Shown: positions 1 to 64,000 of the stretch, piece after piece
Position numbering within the stretch: position 1 is the first letter of the stretch
Layout of the letters: the number at the start of each line of letters is the position of its first letter
Assembly: GCA_910585955.1 (NCBI GenBank)
Contig: CAJUGC010000007.1
Location: 6,320-70,319, forward strand
DNA length: 64,000 nt
Direction of reading: 5' to 3'
Source: an uncultured Christensenella sp.
GTDB lineage: Bacteria > Bacillota > Clostridia > Christensenellales > Pumilibacteraceae
The notes under the pieces: model-generated
The model's database searches: none
What the model was told of the DNA's origin: nothing
The model's input: only the letters and a program-made list of their open reading frames with translations
Program-made: the position numbers and the translations under genes

Positions 1-855
1 CCTTACGAAATTACCGAAGGAAGCGCGGACGCACTGTATGAAAAGTGGAACGCCATAATTTGCGAAGATCTAAAAAACAAGAAAAACAATTTCAAAAAAT
101 ATGTGCCGATGATAGTCAAAGAATTCGACGCTTTGCCCGTAAAAGACGAAATACGTCCGAAAGTCGGAATCGTAGGCGAGATTCTCGTCAAGTTCCACCC
201 CGTCGCGAACAACAACGCCGTTCGGCTTATCGAGCGAGAGGGCGGCGAAGCGGTGGTTCCCGACTTTGCGGACTTCTTCCTTTACCAGCTCGTGAACTCC
301 ACAACAAAATACGAGATTCTCGACGGACCGAAGAAAAAGAGCATTGTCGGAAAACTCGGTATTTGGTTCATAGAACATTTAAGGAAGCCTATGGCGAAAG
401 CTCTTAAAGGCACTAAATTCGGAGAGCCTACACACATATTCCCCATGGCGCGCGAAGCCAATAAGATAGTCAGCCCCGCCAACATGAGCGGCGAAGGTTG
501 GTTCCTTACCGCGGAAATGCTCGAACTGATCGAAAGCGGCGTTAACAATATAATCTGTATGCAACCGTTTGCCTGCCTCCCCAATCACGTCACCGGCAAG
601 GGCGTAATGAAAGCCATTAAAAAGCACGAGCCTAACGCGAATATCGTCGCGGTAGACTACGATCCCGGAGCAAGCGAAGTCAATCAAGTCAACCGCATAA
701 AGCTTATGATGAGCGTCGCGTTCTCCAACCTCAGAGGCGAAAAAAAGAGTCTGTCCATAGAGGACGAACCCGAAGAAAAGCCTGCTGTAGGCTGTAATAC
801 CTGCCACAAAGACGACGAAAGTTTCGCAGAAGCAGCGGCAAGCAAGGACGAGTAA
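1..855 (+). CDS. C-terminal part of a CoA-substrate-specific enzyme activase / 2-hydroxyacyl-CoA dehydratase-related protein (5' end lies outside the window)
   Basis: Frame 1 is open from base 1 (PYEITEGSADALYEKW...), so the gene starts upstream of the listed Met at 103. The motifs VGIVGEILVKFHP, EGWFLTAEMLELIESGVNNIICMQPFACLPNHVTGKG and DYDPGASEVNQVNRIKLM are typical of the conserved C-terminal domain of BadF/BcrA-type activase fusion proteins. Confidence 0.7.
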   Translation, partial: PYEITEGSADALYEKWNAIICEDLKNKKNNFKKYVPMIVKEFDALPVKDEIRPKVGIVGEILVKFHPVANNNAVRLIEREGGEAVVPDFADFFLYQLVNSTTKYEILDGPKKKSIVGKLGIWFIEHLRKPMAKALKGTKFGEPTHIFPMAREANKIVSPANMSGEGWFLTAEMLELIESGVNNIICMQPFACLPNHVTGKGVMKAIKKHEPNANIVAVDYDPGASEVNQVNRIKLMMSVAFSNLRGEKKSLSIEDEPEEKPAVGCNTCHKDDESFAEAAASKDE

Positions 856-870
856 AAGTAAAGTGTATGC

Positions 871-905
871 AAAAAGGCTTTCGCGCAAATTGCGAAAGCC
901 TTTTT
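871..905. terminator. Bidirectional Rho-independent terminator between convergent genes
   Basis: aaaaaggctttcgc / gcaaatt / gcgaaagccttttt gives a perfect 9-bp GC-containing stem. The A-run on one side and T-run on the other provide a U-tract on either strand. Confidence 0.65.
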
Positions 906-910
906 CAATC

Positions 911-1702
911 TCAAATTCCGAGAAGAGATTTCGCATTCCCCGAAAAAATTTTTTCGAGAAGGATTTCATCTTCTATAAACGATCGCATTTCGGCAACTTC
1001 GACGGACTGCCTTTGCCACGGCGTATCCGTGCCGAAAAGAATTTTATCCTCACCGTGAAGTCCTATGAAACGAGCTATCTCTTCCTCTGTCAAAAATTTA
1101 AATCCGAAAGACGTATCGACATAAACATCAAGCGGCGCAATGTATTCGAACACCTCGTTCCACATATCCTGTCCGCCAAGGTGAGCGCCCACTATTTTGG
1201 CTCCCGAAAAATCCTTGACGACGTGTGCAAAATCTTTAGGCTCGCACATATATTTGTTTCTGAGAACGAGGTCGTGACCGCAATGAAAGACCATGATCAT
1301 ATCGTTTTCCGCAATTTTCTCGTACATAACATACGCTCTTTTGTCTCCGACGAAAAAGCCCTGAAAGTCGGGATGAAACTTGATACCTTTTACTCCCTCG
1401 GATTTCAGTCGCTTTAATTCCGTAAACCAATCATTATAATCGGGATGAACAGAACCGAAAGAAATTATACCGTCCTCACGATTCGAAGCAATTGCCCAAT
1501 TGTTTACTTTCACGCATTGATGAGGCGCAGTTGCTATATTCAGAATGACGGAGACGTCTATTCCCGCTTCTTTCATTGACGTTTTGAGGCCGCAAAGAGT
1601 ACCGTCGTAATGCGGAGGATAAAGAGATTGCTCCGTAAGATTTGCCATAGCGCGCGGGGCAAGAGCATCGGTAAAACAGTGCGTGTGAAAATCTATAATC
1701 AT
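911..1702 (-). CDS. Metal-dependent amidohydrolase-family (TIM-barrel) hydrolase
   Basis: The 263-aa ORF starts MIIDFHTHCF, the HxH metal-binding start typical of amidohydrolase_2 proteins. Internal FHCGHD and GTDTPW motifs also fit. Confidence 0.7.
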   Translation of the reverse strand: MIIDFHTHCFTDALAPRAMANLTEQSLYPPHYDGTLCGLKTSMKEAGIDVSVILNIATAPHQCVKVNNWAIASNREDGIISFGSVHPDYNDWFTELKRLKSEGVKGIKFHPDFQGFFVGDKRAYVMYEKIAENDMIMVFHCGHDLVLRNKYMCEPKDFAHVVKDFSGAKIVGAHLGGQDMWNEVFEYIAPLDVYVDTSFGFKFLTEEEIARFIGLHGEDKILFGTDTPWQRQSVEVAEMRSFIEDEILLEKIFSGNAKSLLGI

Positions 1703-1832
1703 AATGTTTCTCCGTTGTCTTTTAAGGACATAAACATTCTAACGCTTAATTCGTATTAGGTCAAGCAAAAAACGAACGCGAATCATATAAGATAAAGATT
1801 GGCAATAGCTCGGCTTTTTATAAGCTAAGCGT

Positions 1833-1861
1833 TTGACTAATTCATCTATTTGTTATATAAT
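1833..1861 (+). promoter_or_regulatory. Sigma-70-type promoter for purA
   Basis: TTGACT (1833-1838), a 17-nt spacer, then TATAAT (1856-1861), about 70 nt upstream of the purA ATG. Confidence 0.55.
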
Positions 1862-1929
1862 ACTAAAGTATCGTTCTTTTCAGCCACTGTTGTTTTAAAG
1901 GACATACAGAACATTTCGGAGGTATTATT

Positions 1930-3201
1930 ATGGCTACCGTAGCACTTGTGGGAACTCAATGGGGCGATGAAGGTAAGGGAAAAGTCATAGATATTCTTGC
2001 CGCAAAAGCCGACATGGTGGTTCGTGCGCAAGGCGGAAACAATGCGGGACACACCGTCGTAAACGGCGGCGTAACATATAAGCTCAGACTTGTACCGAGC
2101 GGAATACTCTATAAGGGTTGCGATTGTATTATTGCGGGAGGCGTCGTAATAGACCCTAAGGCGCTCCTTACGGAGCTTTCTGACATCGCGTCGAAAGGCG
2201 TCAGAACAGAAAAATTGCACATTGACGAACGCGCTCACATAATTCTCCCCTATCACCTGAGCCTTGACGCATTGAGCGAAAAAGCTCGCGGCGGCAAAGA
2301 TATAGGAACTACGGGGCGCGGCATAGGTCCATGCTATACCGACAAAGCGGAACGCAGCGGAATAAGAATGTACGACTTTATCCGTCCCGAAATCTTCAAA
2401 GCAAAACTATTTGACAGAGTCGCTACGAAAAACAAAATAATCACGTCGGTCTACGGCGGGCAGGCGCTCGATGCGCAAGCAATTTACGACGAGTACAAAA
2501 CTTATGCAGACGAGCTTAAAAAATACGTTTGCGATACGAGCGTGCTTATCTACGAAGCAATAACGAGCGGCAAGAGCGTTCTGCTCGAGGGCGCGCAAGG
2601 AACATTACTCGATCTCGGTTGCGGCACCTATCCCTATGTTACCAGCTCCTATCCCATAAGCGGCGGCTTCTGCATAGGCGCAGGTATCGGACCTACGGCG
2701 ATAAACGAATGTATCGGCATCGCCAAAGCATACACGACTCGTGTGGGCAAAGGTCCGTTCCCTACCGAACTTGACGACGAGATAGGAGAGACGATCCGCA
2801 AAGTAGGCGCGGAATTCGGTACGGTCACGGGACGGCCGAGACGCTGCGGCTGGCTCGACTGCGTAATTCTTCGGTTTGCCGTCAGAGTCAACGGACTTAC
2901 GAGTATCGCTTTAAATAAGCTCGACACCCTTTCGGGACTCAAAGAGCTAAAGGTATGCGTAGCTTACAAGACCGACAAAAAGCTTACCGAACACTTCCCC
3001 GCAGACATAGACGAGCTTGCTCATTGTCAGCCCGTTTACGAGACGTTGCCCGGATTTACCGAAGATATCAGCGGCGTAAGAAAATTCGAGGATCTCCCCG
3101 TCAATGCGAAAAAGTACGTCGAATTCATCGAAAAACAAATCGGCTGCCGCATATCCATGATCGGCGTCGGACCCGACAGAAATCAATGTATTTACAGATA
3201 A
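1930..3201 (+). CDS. purA: Adenylosuccinate synthase
   Basis: 423 aa with the N-terminal GTQWGDEGKGK P-loop, GGNNAGHT, TTGRGIGPCY and GTVTGRPRRCGWLD motifs. An RBS (ggagg) lies upstream. Confidence 0.97.
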   Translation: MATVALVGTQWGDEGKGKVIDILAAKADMVVRAQGGNNAGHTVVNGGVTYKLRLVPSGILYKGCDCIIAGGVVIDPKALLTELSDIASKGVRTEKLHIDERAHIILPYHLSLDALSEKARGGKDIGTTGRGIGPCYTDKAERSGIRMYDFIRPEIFKAKLFDRVATKNKIITSVYGGQALDAQAIYDEYKTYADELKKYVCDTSVLIYEAITSGKSVLLEGAQGTLLDLGCGTYPYVTSSYPISGGFCIGAGIGPTAINECIGIAKAYTTRVGKGPFPTELDDEIGETIRKVGAEFGTVTGRPRRCGWLDCVILRFAVRVNGLTSIALNKLDTLSGLKELKVCVAYKTDKKLTEHFPADIDELAHCQPVYETLPGFTEDISGVRKFEDLPVNAKKYVEFIEKQIGCRISMIGVGPDRNQCIYR

Positions 3202-3214
3202 TATTTATCTACCG

Positions 3215-3247
3215 AAAAAGCCTCGGCTGAACCGAGGCTTTTTTTAT
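3215..3247. terminator. Bidirectional Rho-independent terminator (purA / pyrG convergent)
   Basis: aaaaagcctcgg / ctgaa / ccgaggcttttttt: a perfect stem flanked by an A-run and a T-run. Confidence 0.75.
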
Positions 3248-3258
3248 TTCGGAAAAAT

Positions 3259-4830
3259 TCATTTCTTTTCGCACGATTTCAAAAATGCGGTTATAAGCGG
3301 ATGCGGCCGCGACGGACGAGAAATAAATTCCGGTCTGAATACAACGCCAATAAAGAAATTGTTTCCTTCAAGCTCAAATGCTTCCGGAACTTTACCGTCC
3401 AAACCGTAACCCGAAAATTTCAAGCCTCGTGCGGCGAACTCATCGGCATAATCTGCATTAAAGTCATACTTGTGGCGATGACGCTCTTTTACGGAAGATG
3501 CCGAATATATCTTTTCAAGCCTGCTTCCCTTTACTATCTTACACACTTTTGCTCCCGTGCGGAACGTAGGCTTTTCGCTAAGCGATTTAACTACGGGATC
3601 GGGCGTATCCGGCATAAACTCCGTACTTCCCGCTTCGCTCTTACAGAGAACGTCTCGCGCAAATTCCACAAGAGCGGCTTGCGCTCCGAGACCTATCATG
3701 AGCGCGGGAATTCCGTTTTCGCGCACATAGCGCGCGGCGGCAACTTTGCCGTCAAAGCCGCGCACACCGAAACCGGCGGGAATTATTACGCCGTCGAAAT
3801 CGGAAAGTCTCGTAAGATTTTTATCGATGCGTTCGGACGACAACCAGCTTACGGACACTTTTTCGTCGAGAGCGATCGAGCTGTGGTTTATCGCTTCTTT
3901 CAGCGAAATGTAGGCGTCGTGCTTTTCGACATACTTTCCGAGGACAGCTATTTTAAGCCCGCCTTTTCTTTTTGCAAGTTCCTCTTTCTTTTCATAGAAA
4001 GCCATTTGCGACGACAAATCGGGCTGCCTGTCCGCAAGCTTAAGCTTGCGAAGCACAACGCCGGCAAGTCCCTGCTCCTCGAGACGAAGCGGAACTTCAT
4101 AGATATTGTCAGTCGTAAGACTTTGAAGAATACAGTCTTTTTCCACATTACAGAAAAGCGACATCTTGCTTTTGCTGCTTGCGTCTATTTCGTAATCCGA
4201 ACGGCAAACGATGACATCAGGTTGAATACCGAGATTTTGAAGCTCCTTGACAGAATGTTGTGTGGGCTTCGTCTTTTGCTCGTGACTGACCTCTATATAC
4301 GGCACAAGCGTAACATGGATATATACTGCGTTATTCTTTCCGAGATCTCTGCGGCATTGACGTATCGCTTCCAAGAACGGATGACACTCTATGTCGCCTA
4401 CCGTACCGCCTATTTCGACTATAACGATATCCGCATCGGGCTTGGATAGCCTGATGCAACGCTTGATTTCGTCCGTAATATGCGGAACGACCTGAACTGT
4501 ACTTCCGTTGTAGACGCCGTTACGCTCGTTGTCAATCACGGCTCTGTATATCTTGCCAGAGGTTATATCGCAATCAGCGTCGAGGTTTTCGTCTACGAAG
4601 CGTTCGTAGTGACCTATAACCAAATCGCACTCCGCGCCGTCCTCGGTAACAAATATCTCACCGTGTTGATAGGGACTGAGATTTGAGGAATCGACATTAT
4701 AGTATGGGTCGAACTTTCGGAGGGTGACATTATAGCCGCGCGCCTTCAAAAGTCTACCGAGCGAAGCAGCCGTTATTCCTTTGCCCAATCCGGACGCCAC
4801 ACCGCCCGTAATAAAAACGTATTTTGCCAT
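3259..4830 (-). CDS. pyrG: CTP synthase
   Basis: 523 aa. The N-terminus MAKYVFITGGVASGLGKGITAASLGRLLKARG is the canonical CTP synthase start. A C-terminal glutamine amidotransferase region is present. Confidence 0.97.
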   Translation of the reverse strand: MAKYVFITGGVASGLGKGITAASLGRLLKARGYNVTLRKFDPYYNVDSSNLSPYQHGEIFVTEDGAECDLVIGHYERFVDENLDADCDITSGKIYRAVIDNERNGVYNGSTVQVVPHITDEIKRCIRLSKPDADIVIVEIGGTVGDIECHPFLEAIRQCRRDLGKNNAVYIHVTLVPYIEVSHEQKTKPTQHSVKELQNLGIQPDVIVCRSDYEIDASSKSKMSLFCNVEKDCILQSLTTDNIYEVPLRLEEQGLAGVVLRKLKLADRQPDLSSQMAFYEKKEELAKRKGGLKIAVLGKYVEKHDAYISLKEAINHSSIALDEKVSVSWLSSERIDKNLTRLSDFDGVIIPAGFGVRGFDGKVAAARYVRENGIPALMIGLGAQAALVEFARDVLCKSEAGSTEFMPDTPDPVVKSLSEKPTFRTGAKVCKIVKGSRLEKIYSASSVKERHRHKYDFNADYADEFAARGLKFSGYGLDGKVPEAFELEGNNFFIGVVFRPEFISRPSRPHPLITAFLKSCEKK

Positions 4831-4833
4831 GAT

Positions 4834-6264
4834 CTACTCCTTTGCACTTTGGGAAGTTCGGATTGTGAAACCTATTTCTTTCAATTTTTTGCCGTTGTAG
4901 TTCAAAACTTCGATAAGATGATCGAAAATCCGTTTAACCTCTTGTTTGTCCGTTATTATACGAGGAGCTCCGTCGCCGCTGAAATCGGAATGAGTATAAA
5001 AATTCCTACGGGAAAAATATTCTACATACAGAGCGCTCATAACTTCATTGTATACTACGCTGTCGATACGCTTGCGATAACCGGATTTCAGCCTGTAATT
5101 GCCGTCGTCATCCTTCTCGTAGCCCTGACCGATCATTTTAACTTCTATACCGCGCGCTTTTTGCAAATCGCTTATAAACTTTTCCAGTCCCCTATACGGA
5201 GGCGTCAAGAGCGACGAATAATCGGATAGTTTAGTCTCAGAATTGTTTATGTCGATATAACCTATCGTAAGGTCCATCTTCGATTGCTCGCCGAGCAGTT
5301 CGAACGCATCGGGCAAAACTTTTTTAAGTCGCCGCTGCATTGTGGACGCATTCTGAGTATTCTTCCCCTTTTCAGGCTCGTCGCGCGTAACGACTACGCT
5401 TTTAAAATCCGCATCTTTAAGCAGTAATACTTGCACATCCGAAAAAAGATGACAGCGCCTGCCTTGAATCTGCAAAATCTCTTTTTTCGGCATATAACGC
5501 AAAATTACTTTCTGTCCGCCCGAGCCCGAAATCATATACGTTTCGGCCTCGTCGGGCTTCCCCTTGTTCGCGACCGCATCGGGTTTGCAACTTACTCCGC
5601 GCATGGCTTTTACGCCTTTAAGCGCCTCTTCAAGTCTTCTGCGCGCATATTTCTTAATAGCATAGCCGTTTTTATACTCCGGCACGGAGTCATTATCCGC
5701 AACCGAATGCAATGGTCTTGCATTGTCAGACAGTTTCGTATCGGAGCTTGTATGAGTTTCGTCCGAGCGGTTTGACGTTCCTGCATTTTTCGTCGAAGCT
5801 TTTTTTTGCTTTGACTCAACCTTATCTTGCAAGCGAATTTTCGATTCGGTAGAATGAACCGCCGCTTTTCGCGGAAGGTTCTTTCCTCTATGTTCTGTGG
5901 GAAGTCTGCTTTTATCAGCGCAAACGACCATAGCAGAAGAATTTGCCTTGCCGATGTTTGCGCGAGTTTCCATTATAAGCGAATCGCGTTTTATATATAA
6001 CTGCTTAAAACGCTCGAGCACGTCAGCCCTTGCGGTAAGAGATATTTTGCCTGCTTTCGTGTCATAAACAACCACGCATTTTCCTGCCCCTTGCAATATA
6101 CCTTCCGTGAATTTATATATAACAAAGTGATTTTTATCGTCGGACGGTGTAAATGAGGTCTGAACAAGTTGCGGAGACAATTTCACGGCTTCGATAAAAT
6201 GCGCGAAATCAAGTTCCTCTGCCTTTATATCAAATCTGACGGGAGTATCCTTAACAGACTCCAT
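4834..6264 (-). CDS. RnlA/LsoA-like protein with a C-terminal HEPN-type Rx4H motif (putative RNase toxin-like), no obvious antitoxin partner
   Basis: 476-aa ORF ending 3 nt before the pyrG start. The C-terminal region ...YVEYFSRRNFYTHSD contains R-N-F-Y-T-H, which matches Rx4H (nt 4990-5010). Two N-terminal modules end in patterns like KISLTARAD and KEILQIQGRRC, reminiscent of the RnlA NTD/NRD repeats. A low-complexity K/S/T-rich linker lies between them. Confidence 0.45.
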   Translation of the reverse strand: MESVKDTPVRFDIKAEELDFAHFIEAVKLSPQLVQTSFTPSDDKNHFVIYKFTEGILQGAGKCVVVYDTKAGKISLTARADVLERFKQLYIKRDSLIMETRANIGKANSSAMVVCADKSRLPTEHRGKNLPRKAAVHSTESKIRLQDKVESKQKKASTKNAGTSNRSDETHTSSDTKLSDNARPLHSVADNDSVPEYKNGYAIKKYARRRLEEALKGVKAMRGVSCKPDAVANKGKPDEAETYMISGSGGQKVILRYMPKKEILQIQGRRCHLFSDVQVLLLKDADFKSVVVTRDEPEKGKNTQNASTMQRRLKKVLPDAFELLGEQSKMDLTIGYIDINNSETKLSDYSSLLTPPYRGLEKFISDLQKARGIEVKMIGQGYEKDDDGNYRLKSGYRKRIDSVVYNEVMSALYVEYFSRRNFYTHSDFSGDGAPRIITDKQEVKRIFDHLIEVLNYNGKKLKEIGFTIRTSQSAKE

Positions 6265-6300
6265 GAAAAAGCTCCTCGGGCATTATTCCCTTTCATAAAG

Positions 6301-6328
6301 ATTAAGCGGCTGTTGCGAGCCGCTTAAT
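6301..6328 (-). terminator. Hairpin downstream of the 1043-aa surface-protein gene (possible weak terminator or attenuator)
   Basis: attaagcggct / gttgcg / agccgcttaat is a perfect 11-bp stem. The downstream U-tract on the minus strand is weak (cuuuaug). Confidence 0.35.
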
Positions 6329-6350
6329 CGGATTATTGTGTCGAATTATT

Positions 6351-9300
6351 TTAGTTCTTAGCCTTACGCTTACGGAACAATACGAAGTAGAGGATGACCG
6401 CCGCGATAAGCACCACGCCTACGACGATAAGCACCGTGCTTATAGCCGCTATGGAAACCGCGCTGCCGCTCGTCTTATTGGAAACGGTTATCGAGAACTT
6501 CTTGACGGTGGTATTGCCGACCTTGTCGGATACTTCGTAAACTACCTCGTAAGTTCCCGACTTCGTGAGCTTAACGTCCGTATTGGAATTCTTCGTCTTG
6601 TCCGCATAAGTCTTACCCGTACCGCTTATCGTAGCTTCGCTGACGACATTGCCGCTCGGATCGATAAGGCGTTTGGTAAACGTGCAATCGGCAATTGTCT
6701 CCGCAGAGTCGAGATTTACGACGCTGAACTCAAACGATCTTCCGACAAAAGCCGAAGCGGAATGGGACGATGCGAGTTCGAACTTAGGTCCGATAACGTC
6801 GCCTACGTTTATGCTATATTCCGCACTTGTGGTCTTACCGTTGAGCGTACCCGTTACGGTAATCGTATAAGTGCCGTCCTTTGTAGGCTTGAAAGAATGG
6901 GTCTTAGTCGTCTCATCGTAATCGACCTTGACCGCGCCGCCCTTGACAAGCTTGACGGTGACGTCTACCGTGCCGTTTCCGTTAGCGCTGTAAGCAACTA
7001 TCGAAGGAAGATTCACGACGACATCTTTTTCGGAATAAGAAGGTATTACGCCTTGAATTTCTATTACGGGAGCGGCGTCGTCGGCAAAGTTTACGGTATA
7101 CGGCTCCTTCACCGTCATTTCCTTAACATCGCCGTCTACAAGCGCATATCCCTCGGATATTCTGTACGAACTTGCGGTAAGAGCCGTAAACTCGGTTCCC
7201 ATTATACTATGACTGCTGCCGACTATACGATAGACAGGATAGTAAGTGCCTGTTCCCTGTATAGTGAAGCTTTCGTTACGGAACGAATACGGCGTATTGA
7301 TGTTACCGCTTCTGGTAAGCGTAGCGGCAGTCGTTTCGGTCGTATCGTCCTTACCCTTTACGACATTTATAAGACCTACTTTAACGATATTCTGACCGGA
7401 AAGATCGAACGCACGCACGCTCACTTGATATACGCCTTGGCTGTTGGGCGTAAAGCTTACATTTCTTACAACTATTTTATTTGCCGCAGTATCGTAATAG
7501 TATTCGGAAGATACTTCGGGAACAAGACCTCCGTCGGGAGCCTTAACGGACAATTCGTATCCGGTAAACTTACGGAAAGAAGCATCGCCGACGTTGATTT
7601 CGAATCCGCCGAGATTTGCGAGGTCTTTCGACGCGAAATCACCACTAAGACTTAAATCAGATGTATCGAGCGCAAGAGCGGAATTACCACTTGCCGCGCT
7701 GAATACCATGATCTTAGCTTCGGCAGTTGCGGGGTCGTTACCCGCATTGTCGGTTACGGTAAGATTAAGCACTATGTTCTTGCCGCCCTCGATCTTAACT
7801 TTCTCGCCCTTTTCGTTTGCGATATAGAGCGCTTCTGCGCTGCCTACGGTTTCTCTTACGACGTCAAGCTTTTCTCCGCCTTCGAGGTTAAGAACATTGC
7901 TTGCTTCGTCCGCCTCGCTCGAAAGCGTATAAACGATATGAGGACGGGAGTCGCCTCTGTCGGAAGCAAGTCTTGCGGGAACGGAGAACGTATCTACGTC
8001 TGCGGTTACGGCGAAGTACTTGGGCGCGTCTACTATGGTGCACTCCGAAGGAGATTCTTCGTCGGTATAATTTTCGACTACGTTTATTTTGTAAGTACGG
8101 GTCGAACGGTTGCCCTTCGAATCACGCGCCGCATATTCTACCGTAAAATCGCCTGTCTTGTTCTCGGTATTGACGAGATTGAAATCAAATTCGAACTCGG
8201 AGAATTTATACTCCGTTCCGGCAGTACCGTACGAGCTTGTCGTACCCGTGTAAGAGGAGTCTGCGGAAAGAATATTAGAGAAATTGACAACGGTATTGTT
8301 CTCGGAATCGGTAACTTTAAGCGCAAGCGTAAGATTCTCTTTGCTACCGGAATTATCGACAATCACAGGAGTCGGGAATTTGATAGTAGCAGAAGCGTCG
8401 TTGACGGAAAGTCCCCAATTTGCGGGTATCTTATACTCTTCTACGCTCTTGAATACGGGAGCGGTCGTATCGGAAACGGTTATGCCGTAAGTATGAAGCG
8501 CCGAAGCATTCTTGTTACCGTCATCGAAAGCTTGGTAAGTAACAGTGTACTTGCCCTCTTTCGTAGGATAGAAACTCATTGCTTTGTCGTTGTCGAACTT
8601 GACATCCGCCGCACCTTCTTTTTCCGTCGCGTAACCGTCTTCGTTTACGTCTACTTCCTTAACGGGGTTGCCGCTCGGATCGGTGACTTTGATCTCGATC
8701 CTTACATTCTCATCGTAATTGTCGGTAGCGGTTGCCTTGGGAAGAGTAACCTTTCTGTTGATGGAAGCGTTCGTAGCGACGTTTACGACACTGAGAGTGG
8801 GTCTCTGGTCGTCGCTGAAATCGTCCTGCACTTTTACAACAAAGCTCTTCGTATAGCTATGCGTACCTTCCGCGCCGAGAGTAGCCACATAGGTGAGATA
8901 AACATTGCCTGCCGAAGCGGGAGTATATTTAGCCGTACCGTCTGCCGCGAACTCGGGATGATCCTTATCGGATGTCAAAACTTTGATCGAAACGTCTTCA
9001 CTATCCGCAACAACGACGTTGCCGTCCTTATCGGTGTAAACAAGAGAAGCCGCGGGAATAGTAAACTCATCACCCGTCTTTGCGTAAGTGGGAACATCCG
9101 CACCGCCGTTTACAACGCTTACCGAATAATCGTTCTCTACATAGCTGTAAACACTGAAATCATAGGAATAATCGGTTTCGCCGACTTTCTTGCTATACGT
9201 TACCGTATAAACGCCTACTTGCTCTGCTTTTACGTTCTTGTTCTCGTCACGCTCGGCAGGAAGTCCGTTGGGAGCGGTCACGGTTACGGTAGCGCCGTCT

Positions 9301-9482
9301 CCGTCGGGAACATTGAACATACCGTTATACTTTACTCTGCTCTCAATGCGAATGTTCGCCGTGTACGAGTCGACTTTTCCCACTTCGAGCGCCGAAGCGG
9401 TAAAACTCATCGTACCGATTACCATTGCCACTGTAAGCATCATTATTATTAACGACATACAAAGGCGCTTGATCTTTTTCAT
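6351..9482 (-). CDS. Large cell-surface protein with Ig-like repeats, an N-terminal signal peptide and a C-terminal transmembrane (TM) anchor
   Basis: I place the start at MKKIKRLCMSLIIMMLTVAMVIGTMSFTASA (ATG 9480-9482, AGGAG 13 nt upstream). The longer ORF start at 9536 would overlap the -10 box. The body is beta-rich with T/V/S/D/G-rich repeats (...YTVTY..., ...YTITVTG...). The C-terminus is AISTVLIVVGVVLIAAVILYFVLFRKRKAKN, a TM helix with a basic tail. No LPXTG motif. Confidence 0.8.
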   Translation of the reverse strand: MKKIKRLCMSLIIMMLTVAMVIGTMSFTASALEVGKVDSYTANIRIESRVKYNGMFNVPDGDGATVTVTAPNGLPAERDENKNVKAEQVGVYTVTYSKKVGETDYSYDFSVYSYVENDYSVSVVNGGADVPTYAKTGDEFTIPAASLVYTDKDGNVVVADSEDVSIKVLTSDKDHPEFAADGTAKYTPASAGNVYLTYVATLGAEGTHSYTKSFVVKVQDDFSDDQRPTLSVVNVATNASINRKVTLPKATATDNYDENVRIEIKVTDPSGNPVKEVDVNEDGYATEKEGAADVKFDNDKAMSFYPTKEGKYTVTYQAFDDGNKNASALHTYGITVSDTTAPVFKSVEEYKIPANWGLSVNDASATIKFPTPVIVDNSGSKENLTLALKVTDSENNTVVNFSNILSADSSYTGTTSSYGTAGTEYKFSEFEFDFNLVNTENKTGDFTVEYAARDSKGNRSTRTYKINVVENYTDEESPSECTIVDAPKYFAVTADVDTFSVPARLASDRGDSRPHIVYTLSSEADEASNVLNLEGGEKLDVVRETVGSAEALYIANEKGEKVKIEGGKNIVLNLTVTDNAGNDPATAEAKIMVFSAASGNSALALDTSDLSLSGDFASKDLANLGGFEINVGDASFRKFTGYELSVKAPDGGLVPEVSSEYYYDTAANKIVVRNVSFTPNSQGVYQVSVRAFDLSGQNIVKVGLINVVKGKDDTTETTAATLTRSGNINTPYSFRNESFTIQGTGTYYPVYRIVGSSHSIMGTEFTALTASSYRISEGYALVDGDVKEMTVKEPYTVNFADDAAPVIEIQGVIPSYSEKDVVVNLPSIVAYSANGNGTVDVTVKLVKGGAVKVDYDETTKTHSFKPTKDGTYTITVTGTLNGKTTSAEYSINVGDVIGPKFELASSHSASAFVGRSFEFSVVNLDSAETIADCTFTKRLIDPSGNVVSEATISGTGKTYADKTKNSNTDVKLTKSGTYEVVYEVSDKVGNTTVKKFSITVSNKTSGSAVSIAAISTVLIVVGVVLIAAVILYFVLFRKRKAKN

Positions 9483-9535
9483 TATACTTAGATATCTCCT
9501 GTGAATTGTTCTTTTTTTTATAGTGTAACAAGCCA

Positions 9536-9564
9536 ATTATACATTCTATTATGGCATTTGTCAA
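9536..9564 (-). promoter_or_regulatory. Sigma-70-type promoter for the 1043-aa surface-protein gene
   Basis: On the minus strand: TTGACA (9564-9559), a 17-nt spacer, then TATAAT (9541-9536). This is the canonical consensus. Confidence 0.6.
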
Positions 9565-9638
9565 ACATTTTTAAGCCCTTGGGACAAGATTATTATCCCA
9601 CTCCATGAAAAAATTATTTATGCGCAGACAATCATTTG

Positions 9639-10910
9639 CTAATCTTCTATAACCCTTATTTCGCTCCCCACCGAAAGCACTCCGTCAACATCGCGAAGCT
9701 CCGCCACGGCGGCGCGAAATAAGCGCTCGCTCGTCATGTGCGTGAGAATAACGACTTCGGCGCAATGTCCGTCCGCGTTTTCCTGCAACATCTTGCTGAT
9801 GCTTATACCGTGAGAGCCGAGCACGCCCGAGATTACGGACAACATTCCGGGGCGATCGAGTACGGAAACGGAAAAATAATATTCGGACGGAAAGTCGTCG
9901 CTAACATTGGCAAGCTTTGAACCGAAATCGTTTTTCTGCGGTCTGTCTTTACCCGCGCAATATACTATATCGCTGACGATCGCGCTTGCCGTCGGGTGAG
10001 CGCCCGCTCCTCTTCCGTACAGCATTATTTCGTCCACAAAGTCACCCTTCAAAAGCACCGCGTTGAACGAACCGCGAACAGAAGCAAGCGGGTGGCTTGC
10101 GGGAACGAATGCCGGATGAACGCGAGCTTGTACACTCCCGTCTGAATTCTGTCGCCCTATAGCGAGCAGTTTCAGCTCGTAACCCATGCTCTTTCCCACA
10201 GCGATATCCCGAGAAGTTATTTTGGAAATGCCCTCGCGGTAAATCTTGTCGAGGGGAATCCTCGTATGAAAAGCGAGCGACGCGAGAATGGACAGCTTAT
10301 ACGCCGCGTCGAAGCCCTCTACGTCGGCGGTCGGATCGAACTCCGCATAGCCGAGCTTCTGTGCCTCGCCGAGCGCGTAGGCATAATCGTCGCCCTCCTC
10401 GCTCATTTTAGTCAATATATAATTTGTAGTACCGTTTATTATACCCGTAAGTTCGGTCACTCTGTTTGCCTGCATACTTTCGGTAAGCGTGCGGATAATT
10501 GGCACTCCCCCAACGCAACTCGCTTCTATGTATAATCCCGAACCGCCTTTGTCCGCCGACGAAAGCAACTCGTCGAGACGTTTTGACAAAAGCTCCTTAT
10601 TTGCCGTAACTACGCTCTTTCCGCTTTCGAGAGCTTTTATTATGAAGCTGCCCGCAGGTTCGAGTCCGCCCATCGTCTCAACGACAACGGATATATCCGG
10701 ATCTGAAACGATCTCGTCGATGTTTGCCGCAAACAGCTTTTCGGAAGCCCCTTTATCCGCAAGTCTTTTCGGCGACTTATCGAGAATTTTAACGACTTCG
10801 ACGTCCACGCCGTAACCCGATTTGATCACTTCGCGATTGCGCGTCAGCACATCGTATGTGCCGCCGCCCACAGTTCCAAGCCCCATAATCGCCACTTTCA
10901 ATTTTTTCAT
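9639..10910 (-). CDS. hom: Homoserine dehydrogenase (with C-terminal ACT domain)
   Basis: 423 aa with the MKKLKVAIMGLGTVGGG Rossmann start, NGTTNYILTKM and LGYAEFDPTADVEG motifs. The C-terminal ACT-like segment is YYFSVSVLDRPGMLSVISGVLG. Confidence 0.93.
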   Translation of the reverse strand: MKKLKVAIMGLGTVGGGTYDVLTRNREVIKSGYGVDVEVVKILDKSPKRLADKGASEKLFAANIDEIVSDPDISVVVETMGGLEPAGSFIIKALESGKSVVTANKELLSKRLDELLSSADKGGSGLYIEASCVGGVPIIRTLTESMQANRVTELTGIINGTTNYILTKMSEEGDDYAYALGEAQKLGYAEFDPTADVEGFDAAYKLSILASLAFHTRIPLDKIYREGISKITSRDIAVGKSMGYELKLLAIGRQNSDGSVQARVHPAFVPASHPLASVRGSFNAVLLKGDFVDEIMLYGRGAGAHPTASAIVSDIVYCAGKDRPQKNDFGSKLANVSDDFPSEYYFSVSVLDRPGMLSVISGVLGSHGISISKMLQENADGHCAEVVILTHMTSERLFRAAVAELRDVDGVLSVGSEIRVIED

Positions 10911-10924
10911 GCTTTCCGAACCTC

Positions 10925-11698
10925 CTACCCTTCCGTATTCATCTTGTATATTATGTTAAGTCCCCGAAGCGTAAGCGTTCTGTCTACGACGTCTATCACT
11001 TTGCTTTCCGCAGCTACGATCTCCGACAGTCCGCCCGTTGCGACCACCTTAATTTTGTCGCAATTCATTTCCGACTTTATTTTTCCTATAAGATACTCGA
11101 CCATGCCGATATATCCGAATATAAGTCCCGACTGCATATTGGTGATAGTCGTTCTGCCTATAGCTCCGTCGGGTCGGGTAAGCTCGACTTTGGGAAGTTT
11201 GGAGGCGCTTCGAGTAAGAGCGTCCGACCCCGTTTTCAACCCGAAACCTATAGCTCCGCCCAAAAACTCTCCTTTGCCGCTTATGGCATTGAAAGTAGTC
11301 GCCGTGCCGCAATCCATGACTATGCACGGACCTCCGTAAGTATAGTAAGCCGCAACGGAACCGACTATTCTGTCCGCGCCCACTTCGCGCGGATTGTCGT
11401 ACTTAATATTCAGCCCCGTTTTGAGTCCCGCGCCGACCACAAGAGGCTTTTTACCGAAATAATAACGGATAAGATGTTCGAACGTATAGTTCATATTCGG
11501 ATTGACGCTGCTCATAATCACGCCGCCGATCTTATCGATATCGACGTTACGCTCTTTCAAAAGTCCCATGATAGTCATGCCGAACTCATCGCTCGTCTTA
11601 TTTACGGACGAAGAAAGACGCAAACTGCTCAGCAGCTTATCTCCGTCGAACACGCCGCATTTTACGTTCGTGTTACCTATATCGATCGCAAGTATCAT
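10925..11698 (-). CDS. coaX: Type III pantothenate kinase
   Basis: 257 aa. MILAIDIGNTNVKCGVF, VGADRIV, DCGTATTF and VVATGGL are the CoaX/ASKHA signature segments. Confidence 0.93.
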   Translation of the reverse strand: MILAIDIGNTNVKCGVFDGDKLLSSLRLSSSVNKTSDEFGMTIMGLLKERNVDIDKIGGVIMSSVNPNMNYTFEHLIRYYFGKKPLVVGAGLKTGLNIKYDNPREVGADRIVGSVAAYYTYGGPCIVMDCGTATTFNAISGKGEFLGGAIGFGLKTGSDALTRSASKLPKVELTRPDGAIGRTTITNMQSGLIFGYIGMVEYLIGKIKSEMNCDKIKVVATGGLSEIVAAESKVIDVVDRTLTLRGLNIIYKMNTEG

Positions 11699-11701
11699 TA
11701 T

Positions 11702-12250
11702 CTATCCTCCGTTGCGAGCGCGCACCTTATCCACGGCAAGAGCTATCGTCGGCACGCACAACACGTTTATCGCAAGTTCTATCGCTCCGCTTATGAGCAT
11801 AACCGGCACATAAACTATGACAGTCACATCCTCGAGTCCGACATTCGGCGCAAACAACACAAGAAGCGAAACAACTATCGCCGTATTAACTATCGAGCCG
11901 ACTGCCGCCCCGATACTACGCGGAAACACGCTTTTGAACTTGCCTTCTTTCTTGATCGCTCTGTCCGCCAGCATATATGCCCCGCGCGCCGCCGGTCCTA
12001 CGAGTAATCGTCCGACTATCGGTATCCACGGATTAGCCACGAACGCCAAGGCCACTACCGAGCCGCCCATCAGTGCGTAAATAAGCGAGATAACTCCGAA
12101 ACAAGACGACAAGACAAGCGACGTCTTAAAATCGGTCGTTACCGCAGCAAGCAGTACGGGTATCAAAAATGCGTATGGAATCGCGCCGAACAATATCGTC
12201 AAAGCGACGAGCACGGCGCAGAGAGCTACGCTCTTTGCCTTTCTTTGCAT
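11702..12250 (-). CDS. Small polytopic membrane protein, probable ECF-transporter S component (possibly pantothenate-specific, judging by its position next to coaX)
   Basis: 182 aa with about 5-6 hydrophobic helices. Its stop lies 3 nt from the coaX start. The substrate assignment is based on context only. Confidence 0.5.
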   Translation of the reverse strand: MQRKAKSVALCAVLVALTILFGAIPYAFLIPVLLAAVTTDFKTSLVLSSCFGVISLIYALMGGSVVALAFVANPWIPIVGRLLVGPAARGAYMLADRAIKKEGKFKSVFPRSIGAAVGSIVNTAIVVSLLVLFAPNVGLEDVTVIVYVPVMLISGAIELAINVLCVPTIALAVDKVRARNGG

Positions 12251-12379
12251 TGTTTGCCTCCTAATGGACTCCTCTGCGGGTAGCCCTTAGTATGTGTAAT
12301 TTATGCTTTGGATACGACGCGGCACGTCCGCTGTCGTTCCGACATTGACTTATTTATGCTATATAGATATGTAATGCGC

Positions 12380-13279
12380 TTACGTCTGCGTAAAATACGT
12401 CAGCCTTTTAACACTCACGCCGCCCGATGTAAAAGTCATGCGTGCGGCAAATTCGAATTTACCGAGCTCACCGCCGTGACCGTTTCCCGGAACGTTAAAA
12501 ACGAGATATACCTCGTCGAGCATTCTCGAAGAAGCCTTGATTTCCAGCCTTCCGCTGCAAACCGTACTGTCCGACAGATCGAAGAACCTCCAATCGCCGT
12601 TCGTCTCTTTTAGATTCAAAAGAGGCAAAAATTTATTAAGCCATTCGGCATATGCCCCTATGGAGTCGCTTTTCACCTCCGCGCCGACTATGATCGTTCC
12701 GCCGCTTTTGCCGCCGCGAAAATTCTCGAGTTTTGCGGGATCGAACAATCTGCTTCCGTCGCGCGTAAGTTTATCCGCTATACGGGCAATGCCGCTCGTT
12801 ATAGTATCTTTGTAGTTGCCGTTTCCGTATTCGTTCGGCTTTGACCAAAGCCCGTCGATAGCCGATTTCATGCTTTCGAGGTAACGGCTTCCGCCGGACT
12901 CGACAGCTTCCTGAAATCCGTACTCGTATTCGTCGTAATACGGCTCGAAAATGCCGTCGCGTTCGGTCAAAGCGTTCACGCTCTTTGCGTAAGAATACGT
13001 CTTGATCGGCTCACGATAGTCGTGAGTATAAACGGAACTCATTTCTATCGCCTTGTCGAGATTACCGCCGCTCATGGTTGCGACAACCGAGGCGGAAAAA
13101 GTCGGGTGCTCATCGAAATCGAAAGTCACGCCCTCTTCAAAAAGCGAATACACTCTTTTGTATTCGGCTTCGGCGTCTGTGCCGTTCAAATCGGAATTAT
13201 CGCAATCGCACGCAAATATCGGCAAGACGCAAATAAGCGCCGCCAAAACCATAGGTAACATTCGTCTGAAGCCTTTCAC
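12380..13279 (-). CDS. Hypothetical lipoprotein
   Basis: 299 aa. The N-terminus MKGFRRMLPMVLAALICVLPIFAC has a basic n-region, a hydrophobic core and a lipobox-like L-P-I-F-A-C. No recognisable catalytic motifs. Confidence 0.7.
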   Translation of the reverse strand: MKGFRRMLPMVLAALICVLPIFACDCDNSDLNGTDAEAEYKRVYSLFEEGVTFDFDEHPTFSASVVATMSGGNLDKAIEMSSVYTHDYREPIKTYSYAKSVNALTERDGIFEPYYDEYEYGFQEAVESGGSRYLESMKSAIDGLWSKPNEYGNGNYKDTITSGIARIADKLTRDGSRLFDPAKLENFRGGKSGGTIIVGAEVKSDSIGAYAEWLNKFLPLLNLKETNGDWRFFDLSDSTVCSGRLEIKASSRMLDEVYLVFNVPGNGHGGELGKFEFAARMTFTSGGVSVKRLTYFTQT

Positions 13280-13362
13280 CTGCGACCTCCGTCAAAAGAG
13301 TATAATTGAAAGTAGTATATCACGTTTACGCATTTTATGCAAGCAAATGCGAAAGAGTTGAG

Positions 13363-13401
13363 AAAAAAAGACGGCGCACGGAAGAATATCCGCGCGTCGC
13401 C
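13363..13401 (-). terminator. Rho-independent terminator of the Cys-rich mini-gene
   Basis: Minus-strand RNA GGCGACGCGCGG-auauucuu-CCGUGCGCCGUC forms 11 of 12 possible pairs and is followed by UUUUUUU. Confidence 0.7.
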
Positions 13402-13437
13402 GCTTGAGTTTATTGATCTATTGCCGCGATATGTCGC

Positions 13438-13635
13438 TTATTTGCAGCAAACGTCTTTGCCGCCGCAGCAGCAGTTCATAAGTAAGTAAAGCCATATAAG
13501 GTCGCAGCAATCGCATCCGCCACCGCGCTTGTCGTAGCAGCCGCAGCCGCAATCGTTGCCTTTGCCGCCGCAGCAGCAGAGTAAGATAAGGATAAGGAAA
13601 ATATCGTTTCCGCACCCGCATCCGTTGTTAAACAT
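13438..13635 (-). CDS. 65-aa Cys/Gly-rich mini-protein built from two internal repeats
   Basis: Sequence: MFNNGCGCGNDIFLILILLCCCGGKGNDCGCGCYDKRGGGCDCCDLIWLYLLMNCCCGGKDVCCK. It has 16 Cys in 65 aa. The unit [CxC / CxCC]-x2-3-[8-9 hydrophobic residues]-CCCGGK occurs twice. A GGAGG RBS lies 8 nt upstream of the ATG, and the gene has its own terminator. Confidence 0.75.
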   Translation of the reverse strand: MFNNGCGCGNDIFLILILLCCCGGKGNDCGCGCYDKRGGGCDCCDLIWLYLLMNCCCGGKDVCCK

Positions 13636-13972
13636 TTTGAGTTCCTCCGTTTATTATTTGATTATCCGATTTGCAGTTCATACTTTGGCGCCTGCTTAGC
13701 CATTGATCGCCCCGCCTGCCCGACAGCTTGTTTTGCGGCCTCTCCTCGCACGAAACGCGCGCAGTCTCTGTGCCGATTAAAGGGTTTGCAAAGCGAAACA
13801 ATTAGGCAGTTCGGATACGTTCGCAAGCGATTGCAAGCGCCGCCGCATGAGTCTGCTCTTAAGCCCGAAGAGCTTTGTCGATAAGTGTTTCTTTCGCGTT
13901 TCTTTTGCAAAACGGATATCCTACTACATAATATGAAACGTGACGGGCGGTGTGCCAAATATTTTTTCAAAC

Positions 13973-14012
13973 ATAAAAAAAATTCTCTCGCCAGTGATTG
14001 CGAGAGAATTTT
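13973..14012 (-). terminator. Rho-independent terminator of the aldo/keto reductase gene
   Basis: aattctctcgc / cagtgatt / gcgagagaatt is a perfect 11-bp stem. On the minus strand it is followed by U8 (plus-strand A-run 13975-13982). It starts 4 nt after the stop at 14016. Confidence 0.75.
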
Positions 14013-14015
14013 CGT

Positions 14016-14843
14016 CTACTTCGATTTTTCTTTAGGAGGTTTCCAGCAATAAATGCGTTTGTTTTTATCAAGCTCGTTTATCAATGCCATTTCCTCATCG
14101 GCAATCTCAAAATCAAAGATATCTATATTAGCCGCCAAATGCTCGGGATCGGTCGATTTGGGAAAAACAACATTACCCTCTTGAATATGCCAACGAAGAA
14201 TAATCTGCACGACGCTTTTACCGTACTTTGCCGCCAACTTCGCAAATATCGGCTCGGAAAGCAACGCCTTATCTCCGTGAGCTATAGGATACCAGCTTTC
14301 CAATACGATACCGTACGGTGCGAGACGTCTTTTAAGTTCCGTCTGCCTGAAATACGGATGACATTCGACCTGCATTACCGACGGCTTAACGTCTATTGCG
14401 TCGAGAAAATTTTCCAGCCTCGAATCCTCGAAATTGGAAAGCCCTATGCTTTTGACCTTTCCCGACAAAAGAGCTTTTTCGAGATCTCTCCATGCTCCCG
14501 AATAGTCGTATGCCTGCCTATGTAAAAGCAACAGATCTATGTATCCTATGTCGAGGCGTGAAAGCATTTTATCTATGGCTTTTGCGCTTTTGCCCTCGCC
14601 GTACTCGTTTATCCACAGCTTAGATGTGACCCATATGTCTTCTCGCTTTATCCCGCACTTTCCGACAGCCCTTCCCACGCCGCGCTCGTTGCCGTATATG
14701 TGAGCCGTATCGATATGCCTATACCCCATTTCAAGAGCCTTAAGGCAGGTCTTTTCCGTCTTTCTATCGCCACGAATCATAAACACTCCGAGTCCGAACT
14801 GCGGCAATTTGTTTCCGTCGTTTAAAGTAACGTATGGCTGCAT
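14016..14843 (-). CDS. Aldo/keto reductase (2,5-diketo-D-gluconate reductase-like)
   Basis: 275 aa. LNDGNKLPQFGLGVF, GYRHIDTAHIYGNE, LWINEY, IGLSNF and VVFPKSTDPEHL are classical AKR signature blocks. Confidence 0.9.
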   Translation of the reverse strand: MQPYVTLNDGNKLPQFGLGVFMIRGDRKTEKTCLKALEMGYRHIDTAHIYGNERGVGRAVGKCGIKREDIWVTSKLWINEYGEGKSAKAIDKMLSRLDIGYIDLLLLHRQAYDYSGAWRDLEKALLSGKVKSIGLSNFEDSRLENFLDAIDVKPSVMQVECHPYFRQTELKRRLAPYGIVLESWYPIAHGDKALLSEPIFAKLAAKYGKSVVQIILRWHIQEGNVVFPKSTDPEHLAANIDIFDFEIADEEMALINELDKNKRIYCWKPPKEKSK

Positions 14844-14936
14844 AGCTCACTCCTTCCGATTGTTTGTTTAACAGATAAATTATACACCTTTAATAAATCA
14901 TAAGTCAAGGAAAGAAAGCAAACCGAGATCAACCGC

Positions 14937-14965
14937 TTGACAAAATCCCAGAAAAATCATATCAT
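14937..14965 (+). promoter_or_regulatory. Sigma-70-type promoter for glyQS
   Basis: TTGACA (14937-14942), a 17-nt spacer, then TATCAT (14960-14965), about 30 nt before the ATG. This leaves no room for a T-box leader. Confidence 0.5.
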
Positions 14966-14995
14966 AAAAGAAACTAATTTCAGTGAGGTTACATA

Positions 14996-16366
14996 ATGAA
15001 TAAGCTGACAATGGATAAACTCGTCGCGCTCTGCAAAGGCCGCGGCATAATATTCGCCGGTAGCGAAATCTACGGCGGCATGGGCAACACATGGGATTAC
15101 GGTCCCGTCGGCGTGGAAATCAAAAACAACATAAAGCGGGCATGGTGGAAACGCTTTGTTCAGGAAAGCGAAAACTCTTTCGGCGTAGACGCGGCAATCC
15201 TCATGAACTCGCGCGTTTGGGACGCAAGCGGACACACCGCGTCGTTCTCCGATCCCAAAATGGATTGCAAAAAGTGCAAGTCGCGTATGCGCGCAGACAC
15301 GCTCATTTCAGCGCACGCAAAGGGCGCAGTCAATCCCGACACGATGAGCAACGAAGAAATGCAAGAATATATTGCAAAACATAAGCTCGTTTGCCCCAAG
15401 TGCGGCAACTGCGATTGGACGCCTATTCGTCAATTCAACCTAATGTTCGAAACCAGCCGCGGAGTGACCGACGAAAACCAAAACAAAATATATCTCCGCC
15501 CCGAAACGGCTCAGGGCGAATTCGTAAACTTTCTTTCCATTCAACGCTCTATGCGAGCAAAAGTGCCGTTCGGCATAGCGCAAGTCGGCAAAGCGTTCCG
15601 CAACGAAGTCACGCCCGGAAATTTCATATTCAGGACCATAGAATTCGAACAGATGGAACACCAACAATTCTGTAAAGAGGACGACAGTTCGGCCTTCTAC
15701 TCGCAATACAAAGAAAAGGCAATGAACTTTTTGCTCGATATAGGTTTTGCTCCCGAACACCTGCGTTTTAAAGATCACGACAAGCTCGCGCATTACGCAA
15801 AAGCCGCCTGCGATATACAGTACCTATACCCCATGGGTTGGGAAGAACTCAACGGAATACACAACCGCGGCGCATACGATCTTTCGAGACACCAGGAGTA
15901 TTCGGGTAAAAGTATGTTATACACGGATCCTTTTAACGGTGAAAAATATGTGCCCAATGTCGTCGAATATTCTATCGGCGCGGACAGACTTATGCTTGCA
16001 GTACTTTGCGAAGCATACTGCGAAGAAGAACTCGAAGGCGGCGACGTGCGTTCGATCCTTAAGCTCCATCCCGCGCTTGCCGCATACAAAGTCGCCGTTC
16101 TTCCGCTACAGAAAAATCTTTCTGATGCAGCGAAGCCGCTCTACGAACGTCTTAAAAAACGCTTCATGACGGCATACGACGACGCCGGCTCTATCGGAAA
16201 ACGCTATCGCCGCCAGGACGAAATAGGCACTCCTTTCTGTGTGACAATAGACTTCGATACGCTTGAAAACGAAACCGTTACGATACGAGAGCGCGATAAT
16301 ATGCAACAAAAAAGAGTAAGCATTGACGAAGCTGAAAAAATCATCGAAGAATCGCTTAGAGTATAA
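14996..16366 (+). CDS. glyQS: Glycine--tRNA ligase (homodimeric class II type)
   Basis: 456 aa. The start LCKGRGIIFAGSEIYGGMGNTWDYGPVGVEIKNNIKRAWW, together with YLRPETAQG and FRNEVTPGNFIFRTIEFEQME, is canonical GlyQS. Confidence 0.96.
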   Translation: MNKLTMDKLVALCKGRGIIFAGSEIYGGMGNTWDYGPVGVEIKNNIKRAWWKRFVQESENSFGVDAAILMNSRVWDASGHTASFSDPKMDCKKCKSRMRADTLISAHAKGAVNPDTMSNEEMQEYIAKHKLVCPKCGNCDWTPIRQFNLMFETSRGVTDENQNKIYLRPETAQGEFVNFLSIQRSMRAKVPFGIAQVGKAFRNEVTPGNFIFRTIEFEQMEHQQFCKEDDSSAFYSQYKEKAMNFLLDIGFAPEHLRFKDHDKLAHYAKAACDIQYLYPMGWEELNGIHNRGAYDLSRHQEYSGKSMLYTDPFNGEKYVPNVVEYSIGADRLMLAVLCEAYCEEELEGGDVRSILKLHPALAAYKVAVLPLQKNLSDAAKPLYERLKKRFMTAYDDAGSIGKRYRRQDEIGTPFCVTIDFDTLENETVTIRERDNMQQKRVSIDEAEKIIEESLRV

Positions 16367-16408
16367 CCGACAAACCGCAGTAGTAAAACTTGCGGCTTAA
16401 AAATGAAT

Positions 16409-16448
16409 ACACCCCGAAAGATCATATGGCTTTCGGGGTGTGTTTTTA
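16409..16448. terminator. Rho-independent terminator (glyQS; possibly shared with the convergent minus-strand gene)
   Basis: acaccccgaaag / atcatatgg / ctttcggggtgt is a perfect 12-bp stem followed by gttttt on the plus strand. Confidence 0.75.
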
Positions 16449-16471
16449 TTGCGACGAATTATTTACTCCTC

Positions 16472-17497
16472 TTACACAAGAGGTTTTTCGCATTTTGCCG
16501 CATCCGTTGCAACCGGCATTTCCGATTGCAAAGAATCGACGTTTTGAGCTTCGGTTACTTTTTGCAATGCCGGCTCGAAATCCGCTTCTTCTTTTACCGA
16601 AGGTCTATCCTTATCAGAATTTGCGCCTTCCGATTTTTCGGGCTCGTTTTTCCTCCGTCCCGGCATACTCGTGGCGTCACGCACAACGCGTTTGATCAGA
16701 CCTTTCTTTATAAGCGCGAGCGTGCCGCTGTACGGCAAATAATAGTCCACGTCCTCTCTATCCGACCGATTCAGCCAGAAACGTCTAAGCATTACCGTAA
16801 GAATGGCGAGCACGCGCTGAAGCGTCTTGTCGTTTTTTACTCTCGCAAGAATCGGAGTTTCTTTCATGGACGCCATACCGGAAGCGTCCTCGAGACGCAC
16901 TTTCACGTTCTCGACGTCGAGCGCTTCCTGCGCCATATAGACGCAAAGCGCCTTTCCGCGTATCATCAGTTTGACAAGCGTACGTCGTCTCATGCGGAAG
17001 CTTTCCCACTTCCAGGATGTGTTCGCCTTCATATCCGCATGAGAAAGAATAAGATTTTTTATATCGGAATACCACTCCTTCAAATCATCCTTAGACTGAA
17101 TATAGCGCGCTCTGAAACTACGGTTATAGTGCATGACGTTGTCGTCATCGTCGTCGTCTTCCTTAGCGCGAATGAGAAGTCGCGGCTGTTTTACGGATAC
17201 AGAAGCCTGCGTTTCGTTTAAGCGCACTCGCAGATCCTCGCTCGCTTGCTCTGTCTCGGAAAGCCGTACACGCAAAGTGTTGCTGACTTTTTGCGTTTCG
17301 CTGAGTCGTACACGAAGATTTTCGCTGTGCTCGCGAAGAGTATTCACCTCTTCCGTAAGTTCGCTGTGCCTTTTTTTGCTCATCAAATACAGCATTACGA
17401 AATCGCCCACAACAAGCCCCAATAAAACTACGGCTATGACGACTGTTATTCCTATCTGCGCTTTTGTGAACGATAAAATGTCAACAATGTAATTCAT
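16472..17497 (-). CDS. Single-pass membrane protein with a coiled-coil tandem repeat and a conserved-looking C-terminal domain, function unknown
   Basis: 341 aa. The N-terminal TM is ITVVIAVVLLGLVVGDFVMLYLM. It is followed by the repeats LRVRLSETQKVSNT / LRVRLSETEQASED / LRVRLNETQASV, a DDDDDD stretch and a basic C-terminal domain. The start lies 17 nt downstream of the giant gene stop, with a GGGGAGGG RBS in the gap. Confidence 0.75.
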   Translation of the reverse strand: MNYIVDILSFTKAQIGITVVIAVVLLGLVVGDFVMLYLMSKKRHSELTEEVNTLREHSENLRVRLSETQKVSNTLRVRLSETEQASEDLRVRLNETQASVSVKQPRLLIRAKEDDDDDDNVMHYNRSFRARYIQSKDDLKEWYSDIKNLILSHADMKANTSWKWESFRMRRRTLVKLMIRGKALCVYMAQEALDVENVKVRLEDASGMASMKETPILARVKNDKTLQRVLAILTVMLRRFWLNRSDREDVDYYLPYSGTLALIKKGLIKRVVRDATSMPGRRKNEPEKSEGANSDKDRPSVKEEADFEPALQKVTEAQNVDSLQSEMPVATDAAKCEKPLV

Positions 17498-17514
17498 GTA
17501 TTTTCCCTCCCCGA

Positions 17515-20500
17515 TCAGTAGCCGAGCTTTTTACGACGCACAAGCATCACGACAAGCAATGCGCCTGCGGCGACGGTCATTGTCGACAAAACCGAAACTG
17601 TCGCTATGAAGTCAACCGGCGCGTCTTTCTTGAGCGTCCACGACATCTCGAAATCATCGCTCGTGCCGTTCGCCCACTCGTAATTTGCCTTGTCTTTAAG
17701 CGAAACTATCGCCGTATAATCTCCGTTTTTATTTGCGGAGTTGCCGGATATCGTCATTACGGTTTCGTCGAAGCCCGAAGGCGTAAGCGTATACTTTGTA
17801 TCGTCCACCTCATACTTACCGCCGTCCTGTGCAGGAAGCTCGAGACGTTTGCGAGCAACTATAAAATCCGTTTCGATCGTATTCGTTTCTTTTCCTTGCG
17901 ACACGAAAACAAAGTTTTCGTTTTGAAGAACTATCGCCGCTTTATATGCGCCTGCCTTAACGGGAACAACCGTTATGCCGTCTTCGAGCGTATGAGAGAA
18001 TGTGCCGTCGTATGACGTTCCATAATAATAAACGCTGTGCTCTGCGGTTTTAAGCAGTCTGTCGTCGCTAAAGCTTTCGTCTGCATAAGCAAATATCGCC
18101 GAAGCGGGCACGATTGCGGACATATACATTCCTCCGCACTCCGCAAAATCAGCCGTTATCCTTCTGGGCGTAATTTCGAAACGCAAAGCCGTAGAGACCG
18201 CACCGCTGTAATCGGTAGTGTCCCTTACCACGGCGCGCACGCGATAATCGCCCACAGCACTCGGCACGGCACGAGAATATTCGCCGAGCGTATCGCCCGA
18301 AACGGAAGCATACTCGAAGAATACGTTATCGCCGCCCAGCAAGGCGTTTACGACAAGCCTGCTCTCGAGACGTTTTTCTATCGAGTTACCGTCGTATTCG
18401 AAAGTAGCGCTATCCGCATTTTCGAACTTTGCCGATACGGTATTGTCCATATTCTTTGTTATCGTGTAAGTAAGCGACGCAACCGAGCCTTCGCTGTGCA
18501 ACCATTTATAATTGCGCACAAAGTCGCTTGTAAAGGTCAGCAAAAGCGAATACTCTCCCACATTGATTCCGCCGGCACAGGAAACGGTGTACATACCGTC
18601 TATAGGCGCAAACCCTTCTATCCTTGCAATAGCGTCGGCGCTCGGAACACGAAGGAAACCGCTGTACACCGAGTCGAGAAGTCCCGCCGCCTTAGCGCTG
18701 TTTTCTATCGAAGTTTCATCTATTGCTCGACGGGCTATAGTGAATACTTTGGATAGCGTGCCTCCGAGACGATAATTTTGGTTGTTGTTGCCGTCGCTTG
18801 CCGGCGCAAGTTCTATCATCGCCCTGTAAGTACCGGCGCTTGCAGGCATGGAACCGTATGTTATGCCCGTAGTATCGTCGTAATAAACCACGAGAATCTC
18901 GACCCGACCGACGAACGCTCCGCTTTCGAGCGCGCCATCGACGCCTTCTACCGTAAACGTAGCTTTCGCTCCCGCCGTCTCTCCGAACACAAGTCCGCTC
19001 GGCACGTCTATGCCGGTTACGGTAATTATAAGCGCGTTAACAACATAAGTGCCGTCGCGGAAAGTTATGTCGTAATTCTCATTAGAATTGTTACCGCCCG
19101 AAACCGCTTCGCCGATTATGCGATAGCGCCCCACGCTTGTAGGCAAGCCGCCCTCTATCGAAAGAGTAATCGCTATTATATCGGAACCGAATTTAGGCGT
19201 AGACTCATGTATAGTCCACTTTGTTTCGTCAAGCAAGATCTCACCGTTGTAACTTGCGCTTTGATCGCCGATAAGAATAGTGATCGGACGTTTCGTTACC
19301 GTAAGAGAGGCTAAATTCTCGCCCGCTTTAAACGTATAATTTTCAGCCTCGAGTGTTCCGACGCCGCTTATTGCGATAGTTTGCATCGAACCGACTGCAT
19401 TTCCTGCCCTGTACGCCGTGTAGTATACGGGCGCACCGGAAATCACGGCATAGCCGTCGCCGTACTCGAACGAACCATCCTCGACCAAGAAACCGCGATC
19501 GTCATGCGTATATTCATTTCCGTAAACCACAGAACCGCTTGTCGGAAGAACAACTATTTCCTTTTTACTTATATGAAGTTTGACGCGACTTGCAGCCACT
19601 CCGTAATAATCGTCAGAGCCATCAACATAAGCCTCGATAAAGTAATCGCCCGAAGCTCTGGGAGCGCCCGCAAGAAGTTTACCGTCCTTGTCGTAATATG
19701 CGAACTGTACCTGACCGAAATCCGCTATCGCTTCGGACGCATACTCCTCGCCGTAAATCTTAGAAATATCGTCGAAATGCTTTAGACCGTTACGCGCTTT
19801 TTCTATCTTCCACACAATTACCAAAGAAGAGCTTCCGTCTTTCCACATATAATTACGCGTATGCGAAGAGCGTATATCTACCGTAATTTCATGACTACCC
19901 GCTTTCACTGCGCCTACGGTGAATCTTCCGCCTTCCGTGGAAACATCCGAGAAAGACACCCTCATGACATCGTTGTCGAAACTTCCGTCCATATATGCAG
20001 TAAGCCTGTTACCCGTATAAATCCAACCCGTACCGGTATCGGTCAGAGTAGGAGTTTCCAAAGCAAACTTCTCGACTCCGAAGTCGTACTCGCTCGTCGA
20101 AGTCGGCGCATTTATGTTTACGGTCCTTTCTATATTTACTCTTATCTTATGTATGCCCGCGTCCTCGGGAAGCAAGCGTCCCCACTGCGCATAGTTTTCG
20201 CTGTAATACTGAAGTTCGATAAAACTGTCGAACGTACCGTACGTCCTATTAGTAAGCTCAAACTCGCGACCGCTTTCTGTACGCACCGTCACTACGACGG
20301 TTGCAGTTACGTCGCTGATAACGTCTTTGTATGTCCAAAGCATTGTTTCCGAATTTAAATCGCTCTCGCTCACTTCGACTTTAACGCCGTTTTTAACGAA
20401 ACTCAACTTGTCAAGTTCCGCATTGACAACGTCAACGGTTTTTATGTGATAAGAGAACGAGCGGAATTTATTGATCGTTTCGGCAGTTTGATCTTCCGTA

Positions 20501-23500
20501 TGCGTAAACCAATAGAAGTTGTCGGAATCGATCAGTTTGAGTACAAACGAATAATGGCTTGCATTTATATTTTCGATTGCTTCGCCGTCCAGCTCGTATT
20601 TTACGCCGTAGAATTCGTTTTTCTTTACCGAGTCTTCCGCCGTATGCGCAAAGCCGTCGAAATCGAATGATTCGACAACTATTCTGTCGCCGTAAACAGC
20701 CTGACGCGCAACAATGTAATTTCCCTCCACATAGCCGCTTGTCGCATTTGCAAGCTCGAAGTTATGCGCAGACTCTCCGCTAAGCGATATGCGAACCTTA
20801 TAGCGACCGGCAAGCGTAGGCATTAAGCCGTCGCTTGCAACTCCGCCGAACGAACTTCCGACATAAACTATACTTACCGAAATACCGGCTTTCAAATCGT
20901 CGAAATCGGCAAGTCCCGTAACTGCGTCCGTAAAGTCGTAATCTCTTGCCGACATAGACGTATCTCCGTAAACGCCGCCTATATATTCGTCGTCGCCGGC
21001 GAACACAAGATTTATCCGACGAGCCGAAATGTCGCAAACTTTATATTCGGACGTCGTAGCCTCGGTATAGTCGTTCGTTTCGGGAATACGCACTTTGACA
21101 TAATATGTTCCCTTGCGCGTATGTCGAACCGAATCGAACTCTTCGTATGTTCCGTTTTCCGTAGAAGAAACGAGATATATTTTTGTCTCTTGTCCGAAAT
21201 CCGCAGTCACGCCCAGTCCGCCCTCATGTAGAGTTCCGTCATACACCCAAGAAAGTTCGCCGGGATTTGCGCCCGTCCAACGAACGACGTTGGCGGCCTT
21301 TTCTATTTCGAAAGTAAATTCGCGGCTTGCGACCTCTACGCTCGCCCACTTGTAATTGTGGAATACTGCGTTTTCGAGCGTAAGCGTAAATCCGTAAGTC
21401 CCTGCCGATACTTCTTTATCGCTCGCCGTTACGGTAAATAGCTTATCTACTCCCGACGGAAGAGGATAGAGAGCAGAGCCCAAAGTAACGACGCGATTAG
21501 CGACGTCTCCGTCTATCGAATATTCGTGTCCCGTATACGCGACTTTGAGTACGTTTTTAAGACTTGCGGCATTTTGAATAAGAGCGCCGTCCAAAGTGTA
21601 TTTTTCCACGGCGAACGCTGCGGACGCACCGATAAGCGTTATGTTGCCGCTGTTTGTTCCCGAAACAAGACCTACAGTGTAACCGCTCCCCGCAAACAAA
21701 GGCAAAGAAGGAGAATTGGAATATGTCGCACCGTTGTTCGACACGCCGGAATATCTGAGAACAAACGTCTCGTTTTCATTCAGTATAGTCGTGCTTGCCG
21801 TTGCGCTGTCCACGGTAAGTGTTTGCTCCGATCCGTCGTAAACATACTTAAGCGTGAGAGACAGATTTCCCGTAGGCGCGTTGCCGCGGTTGTAGACCAG
21901 CGTACCGCCTGCCGTAGCTTCCGTAACCGTAAGCGTAAGAGAATTTATCACGAACCTTCCCGAAGGTGTAACGGTTATATCGTAATTGTCGTTTTTGCCG
22001 ACGCTCGTAAACTTATAGGATATAGGATAGTTTCCTACATTCATGCAGTTATCCGGCAAAGAAAGAGCTATGCCGAGCGTATCGAGCGCCTGCGTTGTCT
22101 CGTTAGTGACAAGAGCGTTGTTCAAAACATACCAACCGTTTTTCTCTCCCATGCTTTCGTCGAGAGCATGATCGGATGTACCGTCGTAAGTAGCCTCCTG
22201 GCTGTTTATGATTACGGTTATCGACTTTTTATTTACTGTAAGAGTTGCGGTTTCGCTACCGTCGAAAGTAACGGAATAGTTATTTGCAAGCTCTCCCGAA
22301 ACAGCGACGCCCGAAAGCCCGCTTATTCTTATCGCGTACTCTCCCACGTCTGCGCCGACAAAATAGTTTCCGTTTTCATTTGAAACCGTTGCGCTCGGCA
22401 ATCCGCCCAAAACAGGAAGATCGTCATACATTGCGCCGACAAGTTCATAGTTGCCTTCAATAGTAAATGCCTCGCCGTATGTAAGAGCAGTATCTTTGGG
22501 TCTCACGGCAAGTACGGCTTTGACTATTTCGCAAGCCGCATATGCCGTTTCGGAAGCATAGTCGTCTTCTCCGCCTTGAGAGGTCGCGCCAATCCAATAT
22601 TTACCCACGCCTTTAGGGAAACCGACTTTCCAATCAAGTCCTTCGGGCACCATGCTCGGGTCAGTGGAATCGGTGTCTCTGCTTGCGTACATATAAGTTA
22701 TGACGCCGCCGAACAAAGCGCTTACTCCCGTCGAATCGTAAGTTTCGCCATAGTATATTCCCGTTTGAACAGTGAGTCCCGAAACGGTGTTCGTTCCCGC
22801 AGTGACCGTCCAGGTAATTATGACGTTACCGTTCTCAAGCTTAGTATGCTCGCTCGGCGTAAACTCATTCCACTCGTAATTAGTATCGTTGATAAGAGAT
22901 ACGGTAAGCTCATGCGCGCCCGCCGAAGACGTATGAAGAGTAATCGTACCCGCCTTAAGCTCGAAAGCCTCGGCATAAGTCATGCTCATTATACCCTCGC
23001 GATAGCCGCTTACGGTAGCGGAAAGCAAACTTCCGCCGTAAACTTTATCTGCGCCTTCCTCGTCGAACAGCGGAACGTCTATCTTATCTTTGGCAATACG
23101 GAATGCAAACCAGGCTTGAACGGGTATTCGCTTTGTTTCCGTCGTTCCCGTGTCGCTGCTTTCATAGGTGTAATCAACCGAACCTGTCGCGCGTACCATA
23201 TATGCGCCGGCATTAACGGGGCTGACTCCGTAAGTCCGAGTGCCGTCCAAAGAGTTTATGTCGTTTTGCGTAAGCGACATATTCCAAAGATTTTTACTGT
23301 CGAGAGACGCAATCGTCTCCTCCGAAAGAAGAGCGTAGGATATCGCTATGGTAGCGTTTTCGTCAAGCGCAAAGTCCTTTCCACCGGCTTCCGTAGCTTT
23401 AAGCTTAGGCTCCACAGCCGTATCGCCGTAAGTCCAGCCGCTCATACTTATAGTAAGGTTTATCTCGCTTACGAAAGTATTGAAAGAAAGCGTGACTGTC

Positions 23501-26500
23501 TGCGACTGCGGACTGTCTCGGTTTACGAGAATATAATCGTTAGCATAATCGGGCTTCAGCGAAAGGACGATGGAATAATTGCCGCTTTTGATGACAGGCA
23601 ACACAAGTCCCTTTCCGCCCTCGCCTATTCTGATACCGCCGTCGATCTCCATATCGACCGCACCGCCGAGCATTATGCCCGAACGGTCGAGGATCACGCC
23701 GTCGTAATTGGGTATCGTGTTCTCGTCCGCTCTGCCTTCCGCAAACTCGAAAGTCTGCGTCGTCCATTCGAGACGAACCACCTGCTTGGCGATCTCATAG
23801 CGGTCCGCAAACGTGTAGCTTGCTACCGATCCCGCAAACAAATAGTCGTATTCTCCGTTTTCGTTGGTGATCAAGTTAAGCGTAACAGTATAGTCGCCCG
23901 CTCTTGAAACGTCCGTAAGAGACGACACAGCGGTTCCGTCTTTAAGAACACCGTCGTAAGAGTATGCGAATATCTCGCTTGCAAAGCCGAAAACCGTATT
24001 CGTAAACGCTACGGGCGCGTTTTGTACAACGGGAAGGTGCGCGTTGTCCGCCGCAAAAGTCACGGTTTTCGCCGTAAGGCTTGCGCCTATCGTGCGCGGC
24101 AAAATCGCAATAGTTCCTTCATTTATGTCGAATTTATAGTTTTGAAGGGTTATGTCGTCAATCGTGACTTTATACTCGTCGCCTACATGAGACTCACCGA
24201 TCGTATACTCCGCCGCGCCGGAACCCGCCGTAAGAACAGTCTTATAGCTTATCGAACCGCTGAGGAACAGCCAGGACAAAGCAGACAGATTACCGGTTTC
24301 GCCTACGTTTCCCTGCGGAACAAAGCCGGAATATGTAGCATTATATATAAGAGCGTCGCCGTAAACCACAGAATGTGCTTTTCCCTCGTCGCCGCTGACG
24401 CCTACAAAAACCTCGAGAGTCTTTTTCTCGATCGTGAACGTACCGTCAGTCCCCGTGCTCCAACTTCCGGTAAATGCGATATCGTAATTTTTGTTCGTAT
24501 AATCCGCGCTTATAGCAAATCCTTTCAAAGAGCAATCGGTTTCGTTGCCGCCGCCTATTTTCAAGGTTATACCGAGATCGGCAACAGTATCGTTGCCTTC
24601 GTTTCCCGTTAAATCACCGCTTTTGAGAATAATATATTTGCCTGTATTTCCACCGCTTGCAAGACTTGCTTCAAGCTCGCTTTGAATCCATTCGTCATGC
24701 TTCGAGCCGGTATAAGTACGCGAGGCGTCTTTGATCTCGACGGTTATTTTGCGACCGACGACAGTTAACGTACCGGAACCGAACGAGGAATGATTGACAA
24801 CTATATTGTAATTGTTCGAAACGAATTCGTCCGAATTCGGAATTATGGTAAATATTTCACCCGCTGCCGAAGCCGTAGTATGGGCATTTGCCGAACTGTC
24901 GACTGCAGCATATGTAACGCTTGAAATATCTATCTCCTTTCCCACGCCGATGATACCGGCACTCGGGATTTCGTTACCCTGCGTTCCCTGCTGACCTATA
25001 TGTCCTTGCACGAGACCTTTGTAAAGTAAATTGTGGGTACTTCCCGCCGAACCGTCGAAACGATCACCATACTCTATCTTCTCGTTAGACGCTTTTACAT
25101 AAAGAGATTTTTGCGTTATCGTATAATTAAGCGTTACGGTGTCGCCCGCAAAACCTATCCATTCGTAATCGTCCGTAAATTCGAGTTTTACCTTGACCGC
25201 ATAGCTACCTGCATTTACGGCGCCGAACCCGAACGTACCTGCCGCAAAGTGACCGTCCCCGAATTTCGACGGAGCGCTGCCGAGATTGTCGGCATACTCG
25301 ATCTCGTAGGTCATAACATATCCGTTTTCGCGGTTGGGATCGGTCAAAGACGAGCAACCCGCAAGACTAAACGTAATGTCGTTTCCGTCGTAAACAGCGC
25401 TTGTATCGCCGATCGTAGTTACGACGTTTATCTTCTTCTTAGTAATAGTAAACTGGAAGTTGCGCGATGTTTCGTCCAAGACATAGTTGCCGTAAGCAAG
25501 CTCGGTAACGGTCGCCGTCGCGAGATAGGAACCCGCATTAAGCGGACTCGAAACAGATTCGTTATCCTTTCTATAGGAAATATTTATAAAATTCTCGAAA
25601 TCTTCTCTGTCCGGATCGGGCACAGCTTCAGGCACCGAAGAAAGCTTAACAGCATACGGACTTTGCTTGTATTCGACACTGCCCGTCAACGCTTCAGTAC
25701 CGCTTGCGTCCTCGTAAAGCCGCATATCCACAGCAACGGAAAGAGGGTTGACTTTCATAACGTAGTCGTCCGCAGAACCCGCAAACGTATAGTTGTTGTT
25801 GTTGTTTGCAATGAAGCGCAAATAGTATGTGCCAGCGTTTTTGGGAGCTACGCCCGTGTAATCGATGCCGCTGAGTGCGCTTCTGTAAACCGTACGGAAA
25901 GTTACGTCGTCAAAATCCGCATTTACGCATTCCGCTTTGAACTCCCACGCATAGCCGCTGTATGTTCCCACATACTCGCGCCCCGAAGCGGCAACGCTCG
26001 CTTCTGTTTCGCTTCCGTCGATCGAATGCCACACGGAGACGTTTATATTCAATTCGGCTTGCTTTATTTCGAACGTACCCTTAGTTCCGCCCGAATAAGA
26101 GCCTTCATAAGAAATGTCGTAATTAGCCGCATATTTATTTTCCTCGGCGTAAATAGGATATTTACCCACATCTTTCGTCGAAACCGCAAGATTTCCGCTC
26201 TCGTCGTATATAAAGGCGTCGGTCACGATATGCACCGGAATTTCCGCGCCGAACGGACGGTTTTCGCCGTCGTAATAATATCCGGCAGCGTCCTTGTTTT
26301 CAGCGCTCGTAAGATCGGTATCGATAGCCGCAGGGTCTTCTTTTTCGCCGCTAGAAATGTTGAAATTATACTTGTTTTCGGCGTTGTTGATATGGATCGA
26401 AAGCGGCTTCTTGTTTACGGTGAGAGTAGCCGTTTCAAGCACGGGCGCGTAATTTTTAAGCACTTCCATTCCTTCGAGGATCGACTGCACGCCGCCGACG

Positions 26501-29500
26501 AATCGTATATAATAAGTATTCGATACGCTTCCGTTTTCAAAGCCTGCCGCATAATGCGTAAAACTTTCGTCGTTTCCGTAACCTGCCTCGAGTCTCAAAA
26601 CTTCGTTTCTTATTTCGCTCGAGAAATCCTCTCCGTTTTTAAAGCTGCCGATCTCGAACTTCAGCGAATCGAAATCCAACGCGTCTCCGTACGTTATAGT
26701 CGCCGCTTTGGGAGCAAGAGAAAGCTCCGCCTTGTTAACGGTTATTTCGTATTCGCTTTCGAGATCGTAGAAATTGTCGTTGCCGTCTACACTTACGACA
26801 ACTTTATAAACGCCCGCGCCGAGAAGCTGACCGTTGTTGTAAGTCTCACCGCTTATAGTATCCGTGAGCCATGACCAATGCTCGCCGCTCATAGAGTATT
26901 CTCCCACAAGCGTAGCGAAATCCTCGCCGCCGAACAACGAAATCTCGGGCAATGTTTCTCCGCCGCTCGGCACGCGCTTAAAGTTTGCTTCGGGCTTGGT
27001 CTCCTCGTTTGCCGACAAATCGTAGCTTCCGTAAGACCAATATGATTTTGCAATCGCATATTCTTTATCGGTTTTCCAACCGTTGTATACCTTCGCAATT
27101 TCGGCAGTCAAGCTCCCCGTAACCGTATTATGATTCTCTCCCGAAATCATATAGTATACATAGTAAGTACCTGCGTCTATAAGCTTGGGAACGGAGTCGA
27201 GATCGTAACCGTTCTCGTCGGACGGCGCATAATCTTCTATTTTGCCGTCGCCTTCCGAAACTTTGATAAGTGCGTATTTGAAATCGAGTATGCTCGCTCC
27301 GCTCGGTCTTTCTTTGTCTGCCGGAGAAGCCAAAACTCCGTCCGAAGCGGTCGATACGATCAAATCGTGTTCGTTCTCGTCATAATCGGCGTTATAGCCT
27401 TTAAGCGTAAGTTCGATATCCGCAGGAACGACCTTATGCGAGCCGAGCGTGAAGCTTAAATCGTAATTTCCGTTTACGCCTCCGAGCTCCCTCCTTTCAT
27501 AAGTTACGGTATACGTTCCAACGCCGTTCATATCAGTACGGTTGCCGTTTGCGTCGTAAACGAATGCTCCGCTCTTTATAAAGAACAGTTTTTCATATTC
27601 GTGCGTACCGACGGATTTATCTCCCGCATACACATCGGTTATGGAATTGCCTGCTATGTCTTTTACGCCCGTTGTAAGCGTAAAGCCGTTTTCTGCCCTC
27701 ACATTGAGATCGCGCCCGCTTCCCGCGCCGTTAAACCAATATGAGTCTTCTATATCGCCTACCGTAATGATGACAGGCAGTTTTTCGACGGAAACGATAT
27801 TTTGTTCCTCCGGCGCGATATTAAAGACGTAGTTTCCTGCCGCGAATCCGAGATTTTCGACCTTCACGCGGTAGGTGCCCACAGAATCTCCCGCAATATA
27901 ATCAGTCGAAATGTCGAGCGTCCCGTCAATCCAACCTTCGAGCGGCAGTTCTTTTCCTCCTATTGCGCGAACGGCTTTAAACGAAACCTTACCGCCGCTT
28001 GCAGATGCAAACGTGATACTTTCATTCTCGCCGAGACCGTCGAAATCATAGTTGAAGTATTGAAGATCGGGCGTATTTTCCCCATAGTAAATATTTGCCG
28101 ATACAGATAAAACAACTTCTTTTTTAGTTACTGTTACGGTAACGTACCCAATCTCGGTTTCGTGATTGTCCGCCGAAATTCTATAGTACAAATAGTATGT
28201 TCCCGCATTAAGAACCTCGGGAATTTCCGAAGCAAACGCGGAAGCGTCGGGAGCAACCGTTTCGGTCGAAAGCGCGTAAGCCCAACCGAGATTATTGTCG
28301 GAAACATTTTCCGTCGCCGTCTTGCGCGCCTCGCTTTTAGTCGTTCCGTAATAGGAAACCGACTTAGACGAAATAGCCGCATGAACCGCGCCGTCGTAAG
28401 CAATGCCGCTTTCCGAATAAGAAACCACTTGTATATCCTCGAACGACGCTGTTTTAATATTATAGTAAGCGGCGACTTCCGACGTCTTTTGAGCGGACTC
28501 GTTCAATACGTCCGAATTAAGAATCACTTCCGCAAGAGTATCGCCTGCAGCGGATACGGGCTTGAATTTTACTATATAGTTGTCGCCCTTTGCGTCGGTA
28601 TTAAGAGACAATGTTACCGCATAGCCGTTCTTTGCTTCGGCGCGAACTCTTCCGTCGGGATTTGCGGGCGTAGTCGCCGTAAGCACGTCTACGATTGTAT
28701 CGAACGATGCAAGCCCGCCGCCTACGATTTGACTTGCGGAAATCTCTGCCAATCTCGAAACAAGAGGCGTATCGAATACTTCATCGCTACCGTAGATGTG
28801 TTCGAGATTTTTGACGTCTATTTTCAACTCTCGAGGACGAACCGTTATCTCTCCGTTCGTAAATACTACAGAGTAGTTTGCAAATTCCGCCTTACCGCCT
28901 GTCGCGATAAACTTATCGTTGCCGTGGAAAAGCTCCAAATCGCAGAAGCCGACATCAGTCCTCTCGTCGTCGACGCCTTCCCCCCCCGCAACGCGAATAT
29001 TTATATCCGACGTAAAGCCGTCGATTCCCGCGTTTTCGTCATCGTCGCAGAACTTAACGGTCGAAACATAATTCCAAACTCTCTTTTCCGAGCCTATCTT
29101 CTCGCCGTAAACGCTTTCGCTGTCCTCAACGGATATTTCGACTTCGCGCTTTGCTATCGTGTATTTATCCGCCGATTTCCAAGCAAGATCATAGCCGTCG
29201 GGAAGTTTGAGATTTGCCGTGCTGTCCGATTGAAGCGAGGAAACGGCAAGAGTATAGTCTCCTGCATTCTTAAACTCGACTTCAGCTCCGCTTTCGCTTA
29301 CTGCGGCAAGCAAAAGTTCGTGCGTCGAGCCGTCACCTCTGTCCGCATACGTTGCCAAGCCGAGCGTTTGTGTCGTCCTGTCGTTTGCATTATAGACGAA
29401 CGAACTTTCATTCCAAACTATGTCGGTTTCTTTAAGCTCGTATTTCTCTATCGTATGCGCGCCTTTCTCGACGTTGACCGTGAAATCGTCGAGCGTTATT

Positions 29501-32500
29501 TGTCCCGTAAAGTTTCCGCCGTTATAAACAAGGTAAGTTTCATAACTGCCCACGGAGCTTGTTCCGACTGCCGTCGAAGCAAATCCGAATGAAAGTACGG
29601 ACGGCGCAGAGTTTCCGGATTCTATCTCGATACCGCCGTCTTCCACAAACTTATCCGTGCCCTCGACATATACCCAACCGAGCGGATAAGATCCGACCAC
29701 GTCGCCGTAAATCGTCGTAACGTCCTTCGCCGCAATGTTTACCGTACGCTTTTGCATTTCTATGCTACGCGTAAGAGAGTCATACTCCGATTCGCCGCTC
29801 ACCGCAAGACGGTAATTCGCGTCGGATACTGCAGTCACCGCAAAGTCATACCGACCTGCTCTTTTAAAGATAGTATCCTGCCCCGAAATATCGACGCTTT
29901 CAAGAGCGACTTTATTTGCGTCGACATCCTCGTACCAAACGAATTTGCCGTTGTAATTAGCAAATTGATCGGTGCCGTCGTAAACAAACTTGTCGCTGTT
30001 CCATTGAACCTCTATGACCTTTTGTTCTACATCAAATACACCGTCAACATATGTTATATCGTAATTAGTAAGTTCGGCGCGCGGCGTGATGACCGTCTTA
30101 TAGTTACCGACAGAGGTGTTGTAGAGCACATATGCTCCGTCCGATTTTTTAGCCGTTACGGCAAAGCTGTCGAGGCTTATATTGTCGCTCGCAACGAAGT
30201 CGCCATCTGTAATTCTTACGAGATTTGCTCCGTCTATATTGAGATTTGCTCCGTCAGACGTAATTTTACTGCCGAAGATGTGGCTTGCATCGCCGGCGTT
30301 AAGCGTGACGGAACGCTTATCGATCGTCAATTTCGACTGAAGCCCCGACGTAGGAAGAACGTAGTTCGCGGCGGCTTCGCCGGTAATGCTCTTTATTTCG
30401 ATGTCATAATATGTTGCGTTTTTATCTGCGTCGAGCTTGACATCGACGGGATTGTCCATAGCATCGCCTGCAAGTCCTATCTGAAGCCCGAGCGTATCGC
30501 CGTACTGCGAATTCGTAACGGCGGCAAATCCCATATGAGAATTTCCGTCATATATAGCAGCAAACATATTTTCGACGGCATCGTATGTCACTCCGTTAAC
30601 TTCGCTCGATTGCCAATCGAAAGCAACTTCTTTCTTTTCGATTGCAAATTCGACAATGTAGCGCTGTTCGTATTCGTAGACGCCGTTACCCGTAGAATCG
30701 CCCGTTCTGTAAATTACGGCCGCACGGTATCTGCCTGCCGACTTGGGAAGCGCGGCAAAGAAATCGGCCTTATTCGTAATATCGTCAGATCCCGTCGAAA
30801 CAGTTTCGCCCGTATAAGCCGCATAAGATTTATCGTCCTCGTTATAGACATAATATACTGCCTCTCTCTGCGCGGGAACGTAATCGGACGGAATAACGCT
30901 GTCGGTGTGGAATCTAAAACCTGTCACGTCGTCTCCGTAAGTCCACTCGGCAACGGCCGTGCCGTCCGCGCTTTGTATCGTAAATTCAAGCTCGAATACC
31001 GATCCCGTAATCCTGTATTGCACTTTTAGTACGGTTTCGAAATCCAAAAGCGTATCCTCTATTCCGAGCGTAGACATTGTATTTTCGTCTACTTCTTCCT
31101 TAACGAAAGCGTAATCGTAAATACTTTCGTCATCCGTAAGCAACGAGAGAGTAAGAGTAATATCGTATATTCCGACAGCATCGGACGTTACGTTTCCATA
31201 TACTATGTTTGCCGAAACCACCCAATCTCCGCCGAGATCGAAATCCACGGAGCTTACAGCATCTTTCGCTTCCGAATATTTCTTATCCGCAACTGTCTCG
31301 CCGTAAGTCGAATACAGAACAGGCACGAATATCTTGCCCGCTTCGCGCGTAGTGGAACGGGACAACGTAGGCGCGTTAACCGCCTTTCTCTCGAGCTTGA
31401 AATCCAGCGTAACGGTATTGTCGTTTTCCGCATCGGGCGCTGTGCTACCGTCCTCGAAACAATAATTTTTACCGTCCGAAAGCGTAAACGTCACGAAATA
31501 GTCGCCCGCACGCTTGACCGATACCGTAATTTTTTTATTTGAATCGTCTGCGCTATGCGGAACGGTTATGCTTCCGACATCTTTTCCTCTCACATCATGC
31601 GCGTTTGCCGCATAGCTCATACGAGCAGAATCGTAATTCTTTATTACTACGTCATGCTCCGATTTATCGTATTCTCCGAGCGAGTTTCCCGCACCGAGCG
31701 CCGTTTCAATCGTCGGCTTTACTACGGCAGCGCGAATAATCGTGAAATTCGCCTTGGGCTTTACGGCAGCCGCAGACGAGAAATCTATCTTATAATTCTC
31801 AGCTCCCTCGCCCGTTAAACCTACGACATACGCCGTATAATAGCCCGCGTCCGTTACGTTCGCCAAGCCGCCGCTTGTTCCCGTATTGTCTTTGCCTTCG
31901 AGATACTCGAGAGAAAGAACAAGCGACTTATTGTCCTCAACCTCGAAATGATTGCTTACCGAAGCCGTCGGAGAAAGATAACTGCCGCTATAAGTCTGCT
32001 CCAAATCTGCCCAATCGACTTCGAGCGCCGCGGGATCGACGCGCATAAAGTATGTTTTATCCGCTATATTATAACCCTGCGAAGGATCGGAGCTTCCGTC
32101 CGCCCAAACATAGTTATATTTCGTTTTGTCGTCAAGCCCGACCGTGACTTCGTAGGAATTTACGGCGTCTCCGAATGCCGCGCGGTTAACATCGGTATGT
32201 TTGCCGCCGCTTACGGTTATATGATTTTCAATACCGACGTAATTTTGTATAATATCGATGAAATCATGCTCGACGCCGTCATATCCGACAACATACGGTT
32301 TTTCCTCGCTCGCGTCCTGCGAAAGAACAAAATCGACGAGAGCGGGAGTGATTTTAAACGTAAGACTTACGGGAGCGTTATCCGTGCCGACCGAGTCGTC
32401 AGACTTCGCTTTCCATTTATAGTTTTCGGGATCGCGTAAAGTGACTACGACAGTATAACTTCCTATCGTTGCCTTATCGGACGCTATCGATTGCCAAACA

Positions 32501-35500
32501 ACGTCTGTAAGAGACAGCGTATCTTGCGGCTCGTTTCCGCCTACCGCTTCCGTACCGTTTTTGTAAGCCGTAAACTTAATCTGCGCAACATCGCCGATTA
32601 TATAATTTTTCGCATAATCCTCGATATAGTCGATTATATCGAACGCCGAACCGTTATATTCTACTACATCGTCCGTGAAAGTCGGAGCAAGCAACAACGC
32701 AGAAGTTATCGCAAAAGCATGATATGTGACGTTTTCCGCCGTTTCGGGCATAACATAGCCATAAGCAATGTTATAGTCCATGCCGTCGAGAATACCCGTA
32801 AGATTTGCACCGCTCATATCGTCCAAAGTCATGACGTAATTTCCGACTTCGGTCACGCGAGCTACCGCTTCTTCTCCATTTTTGACGGAAACGCTCGCCG
32901 TAAGAGCGTCGCTTCCTTTAAGTTCTTTAAAGAGCGGAGCAGGTTTATGTTCCAGACCGTCGTAAATATAGGAAAATTCAGTCCCCCAATCGACGTTATT
33001 CGCACCGAGTTTTACAGGCGTTATGTCGAACGTAAGTTCGTACGAACGCGCGTTTGTATCCCAAATATAATTTGTGTCGTTAAGAGAAAGCTCCACGACG
33101 TACTTACCTGCATAAGTAGCTCCGAACGTCCAAACTTTATTTGCGTCTTGCGACAATAAAGAAGTCGAAATAAAACTTTTATTCGTGTCGAGCACACCGT
33201 TTATGTACGGATTGCCGCTTACGGAAGCATTTATAAGAGAGTAATCGAAGAACTCGTCGGAAGCGTTTGCGTCGTCGGAAAGCACTACGGTCTGCTTAGA
33301 CGAGCTGTACTCGCTTTCCTTTTCCAAAGTTCTTCCGATAGATTTAAGCGTGTACGGTTTAATAGTCCAAGTAAACGAAAAAGTATCGCCGGAAACAGAC
33401 GGATCGTCCCACTTATGGTTCTTGAAGTATTCCGCGGCTATTTTGACGGTTATCGTATATGTGTCTGCGTTGGTAGCCGTAAGCTTGCCGAGCACGGAAT
33501 CCGCGCTTACAGACGTATTGCCGGGCAAAGCCGCGCTTATGGAAACGGTCATATTCGTGCCGTCGTAGTTAAGAAGTTCCACTGTCTGCGCATTTTTGTC
33601 AAAGGTAAAATCGACCATACCGAGCGTGGGCTTTACCACCCCTTTCTTGTCGACAGTAAACCCTTTCGCCGCTTCGCAGTAATTGTAGCTTGTAAAATCG
33701 TCGCTGTTTTCTCCGTATTCGGAAGTTATATACGCGAGTACGAAGTAGTCGCCTGCGTTTACCGGCGCGTCCGTAGTAAACGTGAGCGAATTGGTTATTA
33801 TGTATTTTGCGACAAAACCTCTGTCGTCGCCGGATAAAGCGTCGGCAGCAGTCTTTGCGGTATCGTACACATCTTTTTCGACAAATATGTGTTTGATTTC
33901 TTTATAATAGGTCGGAGCGCTGTCGACAGGCTCATTCGCATTATCCTCATACGTCCAACCGCTTATCGAAACGCCGAGATCGTTGCCGACATATTTTTCT
34001 ATTTCAAAATAGAGCGTAGCCTTACCCGCGCCCGAATCGCCCGCCTCAAAAATGCCGTCGTCGATTCCGCTAACGGTTTCGGGCGACCATTCGTAAAGAT
34101 CGCTTTTCTCTTCCGACAATTTTAAATAAAGCGTATGCTTGCCCGCAACGATCGGCTGATAATCGGTAAGCACGGTCGCGAAAGTATCGTCGGTATAGAA
34201 GTTCCAATCGGTAGAAGCAAGGACTTCGCCGCTGCTTTCGTTTACTATGTAAATATAGTCGCTCGGGTCGTGCTTGCCTGCGTTATAGATCGGCGCGGAT
34301 TTGTAGTTCGGCGTACCGCTTAAATTATATTTCCAAGAAAAAGCAATTGCCTGACGCTTGATTATGAACTCTACGGGCTCGCTCTGCGCCTCGGCATAAT
34401 TGCCGAAAGCTTCGACTTTTATTATTGCGTAGTATGTGCCCGGGGTCGTAGGAACAGAAGATGTCGGAGCGGAAGCGGGAACGTCGTATAAACCGTTTGT
34501 CGACTTTCCGTAGTAAAGGAACGAATATTCGAACTCGGTTTCCGTCGCGTCGCCCGCGGTCTCGCCTATACCGGACGTCCAGCTTGACGACGTTCCGTCG
34601 TAATCGACAAAAATCCAAGCAAGTTCGGTATCAATGGGTTGATACTTTATGCTGTAGCCGATGTCGCCGTTTGTTTTGAGAAGACTGCCGTAATTGAAAG
34701 TCGCCACGGTATTCTCTGCACCCTCTTCATCGACGCCTTTGGCAATGCCGAGCGTTGCCGAGCCTTTCATAGGGTTGACGGTTACGGAGTAAGACAGAAG
34801 TGTATCGGAAGAAGCTCCGACCGCCGTATCCCATTTATAATCGGGTCCCACGATCTCAAAGCGTACTGTGTAATTTCCCGCATTTTCTGCGACAAGATAT
34901 TGACTGCCGTCAGCTGTTTCGGCAAACGACACTCCGTTTTCGATCTTTACGTTTTGAATATTTCCGCCGTTATATTCGTAGCCGTACTCGCCTACGGTTT
35001 CGGCTCCGCGAAGAACGGTCATCTTCACTTCCCTTCCGAGCAAGAAACCCCAAAGATCCGTATAGCCTACGGGCAGCGATACGGGAATTTCCGCACCGTA
35101 ACCGCCGTAAAGATTTTCGCCGATATCGCTCCCGTTACTTTTAACGTAACTCTGTTCGAACTTCTTCCAATCGAGCGCCGTGACGCCGTTCAAAGTGGGA
35201 GCCATTATAGCGGCAGGCAAAATATCTATGTCCGAAACGTCGAAATCTTTACAGGCGACGACGCTGTTTGTCTGATCTTTTCCGTTGGCTTCGACTACAT
35301 AGAGTATTCTTATCGTACCGACAATACTCGTCATGTATGTCGGAAGTTCGTTGCCGCCCGTATGCGTTTCGTCTTGCAAAAGCTCCTCGTCCGTCTTGCC
35401 CGAAATACTCGGAACAGTCGAACCTTTTTCGTAATAGTAAATCTTATACTTGCCCAAGCCGTTGCGGTAAAAGCCGTTTTCGAGCGGAGCACGGTCGTAG

Positions 35501-36465
35501 TCGAGGTTGATTATAATAGGACTGTCCGCATTTTCGCCTATGGTAAGATAAGCGTCGATGTCAGTGGGAACAAACGGCTCGAGCGCGGTCTGCGCCTGAG
35601 TGGGAACGCTCTCGTAGTTGTTGAGATCGAGTACGATATCCGTTATACCGGCATATCTGACCTTAACAAAGAACGAACCCGACGCGCTGACGCCGCTTCT
35701 TAAATTTATATTTATCTCTTTAAAGTAAAAATAGTTTACTCCGTCAAAGACCACGTCGTCTATACTGAAATCATCGGGCGGAGAAAAATCTTGACGAGTG
35801 GGAATATTGAATTCGTTGTTTCCGAGAGGCGTGGTATTGACAAAACCGTTGCTCATTACGGAATAAGCCTTGAATTCGGGATCTTTACCGAATACCGCCA
35901 TTGTATCCGTGGCGTTCAAGATCTTATCGTATTTAGCCGTAATTCCCGCAGCATTGCTTTCCTGAATATTATTCAAAGAAAGCGTGCAAGAAAGTCCTTT
36001 ATATGTCGCGTTTATTCCCGTATCCGTAAGTTCGAGCTCGACGCCGTCCGTAGCGCAAGAAATCGTTTCGCTGTTGCCGTCCGCATCCGTAAGCGTCAGA
36101 TTTGTGAGAAGTTTGAGCATTTCCGTGCTCGTATTTGCGGCGTTTTTAACAAATGCAAAATACGAAAAATCGTCCGAGGGCACGGCAAACTCGCAACCGT
36201 CGGACAATAAATATGTATTATAATCGGTTTTCGTAACATTAGAAACTCCATCGAGAGCGTTTGCCTTCAGATAGTACGGAGGATATTCTCCCGCTCTGTC
36301 CGTGTTTACCGAAAGAGCTATGCTTGTCGGATTTTCCACAGTCGCGGCTTCGGCATTTGTAAGCCGCGCAAATTGCGACGTCGCCGTAAAACCGATTGCC
36401 GACATAACCAATGCCAAAACTATGCCGACAAATGCCAAAACACTCTTTTTATGCTCAACTCTCAT
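17515..36465 (-). CDS. Giant (6316 aa) YDG/MBG-type repeat cell-surface protein (putative adhesin) with a signal peptide and a C-terminal TM anchor
   Basis: The ORF runs 18,951 nt without interruption. A GGAGG RBS lies 7 nt upstream. The N-terminus KKSVLAFVGIVLALVMSAIGFTATS...AEAA looks like a signal peptide. The C-terminus is VSVLSTMTVAAGALLVVMLVRRKKLGY. The body is many divergent repeats of about 90-100 aa carrying ..(V/I)YDG.., ..(I/V)YG(D/E).., ..VG(S/T)Y.. and NYx(I/V/L)..G.(L/F)x(I/V) patterns, plus recurrent N(Y/F)xW motifs (NYKW, NYEW, NYIW, NYVW, NYMW and others). Confidence 0.9.
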   Translation of the reverse strand: MRVEHKKSVLAFVGIVLALVMSAIGFTATSQFARLTNAEAATVENPTSIALSVNTDRAGEYPPYYLKANALDGVSNVTKTDYNTYLLSDGCEFAVPSDDFSYFAFVKNAANTSTEMLKLLTNLTLTDADGNSETISCATDGVELELTDTGINATYKGLSCTLSLNNIQESNAAGITAKYDKILNATDTMAVFGKDPEFKAYSVMSNGFVNTTPLGNNEFNIPTRQDFSPPDDFSIDDVVFDGVNYFYFKEININLRSGVSASGSFFVKVRYAGITDIVLDLNNYESVPTQAQTALEPFVPTDIDAYLTIGENADSPIIINLDYDRAPLENGFYRNGLGKYKIYYYEKGSTVPSISGKTDEELLQDETHTGGNELPTYMTSIVGTIRILYVVEANGKDQTNSVVACKDFDVSDIDILPAAIMAPTLNGVTALDWKKFEQSYVKSNGSDIGENLYGGYGAEIPVSLPVGYTDLWGFLLGREVKMTVLRGAETVGEYGYEYNGGNIQNVKIENGVSFAETADGSQYLVAENAGNYTVRFEIVGPDYKWDTAVGASSDTLLSYSVTVNPMKGSATLGIAKGVDEEGAENTVATFNYGSLLKTNGDIGYSIKYQPIDTELAWIFVDYDGTSSSWTSGIGETAGDATETEFEYSFLYYGKSTNGLYDVPASAPTSSVPTTPGTYYAIIKVEAFGNYAEAQSEPVEFIIKRQAIAFSWKYNLSGTPNYKSAPIYNAGKHDPSDYIYIVNESSGEVLASTDWNFYTDDTFATVLTDYQPIVAGKHTLYLKLSEEKSDLYEWSPETVSGIDDGIFEAGDSGAGKATLYFEIEKYVGNDLGVSISGWTYEDNANEPVDSAPTYYKEIKHIFVEKDVYDTAKTAADALSGDDRGFVAKYIITNSLTFTTDAPVNAGDYFVLAYITSEYGENSDDFTSYNYCEAAKGFTVDKKGVVKPTLGMVDFTFDKNAQTVELLNYDGTNMTVSISAALPGNTSVSADSVLGKLTATNADTYTITVKIAAEYFKNHKWDDPSVSGDTFSFTWTIKPYTLKSIGRTLEKESEYSSSKQTVVLSDDANASDEFFDYSLINASVSGNPYINGVLDTNKSFISTSLLSQDANKVWTFGATYAGKYVVELSLNDTNYIWDTNARSYELTFDITPVKLGANNVDWGTEFSYIYDGLEHKPAPLFKELKGSDALTASVSVKNGEEAVARVTEVGNYVMTLDDMSGANLTGILDGMDYNIAYGYVMPETAENVTYHAFAITSALLLAPTFTDDVVEYNGSAFDIIDYIEDYAKNYIIGDVAQIKFTAYKNGTEAVGGNEPQDTLSLTDVVWQSIASDKATIGSYTVVVTLRDPENYKWKAKSDDSVGTDNAPVSLTFKITPALVDFVLSQDASEEKPYVVGYDGVEHDFIDIIQNYVGIENHITVSGGKHTDVNRAAFGDAVNSYEVTVGLDDKTKYNYVWADGSSDPSQGYNIADKTYFMRVDPAALEVDWADLEQTYSGSYLSPTASVSNHFEVEDNKSLVLSLEYLEGKDNTGTSGGLANVTDAGYYTAYVVGLTGEGAENYKIDFSSAAAVKPKANFTIIRAAVVKPTIETALGAGNSLGEYDKSEHDVVIKNYDSARMSYAANAHDVRGKDVGSITVPHSADDSNKKITVSVKRAGDYFVTFTLSDGKNYCFEDGSTAPDAENDNTVTLDFKLERKAVNAPTLSRSTTREAGKIFVPVLYSTYGETVADKKYSEAKDAVSSVDFDLGGDWVVSANIVYGNVTSDAVGIYDITLTLSLLTDDESIYDYAFVKEEVDENTMSTLGIEDTLLDFETVLKVQYRITGSVFELEFTIQSADGTAVAEWTYGDDVTGFRFHTDSVIPSDYVPAQREAVYYVYNEDDKSYAAYTGETVSTGSDDITNKADFFAALPKSAGRYRAAVIYRTGDSTGNGVYEYEQRYIVEFAIEKKEVAFDWQSSEVNGVTYDAVENMFAAIYDGNSHMGFAAVTNSQYGDTLGLQIGLAGDAMDNPVDVKLDADKNATYYDIEIKSITGEAAANYVLPTSGLQSKLTIDKRSVTLNAGDASHIFGSKITSDGANLNIDGANLVRITDGDFVASDNISLDSFAVTAKKSDGAYVLYNTSVGNYKTVITPRAELTNYDITYVDGVFDVEQKVIEVQWNSDKFVYDGTDQFANYNGKFVWYEDVDANKVALESVDISGQDTIFKRAGRYDFAVTAVSDANYRLAVSGESEYDSLTRSIEMQKRTVNIAAKDVTTIYGDVVGSYPLGWVYVEGTDKFVEDGGIEIESGNSAPSVLSFGFASTAVGTSSVGSYETYLVYNGGNFTGQITLDDFTVNVEKGAHTIEKYELKETDIVWNESSFVYNANDRTTQTLGLATYADRGDGSTHELLLAAVSESGAEVEFKNAGDYTLAVSSLQSDSTANLKLPDGYDLAWKSADKYTIAKREVEISVEDSESVYGEKIGSEKRVWNYVSTVKFCDDDENAGIDGFTSDINIRVAGGEGVDDERTDVGFCDLELFHGNDKFIATGGKAEFANYSVVFTNGEITVRPRELKIDVKNLEHIYGSDEVFDTPLVSRLAEISASQIVGGGLASFDTIVDVLTATTPANPDGRVRAEAKNGYAVTLSLNTDAKGDNYIVKFKPVSAAGDTLAEVILNSDVLNESAQKTSEVAAYYNIKTASFEDIQVVSYSESGIAYDGAVHAAISSKSVSYYGTTKSEARKTATENVSDNNLGWAYALSTETVAPDASAFASEIPEVLNAGTYYLYYRISADNHETEIGYVTVTVTKKEVVLSVSANIYYGENTPDLQYFNYDFDGLGENESITFASASGGKVSFKAVRAIGGKELPLEGWIDGTLDISTDYIAGDSVGTYRVKVENLGFAAGNYVFNIAPEEQNIVSVEKLPVIITVGDIEDSYWFNGAGSGRDLNVRAENGFTLTTGVKDIAGNSITDVYAGDKSVGTHEYEKLFFIKSGAFVYDANGNRTDMNGVGTYTVTYERRELGGVNGNYDLSFTLGSHKVVPADIELTLKGYNADYDENEHDLIVSTASDGVLASPADKERPSGASILDFKYALIKVSEGDGKIEDYAPSDENGYDLDSVPKLIDAGTYYVYYMISGENHNTVTGSLTAEIAKVYNGWKTDKEYAIAKSYWSYGSYDLSANEETKPEANFKRVPSGGETLPEISLFGGEDFATLVGEYSMSGEHWSWLTDTISGETYNNGQLLGAGVYKVVVSVDGNDNFYDLESEYEITVNKAELSLAPKAATITYGDALDFDSLKFEIGSFKNGEDFSSEIRNEVLRLEAGYGNDESFTHYAAGFENGSVSNTYYIRFVGGVQSILEGMEVLKNYAPVLETATLTVNKKPLSIHINNAENKYNFNISSGEKEDPAAIDTDLTSAENKDAAGYYYDGENRPFGAEIPVHIVTDAFIYDESGNLAVSTKDVGKYPIYAEENKYAANYDISYEGSYSGGTKGTFEIKQAELNINVSVWHSIDGSETEASVAASGREYVGTYSGYAWEFKAECVNADFDDVTFRTVYRSALSGIDYTGVAPKNAGTYYLRFIANNNNNYTFAGSADDYVMKVNPLSVAVDMRLYEDASGTEALTGSVEYKQSPYAVKLSSVPEAVPDPDREDFENFINISYRKDNESVSSPLNAGSYLATATVTELAYGNYVLDETSRNFQFTITKKKINVVTTIGDTSAVYDGNDITFSLAGCSSLTDPNRENGYVMTYEIEYADNLGSAPSKFGDGHFAAGTFGFGAVNAGSYAVKVKLEFTDDYEWIGFAGDTVTLNYTITQKSLYVKASNEKIEYGDRFDGSAGSTHNLLYKGLVQGHIGQQGTQGNEIPSAGIIGVGKEIDISSVTYAAVDSSANAHTTASAAGEIFTIIPNSDEFVSNNYNIVVNHSSFGSGTLTVVGRKITVEIKDASRTYTGSKHDEWIQSELEASLASGGNTGKYIILKSGDLTGNEGNDTVADLGITLKIGGGNETDCSLKGFAISADYTNKNYDIAFTGSWSTGTDGTFTIEKKTLEVFVGVSGDEGKAHSVVYGDALIYNATYSGFVPQGNVGETGNLSALSWLFLSGSISYKTVLTAGSGAAEYTIGESHVGDEYKVTIDDITLQNYKFDINEGTIAILPRTIGASLTAKTVTFAADNAHLPVVQNAPVAFTNTVFGFASEIFAYSYDGVLKDGTAVSSLTDVSRAGDYTVTLNLITNENGEYDYLFAGSVASYTFADRYEIAKQVVRLEWTTQTFEFAEGRADENTIPNYDGVILDRSGIMLGGAVDMEIDGGIRIGEGGKGLVLPVIKSGNYSIVLSLKPDYANDYILVNRDSPQSQTVTLSFNTFVSEINLTISMSGWTYGDTAVEPKLKATEAGGKDFALDENATIAISYALLSEETIASLDSKNLWNMSLTQNDINSLDGTRTYGVSPVNAGAYMVRATGSVDYTYESSDTGTTETKRIPVQAWFAFRIAKDKIDVPLFDEEGADKVYGGSLLSATVSGYREGIMSMTYAEAFELKAGTITLHTSSAGAHELTVSLINDTNYEWNEFTPSEHTKLENGNVIITWTVTAGTNTVSGLTVQTGIYYGETYDSTGVSALFGGVITYMYASRDTDSTDPSMVPEGLDWKVGFPKGVGKYWIGATSQGGEDDYASETAYAACEIVKAVLAVRPKDTALTYGEAFTIEGNYELVGAMYDDLPVLGGLPSATVSNENGNYFVGADVGEYAIRISGLSGVAVSGELANNYSVTFDGSETATLTVNKKSITVIINSQEATYDGTSDHALDESMGEKNGWYVLNNALVTNETTQALDTLGIALSLPDNCMNVGNYPISYKFTSVGKNDNYDITVTPSGRFVINSLTLTVTEATAGGTLVYNRGNAPTGNLSLTLKYVYDGSEQTLTVDSATASTTILNENETFVLRYSGVSNNGATYSNSPSLPLFAGSGYTVGLVSGTNSGNITLIGASAAFAVEKYTLDGALIQNAASLKNVLKVAYTGHEYSIDGDVANRVVTLGSALYPLPSGVDKLFTVTASDKEVSAGTYGFTLTLENAVFHNYKWASVEVASREFTFEIEKAANVVRWTGANPGELSWVYDGTLHEGGLGVTADFGQETKIYLVSSTENGTYEEFDSVRHTRKGTYYVKVRIPETNDYTEATTSEYKVCDISARRINLVFAGDDEYIGGVYGDTSMSARDYDFTDAVTGLADFDDLKAGISVSIVYVGSSFGGVASDGLMPTLAGRYKVRISLSGESAHNFELANATSGYVEGNYIVARQAVYGDRIVVESFDFDGFAHTAEDSVKKNEFYGVKYELDGEAIENINASHYSFVLKLIDSDNFYWFTHTEDQTAETINKFRSFSYHIKTVDVVNAELDKLSFVKNGVKVEVSESDLNSETMLWTYKDVISDVTATVVVTVRTESGREFELTNRTYGTFDSFIELQYYSENYAQWGRLLPEDAGIHKIRVNIERTVNINAPTSTSEYDFGVEKFALETPTLTDTGTGWIYTGNRLTAYMDGSFDNDVMRVSFSDVSTEGGRFTVGAVKAGSHEITVDIRSSHTRNYMWKDGSSSLVIVWKIEKARNGLKHFDDISKIYGEEYASEAIADFGQVQFAYYDKDGKLLAGAPRASGDYFIEAYVDGSDDYYGVAASRVKLHISKKEIVVLPTSGSVVYGNEYTHDDRGFLVEDGSFEYGDGYAVISGAPVYYTAYRAGNAVGSMQTIAISGVGTLEAENYTFKAGENLASLTVTKRPITILIGDQSASYNGEILLDETKWTIHESTPKFGSDIIAITLSIEGGLPTSVGRYRIIGEAVSGGNNSNENYDITFRDGTYVVNALIITVTGIDVPSGLVFGETAGAKATFTVEGVDGALESGAFVGRVEILVVYYDDTTGITYGSMPASAGTYRAMIELAPASDGNNNQNYRLGGTLSKVFTIARRAIDETSIENSAKAAGLLDSVYSGFLRVPSADAIARIEGFAPIDGMYTVSCAGGINVGEYSLLLTFTSDFVRNYKWLHSEGSVASLTYTITKNMDNTVSAKFENADSATFEYDGNSIEKRLESRLVVNALLGGDNVFFEYASVSGDTLGEYSRAVPSAVGDYRVRAVVRDTTDYSGAVSTALRFEITPRRITADFAECGGMYMSAIVPASAIFAYADESFSDDRLLKTAEHSVYYYGTSYDGTFSHTLEDGITVVPVKAGAYKAAIVLQNENFVFVSQGKETNTIETDFIVARKRLELPAQDGGKYEVDDTKYTLTPSGFDETVMTISGNSANKNGDYTAIVSLKDKANYEWANGTSDDFEMSWTLKKDAPVDFIATVSVLSTMTVAAGALLVVMLVRRKKLGY

Positions 36466-36614
36466 AACCTATCCTCCGATTTTACGCGGCAAACTTAAAT
36501 TCGTATATTAACTTCACGGGCACATTTAATATTCAGTTTACAACGAAAACCAAATAAAACGGACATACCCGTTTTGCGCATACATATATTACGCAATGTT
36601 TTTATTGCATTTTT

Positions 36615-36643
36615 ATTATATCACACGACTTTGTCGTTTTCAA
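36615..36643 (-). promoter_or_regulatory. Candidate promoter for the giant surface-protein gene
   Basis: On the minus strand: TTGAAA (36643-36638), a 17-nt spacer, then TATAAT (36620-36615), inside a 370-nt AT-rich intergenic region. It implies a 5' UTR of about 140 nt. Confidence 0.35.
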
Positions 36644-36836
36644 GTGTTTTAAGGAAATTTTTAGATATTTTTTAAATTAAGCACAATACGTCCCGTACCG
36701 TTTAAAACACACACTTTTCCCATGAAAAAAACTCAATTGAGAATTTTACCAAAAAAGTACAATTTACTTTGCTTCGTAAAGACATAATGTCCTAATATAA
36801 TATTTACAAATATTCTGCGACTGTTTTATTCGCTTT

Positions 36837-37331
36837 TTACAAATATCTTATGATTTTCAAGGGTTTATCTGCTTTGCGTGCTTTTTGAATAGTACCGTAT
36901 GTACCGCCGTAAGTCTGACCGCCCCAGACCGCCAAGACAAAATCCGAATTTTCCACCATGTATTCATTTCGTTTTGCCATACAAAAATCGGTATAATGCG
37001 GGCAAAGAGTCACTACTTTATCGGCTTTGCTCATAACGGATTCCCGCCGAGCCTTCCAAAACTTACTCCACGATCGAGCCTGCTCGGGACACGGTACCGC
37101 ACATTCGAGCGTTATCCCTTCCGTTTCACCCATAAGTTCTATGACTGCTTCGGCACAAAAAATATCAGCACCGCGAGCCATACCGGATATAAACTTACAA
37201 TAGCCGTTGCCGGCAAGCTCGGAAACGGCGACAAATATTTGTCTTTTAAGTTCAAGGCAACGAGGATCGTCCTCGTCTTCTCCCCAAGGAAAGCTCTCGG
37301 GACGACTGCCCGTAAAACAACAGGTTTTCAT
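36837..37331 (-). CDS. DUF1273 / YpsA-like SLOG-family protein
   Basis: I place the start at MKTCCFTGSRPE (ATG 37329-37331). The pattern CFTG(S/H)RP...FISGMARGADIFCAE...LECAVPC...W resembles YpsA/DUF1273 proteins. No strong RBS. Confidence 0.6.
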   Translation of the reverse strand: MKTCCFTGSRPESFPWGEDEDDPRCLELKRQIFVAVSELAGNGYCKFISGMARGADIFCAEAVIELMGETEGITLECAVPCPEQARSWSKFWKARRESVMSKADKVVTLCPHYTDFCMAKRNEYMVENSDFVLAVWGGQTYGGTYGTIQKARKADKPLKIIRYL

Positions 37332-37450
37332 TTTTAGAAGATTTAATGCTTTGATACGGCACAAAGAAGAACAATGTCGGCTAAACTTAGCCGAGCAAAA
37401 GCTCTATAGCGCGAAGTGAATGCCAACAAGCTTACAAAGTTTTTACGCCG

Positions 37451-38416
37451 TCAGAGGTAGAATTCGTCTTTGGTCGAACGATCGAAAAGCCTTTCGAGCG
37501 CCTCCTTCGGAGGAGTATGATTACAAATCATTTCGTAAACCTCGCGGGTAATCGGCATATCGACTCCGTACTTATCCGCAAGAACGCACAATGCGCCTGC
37601 CGTAGGCACGCCCTCGGCAAGGCGGTCGAACTTTTCGCCGCGCGCATAGCTTTCGCCCCACATACGATTATGAGAATATTGGGAAAAAAGAGTGGTTTCG
37701 TAATCACCGAGGTGACAAAGTCCGTAAGCCGAAAATTCGCTGCCGCCGAGAGCCTTCGTAAGCCGCGCCACTTCCCTGCTGCCGCGAGCCATAAGCGGAC
37801 CTTTCAGCTCGGACAGTTTCATTCCGTCAAGCATTCCCGCAACTATTCCCATGACGTTTTTAGCCGCCGCTCCGACTTCGGTACCTATTATGTCGCCACC
37901 GCAATAAAAGCGAATGAGATCGCTCTTGAACGCGTCCGCGAGACGGCGTGTAAGTTCGGGAGTATAGGAGTCTATGACCATGCAATTGGGAATACCTTTG
38001 ACAAACGACTGTATGTGCCCGGGTCCCACCCACACGGCGAGACTGTTTTTATCTATGCCCTCTTCGATTGCGACTTCGCTGAGACGTTTGCCGCTCGACT
38101 CTTCTATGCCCTTCATACAGAGCACGAAAGTCTTGCCGCTTATATCGTACTTTTTTATGCGCTTTACAAAACCGCGAAGCCCCTGCGCGCTTATGGAAAT
38201 AATGATCGTCTCTGCGTGCGCAATCGCCTTGCCGAGATCGTCGGTAAGTTCTATTTCGGGAGGAAACGTCACATATTCGTTGGCGCGCGTCGCCTTTAAA
38301 ATATCGTAGCTTTTTTCTCCGACCATGCCCCAGCTTACCGTCTTATTGCCTATTCTATTGTTATACCAAGCGAGAAACGAACCCCACCTGCCGCAACCGA
38401 GCACCGATACTTTCAT
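37451..38416 (-). CDS. gpsA: NAD(P)H-dependent glycerol-3-phosphate dehydrogenase-like protein
   Basis: 321 aa with the MKVSVLGCGRWGSFLA Rossmann start. GAAAKNVMGIVAGMLDG, GLCHLGDYETT and HNRMWG match GpsA blocks (G.A.KNV.AI, GDL..TC, RN...G), although the sequence is divergent. Confidence 0.75.
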   Translation of the reverse strand: MKVSVLGCGRWGSFLAWYNNRIGNKTVSWGMVGEKSYDILKATRANEYVTFPPEIELTDDLGKAIAHAETIIISISAQGLRGFVKRIKKYDISGKTFVLCMKGIEESSGKRLSEVAIEEGIDKNSLAVWVGPGHIQSFVKGIPNCMVIDSYTPELTRRLADAFKSDLIRFYCGGDIIGTEVGAAAKNVMGIVAGMLDGMKLSELKGPLMARGSREVARLTKALGGSEFSAYGLCHLGDYETTLFSQYSHNRMWGESYARGEKFDRLAEGVPTAGALCVLADKYGVDMPITREVYEMICNHTPPKEALERLFDRSTKDEFYL

Positions 38417-38447
38417 TATAATCTTTTCCTCCTGTCAAAAATATCCG

Positions 38448-38533
38448 TGAAAACACAGCCGCGCGTCCGACGTGCTTAGCCGAGCGCATAGCGCGACCGC
38501 CACGAAGCGCAGCGTAGCATGAATGTGTTTTCA
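38448..38533 (-). repeat. Hairpin-forming intergenic repeat, copy A
   Basis: The terminal inverted repeats tgaaaacaca (38448-38457) and tgtgttttca (38524-38533) are a perfect 10-bp match. The left 28 nt share 23/28 identity with copy B, and the right-end core atgaatgtgtYttca shares 14/15 with copy B. The right terminus overlaps the stop codon of the upstream gene. Confidence 0.6.
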
Positions 38534-39640
38534 GGCAAGCATACCCGCATAGCGCGGCAACAGCACATTATTGTAGTAATCGCGCATACTGTAATTGTTT
38601 CCGTTTATGTTTATGTGACCGAGATCGCCGCGCCATACGTCGTCGTTGGTCGTAATTCCGCCATAATAAGCGCTTGAAGAAAGCGCGGTCAAAAACGCGC
38701 TCGCGCTGTCCGCAAAGTTCGAGAGAGCGCGGAATACATAAAGTCCGTGAAGCGCGCTTTCCGCATCCGTTACCGTCATAGATACAGCATAATTTTTCAA
38801 AAGACCGAACTTGCTTTCTATATTTTTGAGCAACATTGTTTTGCCCTCGCGCGTGACAAGCGGCTCGAACCACCCCGTAAGCACAGTGTCCTTAATTGCG
38901 GCAATACTCCCGAGATCGTTTTCCGAAAGAGCGCCGAAGCTTTCGACGCCCGCTCGCTTGAAATCATGATCTATCATAGCGGACAGCATATTGAGCGCCT
39001 CGCAAATCTCGTCTATGTTGTTGCCCGTCGGCGCAAACTCGAGATTGACGAACATATTCGAAAAAATCGTCGTATCCGACTGCTCGCCGGCATATATCCA
39101 TTTGTCGCGCTCGCCGAGTTCGATACGCGCAAGATAGTTGTAGCGTACTAAATAGTCGCGATAGCTGTAAAGCGACGGATGGTAGTAATAAGGTTGATCT
39201 CCGCGCTTAATGTTGTACTCGTCTATAAGACGGTTGCGCTCGGCTATACGCGGAACGGCAAGATACTCGTCCGTATATTTTTTTACTTGCGCGGCTCGCT
39301 CCTCTTTTTCGACTTCGCTTGTCGCAGAGCCGTAAAGAGAGATAGAAAGCGAACAAGCGTTGTTGAGAGCAAGCACATATTTCGAATCGAGTTCGGGAGA
39401 CAACTCCTCGTATTTGCCGCGCTCGCGTTTCAAAAAGCTTTCCGCACATTCGAGCGCGCGTGATTTGTTGCCGAAATCGCCGTACAGAAGCATAGCACGA
39501 TACGGAAAAAAAGTCGTGAAAAGAGCGGCAGCAAGCATTATGGCTACAAACGCATAAACCACCGTCTTAATCGTTGTCTTTGCTATGAGAACGCCGATTT
39601 CCGCTTCCTCGGCGCGAACTTCTTCGTTGTCTTGCGTCAT
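38531..39640 (-). CDS. Hypothetical membrane-anchored protein
   Basis: 369 aa with an acidic N-terminus followed by one TM (TVVYAFVAIMLAAALFTTFFPY). The remainder is helical and soluble. No recognised motifs. Confidence 0.65.
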   Translation of the reverse strand: MTQDNEEVRAEEAEIGVLIAKTTIKTVVYAFVAIMLAAALFTTFFPYRAMLLYGDFGNKSRALECAESFLKRERGKYEELSPELDSKYVLALNNACSLSISLYGSATSEVEKEERAAQVKKYTDEYLAVPRIAERNRLIDEYNIKRGDQPYYYHPSLYSYRDYLVRYNYLARIELGERDKWIYAGEQSDTTIFSNMFVNLEFAPTGNNIDEICEALNMLSAMIDHDFKRAGVESFGALSENDLGSIAAIKDTVLTGWFEPLVTREGKTMLLKNIESKFGLLKNYAVSMTVTDAESALHGLYVFRALSNFADSASAFLTALSSSAYYGGITTNDDVWRGDLGHININGNNYSMRDYYNNVLLPRYAGMLA

Positions 39641-39734
39641 TTAAGACAGCTCCTTACATAGAACTGCCTTAAGTATAACACATTATTCGCAGATTGAAAA
39701 GTGTTTTAAGCTAAATATTCGGCGCTACGACCTG

Positions 39735-40415
39735 CTACTTGTTTTTGACGCCCACTACTTCGGCTGTCTTTCTGTCGATGAGAACCGCGCTTGTGCCGCT
39801 TTCTTCCACAAACGCAACATACCAATAGTAGCCGCCGTCGGCATTTATTGGATTTGCTATGAGACGAACGTATATTTCGCAGGCAAACGTATTGCCGTTT
39901 TTCAGACTTTCAAGTTCGTCTCTGAGGGCTGTGAGCGCTGTGTCGAGCGCGTGATCGGCGTCAATGTCGTCGTCCTCTATTACCGAGACAAGCTCGACCG
40001 TTTCGTCCTTCGAGCCGATTTTGATATTCAGCGAAAGCGACGCTTCGTGCGTGCGCTTCTCTATTTCCACGGAATAGGTTTCGCCGAACGGGTGCATGGT
40101 CATGACTCCGCCGTAGTCTTTTCCGTCTATCGTCACGGCATATGTATAGAGACTGTTCGGCATAAATTCGACGGGTCTCAGCGTAATTACCGTGAACTCG
40201 CGCTTTTTGCCCGCTTTTCCGTCGGGCAAGAACGGATCTTCGTGCACACCCGAAACGGCGGTTACGGAAAAGTCCGATCCTGTGCCCTCATACACGACGT
40301 CGCGTATCTCGGAAATGGACGAATCGTACTTTTCCGTGGGAGTTCCGCAACCTGCGAATACAAGCGACAGCGCCGCGCAAAATGACATAAATAAACAAAT
40401 AATTTTCTTTTTCAT
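39735..40415 (-). CDS. Hypothetical lipoprotein
   Basis: 226 aa. MKKKIICLFMSFCAALSLVFAGCG is a classical lipoprotein signal with an L-V-F-A-G-C lipobox. Confidence 0.75.
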   Translation of the reverse strand: MKKKIICLFMSFCAALSLVFAGCGTPTEKYDSSISEIRDVVYEGTGSDFSVTAVSGVHEDPFLPDGKAGKKREFTVITLRPVEFMPNSLYTYAVTIDGKDYGGVMTMHPFGETYSVEIEKRTHEASLSLNIKIGSKDETVELVSVIEDDDIDADHALDTALTALRDELESLKNGNTFACEIYVRLIANPINADGGYYWYVAFVEESGTSAVLIDRKTAEVVGVKNK

Positions 40416-40454
40416 GGTTTAGTATATGCGAGATTTTTTTCGTTCATGTCGAAA

Positions 40455-40491
40455 CATAAATAAAAAAACCTCTTGCATAAGGCAAAAGGTT
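40455..40491 (-). terminator. Rho-independent terminator ending the V-ATPase operon
   Basis: Minus-strand RNA AACCUUUUGC-cuuau-GCAAGAGGUU forms 10 bp including one G-U pair. It is followed by UUUUUUUAUUU and begins about 25 nt after the ntpD stop. Confidence 0.65.
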
Positions 40492-40515
40492 TTCCGCGTT
40501 TTTACTTTTCTATTT

Positions 40516-41151
40516 CTAATTGTCTGGCGTAATCATCGACTTGACCTTCATGAGACGTACGAGAGCGCCTCGCTCGTTTTCGTCGAGCTTCATAACGATA
40601 TACTTAATGGTTTCGTTGAGCTGCGGGATCATGACGTACTCGAGAGCGTTAACTCTGCGACGGTTGCGCTCTATCTCGTCGGCGAGCATATTACACGTCT
40701 TTTCGACCTGAGCAAGTCTCAAAAGCTTTTCCATAAGCGTGGAGATTTTTTCCACCGCTACGTCGAGATCGGACGTAGCCGACAACGTACTGTACGGAAG
40801 CGTATCTACGGAATTCTCGTTTTCCGTTATTTCCACGACCGGCACTTCTACGCCCATGACGTTTTCGAGATCGGTCCGTACGTTTACGGTGCGGGCGGGA
40901 AGGCACAATGTCTGCTTGAGTTCCTCTCCGCTCATAACGGCACGGGTAAGCATGAACGAACGCATTGCGTCCGCAAGATCCTCTTCTATCTCCTCGCGCA
41001 GACGCTTATTTTCGCGAACGTACGAAAGAAAGCGACGCACCATTTCGTCGGACTTGTCTTTTAAAAGCTTATGCCCGCGCTCCGCCGTCTTTAAACGAGC
41101 CTTGAGGCGGCGAAGCTCCATTCGCGTAGGATTTACCGCAAGCCTTGTCAT
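40516..41151 (-). CDS. ntpD: V/A-type ATP synthase subunit D
   Basis: I place the start at MTRLAVNPTRMELRRLKARLKTAERGHKLLKDK (ATG 41149-41151), the canonical subunit D N-terminus. The TTG at 41175 would lie upstream of the AGGAGG RBS (41165-41170). Confidence 0.9.
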   Translation of the reverse strand: MTRLAVNPTRMELRRLKARLKTAERGHKLLKDKSDEMVRRFLSYVRENKRLREEIEEDLADAMRSFMLTRAVMSGEELKQTLCLPARTVNVRTDLENVMGVEVPVVEITENENSVDTLPYSTLSATSDLDVAVEKISTLMEKLLRLAQVEKTCNMLADEIERNRRRVNALEYVMIPQLNETIKYIVMKLDENERGALVRLMKVKSMITPDN

Positions 41152-41200
41152 TCCGAGACCAAAACCTCCTGTCAAAAATCAGCTTTTCAATAATCGGATT

Positions 41201-41323
41201 TGAAGATACAGTCGCGCGTCAGACGGGCAACAGGTGACGAGTCGAGTGGGTGCTGTACTCTTTCGTACTGCGCCCGCTCGGCGAGGAGCACATAGCCCGC
41301 CTGACACGATGAATGTGTCTTCA
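41201..41323 (-). repeat. Hairpin-forming intergenic repeat, copy B (inside the V-ATPase operon, between ntpB and ntpD)
   Basis: The terminal inverted repeats tgaagataca (41201-41210) and tgtgtcttca (41314-41323) match at 9/10. An inner stem pairs gtcagacgggc with gcccgcctgac. The termini are homologous to copy A. Confidence 0.6.
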
Positions 41324-41325
41324 AA

Positions 41326-42702
41326 TTATGCTTTCTGTTTTAAGTATTTGTCTATATATTCGTCCTTGATACGCTTGAGTTCGCTTCTCGGAAGAATGGA
41401 GAGCAGTTCCCAGCCGAGGTCGAGCGTCTCTTCTATGCTGCGATTGGTATTGAAGCCCTGCGAAACATAACGGCGCTCGAACTCCTCGGCGAACTTAGCG
41501 TACTTCTTGTCTGTCTCCGTAAGAGCCGCGTCGCCGAGTATGGCTGAAAGCTCCTTGGCTTCCTTGCCGAGCGAGTATGCGGCAAACAACTGGTTCATCG
41601 TGTCGGCGTGATCCTCGCGCGTCTTGTTTTTGCCTATACCTTTGTCCTTTAATCGGGACAGGCTGGGCAAAACGTCTATAGGTGGGTTGAAGCCTTTTTT
41701 GTAGAGCTCGCGCGAGAGGATTATCTGCCCCTCGGTTATATAGCCAGTAAGGTCCGGTATCGGGTGTGTCTTATCGTCCTCGGGCATGGTAAGAATGGGG
41801 ATTTGAGTTATCGATCCTTTCTTGCCGCGAATACGTCCGGCACGCTCGTAGAGCGAAGCGAGGTCGGTATACATATAACCCGGATAGCCGCGGCGACCCG
41901 GTACTTCCTTTCGAGCCGCAGACACTTCGCGCATTGCTTCCGCGTAATTCGTTATGTCGGTCATTATGACGAGCACATGCATTCCCTTGTCGAATGCGAG
42001 ATATTCCGCCGCCGTAAGCGCCATACGCGGCGTCGAGATACGCTCTATGGCGGGGTCGTCGGCAAGGTTCATAAATAGCACCGTGCGCTCGATCGCGCCC
42101 GTCTTGCGAAAGTCGTCGATAAAGAATTCGGCTTCCTCGTAGGTTATGCCTATGGCGGCGAACACTACGGCGAAGCTTTCGCCCTTGCCGAGCACTTTAG
42201 CTTGGCGTGCGATTTGAGCCGCAAGGTTGGCGTGCGGAAGTCCGCTCATCGAAAACACGGGGAGTTTCTGACCGCGAACGAGCGTGTTGAGTCCGTCGAT
42301 CGCCGAAACGCCGGTCTGAATAAACTCATCCGGATAGTCGCGCGCGGCGGGGTTTATAGGCTGACCGTTGACATCCATGCGCTTTTCGGCGATTATGTCC
42401 GCGCCGCCGTCCTTGGGTCTGCCCATGCCGTCGAACACGCGTCCGAGCATATCGATGGACACGGGAAGTTCTATGCTCTTGCCGAGAAAGCGCGCCTTTG
42501 CCGTGCTTATTTTAAGCCCCTGGCTGACTTCGAAGAGCTGAACGAGCGCTTTGTCTCTGTTTATTTCGAGCACTTTGCCCTGTCGTATTTCGCCGTTTGC
42601 CTGCTCTATTTCGACAAGCTCGTTGTACTTTACGTCCTCTACGCCCTCAACGAGCATCAAGGGACCTACGACTTCACTTATACTGCGATATTCCTTTAAC
42701 AT
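41326..42702 (-). CDS. ntpB: V/A-type ATP synthase subunit B
   Basis: 458 aa. [29 protein letters not shown] and [15 protein letters not shown] are typical of the non-catalytic B subunit. The start overlaps the ntpA stop by 1 nt. Confidence 0.95.
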
Positions 42703-44462
42703 CAGTCACTCTCCTTGCCTGCCGCTTCGGCAAGTTCGCCGCTCATCTGCGCGTCGATACCGTCGAATTCGGCTATGCGCTCCTCGGGAATATACTTGCT
42801 TCTGCCTATCTTCTCCCTCGCGCTTATGCCGAGCACTTTGTCGAGCGCCGCTCCGCCCTCGAGCGCCGAGAGCGAACGTCGATAGCAGTCGATGATAAGT
42901 TTGAGCATACGATACTGCTTGTTAAGCGACGTGTAAGTATCCACCTCGTGGAAGGCGTTTTGGTGGAGATAGTCCTCGCGCACGGCTTTCGCCGTCTCCA
43001 TGGTAAGCCTGTCGCGCGGTGAAAGCGCGTCCATGCCGACGAGGCGGACTATTTCGTCAAGCTGCGCCTCTTCCTGAAGTATGCGCATTGCCTCGGCGCG
43101 ATAGTTGTTGAAGTCTCGCGCGACATTCGACGTATACCAAGACGCAAGACGGTCGGCATATAGGCTATAGCTCGTAAGCCAATCTATAGCGGGGAAATGC
43201 CGCTTATACGCAAGGCTTGCCGACAAGCCCCAATAAACTTTTACTATGCGAAGCGTCGCCTGCGAGACGGGTTCGGACATATCGCCGCCAGGAGGAGAGA
43301 CAGCGCCGATTGCCGTGACGCTCCCCACCCTGTCGCCGCTTCCGAGCACGGACACCTTGCCCGCGCGCTCGTAGAACTCGGCAAGACGGCTCGAGAGATA
43401 TGCGGGATAGCCTTCCTCGCCCGGCATTTCCTCGAGTCTGCCCGACATCTCGCGCAGAGCTTCCGCCCAACGCGACGTGGAGTCCGCCATAATCGCGACG
43501 TTGTAGCCCATGTCGCGGAAATACTCGGCTATCGTTATGCCCGTGTATATGCTCGCTTCGCGCGCCGCAACCGGCATATCCGAAGTGTTGGCTATTAGCA
43601 CGGTGCGCTTCATGAGCGGCTTACCCGTCTTGGGGTCGCTGAGCTCGGGGAACTCGTTGAGAACGTCGGTCATTTCGTTGCCGCGCTCGCCGCAGCCGAC
43701 GTAGACTATGATGTCCGCGTCCGCCCACTTCGCGAGCTGGTGCTGAACTACCGTCTTGCCCGAGCCGAACGGTCCTGGAACTGCCGCGACGCCGCCTTCG
43801 GCTATCGGGAACAGAGTGTCTATTACGCGCTGCCCGGTTACGAGCGGGCGGGCGGGCGGAAGTTTGGACTTGTAAGGGCGACCGCGACGCACCGGCCACT
43901 TCTGCGCCATACGGATATTGACGGTACCGTTTTCGTCCTTTAAGGTGGCTACGGTCTCGTCTATGTTGAAACTGCCTTCTTCTATGCTTGCAACGACGCC
44001 GCTCTTTCCGGGAGGAACCATTATGCGGTGCTCGATGACTTCGTTCTCGCGGACGGTGCCTATAATGTCGCCGCCCGTCACCTTATCGCCCACTTTTACC
44101 GTCGGCAAAAAGTCCCATTTCTTTTTATGATCGAGAGCTGGCACTTCGAGTCCTCTTCCTATCCTGTCGCCGCTCTTTTCCACAAGCATATTCAAGGGGC
44201 GCTGTATGCCGTCGTAAATGCTTTCGATAAGTCCCGGTCCGAGCTCGACGGACAGCGGCGCGTTTGTAGACACAACGTCTTCGCCCGTGCCGAGCATACT
44301 CGTCTCTTCATAGACCTGAATGGACGCTTTGTCGCCGCGAAGCTCTATGACTTCGCCGATGAGTCGGCGCGACGAAACGCGCACGACGTCGTACATCTTT
44401 ACGTCCGCCATGCCTTCCGCAACTATGAGCGGTCCGCTGACCTTAACAATTTTACCTTTCAT
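42702..44462 (-). CDS. ntpA: V/A-type ATP synthase catalytic subunit A
   Basis: 586 aa with [18 protein letters not shown], the Walker A motif GPFGSGKTV, and [22 protein letters not shown]. Confidence 0.96.
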
Positions 44463-44516
44463 AATTTTTAATCGTGACCTCCCGTCACAATGATTCGATG
44501 AGAGTGTTTGATCTTC

Positions 44517-44852
44517 CTACTTCGCGCTGTCCGAGAACAGTATGTCCGCGCCTATCGCCTTTTCTACGTCGCGCTTTACGCCCGACATTCCGAAACCGTT
44601 GCTGCCCGCCGCCGACGGAATGGGTATGACGACGGGAAAAGGCTTTGCCTTAATCGCATCTATCTGCTTGGGAATAAGGGCGGCGACATTTTCCGTAACG
44701 AACACCACGGCATACCCGTCCGCTTCGAGTTTTTTCAATGCGCTTATCGCTTCAAACTCCGTCGAAGCGCCGTACACGTCAGCGCCCGCCGCCACAAACA
44801 GTTCGACGCTGTCTCTGTCGCCGAGCACGGCTATCTTTCCGCTTTTTTGCAT
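44517..44852 (-). CDS. ntpF: V/A-type ATP synthase subunit F
   Basis: I place the start at MQKSGKIAVLGDRDSVELF (ATG 44850-44852). It overlaps the ntpC stop as TAATG. The listed GTG at 44861 is less likely. Confidence 0.85.
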   Translation of the reverse strand: MQKSGKIAVLGDRDSVELFVAAGADVYGASTEFEAISALKKLEADGYAVVFVTENVAALIPKQIDAIKAKPFPVVIPIPSAAGSNGFGMSGVKRDVEKAIGADILFSDSAK

Positions 44853-45820
44853 TACGACCACCTCACTCGTCTGTTTATCTCGCCGCGCACGTTGTTTTTG
44901 AGACAGGTAAGAATAATCTTGACTGTCTTGTATTCGTTAAGCGCGGAAGCGTAATAATGAAGGAGCGGCGCGCTTGACAGCATATTCTCGAGATCGCCGT
45001 CGAAAAAGGTCGTCTCCGCGTACTCGGCGTCGGTTTCAAACAGCGGCAACGCTTCAAAGCCCTTTTCACTTACGCGTTTTAATACGTCGTAATACGCCGT
45101 GTCGCGAAGTTTGTCGGCAAAACCCGTAAGCCCCGCCTCATATGCCGCCATAAGGTCGTCCCTGTCGATACTGCCGCCGTCTATGAAAAGCTCTTTTAGG
45201 CTGTCCGCGCCCGCGTTCATCCGAAGACACCTTAAAGCGGACGCAAGATTTACGAAATCTATCTTTGCCGTCACATAATTCTTGACTGCCTTGCCAGCCT
45301 TTTTCGCGTGCTCGCTCATATCCGCATACATGGCGCGCGTGAGAGCTTCGTCGATCTCTCTTGCGCTTACCTTGCCCGTAAGCGACTTTGCGTCAAGCTC
45401 CGAAAGAGCTTTCAACATAGGCTCGGGACAATCTGCATAAGTTCCGTTCGGTATTCCGAGAGTATAATCGCTTTCCATATCGTAAAGCGCGCTTACGCTC
45501 TCCTTGCCGCCGGCTTTGAACTTATATCTCGCCTTAGCGTTGTTGTAATAGAAACGAGCGAGAAGAACCGCAGAAGTATGAGGATCGAAGCAATCTTCGG
45601 AAATGAAATTTATGAGATTTGCCGTTTCTTCGGAAATGAGCTTGTCGACGTCGAAGCTGTTTTCGCCGAGACGTCCTCCGCCGTAGCCGTAATCGCACAG
45701 CATTTTGACCGCTCCTGCAAAATCCGCGTCCGCAAGGCGGCGCAGTTTTTCCTCCGAGAGAAGTTTGCCCTCGTTGTATTTTGCAAGCGTATTCGCATAT
45801 ATTTTCGTAGTCTGTGCCAT
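44852..45820 (-). CDS. ntpC: V/A-type ATP synthase subunit C (eukaryotic d-like)
   Basis: 322 aa, helical, with YANTLAKYNEGKLLSEEKL...DYGYGGG near the N-terminus. It sits between ntpE and ntpF. Confidence 0.85.
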   Translation of the reverse strand: MAQTTKIYANTLAKYNEGKLLSEEKLRRLADADFAGAVKMLCDYGYGGGRLGENSFDVDKLISEETANLINFISEDCFDPHTSAVLLARFYYNNAKARYKFKAGGKESVSALYDMESDYTLGIPNGTYADCPEPMLKALSELDAKSLTGKVSAREIDEALTRAMYADMSEHAKKAGKAVKNYVTAKIDFVNLASALRCLRMNAGADSLKELFIDGGSIDRDDLMAAYEAGLTGFADKLRDTAYYDVLKRVSEKGFEALPLFETDAEYAETTFFDGDLENMLSSAPLLHYYASALNEYKTVKIILTCLKNNVRGEINRRVRWS

Positions 45821-46066
45821 TACGATTTCCTTTTAATTTTTTTATAAAGGGGCTTTTATGAGGAGCGTCGGTTAATTGCCCCCCAGTCGTCTGAAACGAC
45901 AGCTCCGCTCGGCTCAAAGGGCGCCTTTTACACGAAGTTTATCCGTTGACGGCTTAGGTGCGAGCGAGACGGACAGCTGTCGGCGTGCGTCCGAAGGAAT
46001 GTGCCAAACTGCACATGACCAAGGCAAACGCCGAACGCAGTCCGTATTCGTGACGCAAATAAGCCG

Positions 46067-46651
46067 TCAGCGAGAGAAGAGTTTTTCGCAAATTTCACTT
46101 TCCGTTTCGGGTCTTATCTGTTTTACGAGCGTGTCGAGCGTGAGATTTTTATCGCACTTGTATCCGACGAGCACAACTCCTCCGCGAAGTGTGTGATGTT
46201 TACTCGAAAGCGACAGATCTTTTCCGATACTCTCGCCGAGCTTTGTCGCCCAATCGTACGGCAAACGGCGTATATCGCGCTCGGACACCATTATTTCGTC
46301 GCCGTCATCGGCATAACGCGCGACGAGTCCGCCTATAAACTCACGGTAGACATTGTCCGTCATATTGAGCGTCTTTACTATCGCCGCGTCGTAAACCTTG
46401 TCGATAAGCGCCTGTTTTGCCTTAAGAACAAGTTTACGCCTGTCGAGATTGGCAAGAGTAACTTTGCGTTCCACCGTCTTTTGCGCTTCTTTTTCGGCTT
46501 TCGCGAGAGCTTCCGTTTCCCTATCTTTCAAACGGTTTCGCGTCGTTTCGAGCAACGCGTCCTTTTCTGCTATAGCGTCGTCGACTATCGCCCGAGCTTT
46601 GCTTTCCGCCGCCGCGATTATGCTGTTTATTATCGCGTCCTTTCCTTCCAT
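46067..46651 (-). CDS. ntpE: V/A-type ATP synthase subunit E
   Basis: 194 aa. A long charged N-terminal helix (IINSIIAAAESKARAIVDDAIAEKDALLE...) is followed by a C-terminal globular part (GGVVLV...). It sits after ntpK. Confidence 0.85.
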   Translation of the reverse strand: MEGKDAIINSIIAAAESKARAIVDDAIAEKDALLETTRNRLKDRETEALAKAEKEAQKTVERKVTLANLDRRKLVLKAKQALIDKVYDAAIVKTLNMTDNVYREFIGGLVARYADDGDEIMVSERDIRRLPYDWATKLGESIGKDLSLSSKHHTLRGGVVLVGYKCDKNLTLDTLVKQIRPETESEICEKLFSR

Positions 46652-46663
46652 AATCTACTCCGC

Positions 46664-49227
<2,564 letters not shown>

Positions 49228-49239
49228 TTCGTCCCTGCC

Positions 49240-49554
49240 TTATGCTTTGCTTATCTTATCGGCTATTTTGCCTACGCATTTAGCGAAATCGCGCTCGTTT
49301 ACCTTTGCGAAATCGTCCGCTTCGGCTTTTGCCGCTTTGAGAATTTCGTTTGCTTTTTCGTCGCCCTCGATCTCCGCGCGCTTTTCTATCTTTTCAAGCT
49401 CTTCCCTAAGCCTTGCGTCAAACTCCTTGCGAATATCCTCCACCTCCGCACGGGCGCTTTGCGAGATATTGCGAGCACGTTCCCGAGCCGCGGATATGAT
49501 CTCCTCGGCTTTGGCTTCCGCCTCTTCTATCTCTTTCATAACTTCGCTTATCAT
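49240..49554 (-). CDS. ntpG: Small coiled-coil V/A-ATPase peripheral-stalk subunit (G/H-like)
   Basis: 104 aa, almost entirely charged helix (EEAEAKAEEIISAARERARNI...). It is the first gene of the ntp cluster, 12 nt upstream of ntpI. Confidence 0.6.
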   Translation of the reverse strand: MISEVMKEIEEAEAKAEEIISAARERARNISQSARAEVEDIRKEFDARLREELEKIEKRAEIEGDEKANEILKAAKAEADDFAKVNERDFAKCVGKIADKISKA

Positions 49555-49573
49555 ATAACCCCTAACCCTTTAC

Positions 49574-50023
49574 TTACTTAAAATATTTTTCCTCGATGGC
49601 GGTCGTCTTGTCTATTCTGCGTATGTGCCTGTCGTCGCCGCTGAACTGCGTATCGAGAAAAGTATCGACTATTTCGAGCGCGACGCCCATTCCCGTAACG
49701 CGTTCTCCCAAGGCAAGCACGTTCGCGTCGTTGTGCTGCCTGCACGCCTTCGCCGAAAACGTGTCCGTGCAATGCGCACACCGTATGCCCTTGACCTTAT
49801 TTGCGGCGATACTCATGCCTATTCCCGTGCCGCAGATAAGAATACCTTTTTCGCATTTGCCGCTTGCAACAGCTTCCGCCACCTTTAAAGCGTAATCCGG
49901 ATAGTCGCACGAATCCATATCGTTCGTACCGAAATCCGTATATTCGATCTTTCGTTCGTCAAGGTGCTTTTTTATGCACTCCTTGTACCGAGTTGCGGCG
50001 TGATCGCCGCCTATAGCCAACAT
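49574..50023 (-). CDS. rpiB: Ribose-5-phosphate isomerase B
   Basis: 149 aa. GILICGTGIGMSIAANKVKGIRCA and NDANVLALGERV are RpiB/LacAB signatures. Confidence 0.92.
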   Translation of the reverse strand: MLAIGGDHAATRYKECIKKHLDERKIEYTDFGTNDMDSCDYPDYALKVAEAVASGKCEKGILICGTGIGMSIAANKVKGIRCAHCTDTFSAKACRQHNDANVLALGERVTGMGVALEIVDTFLDTQFSGDDRHIRRIDKTTAIEEKYFK

Positions 50024-50077
50024 TCAACCGTCCTCCTCGGATCTGACTCTCAGTTCGCTTGTCTTAAGTATGTTGTA

Positions 50078-50106
50078 ATTATACTATATTTATTTTGATT
50101 TATCAA
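50078..50106 (-). promoter_or_regulatory. Candidate promoter upstream of rpiB (and possibly the ntp operon)
   Basis: On the minus strand: TTGATA (50106-50101), a 17-nt spacer, then TATAAT (50083-50078). Confidence 0.45.
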
Positions 50107-50168
50107 TTATTTCGCCGCTCTTTATCCGAAATTTCACCGTATTTTTATATTCCCACGGAGACTTTCAT

Positions 50169-50993
50169 TTAACGCTCCACACCTCTTACGGTTTTAATAG
50201 CACAGTCGTATACGTCGCCGCACGCATATTCGAGGTAAGCGGCAACTTTGCGGTAATCGTCGAGCGAGCCGCCCCACGGATCGGGCACATCCGCCCCGCC
50301 GGTAATACGCGCAATCGTTGTGACGTTCGGCAGACCTCCTACGGTGCGAAAATGCCCCTCGGTCATGCACACAACGAGATCGCTCGATTCCGCCATTTCT
50401 CGAGTAAGTCTGCGAGCAAAGTGATTCACGTCTTTTATTCCCTTTTCGAAAAGCGCCCGTTTTGCCTGCTCGCTCATGTCGTCGCCCGTAAGTGCGGACA
50501 GACCGGCTCCTTGAACGTCGAAATATTCGCTTTCGCCCTTTTTCCTTACATACTCCGAAAAGATGTACTGCGCCATTGCCGAACGGCAGGTGTTGCCTGT
50601 GCACACAAACAGAACACTTATTCTTCTCGGAGGCCGAGACGACTTTGCGGAAGCGGGTTTTTCTTCCGACGCCGAATTTTCCTCTTTTTCTTTCCGGTCA
50701 GCCGGTTTTGACTCCGCAGGCTTGACCTCGTGCGAAAAATTCGAAAGTTTCTCCTCAACTTTCTTTTCGTCCGATGATTGTCCGCCAATTGAAGAAAGAA
50801 CCGACTTATCGCAAGGCAAAGACAGTTTTTGTTTTACGGGTTTCATTGCGGGCTTTTCAAATTCCGACACCGCCTCCGTAACACCCACCGAAAGCGTAGG
50901 CTTTTTTTCTTTGCCCCTTTTCTTTTTAGGAGCGGGAACGCTCGTCACCGTAACCGCCTTATTTTTTGCGGATTTTTTTCTCCTGTCTGCCAC
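50169..50993 (-). CDS. Low-molecular-weight protein phosphatase (YwlE-like Tyr/Arg phosphatase) with a roughly 125-aa low-complexity N-terminal extension
   Basis: The catalytic core starts at ISVLFVCTGNTCRSAMAQ, which is the CX5R(S/T) P-loop, and a DPWG-type Asp loop (VPDPWGG) follows. It is preceded by a K/S/P/E-rich segment (MADRRKKSAKNKAVTVTSVPAPKKKRGKEKK...). Confidence 0.85.
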   Translation of the reverse strand: MADRRKKSAKNKAVTVTSVPAPKKKRGKEKKPTLSVGVTEAVSEFEKPAMKPVKQKLSLPCDKSVLSSIGGQSSDEKKVEEKLSNFSHEVKPAESKPADRKEKEENSASEEKPASAKSSRPPRRISVLFVCTGNTCRSAMAQYIFSEYVRKKGESEYFDVQGAGLSALTGDDMSEQAKRALFEKGIKDVNHFARRLTREMAESSDLVVCMTEGHFRTVGGLPNVTTIARITGGADVPDPWGGSLDDYRKVAAYLEYACGDVYDCAIKTVRGVER

Positions 50994-50994
50994 T

Positions 50995-51996
50995 TTAGAT
51001 TATACGCCCTCCGCTTGACTTTATAAGTCTGTTTATCAGTGAATTGCCTATTCCTCTGTCCGGCACGCCCTCGGCTATTACATAGCCGTATCCCTTTTCA
51101 TCCGCGAGTCTTAAGTCCGCGAACAAATTGTGCGCATATTCTTCGTAGTTCGCACCGATTTTTATCACATCGCGTTTTCCGTACTTTTCGGAGTTTTCGT
51201 CGAGGCACAAAACGACCGGTTTTCCGCCGCGCGACACAATGCCGTCGTACCAATCGCATATAGCCTCGGTCATTTTTTCGTAATATGCGGAAAAAAAGAC
51301 TTCGGCTTTCGGCGCATAGTGCTTATACTTCATACCGGGGCACAGCGCAACGCTTCCGTCCGTCACGATTTCCAATTCTCCCACGATTTCCTTTATCTTT
51401 TCGACGGGAAGTCCGCCGGGCCGCAACAGTCTCGGAACTTTTCCGGTAACGTCTATGACTGTGGATTCAATACCTATCTTGCACACTCCGCCGTCGAGAA
51501 TATACGGGATTTTGCCTTTCATATCCGCAAGCACATGATTTGCCGCAGTGGGACTCGGCGCTCCGCTCGTATTTGCCGAAGGCGCGCATATCGGAGTACC
51601 TGCCGCTCGGATAAGAGAAAGAGCCGTCTGCGAAAGCGGTATGCGCAATGCTACCGTACCGAGCCCGCCCGTCACTTCGTCGGGAACTACGGATTTTTTC
51701 TTCATTACAAGAGTAAGCGGTCCCGGCATAAACCGCGCGGCAAGCCTTAAAGCGACGGAAGGAATCTTTTCCACCACAGCGGACATTGCGCCTATGGAAT
51801 CCACATGGACTATAAGCGGATTGTCGCTCGGCCTACCCTTTGCCGCGTAAATTTTTTTAGCCGCGTCCCTTTGCATGGCGTCGGCGCCGAGTCCGTACAC
51901 CGTTTCCGTAGGAAAGGCGACAAGTTCTCCACGTTTTATCGCGTCGCCGCAAATTCTTATATTTTCTCTTGTCGGTTTCAGTACTTTTGTTTCCAT
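50995..51996 (-). CDS. tsaC: L-threonylcarbamoyladenylate synthase (Sua5/YwlC type, with C-terminal Sua5 domain)
   Basis: 333 aa. FPTETVYGLGADA, KIYAAKGRPSDNPLIVHV and PSANTSG are YrdC/Sua5 signatures. Confidence 0.92.
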   Translation of the reverse strand: METKVLKPTRENIRICGDAIKRGELVAFPTETVYGLGADAMQRDAAKKIYAAKGRPSDNPLIVHVDSIGAMSAVVEKIPSVALRLAARFMPGPLTLVMKKKSVVPDEVTGGLGTVALRIPLSQTALSLIRAAGTPICAPSANTSGAPSPTAANHVLADMKGKIPYILDGGVCKIGIESTVIDVTGKVPRLLRPGGLPVEKIKEIVGELEIVTDGSVALCPGMKYKHYAPKAEVFFSAYYEKMTEAICDWYDGIVSRGGKPVVLCLDENSEKYGKRDVIKIGANYEEYAHNLFADLRLADEKGYGYVIAEGVPDRGIGNSLINRLIKSSGGRII

Positions 51997-52049
51997 AACG
52001 TCCTCTTAAACGGTTTAACCGCTCCTCATTGCGGATATAATTTTACGGT

Positions 52050-52829
52050 ATGAGAGAGTCTAAAAGTTTACTTGCCGAAATAATAGACTGTATTTTGCTC
52101 GTGACAGTACTCACGGCGGGGCTTTTTATCGTCCTGCGTACTCGCCTGAATGCGCTTGACGCACTGTTTGCCGCACTTGCTTCGGTAGCATCCGTTCTTT
52201 CTTTTATCCGCGCCCGCGACCTTAAAACCAAGGCCAAGGAAAAACGTACAAAAAATTGCGAACGCTGTTTGAAGTCTCTGACGTTTGCCGGCGAAAAACA
52301 AAGGCTCGAATACTTTGCAAAGGCTTTCGGCAGGTTCGACGAGTTTACTGCGGTAAACGGTTATCTTATAGGAAAATCGGGAAAGAAACGAGTTTATCCT
52401 CTGTTCGTCCCCTCACCTGCAATACCGGGCAAACTCAGCCGTATTCACGACGAATGTGCCGACGCCGATTGCAAAGCGGTAGTCGTAATGCCGTCCGCGC
52501 CCGACCCCGCCGTCCTCTCGTTCATAGCCGACAGCGGACGCATAAAAGCGTTATACGGCGAAAAGCTGTACGACCTTATCGACGATTGTTCGATAGAACT
52601 GCCCGACACGAAAAAATCTCGCAAAGGCAAATTCAAGGCGCTTATGAAAACTGCGCTTAAGCGCGAACTTTTCAGACGTTATCTGTTTTCCGGAGCGCTG
52701 CTTATCGGCACGTCGTACATTCTCCCGACCTCGCCGCTTTATATCGCAATGGGAGCGCTATGTATTGCGCTCGCAATCGCCACGCTTATTCCCATAGGAA
52801 AGAAGAAACAACGCAAAACGCAAAACTAA
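52050..52829 (+). CDS. Hypothetical membrane protein (two N-terminal and two C-terminal TM helices flanking a cytoplasmic domain)
   Basis: 259-aa ORF with hydrophobic segments at both ends. No recognised catalytic motif. Confidence 0.6.
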   Translation: MRESKSLLAEIIDCILLVTVLTAGLFIVLRTRLNALDALFAALASVASVLSFIRARDLKTKAKEKRTKNCERCLKSLTFAGEKQRLEYFAKAFGRFDEFTAVNGYLIGKSGKKRVYPLFVPSPAIPGKLSRIHDECADADCKAVVVMPSAPDPAVLSFIADSGRIKALYGEKLYDLIDDCSIELPDTKKSRKGKFKALMKTALKRELFRRYLFSGALLIGTSYILPTSPLYIAMGALCIALAIATLIPIGKKKQRKTQN

Positions 52830-53170
52830 AGCTTGTCCTGTTTTTCGCCCTCGTCTAAAGATTCTTCGCGCTTTCCGTCGCCTTCGGAAACGGTTAGTTC
52901 GGCTTTCTCTCCGCCCGTTTCTTCCGTCTTGTCCGCATCCGTCAAGTCATGCCTTTTTCGAGCCTGTTCGTTACGCCTTTCCGCACGGTCGTTGAAGTAC
53001 AGAACAAAAAACAGCGATATGCCCAAAAAGCCGGTAAACAACGCGATAAAACCTATTCCGCCGTTCGGCAGCATATTTATATCTATAAGGCATAGGACAA
53101 GCGAAACGGTAAAAAGTCCCATGAATACGAGAGCTATTATAGATACGGCTTTTCTCAGTTTTTTGTTCAT
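52826..53170 (-). CDS. Small two-TM membrane protein with an acidic C-terminal tail
   Basis: I place the start at MNKKLRKAVSIIALVFMGLF (ATG 53168-53170, AGGGG upstream). Two hydrophobic helices are followed by an E/K/D-rich tail. Confidence 0.55.
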   Translation of the reverse strand: MNKKLRKAVSIIALVFMGLFTVSLVLCLIDINMLPNGGIGFIALFTGFLGISLFFVLYFNDRAERRNEQARKRHDLTDADKTEETGGEKAELTVSEGDGKREESLDEGEKQDKL

Positions 53171-53336
53171 AATAACGATTATCCCCTGCAACTGACATTC
53201 GAAAGAACAGCTACGTCAATCCACACGCTTTCGAGCTGCCCTTTAGTAAAGCAAATGCGCCTCACTTCTTATATTTTACCACAAAAAAAGACGAGGCGCA
53301 AGAGAATAAGCGGTTTATTTGATGTTTGTTTCGGTG

Positions 53337-55088
53337 TCATAAATTTTTAAATTGATATTCGTAAAGTTTTTTATATGTTCCGCCCTTTTCCATAAGAACG
53401 GAATGAGTCCCGCGCTCCTCTATGCCTTCGCCCGTCACCACGATTATTTCATCGGCGTTCTTTACGGTAGAGAGTCTATGCGCAACGACAAGCGTCGTTC
53501 TTCCCTCCGAAAGCTTAGACAGAGATTCCTGTATCAACATTTCGGTAGCATTGTCGAGGGCGCTCGTAGCCTCGTCCAAAATGAGTATGGGCGGATCTTT
53601 CAGAAAGGCGCGAGCAACCGATATCCTCTGTTTTTGACCGCCCGATAGCTTCACGCCGCGCTCGCCTACGTTTGTATCGTACCCTTCCGGCAAACTCGCG
53701 ATATAGTCGTGTATATTCGCCTTTTTCGCCGCTTCGACTATCTTCTCGTCGCTTGCGGTAAAGTCGCCGTAAGCGATGTTTTCGCGTATCGTACCGTTAA
53801 AAAGAAAAACGTCTTGCTGAACGATACCGATGTTGCGTCGCAGATCCGCTCTTTTCAACTCCTTTATGTCGTATCCGTCCACGCTTATCTTGCCGCCGTC
53901 TATCTCGTAAAAGCGAGGAATGAGATGGCAAAGCGTCGTCTTACCGCTGCCCGACGGGCCTACGAGAGCTATGGTTTTACCCGCGGAAATATTCATGGAA
54001 AAATTCTTTATTACCTTGTCGCCGCCGTCGTGCTTGTATCCGAAACTGACGTTGTCGAAAACTATATCCCCCTTAAGCATCTCGACGCTTATCGCGTTTT
54101 CGCTCTCTGTTTCGGGAGGTATATCCATTATGTCGCAAAACCTTATAAAACCCGTCGCTCCGCCCTGAATTTCCTCGTAGATAGTGGTAAGAGTGCGGAT
54201 CGGCGTAATAAGCGTACTTATGTATAATACAAATGCGGCGAATTCACCAACGTCTATCTTTCCGTAATAAAAGAACAATCCTCCCGCCAAAAGCACGACG
54301 AAATAAAGAAGATCCAACAGAAAAGTCATCGACGAGAAGAACTCGCCCATTACTTTATACTGCTTGCTCTTGGTCTTGACAAATTCGCGATTGCCTCGTT
54401 CGAACTTTTCGCTCTCGTGCGCTTCCGAAGTATACGCGCGCGAAATGCGCACCCCCGAAACGGCGCTTTCTATATCGGCGTTTATTTCACCTTGCGCCTC
54501 GCGCATTTTAGTAAATACACGTCTCATTCTTCGACGCATGAGAAGCGTATAAACGGCTATGAAAGGAATAAAAGCAAAAACTATCAAAGCCAGATATACA
54601 TTTATCGCAGAAAGCATGGCGAATGCCCCGATAAGCGTTATGAGCGACAAAAACACGTCCTCGGGACCGTGGTGCGCAAGTTCGGAAATTTCGAAGAGGT
54701 CGTTTGTCATTCGGCTCATGATGACGCCCGTCTTATTATCGTCGAAATATGAAAACGGAAGCTTCTGAATGTGCGCAAACAGTTCGGAACGCATATCGGC
54801 CTGAATACGCACGCCGACAAGATGTCCCCAATATTGCAGGACATAATTCAAAGCGGCTTTTATTGCGAATACAGCAAGCAAAATGCCCGAAGAAGCGAGA
54901 AGCAAATCGATCATCTTATTCGGGACAAAGTTGTTTATTATTTCCTTTGTAATGTACGGATAAACGAGATTGAACACAGATATTACGAGCGCGCAGATCA
55001 TGTCTATGATAAACAGCTTTCTGTGCGGTCGATAGTACGCAAAAAAACGCTTCAAAAGCCCCCTCTTTTTGACCCTTGATTTTTTCAT
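53337..55088 (-). CDS. ABC transporter, fused permease/ATP-binding exporter (MsbA/LmrA-like)
   Basis: I place the start at MKKSRVKKRG (ATG 55086-55088, GAGGAG RBS). A six-TM domain is followed by Walker A GPSGSGKTT, the signature LSGGQKQR and Walker B ILILDEATSALD. Confidence 0.92.
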   Translation of the reverse strand: MKKSRVKKRGLLKRFFAYYRPHRKLFIIDMICALVISVFNLVYPYITKEIINNFVPNKMIDLLLASSGILLAVFAIKAALNYVLQYWGHLVGVRIQADMRSELFAHIQKLPFSYFDDNKTGVIMSRMTNDLFEISELAHHGPEDVFLSLITLIGAFAMLSAINVYLALIVFAFIPFIAVYTLLMRRRMRRVFTKMREAQGEINADIESAVSGVRISRAYTSEAHESEKFERGNREFVKTKSKQYKVMGEFFSSMTFLLDLLYFVVLLAGGLFFYYGKIDVGEFAAFVLYISTLITPIRTLTTIYEEIQGGATGFIRFCDIMDIPPETESENAISVEMLKGDIVFDNVSFGYKHDGGDKVIKNFSMNISAGKTIALVGPSGSGKTTLCHLIPRFYEIDGGKISVDGYDIKELKRADLRRNIGIVQQDVFLFNGTIRENIAYGDFTASDEKIVEAAKKANIHDYIASLPEGYDTNVGERGVKLSGGQKQRISVARAFLKDPPILILDEATSALDNATEMLIQESLSKLSEGRTTLVVAHRLSTVKNADEIIVVTGEGIEERGTHSVLMEKGGTYKKLYEYQFKNL

Positions 55089-55104
55089 ACGCTCCTCTTG
55101 ACGG

Positions 55105-55635
55105 CTACTTACAGAACTTATCGAGATAGTTTGCACGAGCCTTGGAAATGATCCCGAGCGCGGCGTTCCTGTCCATGACTTCGTTTACCGCAGTCTCTTT
55201 GTTTTCGAGTTGCTTATAGACGGTGAAGAAGTGGCGCATTTCGTCGAAGATGTGTTTTGGAAGTTCTTTAAGATCCTTGTATCCGTTGTACGACGGATCG
55301 GCAAACGGAATCGCGATGATCTTTTCGTCGTTTGCGCCGTTGTCCATCATGGTAATTACCCCTATCGGATAAACTCTGACGAGAGACAGCGGCTCGAGGC
55401 TTTCCGAGCAAAGCACGAGCACGTCGAGCGGATCTCCGTCGTCGGCAAGCGTACGCGGAATAAAGCCGTAATTGGACGGATAGTGCGTGGACGTATAAAG
55501 CACTCTGTCGAGTATGAGTAGTCCCGTAGCCTTATCCAGCTCGTATTTTTGTTTACTGTTCTTACTTATTTCTATGACGGCTATAAAGTCGTCGTCGTTT
55601 ATTCTTTTATGATCTATGTCGTGCCAGATATTCAT
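55105..55635 (-). CDS. ppa: Inorganic pyrophosphatase (family I)
   Basis: 176 aa. IEISKNSKQKYELDK, YPSNYGFIPRTLADDGDPLDVLVL and DEKIIA are the family I PPase blocks. Confidence 0.95.
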   Translation of the reverse strand: MNIWHDIDHKRINDDDFIAVIEISKNSKQKYELDKATGLLILDRVLYTSTHYPSNYGFIPRTLADDGDPLDVLVLCSESLEPLSLVRVYPIGVITMMDNGANDEKIIAIPFADPSYNGYKDLKELPKHIFDEMRHFFTVYKQLENKETAVNEVMDRNAALGIISKARANYLDKFCK

Positions 55636-55705
55636 ATGCTCTCCTTGAATATTAAAAACCGCCGCTCCGCAAACTATCGATATAAATATTAACGGAGGGA
55701 ATCAC

Positions 55706-55819
55706 ATGATCGACGTAAGAAAGATATTCGAAAGCGAAACCGACCCGGACGGTTGGTACACGGGCGCGCCCGAAGGCGGCGAATACGAAGAACCCGTCCA
55801 GGACGCAGACGACCTTTAA
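55706..55819 (+). CDS. Possible 37-aa acidic small protein (below the cutoff of the ORF track)
   Basis: Sequence: MIDVRKIFESETDPDGWYTGAPEGGEYEEPVQDADDL. The ATG at 55706 is preceded by GGAGGG with a 6-nt spacer. It fills most of the otherwise empty gap between ppa and the protease gene. Confidence 0.4.
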   Translation: MIDVRKIFESETDPDGWYTGAPEGGEYEEPVQDADDL

Positions 55820-55828
55820 AACTTAATC

Positions 55829-56605
55829 TTAACCGAAATACGGAAGATATTTGCGGATAAAATCGATCACTATATCCGACGGTATCTCGTATTTCATGCC
55901 GTCGGCGTGCTCGTTTTCACTGAGCATTGCCGCCGCAACATGTACGCCTATAACTTTGCCGCGCTCGTTGAAAACAGGTCCGCCCGAATTGCCGCCGTTA
56001 GTCGCACAGTCTGTCATGATGCGAGGACGTCCTTCAACAGTACGTCTGCGATCGCTTACTATGCCGCGAGTTATGCAGGTGCCGTGACCGAGCGAATTGC
56101 CTATGACGAACACCGGCTCACCCGTGCGGACGTTTGAAAAGTCCTCGAACTCGAGCACGGTCGCTTTTTCGGGCACGCTTGCGAGCTTAAGGAGCGCAAG
56201 GTCGTCTCCGCGATAGTATTCTCCGCTTCCCGCCACGCTGCCCACGCCTATAACTCGAGCCGTGACGCGTTGACCCGCGATATTTACGTTGACGCTTCCG
56301 ACGGCTTCACTGCCGTTCAGAACAACATGAGCGTTCGTAATCCCGTAGCCGTCGCGCGTAATCAAAAGTCCGCTTCCCGAAAACACGCCTCTGTTGCTCT
56401 TCCAGCTTATCTCGAGCACGCCGCCGACCGTACTTTCGAAAATGTCTACTCCGTTCTGGTTATTGACGCTTGCCTGCGTGCGCGAACTTACCGCCGCCGC
56501 AACCTCGAAATCTTCGGCGGAAAACGCGGCTCCGCAAAAGTTACACTTATAATTGCCGCCTCCGAGGTCTTTACAGCTGCCGCCGCAGTTCTTGCAAGTT
56601 TTCAT
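55829..56605 (-). CDS. Trypsin-like (S1/HtrA-type) serine protease with an N-terminal zinc ribbon; no signal peptide, no PDZ domain
   Basis: 258 aa. The N-terminus MKTCKNCGGSC...YKCNFCG has a CxxC...CxxC arrangement. The catalytic triad context is TNAHVV (His), DDLALLKL (Asp) and GGNSGGPVF (Ser). An AAGGAG RBS is present. The gene starts 23 nt downstream of the AAA ATPase gene. Confidence 0.85.
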   Translation of the reverse strand: MKTCKNCGGSCKDLGGGNYKCNFCGAAFSAEDFEVAAAVSSRTQASVNNQNGVDIFESTVGGVLEISWKSNRGVFSGSGLLITRDGYGITNAHVVLNGSEAVGSVNVNIAGQRVTARVIGVGSVAGSGEYYRGDDLALLKLASVPEKATVLEFEDFSNVRTGEPVFVIGNSLGHGTCITRGIVSDRRRTVEGRPRIMTDCATNGGNSGGPVFNERGKVIGVHVAAAMLSENEHADGMKYEIPSDIVIDFIRKYLPYFG

Positions 56606-56628
56606 ACAGAATCTCCTTTAAAGTATTG

Positions 56629-58728
56629 TTATTCGTTCGAGCCCTTCCACTCGAGCAATTTTTCTATGTCCTCGCTTTGCACCGAAGACGTGACTTTTTC
56701 GAATGCCGCGACTACGTCGTCGTTGCAAAGTTTCTTTTCTCCCGTTTTTATCGCACGCAAAGCGGATTGCTCCTCCGCTTTATCGAGAAGCGCTGTTATG
56801 TCCGAACCGTTAAAACCGTTTGACTTTTCGACTGCCGCCGCAACGTCTATGTCGTCGGATACTGCCACTATGCCCTTTTCGCGTATCTTTTCGATTCGAC
56901 GCATAAGCATATATTCGCGCGCGGGCGCGTCGGGCAATCCCACATACACGCGCGTACCGAATCGTCCCGGGCGAACGAAAGCGCTGTCTACATCCCACGG
57001 CTTGTTTGTAGCCGCTATAAGGAAGAGAATGTTGTCCTTCTTTTTGCCGTACGATTCTATGCCCTGAAGCTGGGACAGAAGCTCGCTTCGAAGCTGTTTT
57101 GCGTATTGCGATTTCGTAGACTTGGGGGAAATCGAATCCATTTCGTCAAAGTAAATGACGGCGCACGGAAATTCACGAGCCTGTGCAAACAGCGCACGCA
57201 CGGCTTTTTCCGTATTGCCCACGCCTTGATTGAGAAGATCGGACGGCTTTACGGAGCAGAACTTTGCGCCTATCTCGTTGGCTATCGCCGCCGCTATCAT
57301 GGTTTTGCCCGTGCCCGGAGGTCCGTACAGCAATAGTCCTCCACCGCTCTTTCTGACGTAACCCTCGAATACCTCCGGGTTTTGCAGAGGCAACAGAACT
57401 TTTACGCGCACGACTTCCTTTACGTCGTCCAGCCCTGCAATATCGTCGAAATTTATTACGGGCAGACTGTCCCAATCGAATTTGTATTCGCTTGCCGGTC
57501 CCGTGCCTTCTTCGAGCACTTTCTCCTCGGGCGTAAGCGCTTTGTCATCTTTAGGCGCCGGCTTAGGCGGCTCGGACTTAGGCTTAGGCGGCTCGTTTCT
57601 TTGAGAAGTCTCTTTGGACGCGACTGGCTCGCAATAGCGTACCTCGGACGGAAGGTCGTCTATCGTAATGGTAGTCATAGTATCGTTGTCGGGGTCGGAA
57701 AGTCTCGCCACTCTTCCCGACTGACGCGTGACGATGTTCTCGAAAAGGTTGCGCACGTCTCTTCCGTTTCCGAAATTCTCGTTCCTGTTCTCATAGAGAC
57801 TGCGGAAATAGTCCTTGAGCGCAAAGCGAGCGTCCGCATCCACCGCATAATGATTTTTCTTGCAAGTCACATCGAATATTCCGTATAACTCGCTTCCGTT
57901 GTAATCGTCGAAGTTTATGAACGTCTTAAAACGCGAGCGAAGTCCCGGATTCGACTTTATGAACTTCTCCATGGGCTTGTCGTAACCCGCGACTATGACG
58001 ACGAGATTAGAGCGTTTGTCCTCCATTTCCTTTAAAAGCGTATCTATAGCTTCCTGCCCGAAATCGTTTGCACCGCCGTTTGCAAGCGCATACGCTTCGT
58101 CTATGAACAGCACGCCGCCGTACGCCTTTTTGAGTACGTCTTTTGTCTTGACCGCAGTCTGTCCCACATAGCCCGCAACAAGCCCGCTTCTGTCCACCTC
58201 GACGAGCTGACCCTCCGACAGTATGCCGAGCGCACAATAAATCTGCGCCATAAGTCTGGCGACCGTCGTCTTACCCGTGCCCGGATTGCCCGTAAATACG
58301 AGATGATACGACATATCGGGGACGGGAAGTCCTCTGTCTTTACGCATTTTAAAGACTTTTATTTGGTCTATCCAATCGCCGACTTTGCTTTTGACGGTAG
58401 AAAGGCCGACGAGAGCATTGAGACGAGAGAGCGCTTCCTCAAGCGAAATTTTTTCGTTTTTCACCGCAGTCACGGAGCTTGAAGTCTCTTCCTCTTGTAC
58501 CGCCTTTTTCTCTACGCCTATGCTTTCGGCTTTCTCGATAAGACTCTTTGCACGGTTGAAACGCGCCTTTTGCAGCTCGCCTTCGCTTGCCTTTGCCATT
58601 TTCAGCATTTGCTCTGCGGCAAGCATGAAATAGCGTTTTGCCAAGAACTTATCGCCTTTCTCGAGACAAGATTTTGCCTTGCCGAAATACAAGTCGAAAG
58701 TCTCGCTAAGCATACTCAGATTATCCAT
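56629..58728 (-). CDS. Tandem AAA+ ATPase: MIT-like N-terminal helical domain, SpoVK/CbbX-type AAA domain, Pro/Lys-rich linker, Vps4/FtsH-type AAA domain
   Basis: 699 aa. The N-terminus KAKSCLEKGDKFLAKRYFMLAAEQMLKMAKASEGELQKARFNRAKSLIEKAESI parallels the Vps4 MIT layout (...Y..A.e.fl......k....RAK...yLdRAEkL). D1 has LEEALSRLNALVGLSTVK and HLVFTGNPGTGKTTVARLMA, then VLFIDEAY. D2 has FDDIAGLDDVKEVVRVKVLLPLQNPEVF, LLLYGPPGTGKTMIAAAIANE, VIYFDEMD and ATNKPWDVDSAFVRPGRF. Confidence 0.85.
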   Translation of the reverse strand: MDNLSMLSETFDLYFGKAKSCLEKGDKFLAKRYFMLAAEQMLKMAKASEGELQKARFNRAKSLIEKAESIGVEKKAVQEEETSSSVTAVKNEKISLEEALSRLNALVGLSTVKSKVGDWIDQIKVFKMRKDRGLPVPDMSYHLVFTGNPGTGKTTVARLMAQIYCALGILSEGQLVEVDRSGLVAGYVGQTAVKTKDVLKKAYGGVLFIDEAYALANGGANDFGQEAIDTLLKEMEDKRSNLVVIVAGYDKPMEKFIKSNPGLRSRFKTFINFDDYNGSELYGIFDVTCKKNHYAVDADARFALKDYFRSLYENRNENFGNGRDVRNLFENIVTRQSGRVARLSDPDNDTMTTITIDDLPSEVRYCEPVASKETSQRNEPPKPKSEPPKPAPKDDKALTPEEKVLEEGTGPASEYKFDWDSLPVINFDDIAGLDDVKEVVRVKVLLPLQNPEVFEGYVRKSGGGLLLYGPPGTGKTMIAAAIANEIGAKFCSVKPSDLLNQGVGNTEKAVRALFAQAREFPCAVIYFDEMDSISPKSTKSQYAKQLRSELLSQLQGIESYGKKKDNILFLIAATNKPWDVDSAFVRPGRFGTRVYVGLPDAPAREYMLMRRIEKIREKGIVAVSDDIDVAAAVEKSNGFNGSDITALLDKAEEQSALRAIKTGEKKLCNDDVVAAFEKVTSSVQSEDIEKLLEWKGSNE

Positions 58729-58804
58729 TCAATACCTCTCTGATTTTTTTTCGGATCGGAAATCGCCGCCGAACTTCAAATAAGCCGACGGCGATACAAC
58801 GCTC

Positions 58805-59377
58805 TTATATGCCCGAATCTATTTTCTTTTTCAGGGCTTCGAGTTCCTTGTCTATCATGCTTTCGGTCATGCCGTCCGCCGCCGCGGTATTCGTGAACAA
58901 CGCCTCGATCTCGGCGTTTTCGCTCTCGCTCGACATCGTGCCCGTCGAAAAAGCGGACTGTGTGTCGTCCATGAAATTCTCGAGCTGTTCCGTCTGCATT
59001 TCCATACCCATCATGGCTTCGTTGAACTGCTTTTGAACCTTTAAGAAATCTTTTTCTTTCGTGATTTTCATCATATCTTTGGAAAGCGAACTCATGCCGT
59101 CCAAAAACTGCACTGTCATCTGCGACATATCCTTCATCTGCGAGGTTATTTCGAAATTAAGCTTCATCTCATACACTCGCTTTTGCTGCGTGAGCGTCAT
59201 TTTAAGTCCGGACAGCGCAAGATTATACTGAGCGGTCAAGCCCTTTTGCTTCGCCGTCTTGCCGGCTTCTATGTAAACTTTTTTTTGCTCCTCGAGCTTT
59301 TGTATCTGCTTGTTCATGGTGTTGATCGTCTTATTGATCAACATCTTCTTTTCAAGTTCTTTTTTCGTATTTGCCAT
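58805..59377 (-). CDS. ESCRT-III-superfamily protein, CHMP2/3 (Vps2/Vps24)-like, with a C-terminal MIM1-like motif
   Basis: 190 aa, all-helical. It lines up by eye with CHMP3: IQKLEEQKKVYIEAGKTAKQKG against IRDIQREEEKVKRSVKDAAKKGQ, and LSKDMMKITKEKDFLKVQKQFNEAMMGMEMQTEQLENFMDD against STEVMKAMQSL..IQATMRELSKEMMKAGIIEEMLEDTFES. An acidic linker follows. The C-terminus ESMIDKELEALKKKI fits (D/E)xxLxxRLxxL(K/R), apart from Glu at the Arg position and Ile at the first Leu. Confidence 0.6.
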   Translation of the reverse strand: MANTKKELEKKMLINKTINTMNKQIQKLEEQKKVYIEAGKTAKQKGLTAQYNLALSGLKMTLTQQKRVYEMKLNFEITSQMKDMSQMTVQFLDGMSSLSKDMMKITKEKDFLKVQKQFNEAMMGMEMQTEQLENFMDDTQSAFSTGTMSSESENAEIEALFTNTAAADGMTESMIDKELEALKKKIDSGI

Positions 59378-59518
59378 TATCTAAATCATACTCCATTTTA
59401 ATAAAATCGGTTGAAGCGCTCTTTCACGCAAGTCTTGTCACCTCTTTCGTGGCTTGGAATCGACATAGCACGCAAGACGGACAAAAGCGGCACGCCGCCG
59501 AAACGTGATAAATGCGTT

Positions 59519-60112
59519 TCAGATATCGGTTGCGTCCGCCTTTACCTTAGGCGTTTCGGAGAACATCTCCTCCTCGTCCGCGACCTGTTCCTCTTCCTCG
59601 AACATTGCGAGAAGCGCGTTGTCTTGCTCGTTCATGCCGTAAATAGTCTGATTTACGTCGTACGCCTCTTCTATGCCTTTAAACGTCTCGTCCGCAGACG
59701 TCAGCACATCCTCTGCGGCGACTCTCGTATTCAGCGTCTTATTGAGGAACTTCGCAAGTCCTTTCTGATCGGCAAGGAGATTCCCGAGCGACGCTTTCGA
59801 CGTGTTTTTGAAAAACTTGTTGTCGTCTATGGCGTTTTTGAGTTTTTGAAGCATTTGGATATTGTACATTATGTACATATCGCGTTGCACGCTCTGTTCA
59901 CGTTCGGCTTTTAAGGCATTTATCTTTTTAGCGTACAAAAGTTTAAGACTTTTATCCTTTTCGGCTTTGCCCTTAGCCATCATGTCGTCAATCTGCTTCT
60001 GACCGGAAAGAAGCCCGTCCTCGATTTCTTTGGACTGCTGTTCGAGCTCGCAAATAGCCTTTACGACTTCTTCACGCGTCAACTTATCGTATTTGCTTTT
60101 AAAAGGCCACAT
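59519..60112 (-). CDS. ESCRT-III-superfamily protein, Snf7/CHMP4-like
   Basis: 197 aa. It starts MWPFKSK (yeast Snf7 starts MWSSLFGW). EEVVKAICELEQQSKEIE...GKAEKDKSLKLLYAKKINALKAEREQ follows the Snf7 alpha1-alpha2 hairpin pattern (AI..L.....L.kk......a....gnk..A...LkkKK..E.q). The C-terminal tail is acidic (EEEEQVADEEE). Confidence 0.55.
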   Translation of the reverse strand: MWPFKSKYDKLTREEVVKAICELEQQSKEIEDGLLSGQKQIDDMMAKGKAEKDKSLKLLYAKKINALKAEREQSVQRDMYIMYNIQMLQKLKNAIDDNKFFKNTSKASLGNLLADQKGLAKFLNKTLNTRVAAEDVLTSADETFKGIEEAYDVNQTIYGMNEQDNALLAMFEEEEQVADEEEMFSETPKVKADATDI

Positions 60113-60123
60113 AATTCCTCCGC

Positions 60124-60450
60124 CTATATCTTAGCGTTTCTGTCTGCTAACGTGAGCTTTATCTGCGTCAACAGATTTTCGGCCTTCTTGGTAGTCTCGC
60201 CGTCGCCTTTCGTGAGAGCTATACGCATATCGCCTATAAGGTCTCTGATTTTCTTATCGCAAGACTGGACTTCTTTCGTCTCGGTTGCTATAAGATACTT
60301 TAGCTTTTCTTGAAGCTCTTTGAGCTGATCTGTCAAATATTCGTTACCGTCCGCAAGAACCAAAAGAGCTTCGATCGCCTTATTGTTCTGCTCGACGAGT
60401 TCCTTGTCTTCGCGCGTCTTTTCCGACGCTTTCTTTTTAAAGAAAAACAT
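60124..60450 (-). CDS. Small (108 aa) all-helical protein of unknown function within the ESCRT-III-like operon
   Basis: An AAGGAG RBS lies 7 nt upstream. The gene sits 12 nt after the SPFH gene and 11 nt before the Snf7-like gene. It is charged and helical (KELVEQNNKAIEALLVLADGNEYLTDQLKELQEKLKYL...). Confidence 0.65.
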   Translation of the reverse strand: MFFFKKKASEKTREDKELVEQNNKAIEALLVLADGNEYLTDQLKELQEKLKYLIATETKEVQSCDKKIRDLIGDMRIALTKGDGETTKKAENLLTQIKLTLADRNAKI

Positions 60451-60462
60451 ATTTTCGCTCCT

Positions 60463-61521
60463 TTACTTTAATTTGTTTCCGCAGGTTGCGCAGAACATTG
60501 CGTCGGCTTCGTTGTTGCTCCCGCACTTGGGGCAAGCGGTCTTTTCTTTCACGAGCCTGTTGCCGCAATTAGGACAGAATATAGCGGCCGCAGTATAGGG
60601 CTTTCCGCAATTCGAGCAAAAAAGCGACGCGCCCGACGGTATGCCTGCCGCACCGGCGCCCACACCGACGACCGGCGCATGACCTATGACTTTCAAAACG
60701 TCGTAATACGCGTTCTTGTCCTGAAGCTCGAGTTGACGCAAATACTTATCGCGCTCCCATTGCTTGTCGTCGAGACGTTCGATCTCCGCAAGATATTCTT
60801 TAAGCTTCTTTTCTCGTTCTTCCTTGAGTCGCTTTTCGGCAGCTGCGTTTTCCACAGCCGCTTTGTCGCTCGCGTCTATTCCCACCCACTCGATTATGAA
60901 GTCGGTGAGACCAACGCCCCAACTCTTTTCAAATTTAGGCGAAAGTATGCCGCCGACTGTTATACCGATGTCCTTTTTATGCGCGTCGAACTGATCGTAT
61001 GTAAGCTTTCTTTCGGCAACGGCTTTCAGAAATGCGTCCGAAAACTCGTTTACCACTTCAGCCGAAAAGCGGGTTTGGAAATCATCCTTGTCGAACTCGC
61101 GGCGAACGCCTACTACTTTACGGAAAAACTGTTCGGGATTTGCTATCGTCACACCGAACTGACCGCGCGCACCGATGTTGACAACATGGTTGCTCGCTTC
61201 ATCCCTGTAGGTAAAACGTTGCGGCGTGCCCCAGAATACGATGAGACTGCAATCTTTGGGCATATAGATTACGTCAACCGAAAAGCCTTTCTTCCAAGCT
61301 TTTATTTCCTTACGATCGTCAAACACGTCGTAAGCTCCGCTCTTGTAAAAACGCGCGTCTCCGCCGCCCTTTATTATATATGCGTTGTGCGTATAGGGCA
61401 CTTCTATCATCGCGTGTTTGTCTCTTATCTCATCCGCCACGCGAACAAAGAGCACGCTGTTATCGTTTATGTCGGCATTGCAATGATTCTGCTCGAACTT
61501 GACAATCTGCGGTTTTCCCAT
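60463..61521 (-). CDS. SPFH-superfamily protein of the YdjI ('virion core protein-like', COG4260) type with a C-terminal double zinc ribbon
   Basis: 352 aa. The N-terminal 230 aa (…YIIKGGGDARFYKSGAYDV…VFWGTPQRFTYRD…VNIGARGQFGVTIANPEQFFRKVVG…WGVGLTDFIIEWVGIDAS) resemble YdjI-type SPFH domains. A coiled coil follows (KRLKEEREKKLKEYLAEIERL). The C-terminus is CSNCG..CPNCG...CPKCG..CATCG, four CxxC pairs. Confidence 0.7.
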   Translation of the reverse strand: MGKPQIVKFEQNHCNADINDNSVLFVRVADEIRDKHAMIEVPYTHNAYIIKGGGDARFYKSGAYDVFDDRKEIKAWKKGFSVDVIYMPKDCSLIVFWGTPQRFTYRDEASNHVVNIGARGQFGVTIANPEQFFRKVVGVRREFDKDDFQTRFSAEVVNEFSDAFLKAVAERKLTYDQFDAHKKDIGITVGGILSPKFEKSWGVGLTDFIIEWVGIDASDKAAVENAAAEKRLKEEREKKLKEYLAEIERLDDKQWERDKYLRQLELQDKNAYYDVLKVIGHAPVVGVGAGAAGIPSGASLFCSNCGKPYTAAAIFCPNCGNRLVKEKTACPKCGSNNEADAMFCATCGNKLK

Positions 61522-61589
61522 AAATATAATCTCCTTAAAGGTTGTTTACAATTACTATACGATATAGCATAATTTTTACTGTTACTAAC

Positions 61590-61618
61590 ATTATAATAGA
61601 TTTTTCGGAAATAGTCAA
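61590..61618 (-). promoter_or_regulatory. Sigma-70-type promoter of the SPFH / ESCRT-III-like / AAA / protease operon
   Basis: On the minus strand: TTGACT (61618-61613), a 17-nt spacer, then TATAAT (61595-61590), about 70 nt upstream of the SPFH ATG. Confidence 0.5.
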
Positions 61619-61873
61619 GAACGTAGAGATTAGAAGTAGATTAAAAAGGGAAAAATTGTTCCACTAAAACGATCGTCTTTTTTTCGCTTTCATTGAATAA
61701 ATCAAACTGTTTTGACCGAATTGCCCACGCTTACCTGTTTGCCTTTTCTGTTTACGCCGTCGGGACGAAATGCGCCGTCTTAATGAATATAAGCAAAAAC
61801 ACGTTTAGCAAAAACGACGAAACGAAAAGCGCCTGAATTCAATCAAGCGCTTTTATCATAACGATTTCGGAAA

Positions 61874-62311
61874 TTATAAATAGTGTTTCATCTCGTCGAG
61901 ATTCTTTTGTTCGATACATTTCAGTCTATAAGCGAGATTCACCGCGTCGTCATCGCAACTTTCGCAGTTTTTAAGCTGTTTCGTCACGTCGATTATTCCC
62001 ATTGTACTACCTTGCACTACCATCTCCGCAATGTGCTCGTTCGACTTATCCATTAGCATTTTCACGTTTATCATCGCACGGGCGCATATTCCCGTAAACT
62101 TGTCATCGGAAGGCTGTTCGCCTAATATCGCGAGTTTGTCCTTTGCCTGACGCTCGATATGGCGATATTCGGCAACTTGAGATTCCAAAGTCGCCTTAAG
62201 CCTTTCGTCTTTTACGTCGGAAAGAACGGTTTCGAGATTGTCCGCTCCCATTTTGGCATTTTTGCCTAAGTACTTTAAAAGTTGCGTATTCTTTTCTTTG
62301 TCGCCGTTCAT
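61874..62311 (-). CDS. Hypothetical helical protein (possible four-helix bundle)
   Basis: I place the start at MNGDKEKNTQLLKYLGKNAKMG (ATG 62309-62311, GAGGAG 8 nt upstream). 145 aa, helical. No recognised catalytic motif. Confidence 0.6.
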   Translation of the reverse strand: MNGDKEKNTQLLKYLGKNAKMGADNLETVLSDVKDERLKATLESQVAEYRHIERQAKDKLAILGEQPSDDKFTGICARAMINVKMLMDKSNEHIAEMVVQGSTMGIIDVTKQLKNCESCDDDAVNLAYRLKCIEQKNLDEMKHYL

Positions 62312-62443
62312 GATACATTTCTCCTCGAATATATTATGCATGACAAAGACAATAGTTATGCGCGGCATTTTGTCGACGGCAAACTTTTTTGTTGATTTTT
62401 ACCGTCTTATGATGTATAATACCTAAAAGCGGAGGAGCGTTAC

Positions 62444-63244
62444 TTGAAGATAACCAAACGCGACATCATCATAGGAGTTCTGTTTTTGACTGCGTGCGCA
62501 ACATTTTTCGTACTCGGGCTGGACTTCGTTCGCCTTTCCGAAAACGACGCGACAAACGAACTTTTCAAAGGCGCCCTCTCCCGCGGCATTGCCTGTCTGC
62601 CTCTTATAGCTATAGTCATACTTTTGAAAAGCGGCAAAATATTCTACTCGCACAATCGACCGCTCTGTAAAGCTCTCCTATGGTGCTTACCCGCGTTTTT
62701 CGTAGCCGTCGTAAATTTCCCATTCTCCGCGCTGATATCGGGAGTAGCGAAAATCACCAAGCTCGAACTTCTGCCGGCGTTTATTCTCGAATGTCTTGCA
62801 ATCGGGGCAATGGAAGAACTTATATTTCGCGGACTGTTTCAGCCGATATTTCTCGACGCGTTCAAGGACAAAAAGTACGGCGTAACAATTTCCGTCGCCG
62901 TAAACTCCGCGCTGTTCGGATTGTGGCATCTCTCGAATCTCTTTGCAGGCGCGTCGCTTTTCCCCACCCTTCTCCAAGTGTGCTACAGCTTTCTCATAGG
63001 CGCAATGCTGTCCGCGGTATTCATTCGAGTAGGAAATATTTTTCCCTGTATACTGCTTCACGCAGTCTTTAATTTCGGCGGATTTTTTGTTCCCACGCTT
63101 GGCAGCGGACTTTTTCAGGACACGATATTCTGGGCGCTTACGGCAGTTGTAGGCGCACTTTGCACCGTACACGTTGTTCTCTATCTTTTCCGCAGAGACA
63201 AGGACAAGAATAAAGAACCGAACGAAAGCAAAGAAAAAGAATGA
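62444..63244 (+). CDS. CPBP-family (CAAX/Abi) intramembrane glutamic protease
   Basis: 266 aa with a TTG start preceded by GGAGGAG. It is polytopic, with the signature motifs EELIFRG, FGLWHL and LLHAVFN. Confidence 0.85.
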   Translation: MKITKRDIIIGVLFLTACATFFVLGLDFVRLSENDATNELFKGALSRGIACLPLIAIVILLKSGKIFYSHNRPLCKALLWCLPAFFVAVVNFPFSALISGVAKITKLELLPAFILECLAIGAMEELIFRGLFQPIFLDAFKDKKYGVTISVAVNSALFGLWHLSNLFAGASLFPTLLQVCYSFLIGAMLSAVFIRVGNIFPCILLHAVFNFGGFFVPTLGSGLFQDTIFWALTAVVGALCTVHVVLYLFRRDKDKNKEPNESKEKE

Positions 63245-63285
63245 TCTCTTCAAGCACCGCTCCCCACCGACAAACATAAGTCATA

Positions 63286-63335
63286 GTAAAAAACAGCCGT
63301 CGCATCTATCGAGACCGACGGCTGTTGTTTTATTT
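63286..63335. terminator. Bidirectional Rho-independent terminator (CPBP gene / ppdK convergent)
   Basis: aacagccgtcg / 13-nt loop / cgacggctgtt is a perfect 11-bp stem, flanked by an A-run upstream and gttttatttta downstream. Confidence 0.7.
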
Positions 63336-63360
63336 TATGATTTTATTTTCCGATTTACGC

Positions 63361-64000
63361 TTACTTACGAGGCGAGCGAATATTGGCTTGCGCTGCGGAG
63401 AGGCGAGCTATGGGCACGCGATAAGGCGAGCAGGAAACGTACGAAAGACCGATCTTATGGCAGAACTCTATCGACGAAGGATCGCCGCCGTGTTCGCCGC
63501 AGATACCGCAGTGAAGATCTTTTCTCGTCTTTCTTCCGAGCTCGACAGCCATTTCCATGAGCTTGCCTACGCCTATCGTATCGAGACGTGCGAACGGATC
63601 GGACTCGTAGATCTTGTTTGCGTAGTACGAAGGAAGGAACTTGCCTGCGTCGTCTCTCGAGAAGCCGAAAGTCATCTGCGTCAAGTCGTTCGTACCGAAG
63701 CAGAAGAACTCCGCTTCCTTTGCAATCTCGTCGGCAGTGAGAGCCGCACGCGGAATCTCGATCATCGTGCCGACCTCGTACTTAAGCTCTACGCCCGACT
63801 TCTTGATGATTTCGTCGGCGGTCTTGACGACGATGTCTTTAACGAACTTCATTTCCTTGGTTTCGCCCGTAAGAGGGATCATGATTTCGGGCACGACTTT
63901 CCAATTCTTATGCTTCTTCTGAACGGCTATTGCAGCCTTTATGACTGCGCTCGTCTGCATGACTGCTATCTCGGGATATGTTACCGTAAGGCGGCAGCCG
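63361..64000 (-). CDS. ppdK: Pyruvate, phosphate dikinase, C-terminal part (5' end lies outside the window)
   Basis: The frame stays open to base 64000 (…LTVTYPEIAVMQTSAV…). MIEIPRAAL, FFCFGTNDLTQMTFGFSRDD and CGICGEHGGDPSSIEFC are the PEP-utilising TIM-barrel signatures of PPDK. Confidence 0.92.
   Translation of the reverse strand, partial: GCRLTVTYPEIAVMQTSAVIKAAIAVQKKHKNWKVVPEIMIPLTGETKEMKFVKDIVVKTADEIIKKSGVELKYEVGTMIEIPRAALTADEIAKEAEFFCFGTNDLTQMTFGFSRDDAGKFLPSYYANKIYESDPFARLDTIGVGKLMEMAVELGRKTRKDLHCGICGEHGGDPSSIEFCHKIGLSYVSCSPYRVPIARLSAAQANIRSPRK

Follow-up and report, generated by a model that had tools for sequence, protein, structure and literature searches.

An operon of an uncultured gut Clostridia bacterium (Bacillota) combines an ESCRT-III-type protein with an AAA ATPase that carries an N-terminal helical domain and with a soluble SPFH protein. 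The operon is real, conserved and apparently undescribed, with a function that we infer, and with a probability of roughly 0.6 it encodes the equivalent, in a bacterium, of the membrane-remodelling ESCRT-III/Vps4 machinery, on a chassis that resembles PspA-YdjGHI. In current reviews the combination of ESCRT-III with a Vps4-like ATPase is absent from bacteria, and the presence in a bacterium of an ESCRT-III of the eukaryotic and archaeal type next to a Vps4-like AAA ATPase runs contrary to this view. The core of an earlier, sequence-only reading of the locus (ESCRT-III-type protein, classical AAA ATPase with N-domain, and SPFH protein, in a bacterium) is supported. That reading had not recognised the module as described, and no description of this system was found in the literature searched.

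Organization and conservation of the operon

The window, i.e. the whole stretch of 64,000 nucleotides that was analysed, contains the operon as six minus-strand open reading frames, g1 to g6 (Table 1), each located where it had been placed before and separated by gaps of 12, 11, 141, 76 and 23 nt. Each of the six genes has an ATG start codon preceded by a purine-rich Shine-Dalgarno-like element (AAGGAG, AAGGAG, GGAGG, GGAG, GAGAGG and AAGGAG, from g1 to g6), that of g4 being weaker and lying ~15 nt before the start. The promoter-like TTGACT-17-TATAAT, which matches the consensus at 11 of 12 positions, is the top site of its kind within positions 55500-62000, with the start of g1 69 nt downstream; as a class, promoter-like sites are not enriched (5 observed, 6.1 expected). 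Genes, gaps, promoter and individual ribosome-binding sites had been read correctly, but it is the conserved gene order, not these motifs, that places the operon beyond chance. The g3-g4 spacer is unusually long, most relatives having 4-60 nt at this position. It contains weak terminator-like hairpins, while its predicted fold is no better than that of shuffled sequences (z -0.47) and a search of Rfam gave no match.

Table 1. Features of the operon, with positions in the window.
Feature	Position	Strand	Basis or remark
Promoter-like TTGACT-17-TATAAT, sigma-70-type	61590..61618	-	consensus match only
g1, YdjI-type soluble SPFH protein, 352 aa	60463..61521	-	Pfam Band_7_1
g2, helical protein, 108 aa	60124..60450	-	family in 71/80 loci
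g3, helical protein, 197 aa	59519..60112	-	probable divergent paralogue; 76/80 loci
g3-g4 spacer, 141 nt	59378..59518	-	unusually long
g4, Snf7/CHMP-type ESCRT-III, 190 aa	58805..59377	-	family profile, Foldseek; 80/80 loci
g4 MIM1-like C-terminal helix, residues 172-184, ESMIDKELEALKK	58826..58864	-	conserved tail
g5, ATPase, 699 aa	56629..58728	-	N-domain + D1 + D2
g5 N-domain, residues 1-75, MIT-like	58504..58728	-	three predicted helices
g5 D1, SpoVK/CbbX/EccA-type AAA + AAA_lid_6	57643..58431	-	NCBIfam SpoVK
g5 D2, classical-clade AAA (CDC48-D2, Vps4, PAN, FtsH type)	56632..57468	-	NCBIfam, Pfam
g6, zinc-ribbon + trypsin-like serine protease (HtrA-type, no PDZ), cytoplasmic, 258 aa	55829..56605	-	Pfam Trypsin_2

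The gene order of the operon recurs on 80 species-representative genome contigs, and the conservation of the neighbourhood, proposed earlier as a check, is confirmed outright. The 80 syntenic loci belong to metagenome-assembled genomes (MAGs) of uncultured gut Clostridia, and all organism-labelled matches are MAGs or uncultured isolates. Among these loci HMM searches detect g4 in all 80, g3 in 76, g2 and the ATPase in 71 each and g1 in 70, the ATPase count rising to 77 with tblastn. In most of the contexts compared (the 80 genome loci and five more distant variants) a g4-type gene lies immediately 5' of a gene for an AAA ATPase of ~345-400 or ~700 aa; a zinc-ribbon-TIR gene separates the two in about a dozen loci. 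The flanks are partly conserved, with an ABC-transporter gene 3' of the cluster in many loci. The locus is chromosomal, and the operon was not found in phage, plasmid and IMG/VR collections.

The SPFH protein and the small helical protein

The first gene had been read as a YdjI-type SPFH protein with a double zinc ribbon, which Pfam bears out. Residues 25-226 of g1 match Band_7_1 (E 2.7e-15; 57 bits, cut-off 24); a coiled coil comes next, and the C-terminus holds two zinc ribbons, residues 301-348 being covered by DZR, Zn_ribbon_3 and Zn_Ribbon_1. No TM-like segment is present in g1 (maximum KD19 1.48). For g2, no significant match was obtained in Pfam, NCBIfam or PADLOC. An N-terminal, TM-like hydrophobic 19-mer occurs in its family in 39 of 71 loci; since g2 of the window matches positions 20-126 only of the family HMM, it lacks this segment.

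The ESCRT-III-type protein g4 and its probable paralogue g3

As a single sequence, g4 matches Pfam Snf7 at E 0.027, and its best match in the PDB is CHMP2A at E 0.24; shallow profiles gave no matches. The family profile A3, built from 84 representatives, matches CHMP2A (7zcg_B) at E 7.6e-6, with residues 8-142 colinear with residues 5-142, and Vps24 at E 0.24. Among the 84 relatives 13 match Pfam Snf7 independently, with a best E of 1.4e-9; the Pfam families listed for them do not include PspA_IM30. A Foldseek search with an AF2 model of low confidence (pLDDT 57) returns ESCRT-III-superfamily structures as 18 of the top 19 matches, the best being CHMP1B, CHMP2A, CHMP3 and Asgard ESCRT-IIIB. 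The family comparisons show g4 to be of the Snf7/CHMP type and not of the PspA type, in agreement with its earlier description as CHMP2/3-like. Its MIM1-like ending is likewise upheld: the core of the tail, I-D-K-E-[LM]-E-E-[LVI]-[KR]-K-K, is conserved among the listed tails, which represent 70 of the 80 loci, and I175, E178 and L182 are invariant in alignment A1. The spacing consensus of MIM1 is (D/E)xxLxxRLxxL(K/R), to which the tail conforms with E replacing R, and the C-terminal helix is a putative MIT-binding motif.

The g3 family is characterized by a conserved MWPFKSKY N-terminus and a DDxLLAMFE C-terminal motif. Profile searches revealed no similarity of g3 to any Pfam or PDB ESCRT-III, and the label 'Snf7/CHMP4-like' given to it before finds no support there. 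However, comparison of the g3 and g4 families with hhalign yields a colinear match over 158 columns (E 8.8e-5, probability 60%, score 35.4), a score reached by none of 62 decoys (maximum 27.6); reversed decoys score 12, versus 35 for the real comparison. The AF2 model of g3, also of low confidence (pLDDT 61), consists of a hairpin of 38 and 44 residues and 3-4 shorter helices, with weak Foldseek matches in which ESCRT-III is mixed with bMERB and BAR folds. From profile-profile comparison only, g3 is probably a divergent paralogue within the ESCRT-III superfamily. Of the two ESCRT-III paralogues claimed, g4 stands, whereas the ancestry of g3 is reached solely through its match to the g4 family. 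An unrelated coiled-coil origin, named before as a point against the claim, is countered by Pfam and PDB profiles for g4 but not for g3.

The AAA ATPase

Three ATPase architectures are observed at orthologous loci (N+D2, N+D1+D2 and N+D1), and the N-domain is the only part common to all of them. Of all Pfam families, MIT is matched most often by the relatives of the N-domain (6 of 27), always below threshold and with a best E of 7.5e-4; one full-length orthologue matches MIT at E 0.0094, and hhalign of the N-domain against a small MIT alignment gives a probability of 57% and a score of 26.7 (decoy maximum 24.4). The isolated N-domain is not matched by NCBIfam CdvC. The MIT identity proposed earlier is below threshold in every test. 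These matches hint only weakly at an MIT domain, but they do not show the N-terminus to be something else, which had been named as a point against the claim.

Domain D1 matches NCBIfam SpoVK at E 2.4e-89 (residues 102-359 against positions 4-261 of 261), with Pfam AAA_lid_6 at residues 299-359, and in the alignment shows the Walker A motif GNPGTGKT, the Walker B motif LFIDEA and the pore loop GYVGQT. Domain D2 (residues 417-694) matches the CDC48, PAN, CdvC and FtsH families of NCBIfam at E 1e-48 to 1e-55, as well as Pfam AAA and AAA_lid_3 and, weakly, Vps4_C (E 0.012). Its Walker A and B motifs are intact, but pore loop 1 is degenerate (NQGVGNTEK) and has lost the aromatic residue; the sole canonical pore loop of g5 is that of D1. 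About half of the 80 syntenic loci encode a ~375-aa orthologue without D1, comprising the same N-terminal three-helix domain and one classical AAA domain, with SKWVGESEK in place of the NQGVGNTEK of D2. These short orthologues align end-to-end with NCBIfam CdvC (e.g. 6-369 against 4-366 of 370, E 1e-64) and exceed the Pfam Vps4_C cut-off. Relative to them the 699-aa ATPase is derived: in the lineage of the window the SpoVK-type domain was inserted, and D2 lost its aromatic pore loop.

All ATPase scores are far under the NCBIfam equivalog cut-offs (CdvC 175-227 bits, cut-off 650), and the AAA domain scores nearer to CDC48/p97 D2 than to Vps4/CdvC. This corrects the earlier assignment of the second AAA domain to the Vps4/FtsH type, and the protein may have acquired its Vps4-like architecture by convergence and not be an orthologue of Vps4. 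It bears neither a fused protease domain nor a TM anchor.

The protease and other accessory genes

The reading of g6 as a zinc-ribbon trypsin-like protease holds. Residues 77-221 match Pfam Trypsin_2 (E 1.8e-26), the NCBIfam Do family is matched over the protease domain only (E 1.8e-32), the H, D and S motifs recognized in the sequence are TNAHVV, DDLALL and GNSGGP, and the N-terminus has the pattern CxxCG-x13-CxxCG; a TM segment is absent. Although part of the window operon, g6 is an accessory gene, which amends the earlier account: a protease gene is present in 24 of the 80 loci and missing in 56. Trypsin genes are likewise found with the distant variants L081 and L082. Zinc-ribbon-TPR-TIR(-LRR) genes are located within or beside the operon in 59 of the 80 loci, their TIR_2 matches lying above the Pfam cut-off, while no TIR gene occurs anywhere in the 64 kb of the window. 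In relatives, g4-type domains also occur as fusions with RuvB-like AAA plus NERD or TnsA-like nucleases, or with FtsK/SpoIIIE.

Proposed mechanism and alternative explanations

In the mechanism that we infer, g1 would form a membrane-associated platform, aided by g2, of which about half of the relatives have a TM-like N-terminal segment. Next, g4 and its probable paralogue g3 would polymerize on the membrane, at its cytoplasmic side. Through its N-terminal three-helix domain the ATPase would bind the MIM1-like helix of g4, and as a hexamer it would thread and extract subunits, so that the polymer is turned over. In the ancestral form threading would be performed by the single classical AAA domain with its Vps4/CDC48-type KWVGESEK pore loop; in the window ATPase it is probably performed by D1, because only D1 holds a canonical pore loop, while D2, with Walker A and B kept, likely serves hexamer assembly and ATP hydrolysis. 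The zinc-ribbon protease and the zinc-ribbon-TPR-TIR proteins of relatives could be exchangeable clients or effectors that dock via their common N-terminal zinc ribbon. In Sulfolobus CdvB is degraded by the proteasome, and by analogy the protease might degrade extracted subunits. Candidate cellular roles are membrane repair, vesicle formation, late division and a damage-triggered response.

The TIR proteins of most relatives open a different reading, which we regard as rather unlikely: the locus would primarily be a conflict (anti-phage/abortive-infection) system, with polymer and ATPase as sensor, scaffold or regulator of toxic effectors instead of a housekeeping membrane remodeller, and with TIR NADase/signalling proteins, the trypsin-like protease, fused NERD/TnsA-like nucleases and RuvB/FtsK motors as effectors. 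In its favour are the frequent TIR genes, the variable protease and the nuclease and motor fusions; defence systems typically keep a fixed core while their accessory genes turn over. PADLOC also returns IetA and TRIP13-type matches for the ATPase and RT-protease matches for g6; however, the former amount to generic classical-AAA similarity (NCBIfam IteA 120 bits, cut-off 510), g1 and g3 have no PADLOC match and that of g4 is at chance level (E 0.0043). Moreover, the conserved core order and the downstream ABC-transporter gene give the locus a vertical rather than island-like appearance, searches of phages, plasmids and viral contigs returned no copy, and the window operon itself has no TIR gene. 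Such a role is compatible with an ESCRT-like mechanism and differs in the purpose of the machine; conflict could be primary and membrane remodelling not.

Partnerships of SPFH proteins with AAA proteases are recurrent (HflK/C-FtsH, prohibitin-m-AAA), and an SPFH-caged AAA unfoldase feeding a protease, in membrane protein quality control like that of HflK/C-FtsH or stomatin-NfeD, would make the two helical proteins adaptors or regulators instead of a remodelling polymer. The FtsH and PAN matches of D2 (about 1e-48), the protease gene 23 nt after the ATPase gene and the trypsin genes beside the two distant variants agree with this, but the protease is missing from most loci, whereas g3 and g4 are nearly universal; g4 is of the Snf7 type with a conserved MIM1-like tail, and the ATPase has neither a protease domain nor an anchor of its own, which makes quality control improbable. 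A coincidental cluster, in which unrelated coiled coils adjoin a generic AAA ATPase and the ESCRT likeness is a compositional artefact, has in its favour the weak single-sequence matches of g4, the empty shallow profiles and the tendency of coiled coils to match spuriously, block-shuffled decoys reaching hhalign scores of 24-28. It is effectively refuted, and very improbable, given the N-terminus-anchored, colinear match of the deep g4 profile to CHMP2A, the independent Snf7 matches, the g3-g4 alignment with its low-scoring reversed decoys, and a gene order kept in 80 species-level genomes and more distant variants.

Comparison with known systems

The proposed bacterial ESCRT-III/Vps4-like machine resembles the archaeal systems, CdvB/CdvC of the TACK group and euryarchaeal ESCRT, in which Snf7-type genes likewise adjoin a gene for a ~375-aa AAA ATPase. 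The layout of that ATPase (N-terminal helical domain, one classical AAA domain and C-terminal helix) is shared by the short orthologues, and archaeal ESCRT-III and g4 both end in a motif suited to the binding of MIT. This motif is MIM1-like in g4, whereas in crenarchaeal CdvB it is a proline-rich MIM2. Unlike the archaeal systems, the operon has a bacterial host (Clostridia) and, across the related loci, TIR, protease and LRR accessory genes; CdvA, ESCRT-II winged-helix proteins and adaptin-appendage proteins were not seen. Compared with CdvC, the ATPase falls far below the equivalog cut-off, has an AAA domain nearer to CDC48 D2 and, in the window, contains an extra SpoVK-type domain and a degenerate D2 pore loop. 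Among the euryarchaeal systems the Meth_adaptin type deserves special mention, since its ESCRT loci (Makarova et al. 2024, PMC11188069) also encode an SPFH protein built like g1, with coiled coil and zinc ribbon.

In Bacillus subtilis, PspA is recruited to the membrane by YdjI, described as a soluble SPFH protein whose C-terminus carries a zinc finger (PMC8581546). As in the operon, a soluble Band_7_1-type SPFH gene of pspA-ydjGHI adjoins an ESCRT-III-superfamily gene, and YdjG starts with a CxxC zinc-ribbon-like motif (from a primer sequence, PMC8581546), as do g6 and the TIR proteins. The B. subtilis operon also encodes small membrane proteins, whereas g2 of the window has no TM-like segment. 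Its polymer is of the PspA_IM30 type, in contrast to the two Snf7/CHMP-type paralogues proposed here, and it has no counterpart of the dedicated N-domain AAA ATPase. Clostridium sp. BNL1100 pairs PspA with an 'inactive classical AAA + classical AAA' dyad (Ravi et al. 2024, PMC11237479, Text S2.2), so that here too an ESCRT-III-superfamily gene is combined with a two-AAA-domain ATPase. The partner in the systems of Ravi et al. is PspA or a TM-anchored divergent Snf7, unlike g4, and the N-terminal AAA domain of the dyad is called inactive, whereas D1 of the window has intact Walker A and B motifs and a canonical pore loop. Some bacteria carry MIT+Vps4-type ATPases without Snf7 (PMC11237479), a TPR-6TM protein replacing snf7 at these loci. 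No context combining SPFH, two Snf7-type genes and TIR/protease genes was found in PMC11237479 and its supplement.

Among solved structures CHMP2A (residues 5-142) is the best match of the g4 family, and the model of g4 suggests helix lengths and order similar to those of the eukaryotic A-type ESCRT-III proteins CHMP2A, CHMP3/Vps24 and CHMP1B, at an identity to eukaryotic/ESCRT-III structures of about 16-20%. Components of ESCRT-0, ESCRT-I and ESCRT-II are not seen here. The C-terminal helix of g4 shares the MIM1 spacing of eukaryotic ESCRT-III, but the MIM1 arginine is a glutamate in g4. Helix 3 of the Vps4 MIT domain carries the sequence RAEQL at the Vps4-MIM1 contact, which in the N-domain reads RA[KR]xL. 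By analogy, the two substitutions may together constitute a charge swap.

Organization of the operon

The feature comprises six genes on the minus strand, all in one direction and here called g1 to g6. They encode an SPFH protein (g1, 352 aa), a 108-aa protein (g2), two proteins of 197 and 190 aa (g3 and g4), an ATPase of 699 aa (g5) and a protease of 258 aa (g6), with intergenic gaps of 12, 11, 141, 76 and 23 nt. The coordinates and gaps that the sequence-only reading gave for these co-directional genes agree exactly with the ORFs. The TTGACT-17-TATAAT promoter that it placed in front of them is present at 61618..61590, with 11 of 12 positions matched, and is the best such site in the region; promoter-like sites in general are no more frequent there than expected. 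Likewise, each gene was said to have its own Shine-Dalgarno site, and all six ATG starts do lie behind an SD-like element, which in g4 is weaker and farther from the start than in the other five genes.

The spacer between g3 and g4 contains weak terminator-like hairpins immediately after the g3 stop. An RNA element in this spacer was considered and rejected, as its fold z-score of -0.47 is no better than that of shuffled sequences and it has no Rfam match; no tRNA or Rfam element was found in the 64-kb window. A contig labelled 'uncultured Christensenellaceae bacterium' (L001, a mouse-gut MAG) is 99% identical to the window over g4, and evidently represents the same species. Elsewhere in the window, one uninterrupted ORF of 6316 aa, almost 19 kb long, occupies 17515-36465 of the minus strand, and the G+C content, 45-53% over the window, rises locally to 0.58 at 42001-44000, compared with 0.45-0.52 elsewhere; the rise coincides with two minus-strand ORFs of 458 and 586 aa.

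Features of the operon and of related loci (D1 and D2, first and second AAA domains of the ATPase; L, related loci; P, fusion proteins)
Feature	Location	Strand	Description
ATPase, g5	56629-58728	-	~75-aa N-terminal helical region, D1, Pro/Lys/Glu-rich linker, D2
Protease, g6	55829-56605	-	Trypsin-fold protease of the HtrA type, no PDZ domain; intact H, D and S motifs
g3-g4 spacer	59378-59518	-	141 nt; few to ~60 nt in most relatives
g2, compared copies	60124-60450 (the window); L004:6953-7384, L041:4067-4468, L056:6530-6973		
TIR genes, examples	L018:8667-12032, L048:8584-12147, L043:3392-7061, L004:11519-15955, L056:9754-13521		
g4-domain fusion proteins	P0289, P0293, P0298, P0306, P0322, P0342, P0354, P0355, P0369		
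ATPase, N-domain + one classical AAA	L041, L043-L080		~375 aa, up to ~510 with C-terminal extensions
ATPase, N-domain + SpoVK-type D1 + classical D2	the window's clade		~700 aa
ATPase, N-domain + D1 only	L021, L036, L038, L039		~370-440 aa

The SPFH protein, the small proteins and the protease

The g1 protein matches the Pfam family Band_7_1 (57 bits versus a cut-off of 24) and carries two C-terminal zinc ribbons (DZR and Zn_ribbon_3), with no hydrophobic or transmembrane (TM) segment found in it; this agrees with its initial description as a YdjI-type SPFH protein with a double zinc ribbon. Against the PDB its zinc ribbons alone were matched. The protein encoded by g6 had been called a zinc-ribbon trypsin-like protease, a designation borne out by its predicted trypsin fold, its intact H/D/S motifs and an N-terminal CxxCG...CxxCG ribbon; it has neither a signal nor a TM segment. 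For g2 no family match was obtained in Pfam, NCBIfam or PADLOC. In 39 of the 71 loci with this family, the protein has a hydrophobic, TM-like stretch at its N-terminus; the window's copy starts past this stretch. In many divergent loci a second small TPR-like gene of ~119 aa (g2b) lies between g2 and g3.

A zinc ribbon of the form CxxCG-x(8-14)-CxxCG starts g6, the TIR proteins and the large zinc-ribbon proteins of the relatives (F5), and g1 ends in two such ribbons. The N-terminus of B. subtilis YdjG, as read off a primer sequence, is MIISYKCPNC (PMC8581546). The ribbons of g1, g6, the TIR proteins and the F5 proteins may possibly share a docking role.

The ESCRT-III protein g4 and its probable paralogue g3

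By itself the g4 sequence gives a sub-threshold match to Pfam Snf7 (PF03357; E 0.027, 14.6 bits, cut-off 27.3), and its top match in the PDB is CHMP2A at E 0.24. Shallow profiles (A1 and A2, homologues of >=70% identity, Neff 1.6) gave no PDB match and no g3-g4 similarity. When 1.84 billion cluster representatives were searched exhaustively with HMMER, 364 relatives of g4 were found. The g4 family profile (84 sequences) matches human CHMP2A at E 7.6e-6, colinear from the N-terminus (residues 8-142 versus 5-142). A weaker match is to Vps24 (E 0.24), and the PDB chains matched at E <= 10 include none of PspA or Vipp1. Snf7 is matched individually by 13 of the 84 family representatives in Pfam (best E 1.4e-9), and PspA_IM30 is absent among the 25 Pfam families listed for these representatives. 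Neither g3, g4 nor their families match PspA_IM30 in Pfam.

The AF2 models of g3 and g4 were made from shallow alignments (pLDDT 57-61). That of g4, with a mean pLDDT of only 57, contains helices at residues 2-45, 48-105, 108-145, 152-162 and 170-187. In a Foldseek search with this low-confidence model, ESCRT-III-superfamily structures account for 18 of the 19 top matches, at weak E-values of 0.015-0.4. Because of the CHMP2A profile match, the 13 individual Snf7 matches and the Foldseek matches, g4 is assigned, on its predicted features, to the Snf7/CHMP type of ESCRT-III rather than to the PspA_IM30 type. The original proposal that the 190-aa protein belongs to ESCRT-III is thus upheld, through the family profile and the Snf7 matches.

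The MIM1 consensus is (D/E)xxLxxRLxxL(K/R). The last helix of g4, ESMIDKELEALKK, fits this consensus by pattern, with Glu replacing Arg, and displays the MIM1 hydrophobic spacing and terminal basic residues. A core I-D-K-E-[LM]-E-E-[LVI]-[KR]-K-K is conserved in the tails listed from 70 of 80 related loci. The MIM1-like ending proposed for g4 therefore appears sound as a sequence motif.

The g3 family profile (36 sequences) has no relevant match in Pfam or the PDB; a recurrent BBE match was discarded as a short chance match. When the g3 family (74 sequences) is compared with the g4 family by hhalign, a full-length colinear alignment of 158 columns is obtained with a score of 35.4 (E 8.8e-5, probability 60%), and all 62 decoys score below this value (reversed 12; 60 block-shuffled, maximum 27.6). 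The g3 model (pLDDT 61; hairpin 76-89) shows a hairpin of 38 and 44 residues followed by shorter helices, and with this model Foldseek returns a mix of ESCRT-III, bMERB and BAR folds at E > 0.1. The g3 protein is probably a divergent paralogue of g4 within the ESCRT-III superfamily, although this identification is weak. Its comparison by hhalign with yeast Snf7 and human CHMP4B gives a score of 15, below the decoys. For this reason the B-type label was dropped, and the earlier designation 'CHMP4-like' is unsupported. Both proteins would polymerise into membrane-binding filaments.

The ATPase: motor domains and architectures

The D1 domain of g5 is assigned to the SpoVK/CbbX/EccA type of AAA domains with AAA_lid_6 (TIGR02881, E 2.4e-89 over the full model length), and D2 to the classical clade, with CDC48, PAN, CdvC and FtsH matched at E 1e-48 to 1e-55. 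The second AAA domain had been described as of the Vps4/FtsH type; matches to CdvC and FtsH agree with this, but CDC48 D2 scores equal or higher, the difference being slight for this domain. Against NCBIfam CdvC the window's ATPase scores 174.5 bits and the short orthologues 207-227 bits, relative to an equivalog cut-off of 650. The latter align end-to-end with the CdvC model (in L043, residues 6-369 versus 4-366 of 370; E 1e-64, 218 bits), and several pass the Pfam Vps4_C cut-off. Vps4_C was rejected as a discriminating feature, as the same C-terminal helix also aligns with p97 D2, which is the nearest solved AAA domain (213 bits for the AAA domain alone). Since CDC48/p97 D2 scores higher and the Vps4_C helix is common to p97 D2, membership of Vps4 proper is not established, and the claim is limited to a predicted 'Vps4-like architecture and context'.

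As to context, the ATPase gene immediately follows a g4-type gene in most loci; in some, a TIR gene comes between them. The two genes share a cluster at all loci where the ATPase was found, and also in the more distant variants L081, L082, L085, L087 and L089, in which single-AAA ATPases of 343-397 aa follow g4-type genes. Adjacency to ESCRT-III genes is criterion 2 of Makarova et al. 2024 for Vps4/CdvC ATPases (PMC11188069).

The ATPase occurs in three architectures. Its single-AAA short orthologues (L041-L080) have the pore loop SKWVGESEK; that of yeast Vps4 is SKWMGESEK. The window's ATPase, with two AAA domains, lacks the single-AAA organization and the aromatic pore loop 1 (KW[MV]GE) of Vps4/CdvC. 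In the long form the D2 pore loops, NQGVGNTEK in the window or HQGAGQSEK, contain no aromatic residue, D1 contributes GYVGQT, and the Walker A and B motifs are intact in both domains. Throughout the orthologous loci, wherever the SpoVK-type domain occurs, the classical domain has lost its aromatic pore loop. Given the degenerate D2 pore loop, the GYVGQT supplied by D1 and the existence of three architectures, the ATPase motor has been supplemented and, in some lineages, replaced, and the series gives the impression of a motor-domain replacement that is still under way.

The N-domain and its possible relation to MIT

The constant part of the ATPase across the three architectures is the N-domain (g5 residues 1-75), which in the alignment of all ATPase forms consists of three predicted helices with Gly/Asn and Ser-x-Gly/Pro turns between them. 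Such constancy would be expected from a substrate-recognition module. The window's own ATPase N-terminus does not match MIT in Pfam. Among 27 N-domain family members MIT is the commonest Pfam match (6 of 27, best E 7.5e-4, sub-threshold), and one full-length ATPase orthologue matches it at E 0.0094. The N-domain profile gives marginal matches only in the PDB, among them the MIT domain of a chitin synthase (2mpk; E 0.18, full-length alignment); in a control, a genuine Vps4 MIT matched 2mpk only at E 0.042. An hhalign comparison with an MIT alignment of four sequences, of which yeast Vps4 was checked, is in register and scores 26.7 (probability 57%) versus a decoy maximum of 24.4. The isolated N-domain has no match to NCBIfam CdvC. 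Together, these results are consistently suggestive of an MIT domain, below threshold, and the assignment is a weak one.

Helix 3 of the N-domain has 'RA[KR]xL' where helix 3 of the Vps4 MIT has 'RAEQL'. In Vps4, E68 contacts the MIM1 Arg. The replacement of this Arg by Glu in g4, in combination with that of RAEQL by RA[KR]xL in the N-domain, could represent a swapped salt bridge, which is offered as a lead only.

Related loci and distant variants

A scan for g4 relatives over one genome per GTDB species, with a 20-sequence alignment as the query, identified 135 contigs, so that a g4 relative is present in at least 135 species-level genomes; the operon is kept in the best 80, which were inspected. 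These are labelled mostly as Clostridia, Clostridiales or Christensenellaceae MAGs, with a few Candidatus Coproplasma, Caccovivens and Stercoripulliclostridium, some Lachnospiraceae and one Acidiphilium (L025). All related-locus genomes whose taxonomy was looked up belong to the Bacillota, and almost every carrier is represented by a metagenome-assembled or uncultured genome.

Across the 80 loci the gene order is SPFH - g2 - (g2b) - g3 - g4 - [ZnR-TPR-TIR] - ATPase - [ZnR-protease] - [large ZnR/TIR/LRR protein]. Conservation of the neighbourhood, which the sequence-only reading had put forward as a check, is found in the best 80 of the 135 contigs. The N-domain is likewise constant, and so is the g4 tail motif in the tails listed from 70 of these loci. 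One or two large zinc-ribbon-TPR-TIR proteins, with TIR_2 above the Pfam cut-off, are encoded in 59 of the 80 loci, either between g4 and the ATPase or just downstream, some of the products bearing BspA-type LRRs; the 64-kb window contains no such gene. A g6-type protease is present in 24 of the 80.

The distant g4 relatives, whose named members are Clostridiales or Bacillota MAGs, are of two kinds. In the stand-alone kind the very next gene encodes an AAA ATPase of 388-397 aa, and a trypsin gene is often present too (L081, L089). In the fused kind the C-terminus is joined to a RuvB-like AAA domain, a winged helix and a NERD or TnsA-like nuclease; other fusions involve FtsK/SpoIIIE translocase domains. 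Besides the fusions, loci L082-L085 encode Band_7_1, a short AAA ATPase (~370-390 aa) and additional paralogues of the g4 type, and they carry genes for trypsin, TIR or LRR proteins. These domain arrangements suggest that DNA motors and nucleases are targeted to an ESCRT-III-like polymer. A 344-aa protein adjoins Band_7_1 in three of the distant variants (L082:12350-13384, L085:11270-12304 and L087:3942-4976); it matches neither Pfam nor the family HMMs from the 80 loci and may be an extra component specific to these variants.

Proposed mechanism and alternative readings

The model with the most support is a cycle of the ESCRT-III/Vps4 type that would run on a YdjI-type platform. The SPFH protein, together with g2, would mark a membrane site at which g3 and g4 polymerise. 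The MIM1-like tail of g4 would then recruit the ATPase via the N-domain, and ATP-driven threading, in the window's lineage through D1, would take out subunits from the polymer. Zinc-ribbon-tagged clients, such as the protease and the TIR proteins, could dock on the same platform.

As the leading alternative, the operon could be first and foremost a conflict system, in which the polymer and the ATPase serve TIR, protease or nuclease effectors. Caution about this explanation is advised by its chromosomal setting, by a flanking gene that is conserved and by the lack of a TIR gene in the window; it may nevertheless be complementary to the ESCRT-III/Vps4-type cycle. Membership of IetAS or another PADLOC system was rejected on scores, as the components match no system as a set: PADLOC finds only generic AAA (IetA, TRIP13) and generic protease matches, with none for g1 and g3, and NCBIfam IteA scores 120 bits for the ATPase versus a cut-off of 510. 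A mobile-element origin was likewise rejected: searches of IMG/VR, 72,556 plasmids and 50,697 phage records detected no relative of g4. The combination of SPFH protein, AAA ATPase and protease could also be read as a quality-control module, a poor fit given that most lineages can do without the protease.

A broader extension of the ESCRT-III/Vps4-type cycle is, taken as a whole, rather doubtful. It holds that some Bacteria possess a genuine ESCRT-III/Vps4 machine, in which a Snf7-type polymer is set on an SPFH platform and taken apart by an AAA ATPase that recognises its MIM. This machine would dock zinc-ribbon-tagged immune-type effectors (TIR, protease) and, by ESCRT-III-domain fusion, DNA motors and nucleases (RuvB-NERD, FtsK). 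As with eukaryotic ESCRTs, immunity or the handling of DNA would in this way be coupled to abscission or membrane remodelling; the machine might have been acquired from, or be shared with, gut methanogens that have SPFH-zinc-ribbon proteins in their ESCRT loci.

If the system works as proposed, the coupling of ESCRT-III to an ATPase would extend to Bacteria, and the SPFH-ESCRT-III links of B. subtilis and methanogens would be united in one picture. A compact system (~190 aa plus 375 aa) that can be expressed in E. coli would be available for polymer-disassemblase mechanics, along with a natural experiment in which a motor domain is replaced behind a constant substrate-recognition domain. An unexplored tie of ESCRT-like polymers to TIR, protease or nuclease effectors would also be suggested. 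Since the carriers are abundant uncultured gut Clostridia, the system could also be relevant to the formation of vesicles or to resistance against phages in the gut microbiome.

Comparison with known systems

The sequence-only reading did not recognise the combined module as described, and no description of this operon type was found in the full-text collection searched, which includes few subscription-journal papers. It is viewed as a putative bacterial system of the ESCRT-III/Vps4-like kind whose motor is remodelled and whose accessories are SPFH, TIR and protease proteins. According to the 2025 review of Low and colleagues, a Vps4-like ATPase 'appears absent in bacteria', which raises the question of how bacterial ESCRT-III-like polymers are regulated. 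Liu et al. 2021 distinguish an archaeo-eukaryotic branch (Snf7/CHMP/CdvB) from a bacterial branch (PspA/Vipp1).

YdjI of B. subtilis, an SPFH protein that is soluble and ends in a zinc finger, requires membrane partners and recruits PspA (PMC8581546). The g1 protein has the same architecture and is encoded together with an ESCRT-III-superfamily protein; the PspA-YdjGHI module has a PspA_IM30 effector, whereas g3, g4 and their families have no PspA_IM30 match. An SPFH-coiled-coil-zinc-ribbon protein also occurs in the 'Meth_adaptin' ESCRT loci of methanogens (Makarova et al. 2024, PMC11188069). The closest described systems, compared with this operon by description, are those of Ravi et al. 2024 (PMC11237479): a dyad of Clostridium PspA and a two-AAA ATPase whose N-terminal AAA domain is called inactive, an occasional TM-anchored divergent Snf7, and bacterial MIT+Vps4 ATPases that are partnered by a TPR-6TM protein, not by Snf7.

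Follow-up and report, generated by a model that had tools for sequence, protein, structure and literature searches.

Gene content and conservation of the locus

Within the window, i.e., the whole stretch of 64,000 nucleotides that was analyzed, which comes from an uncultured Clostridia bacterium of the gut, an open reading frame on the minus strand (56629..58728, ATG start) encodes an ATPase of 699 amino acids. It is the fifth gene of a six-gene operon coding successively for an SPFH-zinc ribbon protein, a 108-aa protein, a 197-aa protein, a Snf7-like protein, the ATPase and a protease. In the order in which they would be transcribed, the features of the locus are the following.

61590..61618 (-): promoter-like site TTGACT-17-TATAAT, with 11 of 12 consensus positions matched (consensus match only)
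60463..61521 (-): 352-aa protein with an SPFH domain (Band_7_1), a coiled coil and zinc ribbons (from Pfam)
60124..60450 (-): 108-aa helical protein, N-terminus MFFFKKK (no family match)
59519..60112 (-): 197-aa helical protein, N-terminus MWPFKSK (from synteny and charge profile)
58805..59377 (-): 190-aa Snf7-like protein of the ESCRT-III superfamily (from Pfam Snf7 matches in its family, AF2 and Foldseek)
58829..58864 (-): MIM1-like C-terminal helix of the Snf7-like protein (from a pattern count in homologues)
58519..58728 (-): ATPase residues 1-70, MIT-like three-helix bundle (from AF2 and Foldseek)
57646..58458 (-): ATPase D1, residues 91-361, SpoVK/CbbX/EccA-type AAA with AAA_lid_6 (from profile matches and motifs)
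57550..57591 (-): Pro/Lys-rich inter-ring linker PPKPKSEPPKPAPK, residues 380-393 (from sequence)
56647..57480 (-): ATPase D2, residues 417-694, classical-clade AAA (from profile matches and motifs)
55829..56605 (-): 258-aa trypsin-like serine protease headed by a zinc ribbon (from Pfam and motifs)
55794..55812 (-): terminator-like hairpin just 3' of the last gene of the operon (pattern match only)

The intergenic gaps are of 12, 11, 141, 76 and 23 nt, the Snf7-like gene lying 76 nt upstream of the ATPase gene, and it is from this spacing that co-transcription of the six genes is inferred. The promoter-like site is located 69 nt upstream of the SPFH gene, which opens the operon and is separated by 352 nt from the gene upstream. 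Scanning the window for Rfam families and tRNAs yielded nothing. The operon is kept in about 50 species of Clostridia, all of them uncultured, and the order from the SPFH-zinc ribbon gene to the ATPase gene recurs across 52 species-level loci. In the lineage of the window, the locus is embedded in conserved chromosomal synteny and is not a mobile island; a tblastn search with the Snf7-like protein found no counterpart in collections of phages and plasmids, and on these two grounds a mobile-element origin was rejected.

Regarding the neighbors of the ATPase, the SPFH protein is matched in Pfam by Band_7_1 (2.7e-15), Zn_ribbon_3, Zn_Ribbon_1 and DZR, and combines a coiled coil with two C-terminal zinc ribbons carrying four CxxC motifs (residues 302, 316, 330 and 344). 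By tblastn it has matches in 45 of the 52 related loci, some being weak or confined to the zinc-ribbon region. It resembles YdjI (SamI) of B. subtilis and is predicted to be a membrane-proximal scaffold. The 108-aa protein, syntenic in 35 loci out of 52, has no significant match in Pfam, NCBIfam, PHROGs or PADLOC or by profile in the PDB, and no similarity to its neighbors by hhalign. Almost all loci (50/52) contain the 197-aa protein, which has a basic N-terminal part, a strongly acidic tail and a conserved IYG..DD.LLAMFE motif. Its length is close to that of ESCRT-III proteins; homology to ESCRT-III is not demonstrated, since its hhalign comparison with the Snf7-like family, collinear over about 150 columns, is not significant (E 0.11-0.17), and searches in Pfam, NCBIfam, PHROGs, PADLOC and with a profile against the PDB brought no support. 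Finally, the protease matches Trypsin_2 (1.8e-26), has no PDZ domain and shows candidate catalytic-triad residues in TNAHV (His), DLALL (Asp) and GNSGGP (Ser). A gene headed by a zinc ribbon directly follows the ATPase gene in about 31 of 46 loci and forms the variable partner slot of the operon: among 24 such partners scanned, 10 are trypsin-like and 8 have a TIR_2 domain. One locus also carries a BrxL-like gene.

Architecture of the 699-aa ATPase

The ATPase is made of four parts: a three-helix N-domain, a first AAA domain (D1), a Pro/Lys linker and a second AAA domain (D2). This is the arrangement that an earlier note had deduced from the sequence, and the reading frame as well as every motif quoted there are present (NRAKSLIEKAESI, LNALVGLSTVK, VFTGNPGTGKTTVARL, PPKPKSEPPKPAPK, FDDIAGLDDVK, LLLYGPPGTGKT and ATNKPWDVDSAFVRPGRF), PPKPKSEPPKPAPK joining the two AAA domains as proposed. 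Among the matches listed, there are 120 homologues of 662-720 aa with 70-100% identity and 95-100% query coverage; this set, and the N-domain being kept in 47 of the 52 related loci, show the gene to be real and under selection.

In Vps4, the MIT domain is the part that takes hold of the membrane-cutting filaments of ESCRT-III. The window ATPase has no match to the Pfam MIT family (PF04212) even at an E-value limit of 10, the Pfam matches of its head being TPR_8 and DUF1771 (E 0.13). Among 17 members of the head family, one matches MIT (E=0.0026) and six match TPR_8 (best E 0.0022). Against the PDB, phmmer with residues 1-95 returned a designed protein only (E 0.84), while the top match of the head profile was chain 2mpk of a chitin synthase (E 0.027), which we take to be the MIT domain of that enzyme. 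Because sequence alone was not decisive, fold comparison was used. An AF2 model built from a 19-sequence alignment (pLDDT 90.8) predicts three helices (2-24, 27-47 and 50-69), and MIT domains dominate its Foldseek list with TM-scores of 0.67-0.79 and rmsd of 1.3-2.9 A, versus 0.34-0.38 for TPR arrays. The matches include the MIT domains of VPS4A (1yxr, TM 0.73/0.75, rmsd 1.4), MITD1 (4a5x, 0.73/0.79) and calpain-7 (0.78), as well as those of Sulfolobus Vps4 (CdvC; 2w2u/2v6y), katanin p60 and spartin. The Foldseek E-values of these MIT domains are all above 0.08, and ribosomal S20, hydrolase N-domains and designed bundles appear in the list at similar E-values. The MIT-like head put forward in the earlier note is thus upheld at the level of the predicted fold, and the TPR fold which would have refuted it is not supported, the assignment resting on fold and context with marginal help from sequence. 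The head was found in only 178 proteins among 1.84 billion representatives, an AAA domain is present in all 55 scanned head proteins of at least 360 aa, and in all 47 loci that keep the N-domain it lies within an ATPase encoded beside a Snf7-like gene.

D1 (residues ~91-361) is best matched in NCBIfam by SpoVK (TIGR02881, 2.4e-89), followed by EccA (1.6e-81) and CbbX (6.2e-73), and in Pfam by AAA and AAA_lid_6. In the PDB, its relatives are CbbX (1.4e-55, D1 query residues 11-273 versus chain residues 16-280) and EccA1 (2.5e-53). All its motifs are intact, namely Walker A (147-154), the pore loop GYVGQT (186-191), Walker B (206-212) and NPGLRSRF (260-267), and the pore loop GY[VI]GQT is retained in all 120 two-AAA homologues among the matches listed. 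The equivalog cutoffs are missed for SpoVK (298.8 versus 422.95 bits), CbbX (TIGR02880, 245.5 versus 459.25) and EccA (TIGR03922, 274.6 versus 466.65). Judged by these profile scores, D1 belongs to the SpoVK/CbbX/EccA clade, as had been claimed, and to none of the three named families; the protein is hence not the already characterized SpoVK variant that the earlier note had allowed for.

D2 (residues ~417-694) matches CDC48 (2.3e-55), PAN (6.1e-55), CdvC (2.9e-51) and FtsH (8.9e-48), and its best solved relatives are the D2 domains of Cdc48, p97 and VAT. Of its description as a Vps4/katanin/FtsH-type ring, the classical clade stands; within that clade, D2 is by these matches closer to the D2 of Cdc48/p97 than to Vps4 or FtsH, and the pore-loop aromatic residue is absent. 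Walker A (469-476), Walker B (524-530) and the arginine fingers (DSAFVRPGRF, 581-590) are intact, and in pore loop 1 (NQGVGNTE, 500-507) a glycine replaces the aromatic residue, a loss (NQG[AV]GNTE) found in all 120 two-AAA homologues among the matches listed. As D1 has kept its aromatic pore loop and D2 has lost its own despite intact ATPase motifs, D1 is inferred to be the translocating ring of the two-ring form.

Three natural versions of the enzyme exist behind one head: a classical AAA domain alone, a SpoVK-type AAA domain alone (in a few loci) or both, the N-domain being present in the ATPase whichever motor follows. In the sister loci with a single classical AAA, the proteins have 375-390 aa and a pore loop of the form SKWVG[DE]SEK (e.g., SKWVGESEK). 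One of these relatives (L040) aligns through residues 8-373 with positions 6-367 of the 370 of the NCBIfam CdvC model (211.7 bits), and for another (L052) CdvC is the top match; the alignments are in one stretch which includes the N-terminal region of the model. The CdvC equivalog cutoff of 650 bits is reached neither by the window ATPase (174.5) nor by the single-AAA relatives (205-212). The Vps4/CdvC pattern of one classical AAA domain whose pore loop 1 is aromatic (KW[LMV]GES) is found in the single-AAA sisters and not in the window ATPase, which has two AAA domains and NQGVGNTE. As for the C-terminal helix, Pfam Vps4_C matches 11 out of 55 representatives of the family (best E 1.8e-9); it figures in the precomputed annotation of some two-AAA homologues and is absent from that of the window protein's own cluster. 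By eye, the tail SSVQSEDIEKLLEWKGSNE of the window protein resembles the Vps4_C motif.

The Snf7-like neighbor and its C-terminal helix

The lack of a link to ESCRT-III-like neighbors was part of what the earlier note named as refuting it; such a neighbor does adjoin the ATPase gene. Within the family of this 190-aa protein, 16 of 22 members match Pfam Snf7 (PF03357) below threshold (best E 2.1e-5), the window copy obtaining 14.6 bits (E 0.027) for a gathering score of 27.3 bits. Its best PDB sequence match is CHMP2A (residues 10-139 versus 11-143, E 0.24), though a profile of the family searched against the PDB returned nothing relevant. The AF2 model, of moderate confidence (pLDDT 67.7), has a long alpha1/alpha2 hairpin with helices at 2-45, 48-105, 108-145 and 151-187. 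ESCRT-III structures, including CHMP2A-CHMP3, CHMP1B, Asgard ESCRT-IIIB and CdvB, provide its top nine Foldseek matches, followed by Vipp1/PspA, with weak E-values (0.05-1 overall for the head and this protein). With its hairpin, its basic N-terminal and acidic C-terminal parts and a MIM1-like tail, the protein meets the criteria for an ESCRT-III fold, as far as a model of this confidence and such E-values allow.

The MIM1-like helix reads E172-S-M-I175-D-K-E178-L179-E-A-L182-K183 and is preceded by a variable linker of low pLDDT. The corresponding pattern, [DE]xx[ILMV]xxX[ILM]xx[LVI][KR], is present within the 30 C-terminal residues of 152 among 164 unique homologues, versus 0.85% of shuffled tails. 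In 150 of these 152 homologues, a glutamate stands at the position of the canonical MIM1 arginine. A charge swap in the head compensating for this glutamate was considered and rejected: aligned by eye, helix 3 of the head (LIEKAESI) and that of VPS4A, which we assume to read YLDRAEKL, both keep acidic residues. We propose the MIM1-like helix as the docking site of the ATPase head, no interaction data being available.

Known systems and competing interpretations

Among known systems, Vps4/CdvC of eukaryotes, Asgard and TACK archaea and several euryarchaea shares with this locus an MIT-type bundle joined by a flexible linker to a classical AAA domain, which at least in part of the family is followed by a C-terminal helix, an adjoining ESCRT-III gene (Snf7-like in the window) encoding a protein with an amphipathic MIM-like helix at its C-terminus, and the end-to-end alignment of the single-AAA sisters with the CdvC model. 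It differs by the bacterial host, the extra SpoVK/CbbX-type ring between head and classical AAA, the lost pore-loop aromatic of the window's classical ring, the proximity of this module to Cdc48 D2 and the glutamate at the MIM arginine position. Adjacency to an ESCRT-III gene, one of the two criteria for Vps4/CdvC in Makarova et al. 2024 (PMC11188069), is met by the window ATPase in an arrangement syntenic in 52 loci. In Firmicutes, an ESCRT-III-superfamily gene also adjoins a two-AAA ATPase in the dyads of PspA with "Inactive-Classical-AAA + Classical-AAA" (e.g., AEY64320.1/AEY64321.1 of Clostridium sp. BNL1100), for which ATP-dependent membrane remodeling has been proposed (PMC11237479). In these dyads, however, the partner is PspA, the N-terminal AAA is described as an inactive classical one and no MIT head is reported, whereas in the window the partner matches Snf7, D1 is of SpoVK/CbbX type with its Walker A and Walker B motifs and its pore loop all intact, and the head is MIT-like. 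In the pspA-ydjGHI (samGHI) operon of B. subtilis, a cytosolic Band_7_1 SPFH protein, YdjI, is likewise encoded with an ESCRT-III-superfamily protein, and PspA depends on it to reach the membrane (PMC8581546); this operon has no ATPase and encodes PspA in place of a Snf7-like protein, and its membrane proteins YdjG and YdjH are absent from the window operon. Archaeal "Meth_adaptin" ESCRT loci bring together a Vps4-type ATPase, ESCRT-III, a protein with SPFH, coiled-coil and zinc-ribbon regions and another zinc-ribbon component (PMC11188069). The window operon showed none of their adaptin-appendage, GOLD or ProX components; an evolutionary link, for instance by transfer between gut methanogens and Clostridia, may exist and is untested. 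Cdc48/p97 and NSF also have two stacked AAA rings per chain, one specialized and the other degenerate in pore function, and p97 D2 is the closest to the window D2, but both their rings are classical and their N-domain is a double-psi barrel, whereas the window rings come from two clades behind an MIT-like domain. With CbbX (the red-type Rubisco activase), SpoVK and EccA, D1 shares the AAA and AAA_lid_6 module and a YVG/YIG pore loop, and it differs by its scores below the equivalog cutoffs, its fusion to an MIT-like head and a second ring, and its operon. CbbX is known to work by drawing a C-terminal tail into its pore.

We consider it probable, without any biochemistry to confirm it, that the 699-aa ATPase is the motor of a bacterial ESCRT-III/Vps4-like membrane-remodeling module in which the motor has been swapped or duplicated. 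By analogy with YdjI and PspA, the SPFH protein would serve as a membrane-proximal scaffold, and the Snf7-like protein, perhaps with the 197-aa protein, would polymerize on the membrane. The MIT-like head would dock onto the C-terminal helix of the polymer and the hexameric ATPase would thread subunits through its pore, leading to extraction or remodeling. In the two-ring form, D1 would translocate and D2 would be an ATP-driven assembly or regulatory ring, a role known for rings that have degenerated in other tandem AAA enzymes. As for the protease headed by a zinc ribbon, replaced by a TIR protein in other loci, it would be a variable output or cargo module whose link to the core is unknown. 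The evidence for the module consists of several weak concordant signals and of strong synteny, with no interaction, ATPase or polymer data. Against it, no single homology signal is statistically strong for either the MIT head or the ESCRT-III neighbor, the MIM1-like motif has a glutamate for its key arginine, and the 197-aa protein is not tied to ESCRT-III. Moreover, since the classical AAA is closer to Cdc48 D2 than to Vps4, the combination of MIT and AAA could be an independent fusion and not a Vps4 orthologue, and the changing protease and TIR partners suggest that the function is wider than plain membrane remodeling.

According to a survey of ESCRT systems in 2024, homologues exist in archaea and none was found in bacteria (PMC11188069), and a 2025 review of prokaryotic ESCRT-III notes that a Vps4-like ATPase appears to be absent from bacteria, leaving the regulation of PspA/Vipp1 polymers unexplained (PMC7619361). 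In searchable open-access papers, a Vps4-like ATPase beside an ESCRT-III gene is described only in archaea and eukaryotes, and no description of a bacterial operon of Snf7 and MIT-AAA, or of an MIT-SpoVK-AAA tandem, was found in the open-access full-text literature. A compact bacterial operon pairing an MIT-like-headed AAA enzyme with a Snf7-like protein bearing a MIM-like tail makes it possible to test whether ATP-driven ESCRT-III remodeling existed in, or reached, bacteria, and how far AAA motors can be exchanged behind one substrate-recognition head. Through its recurrent SPFH partner and its protease or TIR partners, ESCRT-III-like polymers are also linked to membrane microdomains, and perhaps to immunity. 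A bolder version, which remains tentative, is that gut Clostridia hold a genuine ESCRT-III/Vps4 machine, ancient or derived from archaea, with a Snf7-clade polymer, an MIT-headed disassemblase and an SPFH scaffold. The head would have been re-coupled to a SpoVK/CbbX-type motor, passing from the classical AAA through the tandem to the SpoVK-type domain only, in a membrane-repair or membrane-based immune system wired to protease or TIR outputs. If true, it would no longer hold that ESCRT-III is without a Vps4-like regulator in bacteria.

The remodeling module is partly compatible with another reading, unlikely in our opinion, in which the AAA enzyme feeds or activates the zinc-ribbon protease or TIR protein within an SPFH-organized membrane domain, for protein quality control or anti-phage defense. 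The ESCRT-III-like protein would then be a sensor of membrane damage or a shield and not a substrate, FtsH in HflK/C cages and the IetA-IetS pair being the analogues. Conflict systems typically have effector domains that can be exchanged, and the slot behind the ATPase gene (with a zinc-ribbon-headed gene in about 31/46 loci, 10/24 trypsin-like and 8/24 TIR_2), the BrxL-like gene of one locus and the gathering of SPFH, AAA enzyme and protease in one operon would fit. So would the PADLOC IetA matches of D2 and of a single-AAA relative (138-140 bits), but that of D2 (138.7 bits) covers the AAA core only and reflects no more than the general resemblance among classical AAA domains. The protease next to the ATPase is trypsin-like and matches no IetS model, whereas IetS is a subtilase. 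PADLOC gave no system match, only generic AAA (IetA, TRIP13) and protease ones, and a defense-system assignment, IetAS included, was rejected. It also counts against this reading that conservation is lowest in the protease/TIR slot, whereas the head, the Snf7-like and the 197-aa proteins are nearly universal, that in the lineage of the window the locus sits in conserved chromosomal synteny, and that the phage and plasmid collections searched with the Snf7-like protein held no counterpart.

Also to be weighed, and in our judgment improbable, is a reading of the N-terminal bundle as some generic adaptor, helical or TPR-like, devoid of ESCRT-III specificity, its adjacency to the Snf7-like gene reflecting shared regulation by membrane stress only. 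Three-helix bundles are common, the family matches TPR_8 more often than MIT (6/17 versus 1/17) and non-MIT folds reach similar Foldseek E-values; yet the distance to true TPR arrays (TM 0.34-0.38, versus 0.67-0.79 to MIT), the rarity of the head, its association with AAA in 55 of 55 scanned proteins and with a Snf7-like gene in 47 of 47 loci, and the alignment of the CdvC model through the head all speak against this reading. Lastly, the enzyme could be a paralogue of the sporulation protein SpoVK that has an additional AAA domain and serves spore morphogenesis. This last reading, for which the best NCBIfam match of D1 (TIGR02881, 2.4e-89) would plead, is scarcely tenable and was rejected: D1 scores below the equivalog cutoff with EccA and CbbX nearly as high, no sporulation genes occur in the neighborhood examined, and D1 is dispensable in sister lineages, where the operon and its head persist with an ATPase devoid of the SpoVK-type domain.

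A conserved gene cluster around a two-ring ATPase

The two-ring ATPase is encoded in a bacterial module that is real and conserved but has not yet been characterised. The ATPase is the product of the fifth gene of a tightly spaced same-strand cluster (gaps of 12, 11, 141, 76 and 23 nt). A strong promoter-like site lies ahead of this cluster, and its last gene is followed by a terminator-like hairpin.

Products of the gene cluster, with the domains of the ATPase
Gene 1: SPFH protein (Band_7_1) whose C-terminal part has two zinc ribbons (SPFH-ZnR), 352 aa
Gene 2, 60124-60450, minus strand: 108-aa helical protein
Gene 3, 59519-60112, minus strand: 197-aa helical protein
Gene 4: 190-aa protein
Gene 5, 56629..58728, minus strand: two-AAA ATPase ORF, 699 aa, ATG start
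Gene 5 product, residues ~91-361: D1, SpoVK/EccA/CbbX-type AAA with AAA_lid_6 (Pfam, NCBIfam)
Gene 5 product, residues 380-393: Pro/Lys linker between the AAA domains
Gene 5 product, residues ~417-694: D2, classical-clade AAA (NCBIfam)
Gene 6: trypsin-like protease with a zinc-ribbon head; motifs for the candidate catalytic residues His, Asp and Ser are present

The earlier note had described an MIT-like head followed by two AAA rings of different clades. The ORF position and all the motifs that it quoted were found in the sequence, the split into a SpoVK/CbbX-type D1 and a classical D2 agrees with Pfam and NCBIfam, and its overall interpretation is supported, albeit with corrections. D1 matches TIGR02881 (2.4e-89), TIGR03922 (1.6e-81) and TIGR02880 (6.2e-73), staying under the equivalog cutoff of all three, and its nearest solved structures are CbbX (1.4e-55) and EccA1. 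D2 matches CDC48 (2.3e-55), PAN (6.1e-55), CdvC (2.9e-51) and FtsH (8.9e-48), the D2 rings of Cdc48/p97/VAT being its nearest solved relatives. At least 120 homologues of the ATPase were listed (662-720 aa, 70-100% identity, 95-100% of the query covered), which, if named, are called only 'AAA family ATPase' and come from Clostridia MAGs.

With the 190-aa family as query, a scan of GTDB (a single genome for each species) yielded 52 loci. Nearly all are in MAGs labelled uncultured Clostridia (Christensenellaceae, 'Clostridiales', Eubacteriales, Lachnospiraceae); the labels of a few others are Bacilli, Bacillota or Acidiphilium. One of the loci, L001, shares 99% identity with the window. The order SPFH-ZnR, 108-aa protein, 197-aa protein, Snf7-like protein and ATPase is kept in almost all 52. 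In the lineage of the window, the chromosomal surroundings of the operon are syntenic and conserved, with DUF2383 upstream and an ABC transporter and Sua5 downstream, and phage and plasmid collections gave no tblastn match to the Snf7-like protein.

The MIT-like head and its Snf7-like neighbour

For the head, sequence methods alone are marginal: Pfam MIT does not match the window copy and is found in 1 of 17 members of the head family (0.0026), TPR_8 being found in 6 of the 17. Against the PDB, the top match of the head-family profile is a 74-aa chain named 'Chitin synthase 1' (2mpk, E 0.027), which we take to be an oomycete chitin-synthase MIT domain and whose alignment spans all three helices. 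The MIT-like head proposed in the earlier note is supported by the fold. The AlphaFold2 model, built from a 19-sequence alignment, is of high confidence (pLDDT 90.8) and has helices at residues 2-24, 27-47 and 50-69. Foldseek E-values against the PDB are weak (best 0.086), which is usual for a helical bundle of 70 residues; the well-fitting matches are nonetheless overwhelmingly MIT domains, including those of VPS4A (1yxr, TM 0.73/0.75, rmsd 1.4 A), MITD1 (4a5x, TM 0.73/0.79, rmsd 1.3), calpain-7 (TM 0.78), Sulfolobus Vps4 (2w2u, 2v6y), VPS4B, yeast Vps4, katanin p60 and spartin. A TPR or other non-MIT fold, which would have refuted the earlier note, is not what the model shows: MIT domains fit best and TPR arrays poorly (TM 0.34-0.38). 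Searched at E<=0.001 against 1.84 billion representative proteins, the head profile finds only 178. Leaving aside fragments and some repeat proteins matched in multiple stretches, these are mostly of about 366-402 aa, with a further class of 433-564 aa and four proteins of 704-796 aa. As all 55 scanned representatives of at least 360 aa carry an AAA domain (AAA_lid_6 in 11), the head is a narrow, AAA-dedicated module.

The earlier note would also have been refuted by a characterised sporulation SpoVK variant unconnected to ESCRT-III-like neighbours; an ESCRT-III-like protein is encoded beside the ATPase. The 190-aa product is considered ESCRT-III-like because its sequence matches CHMP2A best in the PDB, throughout the core, Pfam Snf7 is matched by 16/22 family members (best E 2.1e-5, under the gathering score), its AlphaFold2 model of moderate confidence (pLDDT 67.7) shows two helices behind a long alpha1/alpha2 hairpin, and Foldseek ranks CHMP2A-CHMP3, CHMP1B, IST1-CHMP1B, Asgard ESCRT-IIIB and CdvB before Vipp1/PspA. 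Its charge polarity, basic at the N-terminus and acidic at the C-terminus, is that of ESCRT-III. Behind a variable, low-confidence linker, the family ends in a strictly conserved helix, TExxI[DE]KELExLKK[KR]M, which fits the MIM1 pattern (D/E)xxLxxRLxxL(K/R) but deviates from it at the key Arg position, occupied by Glu. Of 164 unique homologues, 152 have the MIM1-like pattern, which only 0.85% of shuffled tails show.

The 197-aa protein starts with MWPFKSK, has an acidic tail and shares the size and polarity of the 190-aa protein; no homology to ESCRT-III was shown for it (hhalign E 0.11-0.17), and neither it nor the 108-aa protein has a family assignment. Comparable aromatic/basic N-termini occur in the 108-aa protein (MFFFKKK) and in distant Snf7-like homologues (MG[ILF]FKSK, e.g., in the related loci L040, 7977-8582, L049 and L050), the Snf7-like copy of the window starting with MANTKKE instead. 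The N-termini of eukaryotic ESCRT-III proteins, which contain membrane-insertion motifs, resemble MG[ILF]FKSK, and in these small helical proteins the aromatic/basic N-termini may be motifs of that kind.

Three motor forms and the relation to Vps4

Among the related loci, one head is combined with three motors.

Motor forms found behind the MIT-like head
Form A: head, SpoVK-type and classical AAA; 646-729 aa in complete ORFs; the window and most of the other loci
Form B: head and classical AAA alone; 375-390 aa in loci L040-L050, 489 aa in L052
Form C: head and SpoVK-type AAA alone; 371-437 aa; L022 8616-9731, L036 8561-9874, L037 8561-9745, L038 5511-6647

In the four MAGs with form C, the next gene, which is zinc-ribbon-headed, begins 18-58 nt downstream of the ATPase, and the classical ring is therefore truly lost. 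Form B has the Vps4/CdvC architecture: it aligns with NCBIfam CdvC in a single stretch from N- to C-terminus (in L040, residues 8-373 to positions 6-367 of the 370 in the model, 211.7 bits), CdvC is the top match of L052, Pfam Vps4_C is often matched and the pore loop reads SKWVG[DE]SEK. The single-AAA form is more diverse, and the tandem form looks derived.

Walker A, Walker B and arginine fingers of both rings are kept in all or nearly all of the at least 120 listed homologues. We infer that D1 engages the substrate because its pore loop is kept as GY[VI]GQT (114/120 listed homologues), whereas that of D2, NQG[AV]GNTE in 120/120, has Gly in place of the aromatic residue that classical AAA enzymes and form B share; D2 would persist as a ring for ATP-dependent assembly or regulation. 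Form C, devoid of D2, fits this picture. In CbbX, a relative of D1, a C-terminal tail is pulled into the pore. By inference, the SPFH protein would organise a membrane-proximal platform, the Snf7-like protein, possibly together with the 197-aa protein, would polymerise, the MIT-like head would bind the exposed C-terminal helix and the ATPase hexamer would extract subunits. The SPFH step has a precedent in B. subtilis, where PspA needs YdjI to reach the membrane (PMC8581546).

Related associations have been described. Clostridium and other bacteria have a dyad of PspA and an 'inactive classical AAA + classical AAA' protein, some bacteria have received Vps4-like ATPases by transfer, with a TPR-6TM gene in place of snf7, and B. 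subtilis has a PspA and Band-7-ZnR operon (Aravind, Ravi et al., PMC11237479); archaeal ESCRT loci with an SPFH, coiled-coil and Zn-ribbon protein are also known (Makarova et al., PMC11188069). The latter study states that ESCRT homologues can be identified in archaea and not in bacteria (PMC11188069), and a 2025 review considers a Vps4-like ATPase apparently absent from bacteria (PMC7619361). Neither a bacterial operon of Snf7-like and MIT-AAA genes nor an MIT-SpoVK-AAA tandem was found in the open-access literature searched. Under the two operational criteria of Makarova et al. (MIT domain, or ESCRT genes nearby), the ATPase family would count as Vps4-like, and we hold with moderate confidence that it works like a Vps4. 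However, we stop short of calling it a Vps4 orthologue since it scores far under the CdvC cutoff, its AAA module is nearer Cdc48 D2, and the window protein has two rings, the classical one with a degenerate pore loop. Both assignments, MIT and ESCRT-III, are based on strong synteny and on weak signals that agree with one another, no one signal being statistically decisive, with no experimental data and no cultured host known.

The variable sixth gene and other features of the window

In about 31 of 46 loci, the ATPase is followed by a gene with an N-terminal CxxC...CxxC ribbon (in L040, 10014-13817). The 24 ribbon-headed proteins scanned include 10 ZnR-trypsin proteases like that of the window and 8 long ZnR-TIR proteins with a TIR domain, TPR-like repeats and C-terminal TM segments; in other bodies there are TPR or LRR repeats, or an adhesive domain of the pectate-lyase-like kind. 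Such variety is a hint that the output may be defence or signalling. The interchangeable, effector-like sixth gene, along with the co-occurrence of SPFH protein, AAA ATPase and protease, lends support to an alternative or additional view of the locus, as a system for quality control or defence similar to FtsH-HflK/C or IetAS; PADLOC, however, sees only a generic AAA core (IetA, 138.7 bits) and reports no complete defence system at the locus. In one locus, L052 (10001-11440 and 11437-14559), a BrxL-like Lon ATPase gene lies between the ATPase gene and the ribbon-headed gene. In L053-L055, the loci of homologue P0014 in a close relative, the protease slot (8106-8700) is taken up only by an ORF of 99 aa and an LRR_5 fragment of 89 aa, amid the same DUF2383, ABC transporter and Sua5 flanks as in the window; the sixth gene therefore turns over in an otherwise stable locus.

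Elsewhere in the window, 17515-36465 (minus strand) is a single 6316-aa ORF in which Thr, Ser, Gly, Val, Asp and Tyr are abundant. The N-terminus has a signal/TM segment, and the C-terminus a TM anchor with RRKK behind it. Divided into three pieces of ~2000 aa, the protein gave no Pfam match at E<=1e-5; presumably, it is a giant protein of the cell surface whose family has not been described. The ORF at 50169-50993 (minus strand) has a Lys/Ser/Glu-rich low-complexity N-terminal extension of ~130 residues, then a region with the motif VLFVCTGNTCRSAMAQ, which by eye looks like a low-molecular-weight phosphatase signature. Finally, G+C reaches 0.579 at 42001-44000, compared with about 0.48 in the rest of the window; two long ORFs of the minus strand (41326-42702, 458 aa; 42702-44462, 586 aa) cover this stretch.

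Follow-up and report, generated by a model that had tools for sequence, protein, structure and literature searches.

A conserved bacterial operon pairs a Snf7-type protein with a MIM1-like tail and an AAA+ ATPase with a MIT-like N-terminal domain

Introduction

Whether a bacterium can encode an ESCRT-III protein together with an ATPase able to recruit it by its tail is the question raised by one gene on a 64,000-nt stretch of DNA (hereafter the window) from an uncultured Christensenella sp. A 2025 review stated that bacteria appear to lack a Vps4-like ATPase (PMC7619361), and ESCRT components proper were reported as not identifiable in bacteria (PMC10936438). PMC11237479 already noted Snf7/AAA+ associations in bacteria and a clostridial PspA with an “inactive AAA + classical AAA” dyad, and suggested ATP-dependent membrane remodelling. 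An initial annotation of the window proposed a CHMP2/3-like protein with a C-terminal MIM1-like helix, encoded directly before a MIT-like AAA ATPase. In the literature searched, no description of the operon was found.

Results

The gene (58805..59377, minus strand) encodes a predicted ESCRT-III (Snf7/CHMP-family) protein of 190 amino acids from an ATG start, with a GGAG motif 13 nt upstream. The layout proposed for it earlier, of ESCRT-III type, was borne out as to charge and, at low confidence, as to helices: the peptides quoted earlier are present as written, and the protein has a basic N-terminal half, an acidic C-terminal half and five predicted helices. Net charge was +9 (pI 9.8) over residues 1-105 and -10 (pI 4.2) over residues 106-190, and the mean charges of the two halves across 75 family members were +9.5 and -11.2. 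AF2 placed helices at residues 2-44, 48-105, 108-145, 151-164 and 170-187, positions resembling those in ESCRT-III, at a mean pLDDT of only 54 (shallow alignment). Because of this pLDDT, the Foldseek ranking obtained with the model, in which Asgard ESCRT-IIIB, Snf7, Vipp1 and CHMP2A/3 came top, every one at E≥1, carries no evidential weight. Column counts indicated a conserved acidic amphipathic helix at residues 151-164 (58886..58927, minus strand; a low-confidence helix in AF2), at the position of ESCRT-III helix alpha5. The family consensus there is I-S-D-x-E-I-D-x-L-I, with D154 in 54/75 members, E156 in 58/75, and hydrophobic residues at 157, 160 and 161 in at least 73/75. Most members also carry the N-terminal consensus M-x-x-F-K-x-K; the clade of the window begins MANTKKE, without the Phe of that motif. 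No Rfam family was found within the whole window.

Homologues of the 190-aa protein numbered 551 at E≤1e-3, falling into 362 clusters at 50% identity. By itself the window protein was sub-threshold for Pfam Snf7 (PF03357; 14.6 bits against a threshold of 27.3, E=0.027). Family-level comparison used a diverse profile of 75 members (A2) and a narrow profile of 25 close homologues (A1). Against PDB sequences, A2 matched human CHMP2A at E=1.2e-5, then CHMP1B, Vps24, CHMP3 and CHMP1A, which were the sole natural ESCRT proteins matched; designed helical repeats and prefoldin were also among its matches. The narrow profile gave no ESCRT-III match in PDB, and the diverse alignment was needed. The HMMER alignment paired residues 10-139 of the window protein with CHMP2A residues 11-143, at a poor single-sequence E-value, and hhalign of the family against the CHMP2A fragment returned a probability of 85.6% (E=5.6e-6). 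Pfam Snf7 was matched by 11 of the 75 members (best 9.6e-7), and a fused homologue, P0260, scored 27.3 bits, equal to the Snf7 gathering score. PspA_IM30 (PF04012) had no match at E≤1 for the window protein, nor at E≤0.01 for any of the 75 relatives, and the PDB sequence searches that found the five CHMP/Vps24 proteins found no PspA or Vipp1 chain at E≤10. The 190-aa protein is, at the level of family profiles, a member of the Snf7/ESCRT-III family, and the profile matches support the CHMP1/2/3 (Vps2/24/46) branch, which carries MIM1, as its nearest solved relatives. The parallel with CHMP proteins drawn by the initial annotation was borne out in this form, with Snf7 significant at family level and PspA not matched.

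The MIM1-like core, E172-S-M-I175-D-K-E178-L179-E-A-L182-K183 (58829..58864, minus strand), lies inside the terminal helix at residues 170-187. Set against (D/E)xxLxxRLxxL(K/R), it agrees at 5/6 positions if Ile is counted as Leu, and it deviates by Ile175 at the first Leu position and Glu178 at the Arg position, exactly the alignment claimed beforehand. The three MIM1 hydrophobic positions (175, 179 and 182) are each hydrophobic in 71/75 diverse members (~95%). Acidic residues occupy column 172 in 47/73 members and column 176 in 60/74. Position 178, where the consensus has Arg, holds K/R in 36/75 and Glu in 19/75, and positions 183-185 are basic. A relaxed MIM1 pattern within the last 25 residues was present in 43/51 orthologues, in 20/99 divergent representatives and in 0/731 non-family ORFs, while the bare hydrophobic register also occurred in 21% of background C-termini. 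Judged from these aligned columns, a terminal helix in MIM1 register is conserved in the family. The expectation that orthologues keep the terminal motif stood for the register and for the relaxed pattern among orthologues, and did not extend to most of the divergent representatives.

The following gene encodes an ATPase whose residues 1-70 (58519..58728, minus strand) form, by AF2 and Foldseek, a MIT-like bundle of three helices, which is proposed to receive the tail helix. Here pLDDT was at least 95 over residues 11-70, with helices at 2-24, 27-47 and 50-69. MIT domains made up 19 of the top 50 PDB matches by Foldseek, at E-values of 0.08-1; the target-normalised TM was 0.72-0.73 for CdvC (2w2u, 2v6y) and 0.76 for VPS4A (1yxr, rmsd 1.3 Å), and VPS4B, spartin, MITD1 and katanin were further MIT neighbours. 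Single-sequence Pfam and PDB searches did not detect MIT in this domain. Pfam MIT matched 4/25 ATPase orthologues (best E=0.0032), profile comparison with VPS4 MIT gave E=0.7-2.5, hhalign against VPS4A/B MIT gave 24% probability, and a homologue search with the 93-aa N-domain returned only nine fragments. The label MIT-like is used here for a modelled fold, not for significant sequence similarity, and the earlier description of a downstream MIT-like AAA ATPase is upheld to that extent: a confident bundle with MIT domains as its top neighbours, and weak support from sequence. Three-helix bundles are common generally.

Two AAA+ domains follow the bundle. D1 (residues ~95-360; 57649..58446, minus strand) is of the SpoVK/CbbX/EccA type (NCBIfam SpoVK 2.4e-89, EccA and CbbX; Pfam AAA_lid_6), in which Walker A/B are intact and the pore loop is G-Y-V-G, motifs that were kept in 38/38 orthologues. 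D2 (residues ~420-699; 56632..57471, minus strand) is a classic-clade AAA domain, closest by profile matches to CDC48 D2, PAN and CdvC; its Walker A/B and Arg fingers are intact, and its pore loop, Q-G-[AV]-G, has no aromatic residue in 38/38 orthologues. In the classic AAA domain of Vps4 and CdvC, pore loop 1 is the aromatic K-W-M/L-G-E. The CdvC equivalog model scored the window ATPase at 174.5 bits against a cut-off of 650, and the CDC48 and PAN models scored slightly higher. D2 was matched by the IetA model (PADLOC) at 7.8e-41, an alignment confined to the AAA core (positions 124-343 of the 374 in the model), and by NCBIfam IteA at 9.6e-35. No sigma-54 activator or DNA-binding domain was found in the ATPase with Pfam and NCBIfam. 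Orthology to Vps4 is ruled out by the two AAA domains, the SpoVK-like D1, the D2 scores for CDC48 and PAN, and the missing pore-loop aromatic.

Genome loci were gathered with close alignment, and the locus set therefore represents one clade. The ESCRT-III-like gene was followed by an ATPase with a MIT-like N-domain in 47/48 assessable loci, and the same adjacency was seen in seven distant loci (L054, L056, L058, L060, L061, L062 and L064); the linkage of the two genes is near-obligate. The N-domain stayed constant as the motor varied (SpoVK-like plus classic AAA, SpoVK-like only, classic AAA only, or RuvB-like), and it was the only feature common to the partner ATPases. A single classic AAA domain follows it in relatives L050, L054, L056, L061, L062 and L064, whereas the window ATPase has the SpoVK-like D1 between. 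On the single-AAA partners in L050 and L061 the NCBIfam CdvC model aligned end to end, N-domain included, and the pore loop in L061 and L062 reads S-K-W-[VQ]-G.

In some homologues a RuvB-like ATPase is fused directly onto the ESCRT-III-like domain, and family members are fused to or adjoin RuvB-like ATPases with NERD or TnsA-like nuclease domains. The loci of relatives add TIR, nuclease or FtsK modules; this wider operon and these accessories were absent from the initial annotation. Genes for proteins with a zinc ribbon, TPR and TIR_2 separate the ESCRT-III-like gene from the ATPase gene in 7 loci; such proteins have homologues in ~37/52 loci and vary at their C-termini (BspA-type LRR, 4Fe-4S or L7/L12 C-terminal domain). 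Their presence varies among close relatives: L002 holds a 3.9 kb insertion with one such gene, and the window has none. Their N-terminal TPR-like hairpin was considered as a MIT-like element and rejected (hhalign only 9%). Core gene order was fixed across the order-level clade, and the flanking genes (DUF2383, pyrophosphatase) were common to close relatives.

In the window, six genes on one strand, separated by gaps of 12, 11, 141, 76 and 23 nt, lie downstream of a promoter-like site (TTGACT-17-TATAAT, 11/12 matches, by consensus match only; 61590..61618, minus strand) that stands upstream of the first of them. Their order is SPFH/zinc-ribbon protein, 108-aa protein, 197-aa protein, 190-aa ESCRT-III-like protein, ATPase and trypsin-like protease. 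The leading gene (60463..61521, minus strand) encodes a 352-aa SPFH protein that has a coiled coil and, at its C-terminus, two zinc ribbons (Pfam Band_7_1 2.7e-15, zinc-ribbon/DZR 1e-11), a candidate membrane-proximal scaffold. An SPFH gene heads the cluster in ~41/52 related loci, and a Band_7_1 gene is also present in the distant L058, L062 and L064. The 108-aa helical protein (60124..60450, minus strand) begins MFFFKKK, is conserved in position across loci and had no family match in Pfam or NCBIfam; several orthologues (L004-L007, L021, L024) have an extra N-terminal hydrophobic segment, transmembrane by eye.

The 197-aa helical protein (59519..60112, minus strand), which begins MWPFKSK and has an acidic C-terminus, is likewise conserved in position. 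Its gene was directly upstream of the gene for the ESCRT-III-like protein in 49/50 assessable loci, as was that of a relative in distant locus L056 (hhalign 99.9% to A3, the profile of the 197-aa protein). No ESCRT match was found for it in PDB or Pfam, and its homologue search listed only close relatives. By hhalign, A2 and A3 were collinear over 161 columns with a score of 28.9 and a probability of 24%; among 20 block-shuffled controls the highest score was 19.5. This profile comparison is suggestive, and the 197-aa protein may be another, highly diverged subunit of ESCRT-III-like type. For the 108-aa protein, and for the 344-aa and ~300-aa proteins of distant loci, no relation to the ESCRT-III-like or 197-aa family was detectable. 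The last gene of the cluster (55829..56605, minus strand) encodes a 258-aa trypsin/HtrA-like serine protease with an N-terminal zinc ribbon (Pfam Trypsin_2 1.8e-26), a ribbon common to the protease and the TIR proteins. The protease is a facultative member, with a homologue in 22/52 loci, most directly after the ATPase, and also beside the RuvB-fusion gene in L062. It matched retron RT-protease and LmuA models and, in PADLOC, did not match IetS. A mobile-element origin was rejected, as there were no matches in phage or plasmid collections and no PHROG match.

Discussion

The only significant solved relatives of the 190-aa protein are eukaryotic and Asgard A-type ESCRT-III proteins (CHMP1/2/3; Vps2, Vps24, Did2), which work with Vps4. 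The resemblance covers length class, a predicted basic hairpin, acidic tail, alpha5-like helix, a terminal helix in MIM1 register and a partner ATPase with a MIT-like N-domain, here encoded next door. The differences are a bacterial host, identity of ~20%, Glu for Arg in the motif, a window copy apparently without the N-terminal membrane-insertion motif and, unlike Vps4, an ATPase with two rings and a SpoVK-like D1. Neither ESCRT-I/II nor winged-helix partners turned up in the scanned genes of the cluster. CdvB binds CdvC by a MIM2-type motif, not a MIM1 helix, and has a winged-helix domain, which is absent from the 190-aa protein. In archaeal CdvB/CdvC and euryarchaeal ESCRT loci (Meth_adaptin type, PMC10936438), as here, the ESCRT-III gene directly precedes that of a MIT-AAA ATPase. 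The likeness to CdvC extends to the end-to-end model alignments on relatives' single-AAA partners, with the window ATPase far below the cut-off, and no adaptin-like or CdvA genes were seen at the locus.

Among bacterial systems, the soluble SPFH protein YdjI of B. subtilis is required for bringing PspA, which belongs to the ESCRT-III superfamily, to the membrane (PMC8581546). The operon resembles PspA-YdjGHI (SamGHI) in encoding an ESCRT-III-superfamily protein with a soluble SPFH protein (PMC8581546); here, however, the protein is of Snf7 type, an unfoldase-type ATPase absent from PspA systems is present, and no YdjG/YdjH-like integral membrane proteins were identified at the locus. The dyad described in PMC11237479 likewise has a Firmicutes ESCRT-III-superfamily gene adjoining a two-domain AAA+ ATPase. 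In that case PspA is the partner and is encoded after the ATPase, whose N-terminal AAA domain is described as inactive, whereas here the partner is a Snf7-type protein, Walker A/B are kept in both AAA domains and D1 is SpoVK-like; in the passages of the article consulted, neither a MIM/MIT pairing nor an operon led by an SPFH gene was mentioned for the dyad. The anti-phage ATPase-protease system IetAS also places a classic AAA ATPase next to a serine protease, but the N-domain, D1, ESCRT-III-like and SPFH genes have no IetAS counterpart, and the protease was not matched to IetS.

On balance, we favor a Snf7-type ESCRT-III protein that is remodelled by the adjacent ATPase docking its MIM1-type tail; polymerisation, membrane binding, the tail-MIT contact and disassembly are the steps that we infer. 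By its basic N-terminal hairpin, the 190-aa protein would polymerise at the inner face of the cytoplasmic membrane, probably acting together with its operon neighbours, namely the SPFH/zinc-ribbon protein and two small helical proteins. Its acidic, flexible C-terminal region would display the terminal amphipathic helix, which would dock on the MIT-like bundle at the N-terminus of the double-ring ATPase. The ATPase may then pull subunits from the polymer, most likely via the tyrosine pore loops of the SpoVK-like D1 ring, and such extraction would result in ATP-driven turnover or remodelling, like that of Vps4 on ESCRT-III. As cellular roles, membrane repair or stress is one candidate and membrane-linked immunity another.

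Other readings of the protein and its tail were weighed against the same evidence. That the resemblance is compositional, with a coiled-coil protein unrelated to ESCRT-III, is very improbable: Met/Gln/Lys/Glu-rich helices do draw spurious matches, such as the designed helical repeats and prefoldin, and single-sequence E-values were poor, but the CHMP2A profile alignment was full-length and collinear with five CHMP/Vps24 proteins matched, the Pfam Snf7 matches in 11 relatives are independent of it, and both charge polarity and the type of genomic partner agree with ESCRT-III. We give equally little credence to a PspA/Vipp1-type stress protein that coats and stabilises damaged membrane alone, with the ATPase unrelated or merely regulatory, like PspF. 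In bacteria, PspA and Vipp1 are the established representatives of the ESCRT-III superfamily (PMC8281802), the SPFH partner is reminiscent of PspA-YdjI, and Vipp1 was among the non-significant Foldseek matches; against this, neither PspA_IM30 nor a PspA/Vipp1 chain was matched where Snf7 and CHMP/Vps24 were, and the ATPase lacks a sigma-54 activator or DNA-binding domain. It is unlikely, though less so, that the terminal helix serves not for ATPase docking but as an intramolecular or intersubunit element (e.g., autoinhibitory on the hairpin) or as an SPFH contact, with the ATPase recognising the polymer by another route. Such a role would suit a generic amphipathic helix whose bare register recurs in background C-termini, with Glu at the Arg position in the window protein and variable flanking charges in the family, as well as the weak sequence evidence for MIT. 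MIT domains also recognise their ligands in seven or more modes (PMC9477494), so binding to MIT does not require the MIM1 register. Yet, like MIM1, the helix lies at the very C-terminal end, preceded by an acidic linker of low confidence, the N-domain is the sole feature common to partner ATPases, and the separate alpha5-like helix (151-164) already suits an autoinhibitory role.

The wider operon and the TIR, nuclease and FtsK modules of relatives indicate that the role may be membrane-linked stress or immunity, and they make such a role a serious alternative to ESCRT-like trafficking or division. The same parts could serve a membrane-associated conflict system (anti-phage or abortive infection), in which polymer and ATPase would be a sensor or platform for protease, TIR and nuclease effectors rather than for housekeeping remodelling; this is a real possibility, if short of probable, and it rivals the biological role only, not the tail-MIT mechanism. 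It is favored by the TIR_2 proteins between the two core genes and their homologues in other loci, by the variable presence of the TIR-protein gene (L002 versus the window), by the RuvB-like ATPases with fused or adjoining NERD or TnsA-like nucleases, by the matches of the D2 core to anti-phage IetA/IteA models and by the zinc ribbon common to protease and TIR proteins. However, TIR and nuclease genes are missing from the locus in the window itself, core gene order is fixed over an order-level clade with flanking genes common to close relatives, neither plasmid nor phage matches nor a full PADLOC system match were found, and TIR and LRR proteins exist outside immunity too.

Tentatively, and with more doubt than confidence, gut Clostridia (Christensenellales and relatives) may possess a complete ATPase-coupled ESCRT-III machine, built from an SPFH scaffold, between one and three ESCRT-III-like subunits, and an unfoldase with a MIT domain, recruited by a MIM1-type tail. 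If so, the MIM-MIT recruitment code would not be restricted to archaea and eukaryotes; it would either be older than the split of the archaea/eukaryote lineage from bacteria or have been exchanged between domains. The bacterial polymer would then also be a membrane platform for interchangeable motors and effectors (classic AAA, SpoVK-like, RuvB-nuclease, FtsK, TIR, protease), a prokaryotic counterpart to the many MIT-domain cofactors recruited by eukaryotic ESCRT-III. The family, with at least 362 sequence clusters, almost all unannotated, is found in gut bacteria, and its repeated association with modules of TIR, protease, nuclease and FtsK type suggests that ESCRT-III polymers may serve undescribed bacterial stress or immune functions. 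By pairing a Snf7-type subunit that has a MIM1-like tail with a MIT-like AAA+ ATPase, this conserved bacterial operon makes it tractable to test whether the MIM-MIT code and the turnover of ESCRT-III by ATP-driven machinery are older than the archaeal lineage or were spread by transfer.

Membership in the ESCRT-III Family

The ESCRT-III-like ORF (58805..59377, minus strand) begins with ATG, encodes 190 residues and has a GGAG motif 13 nt 5' of its start; the peptides cited for it in the initial annotation were found in its translation. A set of 5.8 billion proteins held 551 homologues (E ≤ 1e-3), nearly all unannotated or labelled "hypothetical protein", and an exhaustive HMMER search gave 362 homologue clusters at 50% identity, numbers which marked it as a genuine gene under selection. 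Between the window and its closest genome, an uncultured Christensenellaceae gut-collection MAG (L002), the protein was 99% identical, despite a surrounding DNA identity of about 78-85%.

Scanned alone, the protein matched Pfam Snf7 below threshold (E = 0.027, 14.6 bits; gathering score 27.3) over residues 14-148 and model positions 6-138 of 171, and its top PDB sequence match was CHMP2A (E = 0.24). A profile of 25 close homologues gave no PDB ESCRT-III match. A broader profile, built from 75 members that shared 24-66% identity, matched CHMP2A in the PDB at E = 1.2e-5 (profile positions 11-142, CHMP2A residues 8-142), followed by CHMP1B, Vps24, CHMP3 and CHMP1A, with no PspA, Vipp1, Snf7/CHMP4 or CdvB chain at E ≤ 10; in hhalign it reached 85.6% probability (E = 5.6e-6) against the CHMP2A fragment. 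When these members were scanned singly, Snf7 was matched by 11 of 75 (best 9.6e-7) and PspA_IM30 by none, and one fused homologue attained the Snf7 gathering score. The profile matches argued with high confidence for a divergent Snf7-family member nearest the CHMP1/2/3 branch, and the original label, CHMP2/3-like, was right.

The charge polarity of ESCRT-III was present in the window protein (+9 for residues 1-105, -10 for residues 106-190) and in the family (means of +9.5 and -11.2 for the N- and C-terminal parts). An AF2 model from a shallow alignment was poor (pLDDT 54), and its helices (2-44, 48-105, 108-145, 151-164 and 170-187) fit the ESCRT-III layout. Its Foldseek neighbours (Asgard ESCRT-IIIB, Snf7, Vipp1, Loki CHMP4-7 and CHMP2A/3) all had E-values of at least 1 and were therefore no evidence of ESCRT-III identity.

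The C-Terminal Helix

In the register of the type 1 MIT-interacting motif (MIM1), the tail of the window protein reads E172-x-x-I175-x-x-E178-L179-x-x-L182-K183. Among the 75 diverse members, residues 175, 179 and 182 were each hydrophobic in 71/75, residue 186 was hydrophobic in 56/71, residues 172 and 176 were acidic in 47/73 and 60/74, respectively, and residues 183-185 were mostly basic. Position 178, where MIM1 has Arg, held Lys or Arg in 36/75 and Glu in 19/75. By these counts, Glu178 of the window is a minority variant within the family, whose consensus (D-x-[DE]-I-D-K-K-L-x-x-L-K-K-K-I) is closer to MIM1 than the window copy; one distant member terminates in the canonical core I-S-E-R-L-E-K-L-K.

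A relaxed MIM1 pattern, [DE]xxΦxxxΦxxΦ[KR], sought in the last 25 residues, occurred in 43/51 orthologues, in 20/99 representatives (50% clustering) and in 0/731 non-family ORFs of the same loci, while the bare hydrophobic register occurred in 77/99 representatives versus 21% of background ORFs. These rates indicated that the terminal helix is conserved and non-random and that strict MIM1 identity belongs to only part of the family. The MIM1-like reading of the tail was sound as to its conserved register. Residues 151-164 (I-S-D-x-E-I-D-x-L-I) make up a further conserved helix, placed where alpha5 of ESCRT-III would lie.

The Partner ATPase

The next gene downstream (56629..58728) encodes a 699-aa ATPase in four parts: an N-domain of about 70 residues, a SpoVK/CbbX/EccA-type AAA+ ring with AAA_lid_6 (D1, residues ~95-360), a Pro/Lys-rich linker, and a classic-clade AAA ring (D2, residues ~420-699). 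In all 38 full-length orthologues, Walker A and B were intact in D1 and D2, the D1 pore loop G-Y-V-G was kept, and the D2 pore loop read Q-G-[AV]-G, without an aromatic. In the window, D2 pore loop 1 (57205-57231, ATPase residues 500-508) is N-Q-G-V-G-N-T-E-K, a Gly taking the place of the aromatic residue of classic AAA proteins; the D2 Arg fingers are intact. D2 scored 188 bits with the CDC48 model, 187 with PAN and 174.5 with CdvC (cut-off 650). The SpoVK-type D1, the CdvC score below cut-off and the D2 pore loop without its aromatic led us to reject the ATPase as a Vps4 orthologue.

Single-sequence scans of the N-domain gave no MIT match. Pfam MIT matched 4/25 of its orthologues (best E = 0.0032, not counted significant), VPS4A/B MIT chains matched its profile at E = 0.7-2.5, and hhalign against verified VPS4A/B MIT sequences gave 24% probability. 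AF2 with ten homologues predicted a confident three-helix bundle (pLDDT ≥95 for residues 11-70), for which MIT domains made up 19 of the top 50 Foldseek matches among 350,542 PDB chains, including VPS4A (TM 0.76, rmsd 1.3 Å), Sulfolobus CdvC (TM 0.72-0.73), VPS4B, spartin, MITD1, katanin p60 and NRBF2, at E-values of only 0.08-1, the domain being small. By eye, helix 3 (S-L-I-E-K-A-E-S-I) resembles the MIT hallmark of VPS4A (Y-L-D-R-A-E-K-L). The model thus supported an MIT-like N-domain at the level of fold, which does not imply homology to MIT. The proposed MIT-like AAA ATPase next door was supported as to adjacency and fold.

Gene Linkage and Motor Variety

Linkage was assessed in 52 species-level genomes, which were MAGs from Christensenellales and other Clostridia together with two labelled Bacilli and one Lachnospiraceae. 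Their gene order (SPFH, 108-aa, 197-aa, ESCRT-III-like, ATPase and sometimes protease) was nearly fixed, and the ATPase followed the ESCRT-III-like gene in 47 of the 48 loci whose contig extended far enough. The motor took three forms within this operon type: N-domain, D1 and D2 (~700 aa), as in the window; N-domain with a SpoVK-like ring only (371-437 aa; related loci L023:8616-9731, L042:8561-9874, L044:8561-9745 and L045:5511-6647); and N-domain with a single classic AAA ring (379-489 aa; L050:4368-5507, 379 aa, and L053:8530-9999), which is the architecture of Vps4. The CdvC model covered residues 9-367 of the L050 protein (model positions 6-366 of 370). These forms suggest that rings were gained or lost modularly around a constant N-domain.

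Among distant family members (24-45% identity; L054, L056, L058, L060, L061, L062 and L064), the ESCRT-III-like gene again adjoined ATPases with the same N-domain, most aligning to its profile at 76-98% hhalign probability. Two ATPases flanked the gene in L061, the N-domain was also found on a RuvB-like ATPase-nuclease in L058 (76.5%), and some single-AAA partners kept a Vps4-like pore loop, S-K-W-x-G. The N-domain was the only constant beside the ESCRT-III-like gene across loci, as expected of an adaptor-ligand relationship. This linkage is the strongest argument for pairing of tail and N-domain, and the predicted interaction is well motivated by it.

In other homologues the ESCRT-III-like domain was itself N-terminally fused to a motor, either a RuvB-like AAA+ ATPase followed by a nuclease of NERD or TnsA-like type (800-940 aa; proteins P0169, P0171, P0223, P0236, P0237, P0249 and P0260) or an FtsK/SpoIIIE DNA translocase (P0174 and P0182), at the position of the membrane domain in canonical FtsK. 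The fusion loci L062:8001-10403 and L064:8001-9863 also had the core module, made up of genes for SPFH, a 344-aa protein, an ESCRT-III-like protein and an MIT-like AAA ATPase.

The Remaining Genes of the Operon

A strong promoter-like site lies 5' of the SPFH gene, whose Band_7_1-type product has a coiled coil and two zinc ribbons. A link between SPFH and ESCRT-III proteins has a precedent in B. subtilis, where PspA is bound by the soluble SPFH protein YdjI and depends on it to reach the membrane (PMC8581546). The 108-aa (60124-60450) and 197-aa (59519-60112) proteins and most ESCRT-III-like members share an N-terminal M-[GWC]-[LPF]-F-[KR]-x-K, which recalls ESCRT-III N-terminal membrane-binding motifs. 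Several 108-aa orthologues (L004-L007, L021 and L024) have an extra N-terminal hydrophobic segment, read by eye as transmembrane and absent from the window copy. The 197-aa family was collinear with the ESCRT-III-like profile (score 28.9, shuffled controls ≤19.5, probability only 24%), and the 197-aa protein matched no ESCRT structure or Pfam ESCRT family; the alignment is suggestive of a candidate second ESCRT-III-like subunit. Two clear ESCRT-III-like paralogues were encoded in each of L058 and L064.

Locus L058 (1049-3827) has a tandem array of three paralogous genes (267, 315 and 308 aa; products MGLFGYNKRDFEKN-like at the N-terminus) between an SPFH/zinc-ribbon gene and the second ESCRT-III-like paralogue (219 aa); none of the three matched a family or could be related to the ESCRT-III-like profile. 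The 141-nt gap before the window's ESCRT-III-like gene (59378-59518) is the longest in the operon; its coding strand has weak hairpins of terminator type (59507-59491 and 59500-59488), which could allow different expression of upstream and downstream genes; differing expression levels were reported for pspA-ydjG of B. subtilis (PMC8581546). Elsewhere, G+C was 0.58 at 42001-44000, compared with about 0.48 in the rest of the window, and a scan of the whole window detected no Rfam family.

Cellular Role

As a best explanation, the ESCRT-III-like protein would form a polymer acted on by an unfoldase recruited through the tail helix, and its role may be membrane repair or remodelling, or membrane-linked immunity. 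It is possible that the operon serves immunity with the same molecular parts. A constant core surrounded by varying TIR, protease and nuclease accessories is characteristic of conflict systems. In seven loci, a zinc-ribbon, TPR and TIR_2 gene separated the ESCRT-III-like gene from the ATPase (L008:4063-8230, L012:7771-9792, L016:8577-11219, L020:8667-12032, L022:3079-4971, L029:2216-5236 and L033:9122-11863), its product ending variably in a BspA-type LRR, 4Fe-4S or ribosomal L7/L12 C-terminal domain. The window locus has no such gene, although homologues lay beside the cluster in about 37/52 loci and L002 carries a TIR_2-type gene on a 3.9 kb segment missing from the window (L002:1822-5749, between the DUF2383 and SPFH genes, corresponding to 61661-61867). 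The trypsin-like protease, which 22 loci encode, has an N-terminal zinc ribbon in common with the TIR_2 proteins, and D2 matched models of the anti-phage ATPase IetA, in the AAA core only. Several observations spoke against a classic defence island: gene order was fixed, flanking genes were partly conserved among relatives, no phage or plasmid copies were found, and PADLOC gave no full system match. Weighing the immunity-like accessories against the fixed order and lack of mobile copies, we retained the recruited-unfoldase mechanism, in which the polymer may serve either role.

A 2024 survey found ESCRT homologues identifiable in archaea "but not in bacteria" (PMC10936438), and a 2025 review stated that a Vps4-like ATPase "appears absent in bacteria" (PMC7619361). 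In a comparative genomics study of PSP, bacterial Snf7 homologues were sporadic, some bacteria had acquired Vps4-like ATPases by transfer without Snf7, a Clostridium PspA adjoined an "inactive AAA + classical AAA" protein, and ATP-dependent remodelling was proposed in general terms (PMC11237479). No description of the SPFH-led operon, the MIM1-like tail, the MIT-like N-domain on different motors or the TIR link was found in a literature with thin coverage of subscription journals, so an earlier description is possible. The observation at 58805..59377 was confirmed, and its interpretation was supported in part: ESCRT-III membership and the conserved MIM1-like tail were sound and the N-domain was MIT-like by fold, but the ATPase was not Vps4. 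The finding is of interest for ESCRT evolution, bacterial membrane biology and bacterial immune biology.
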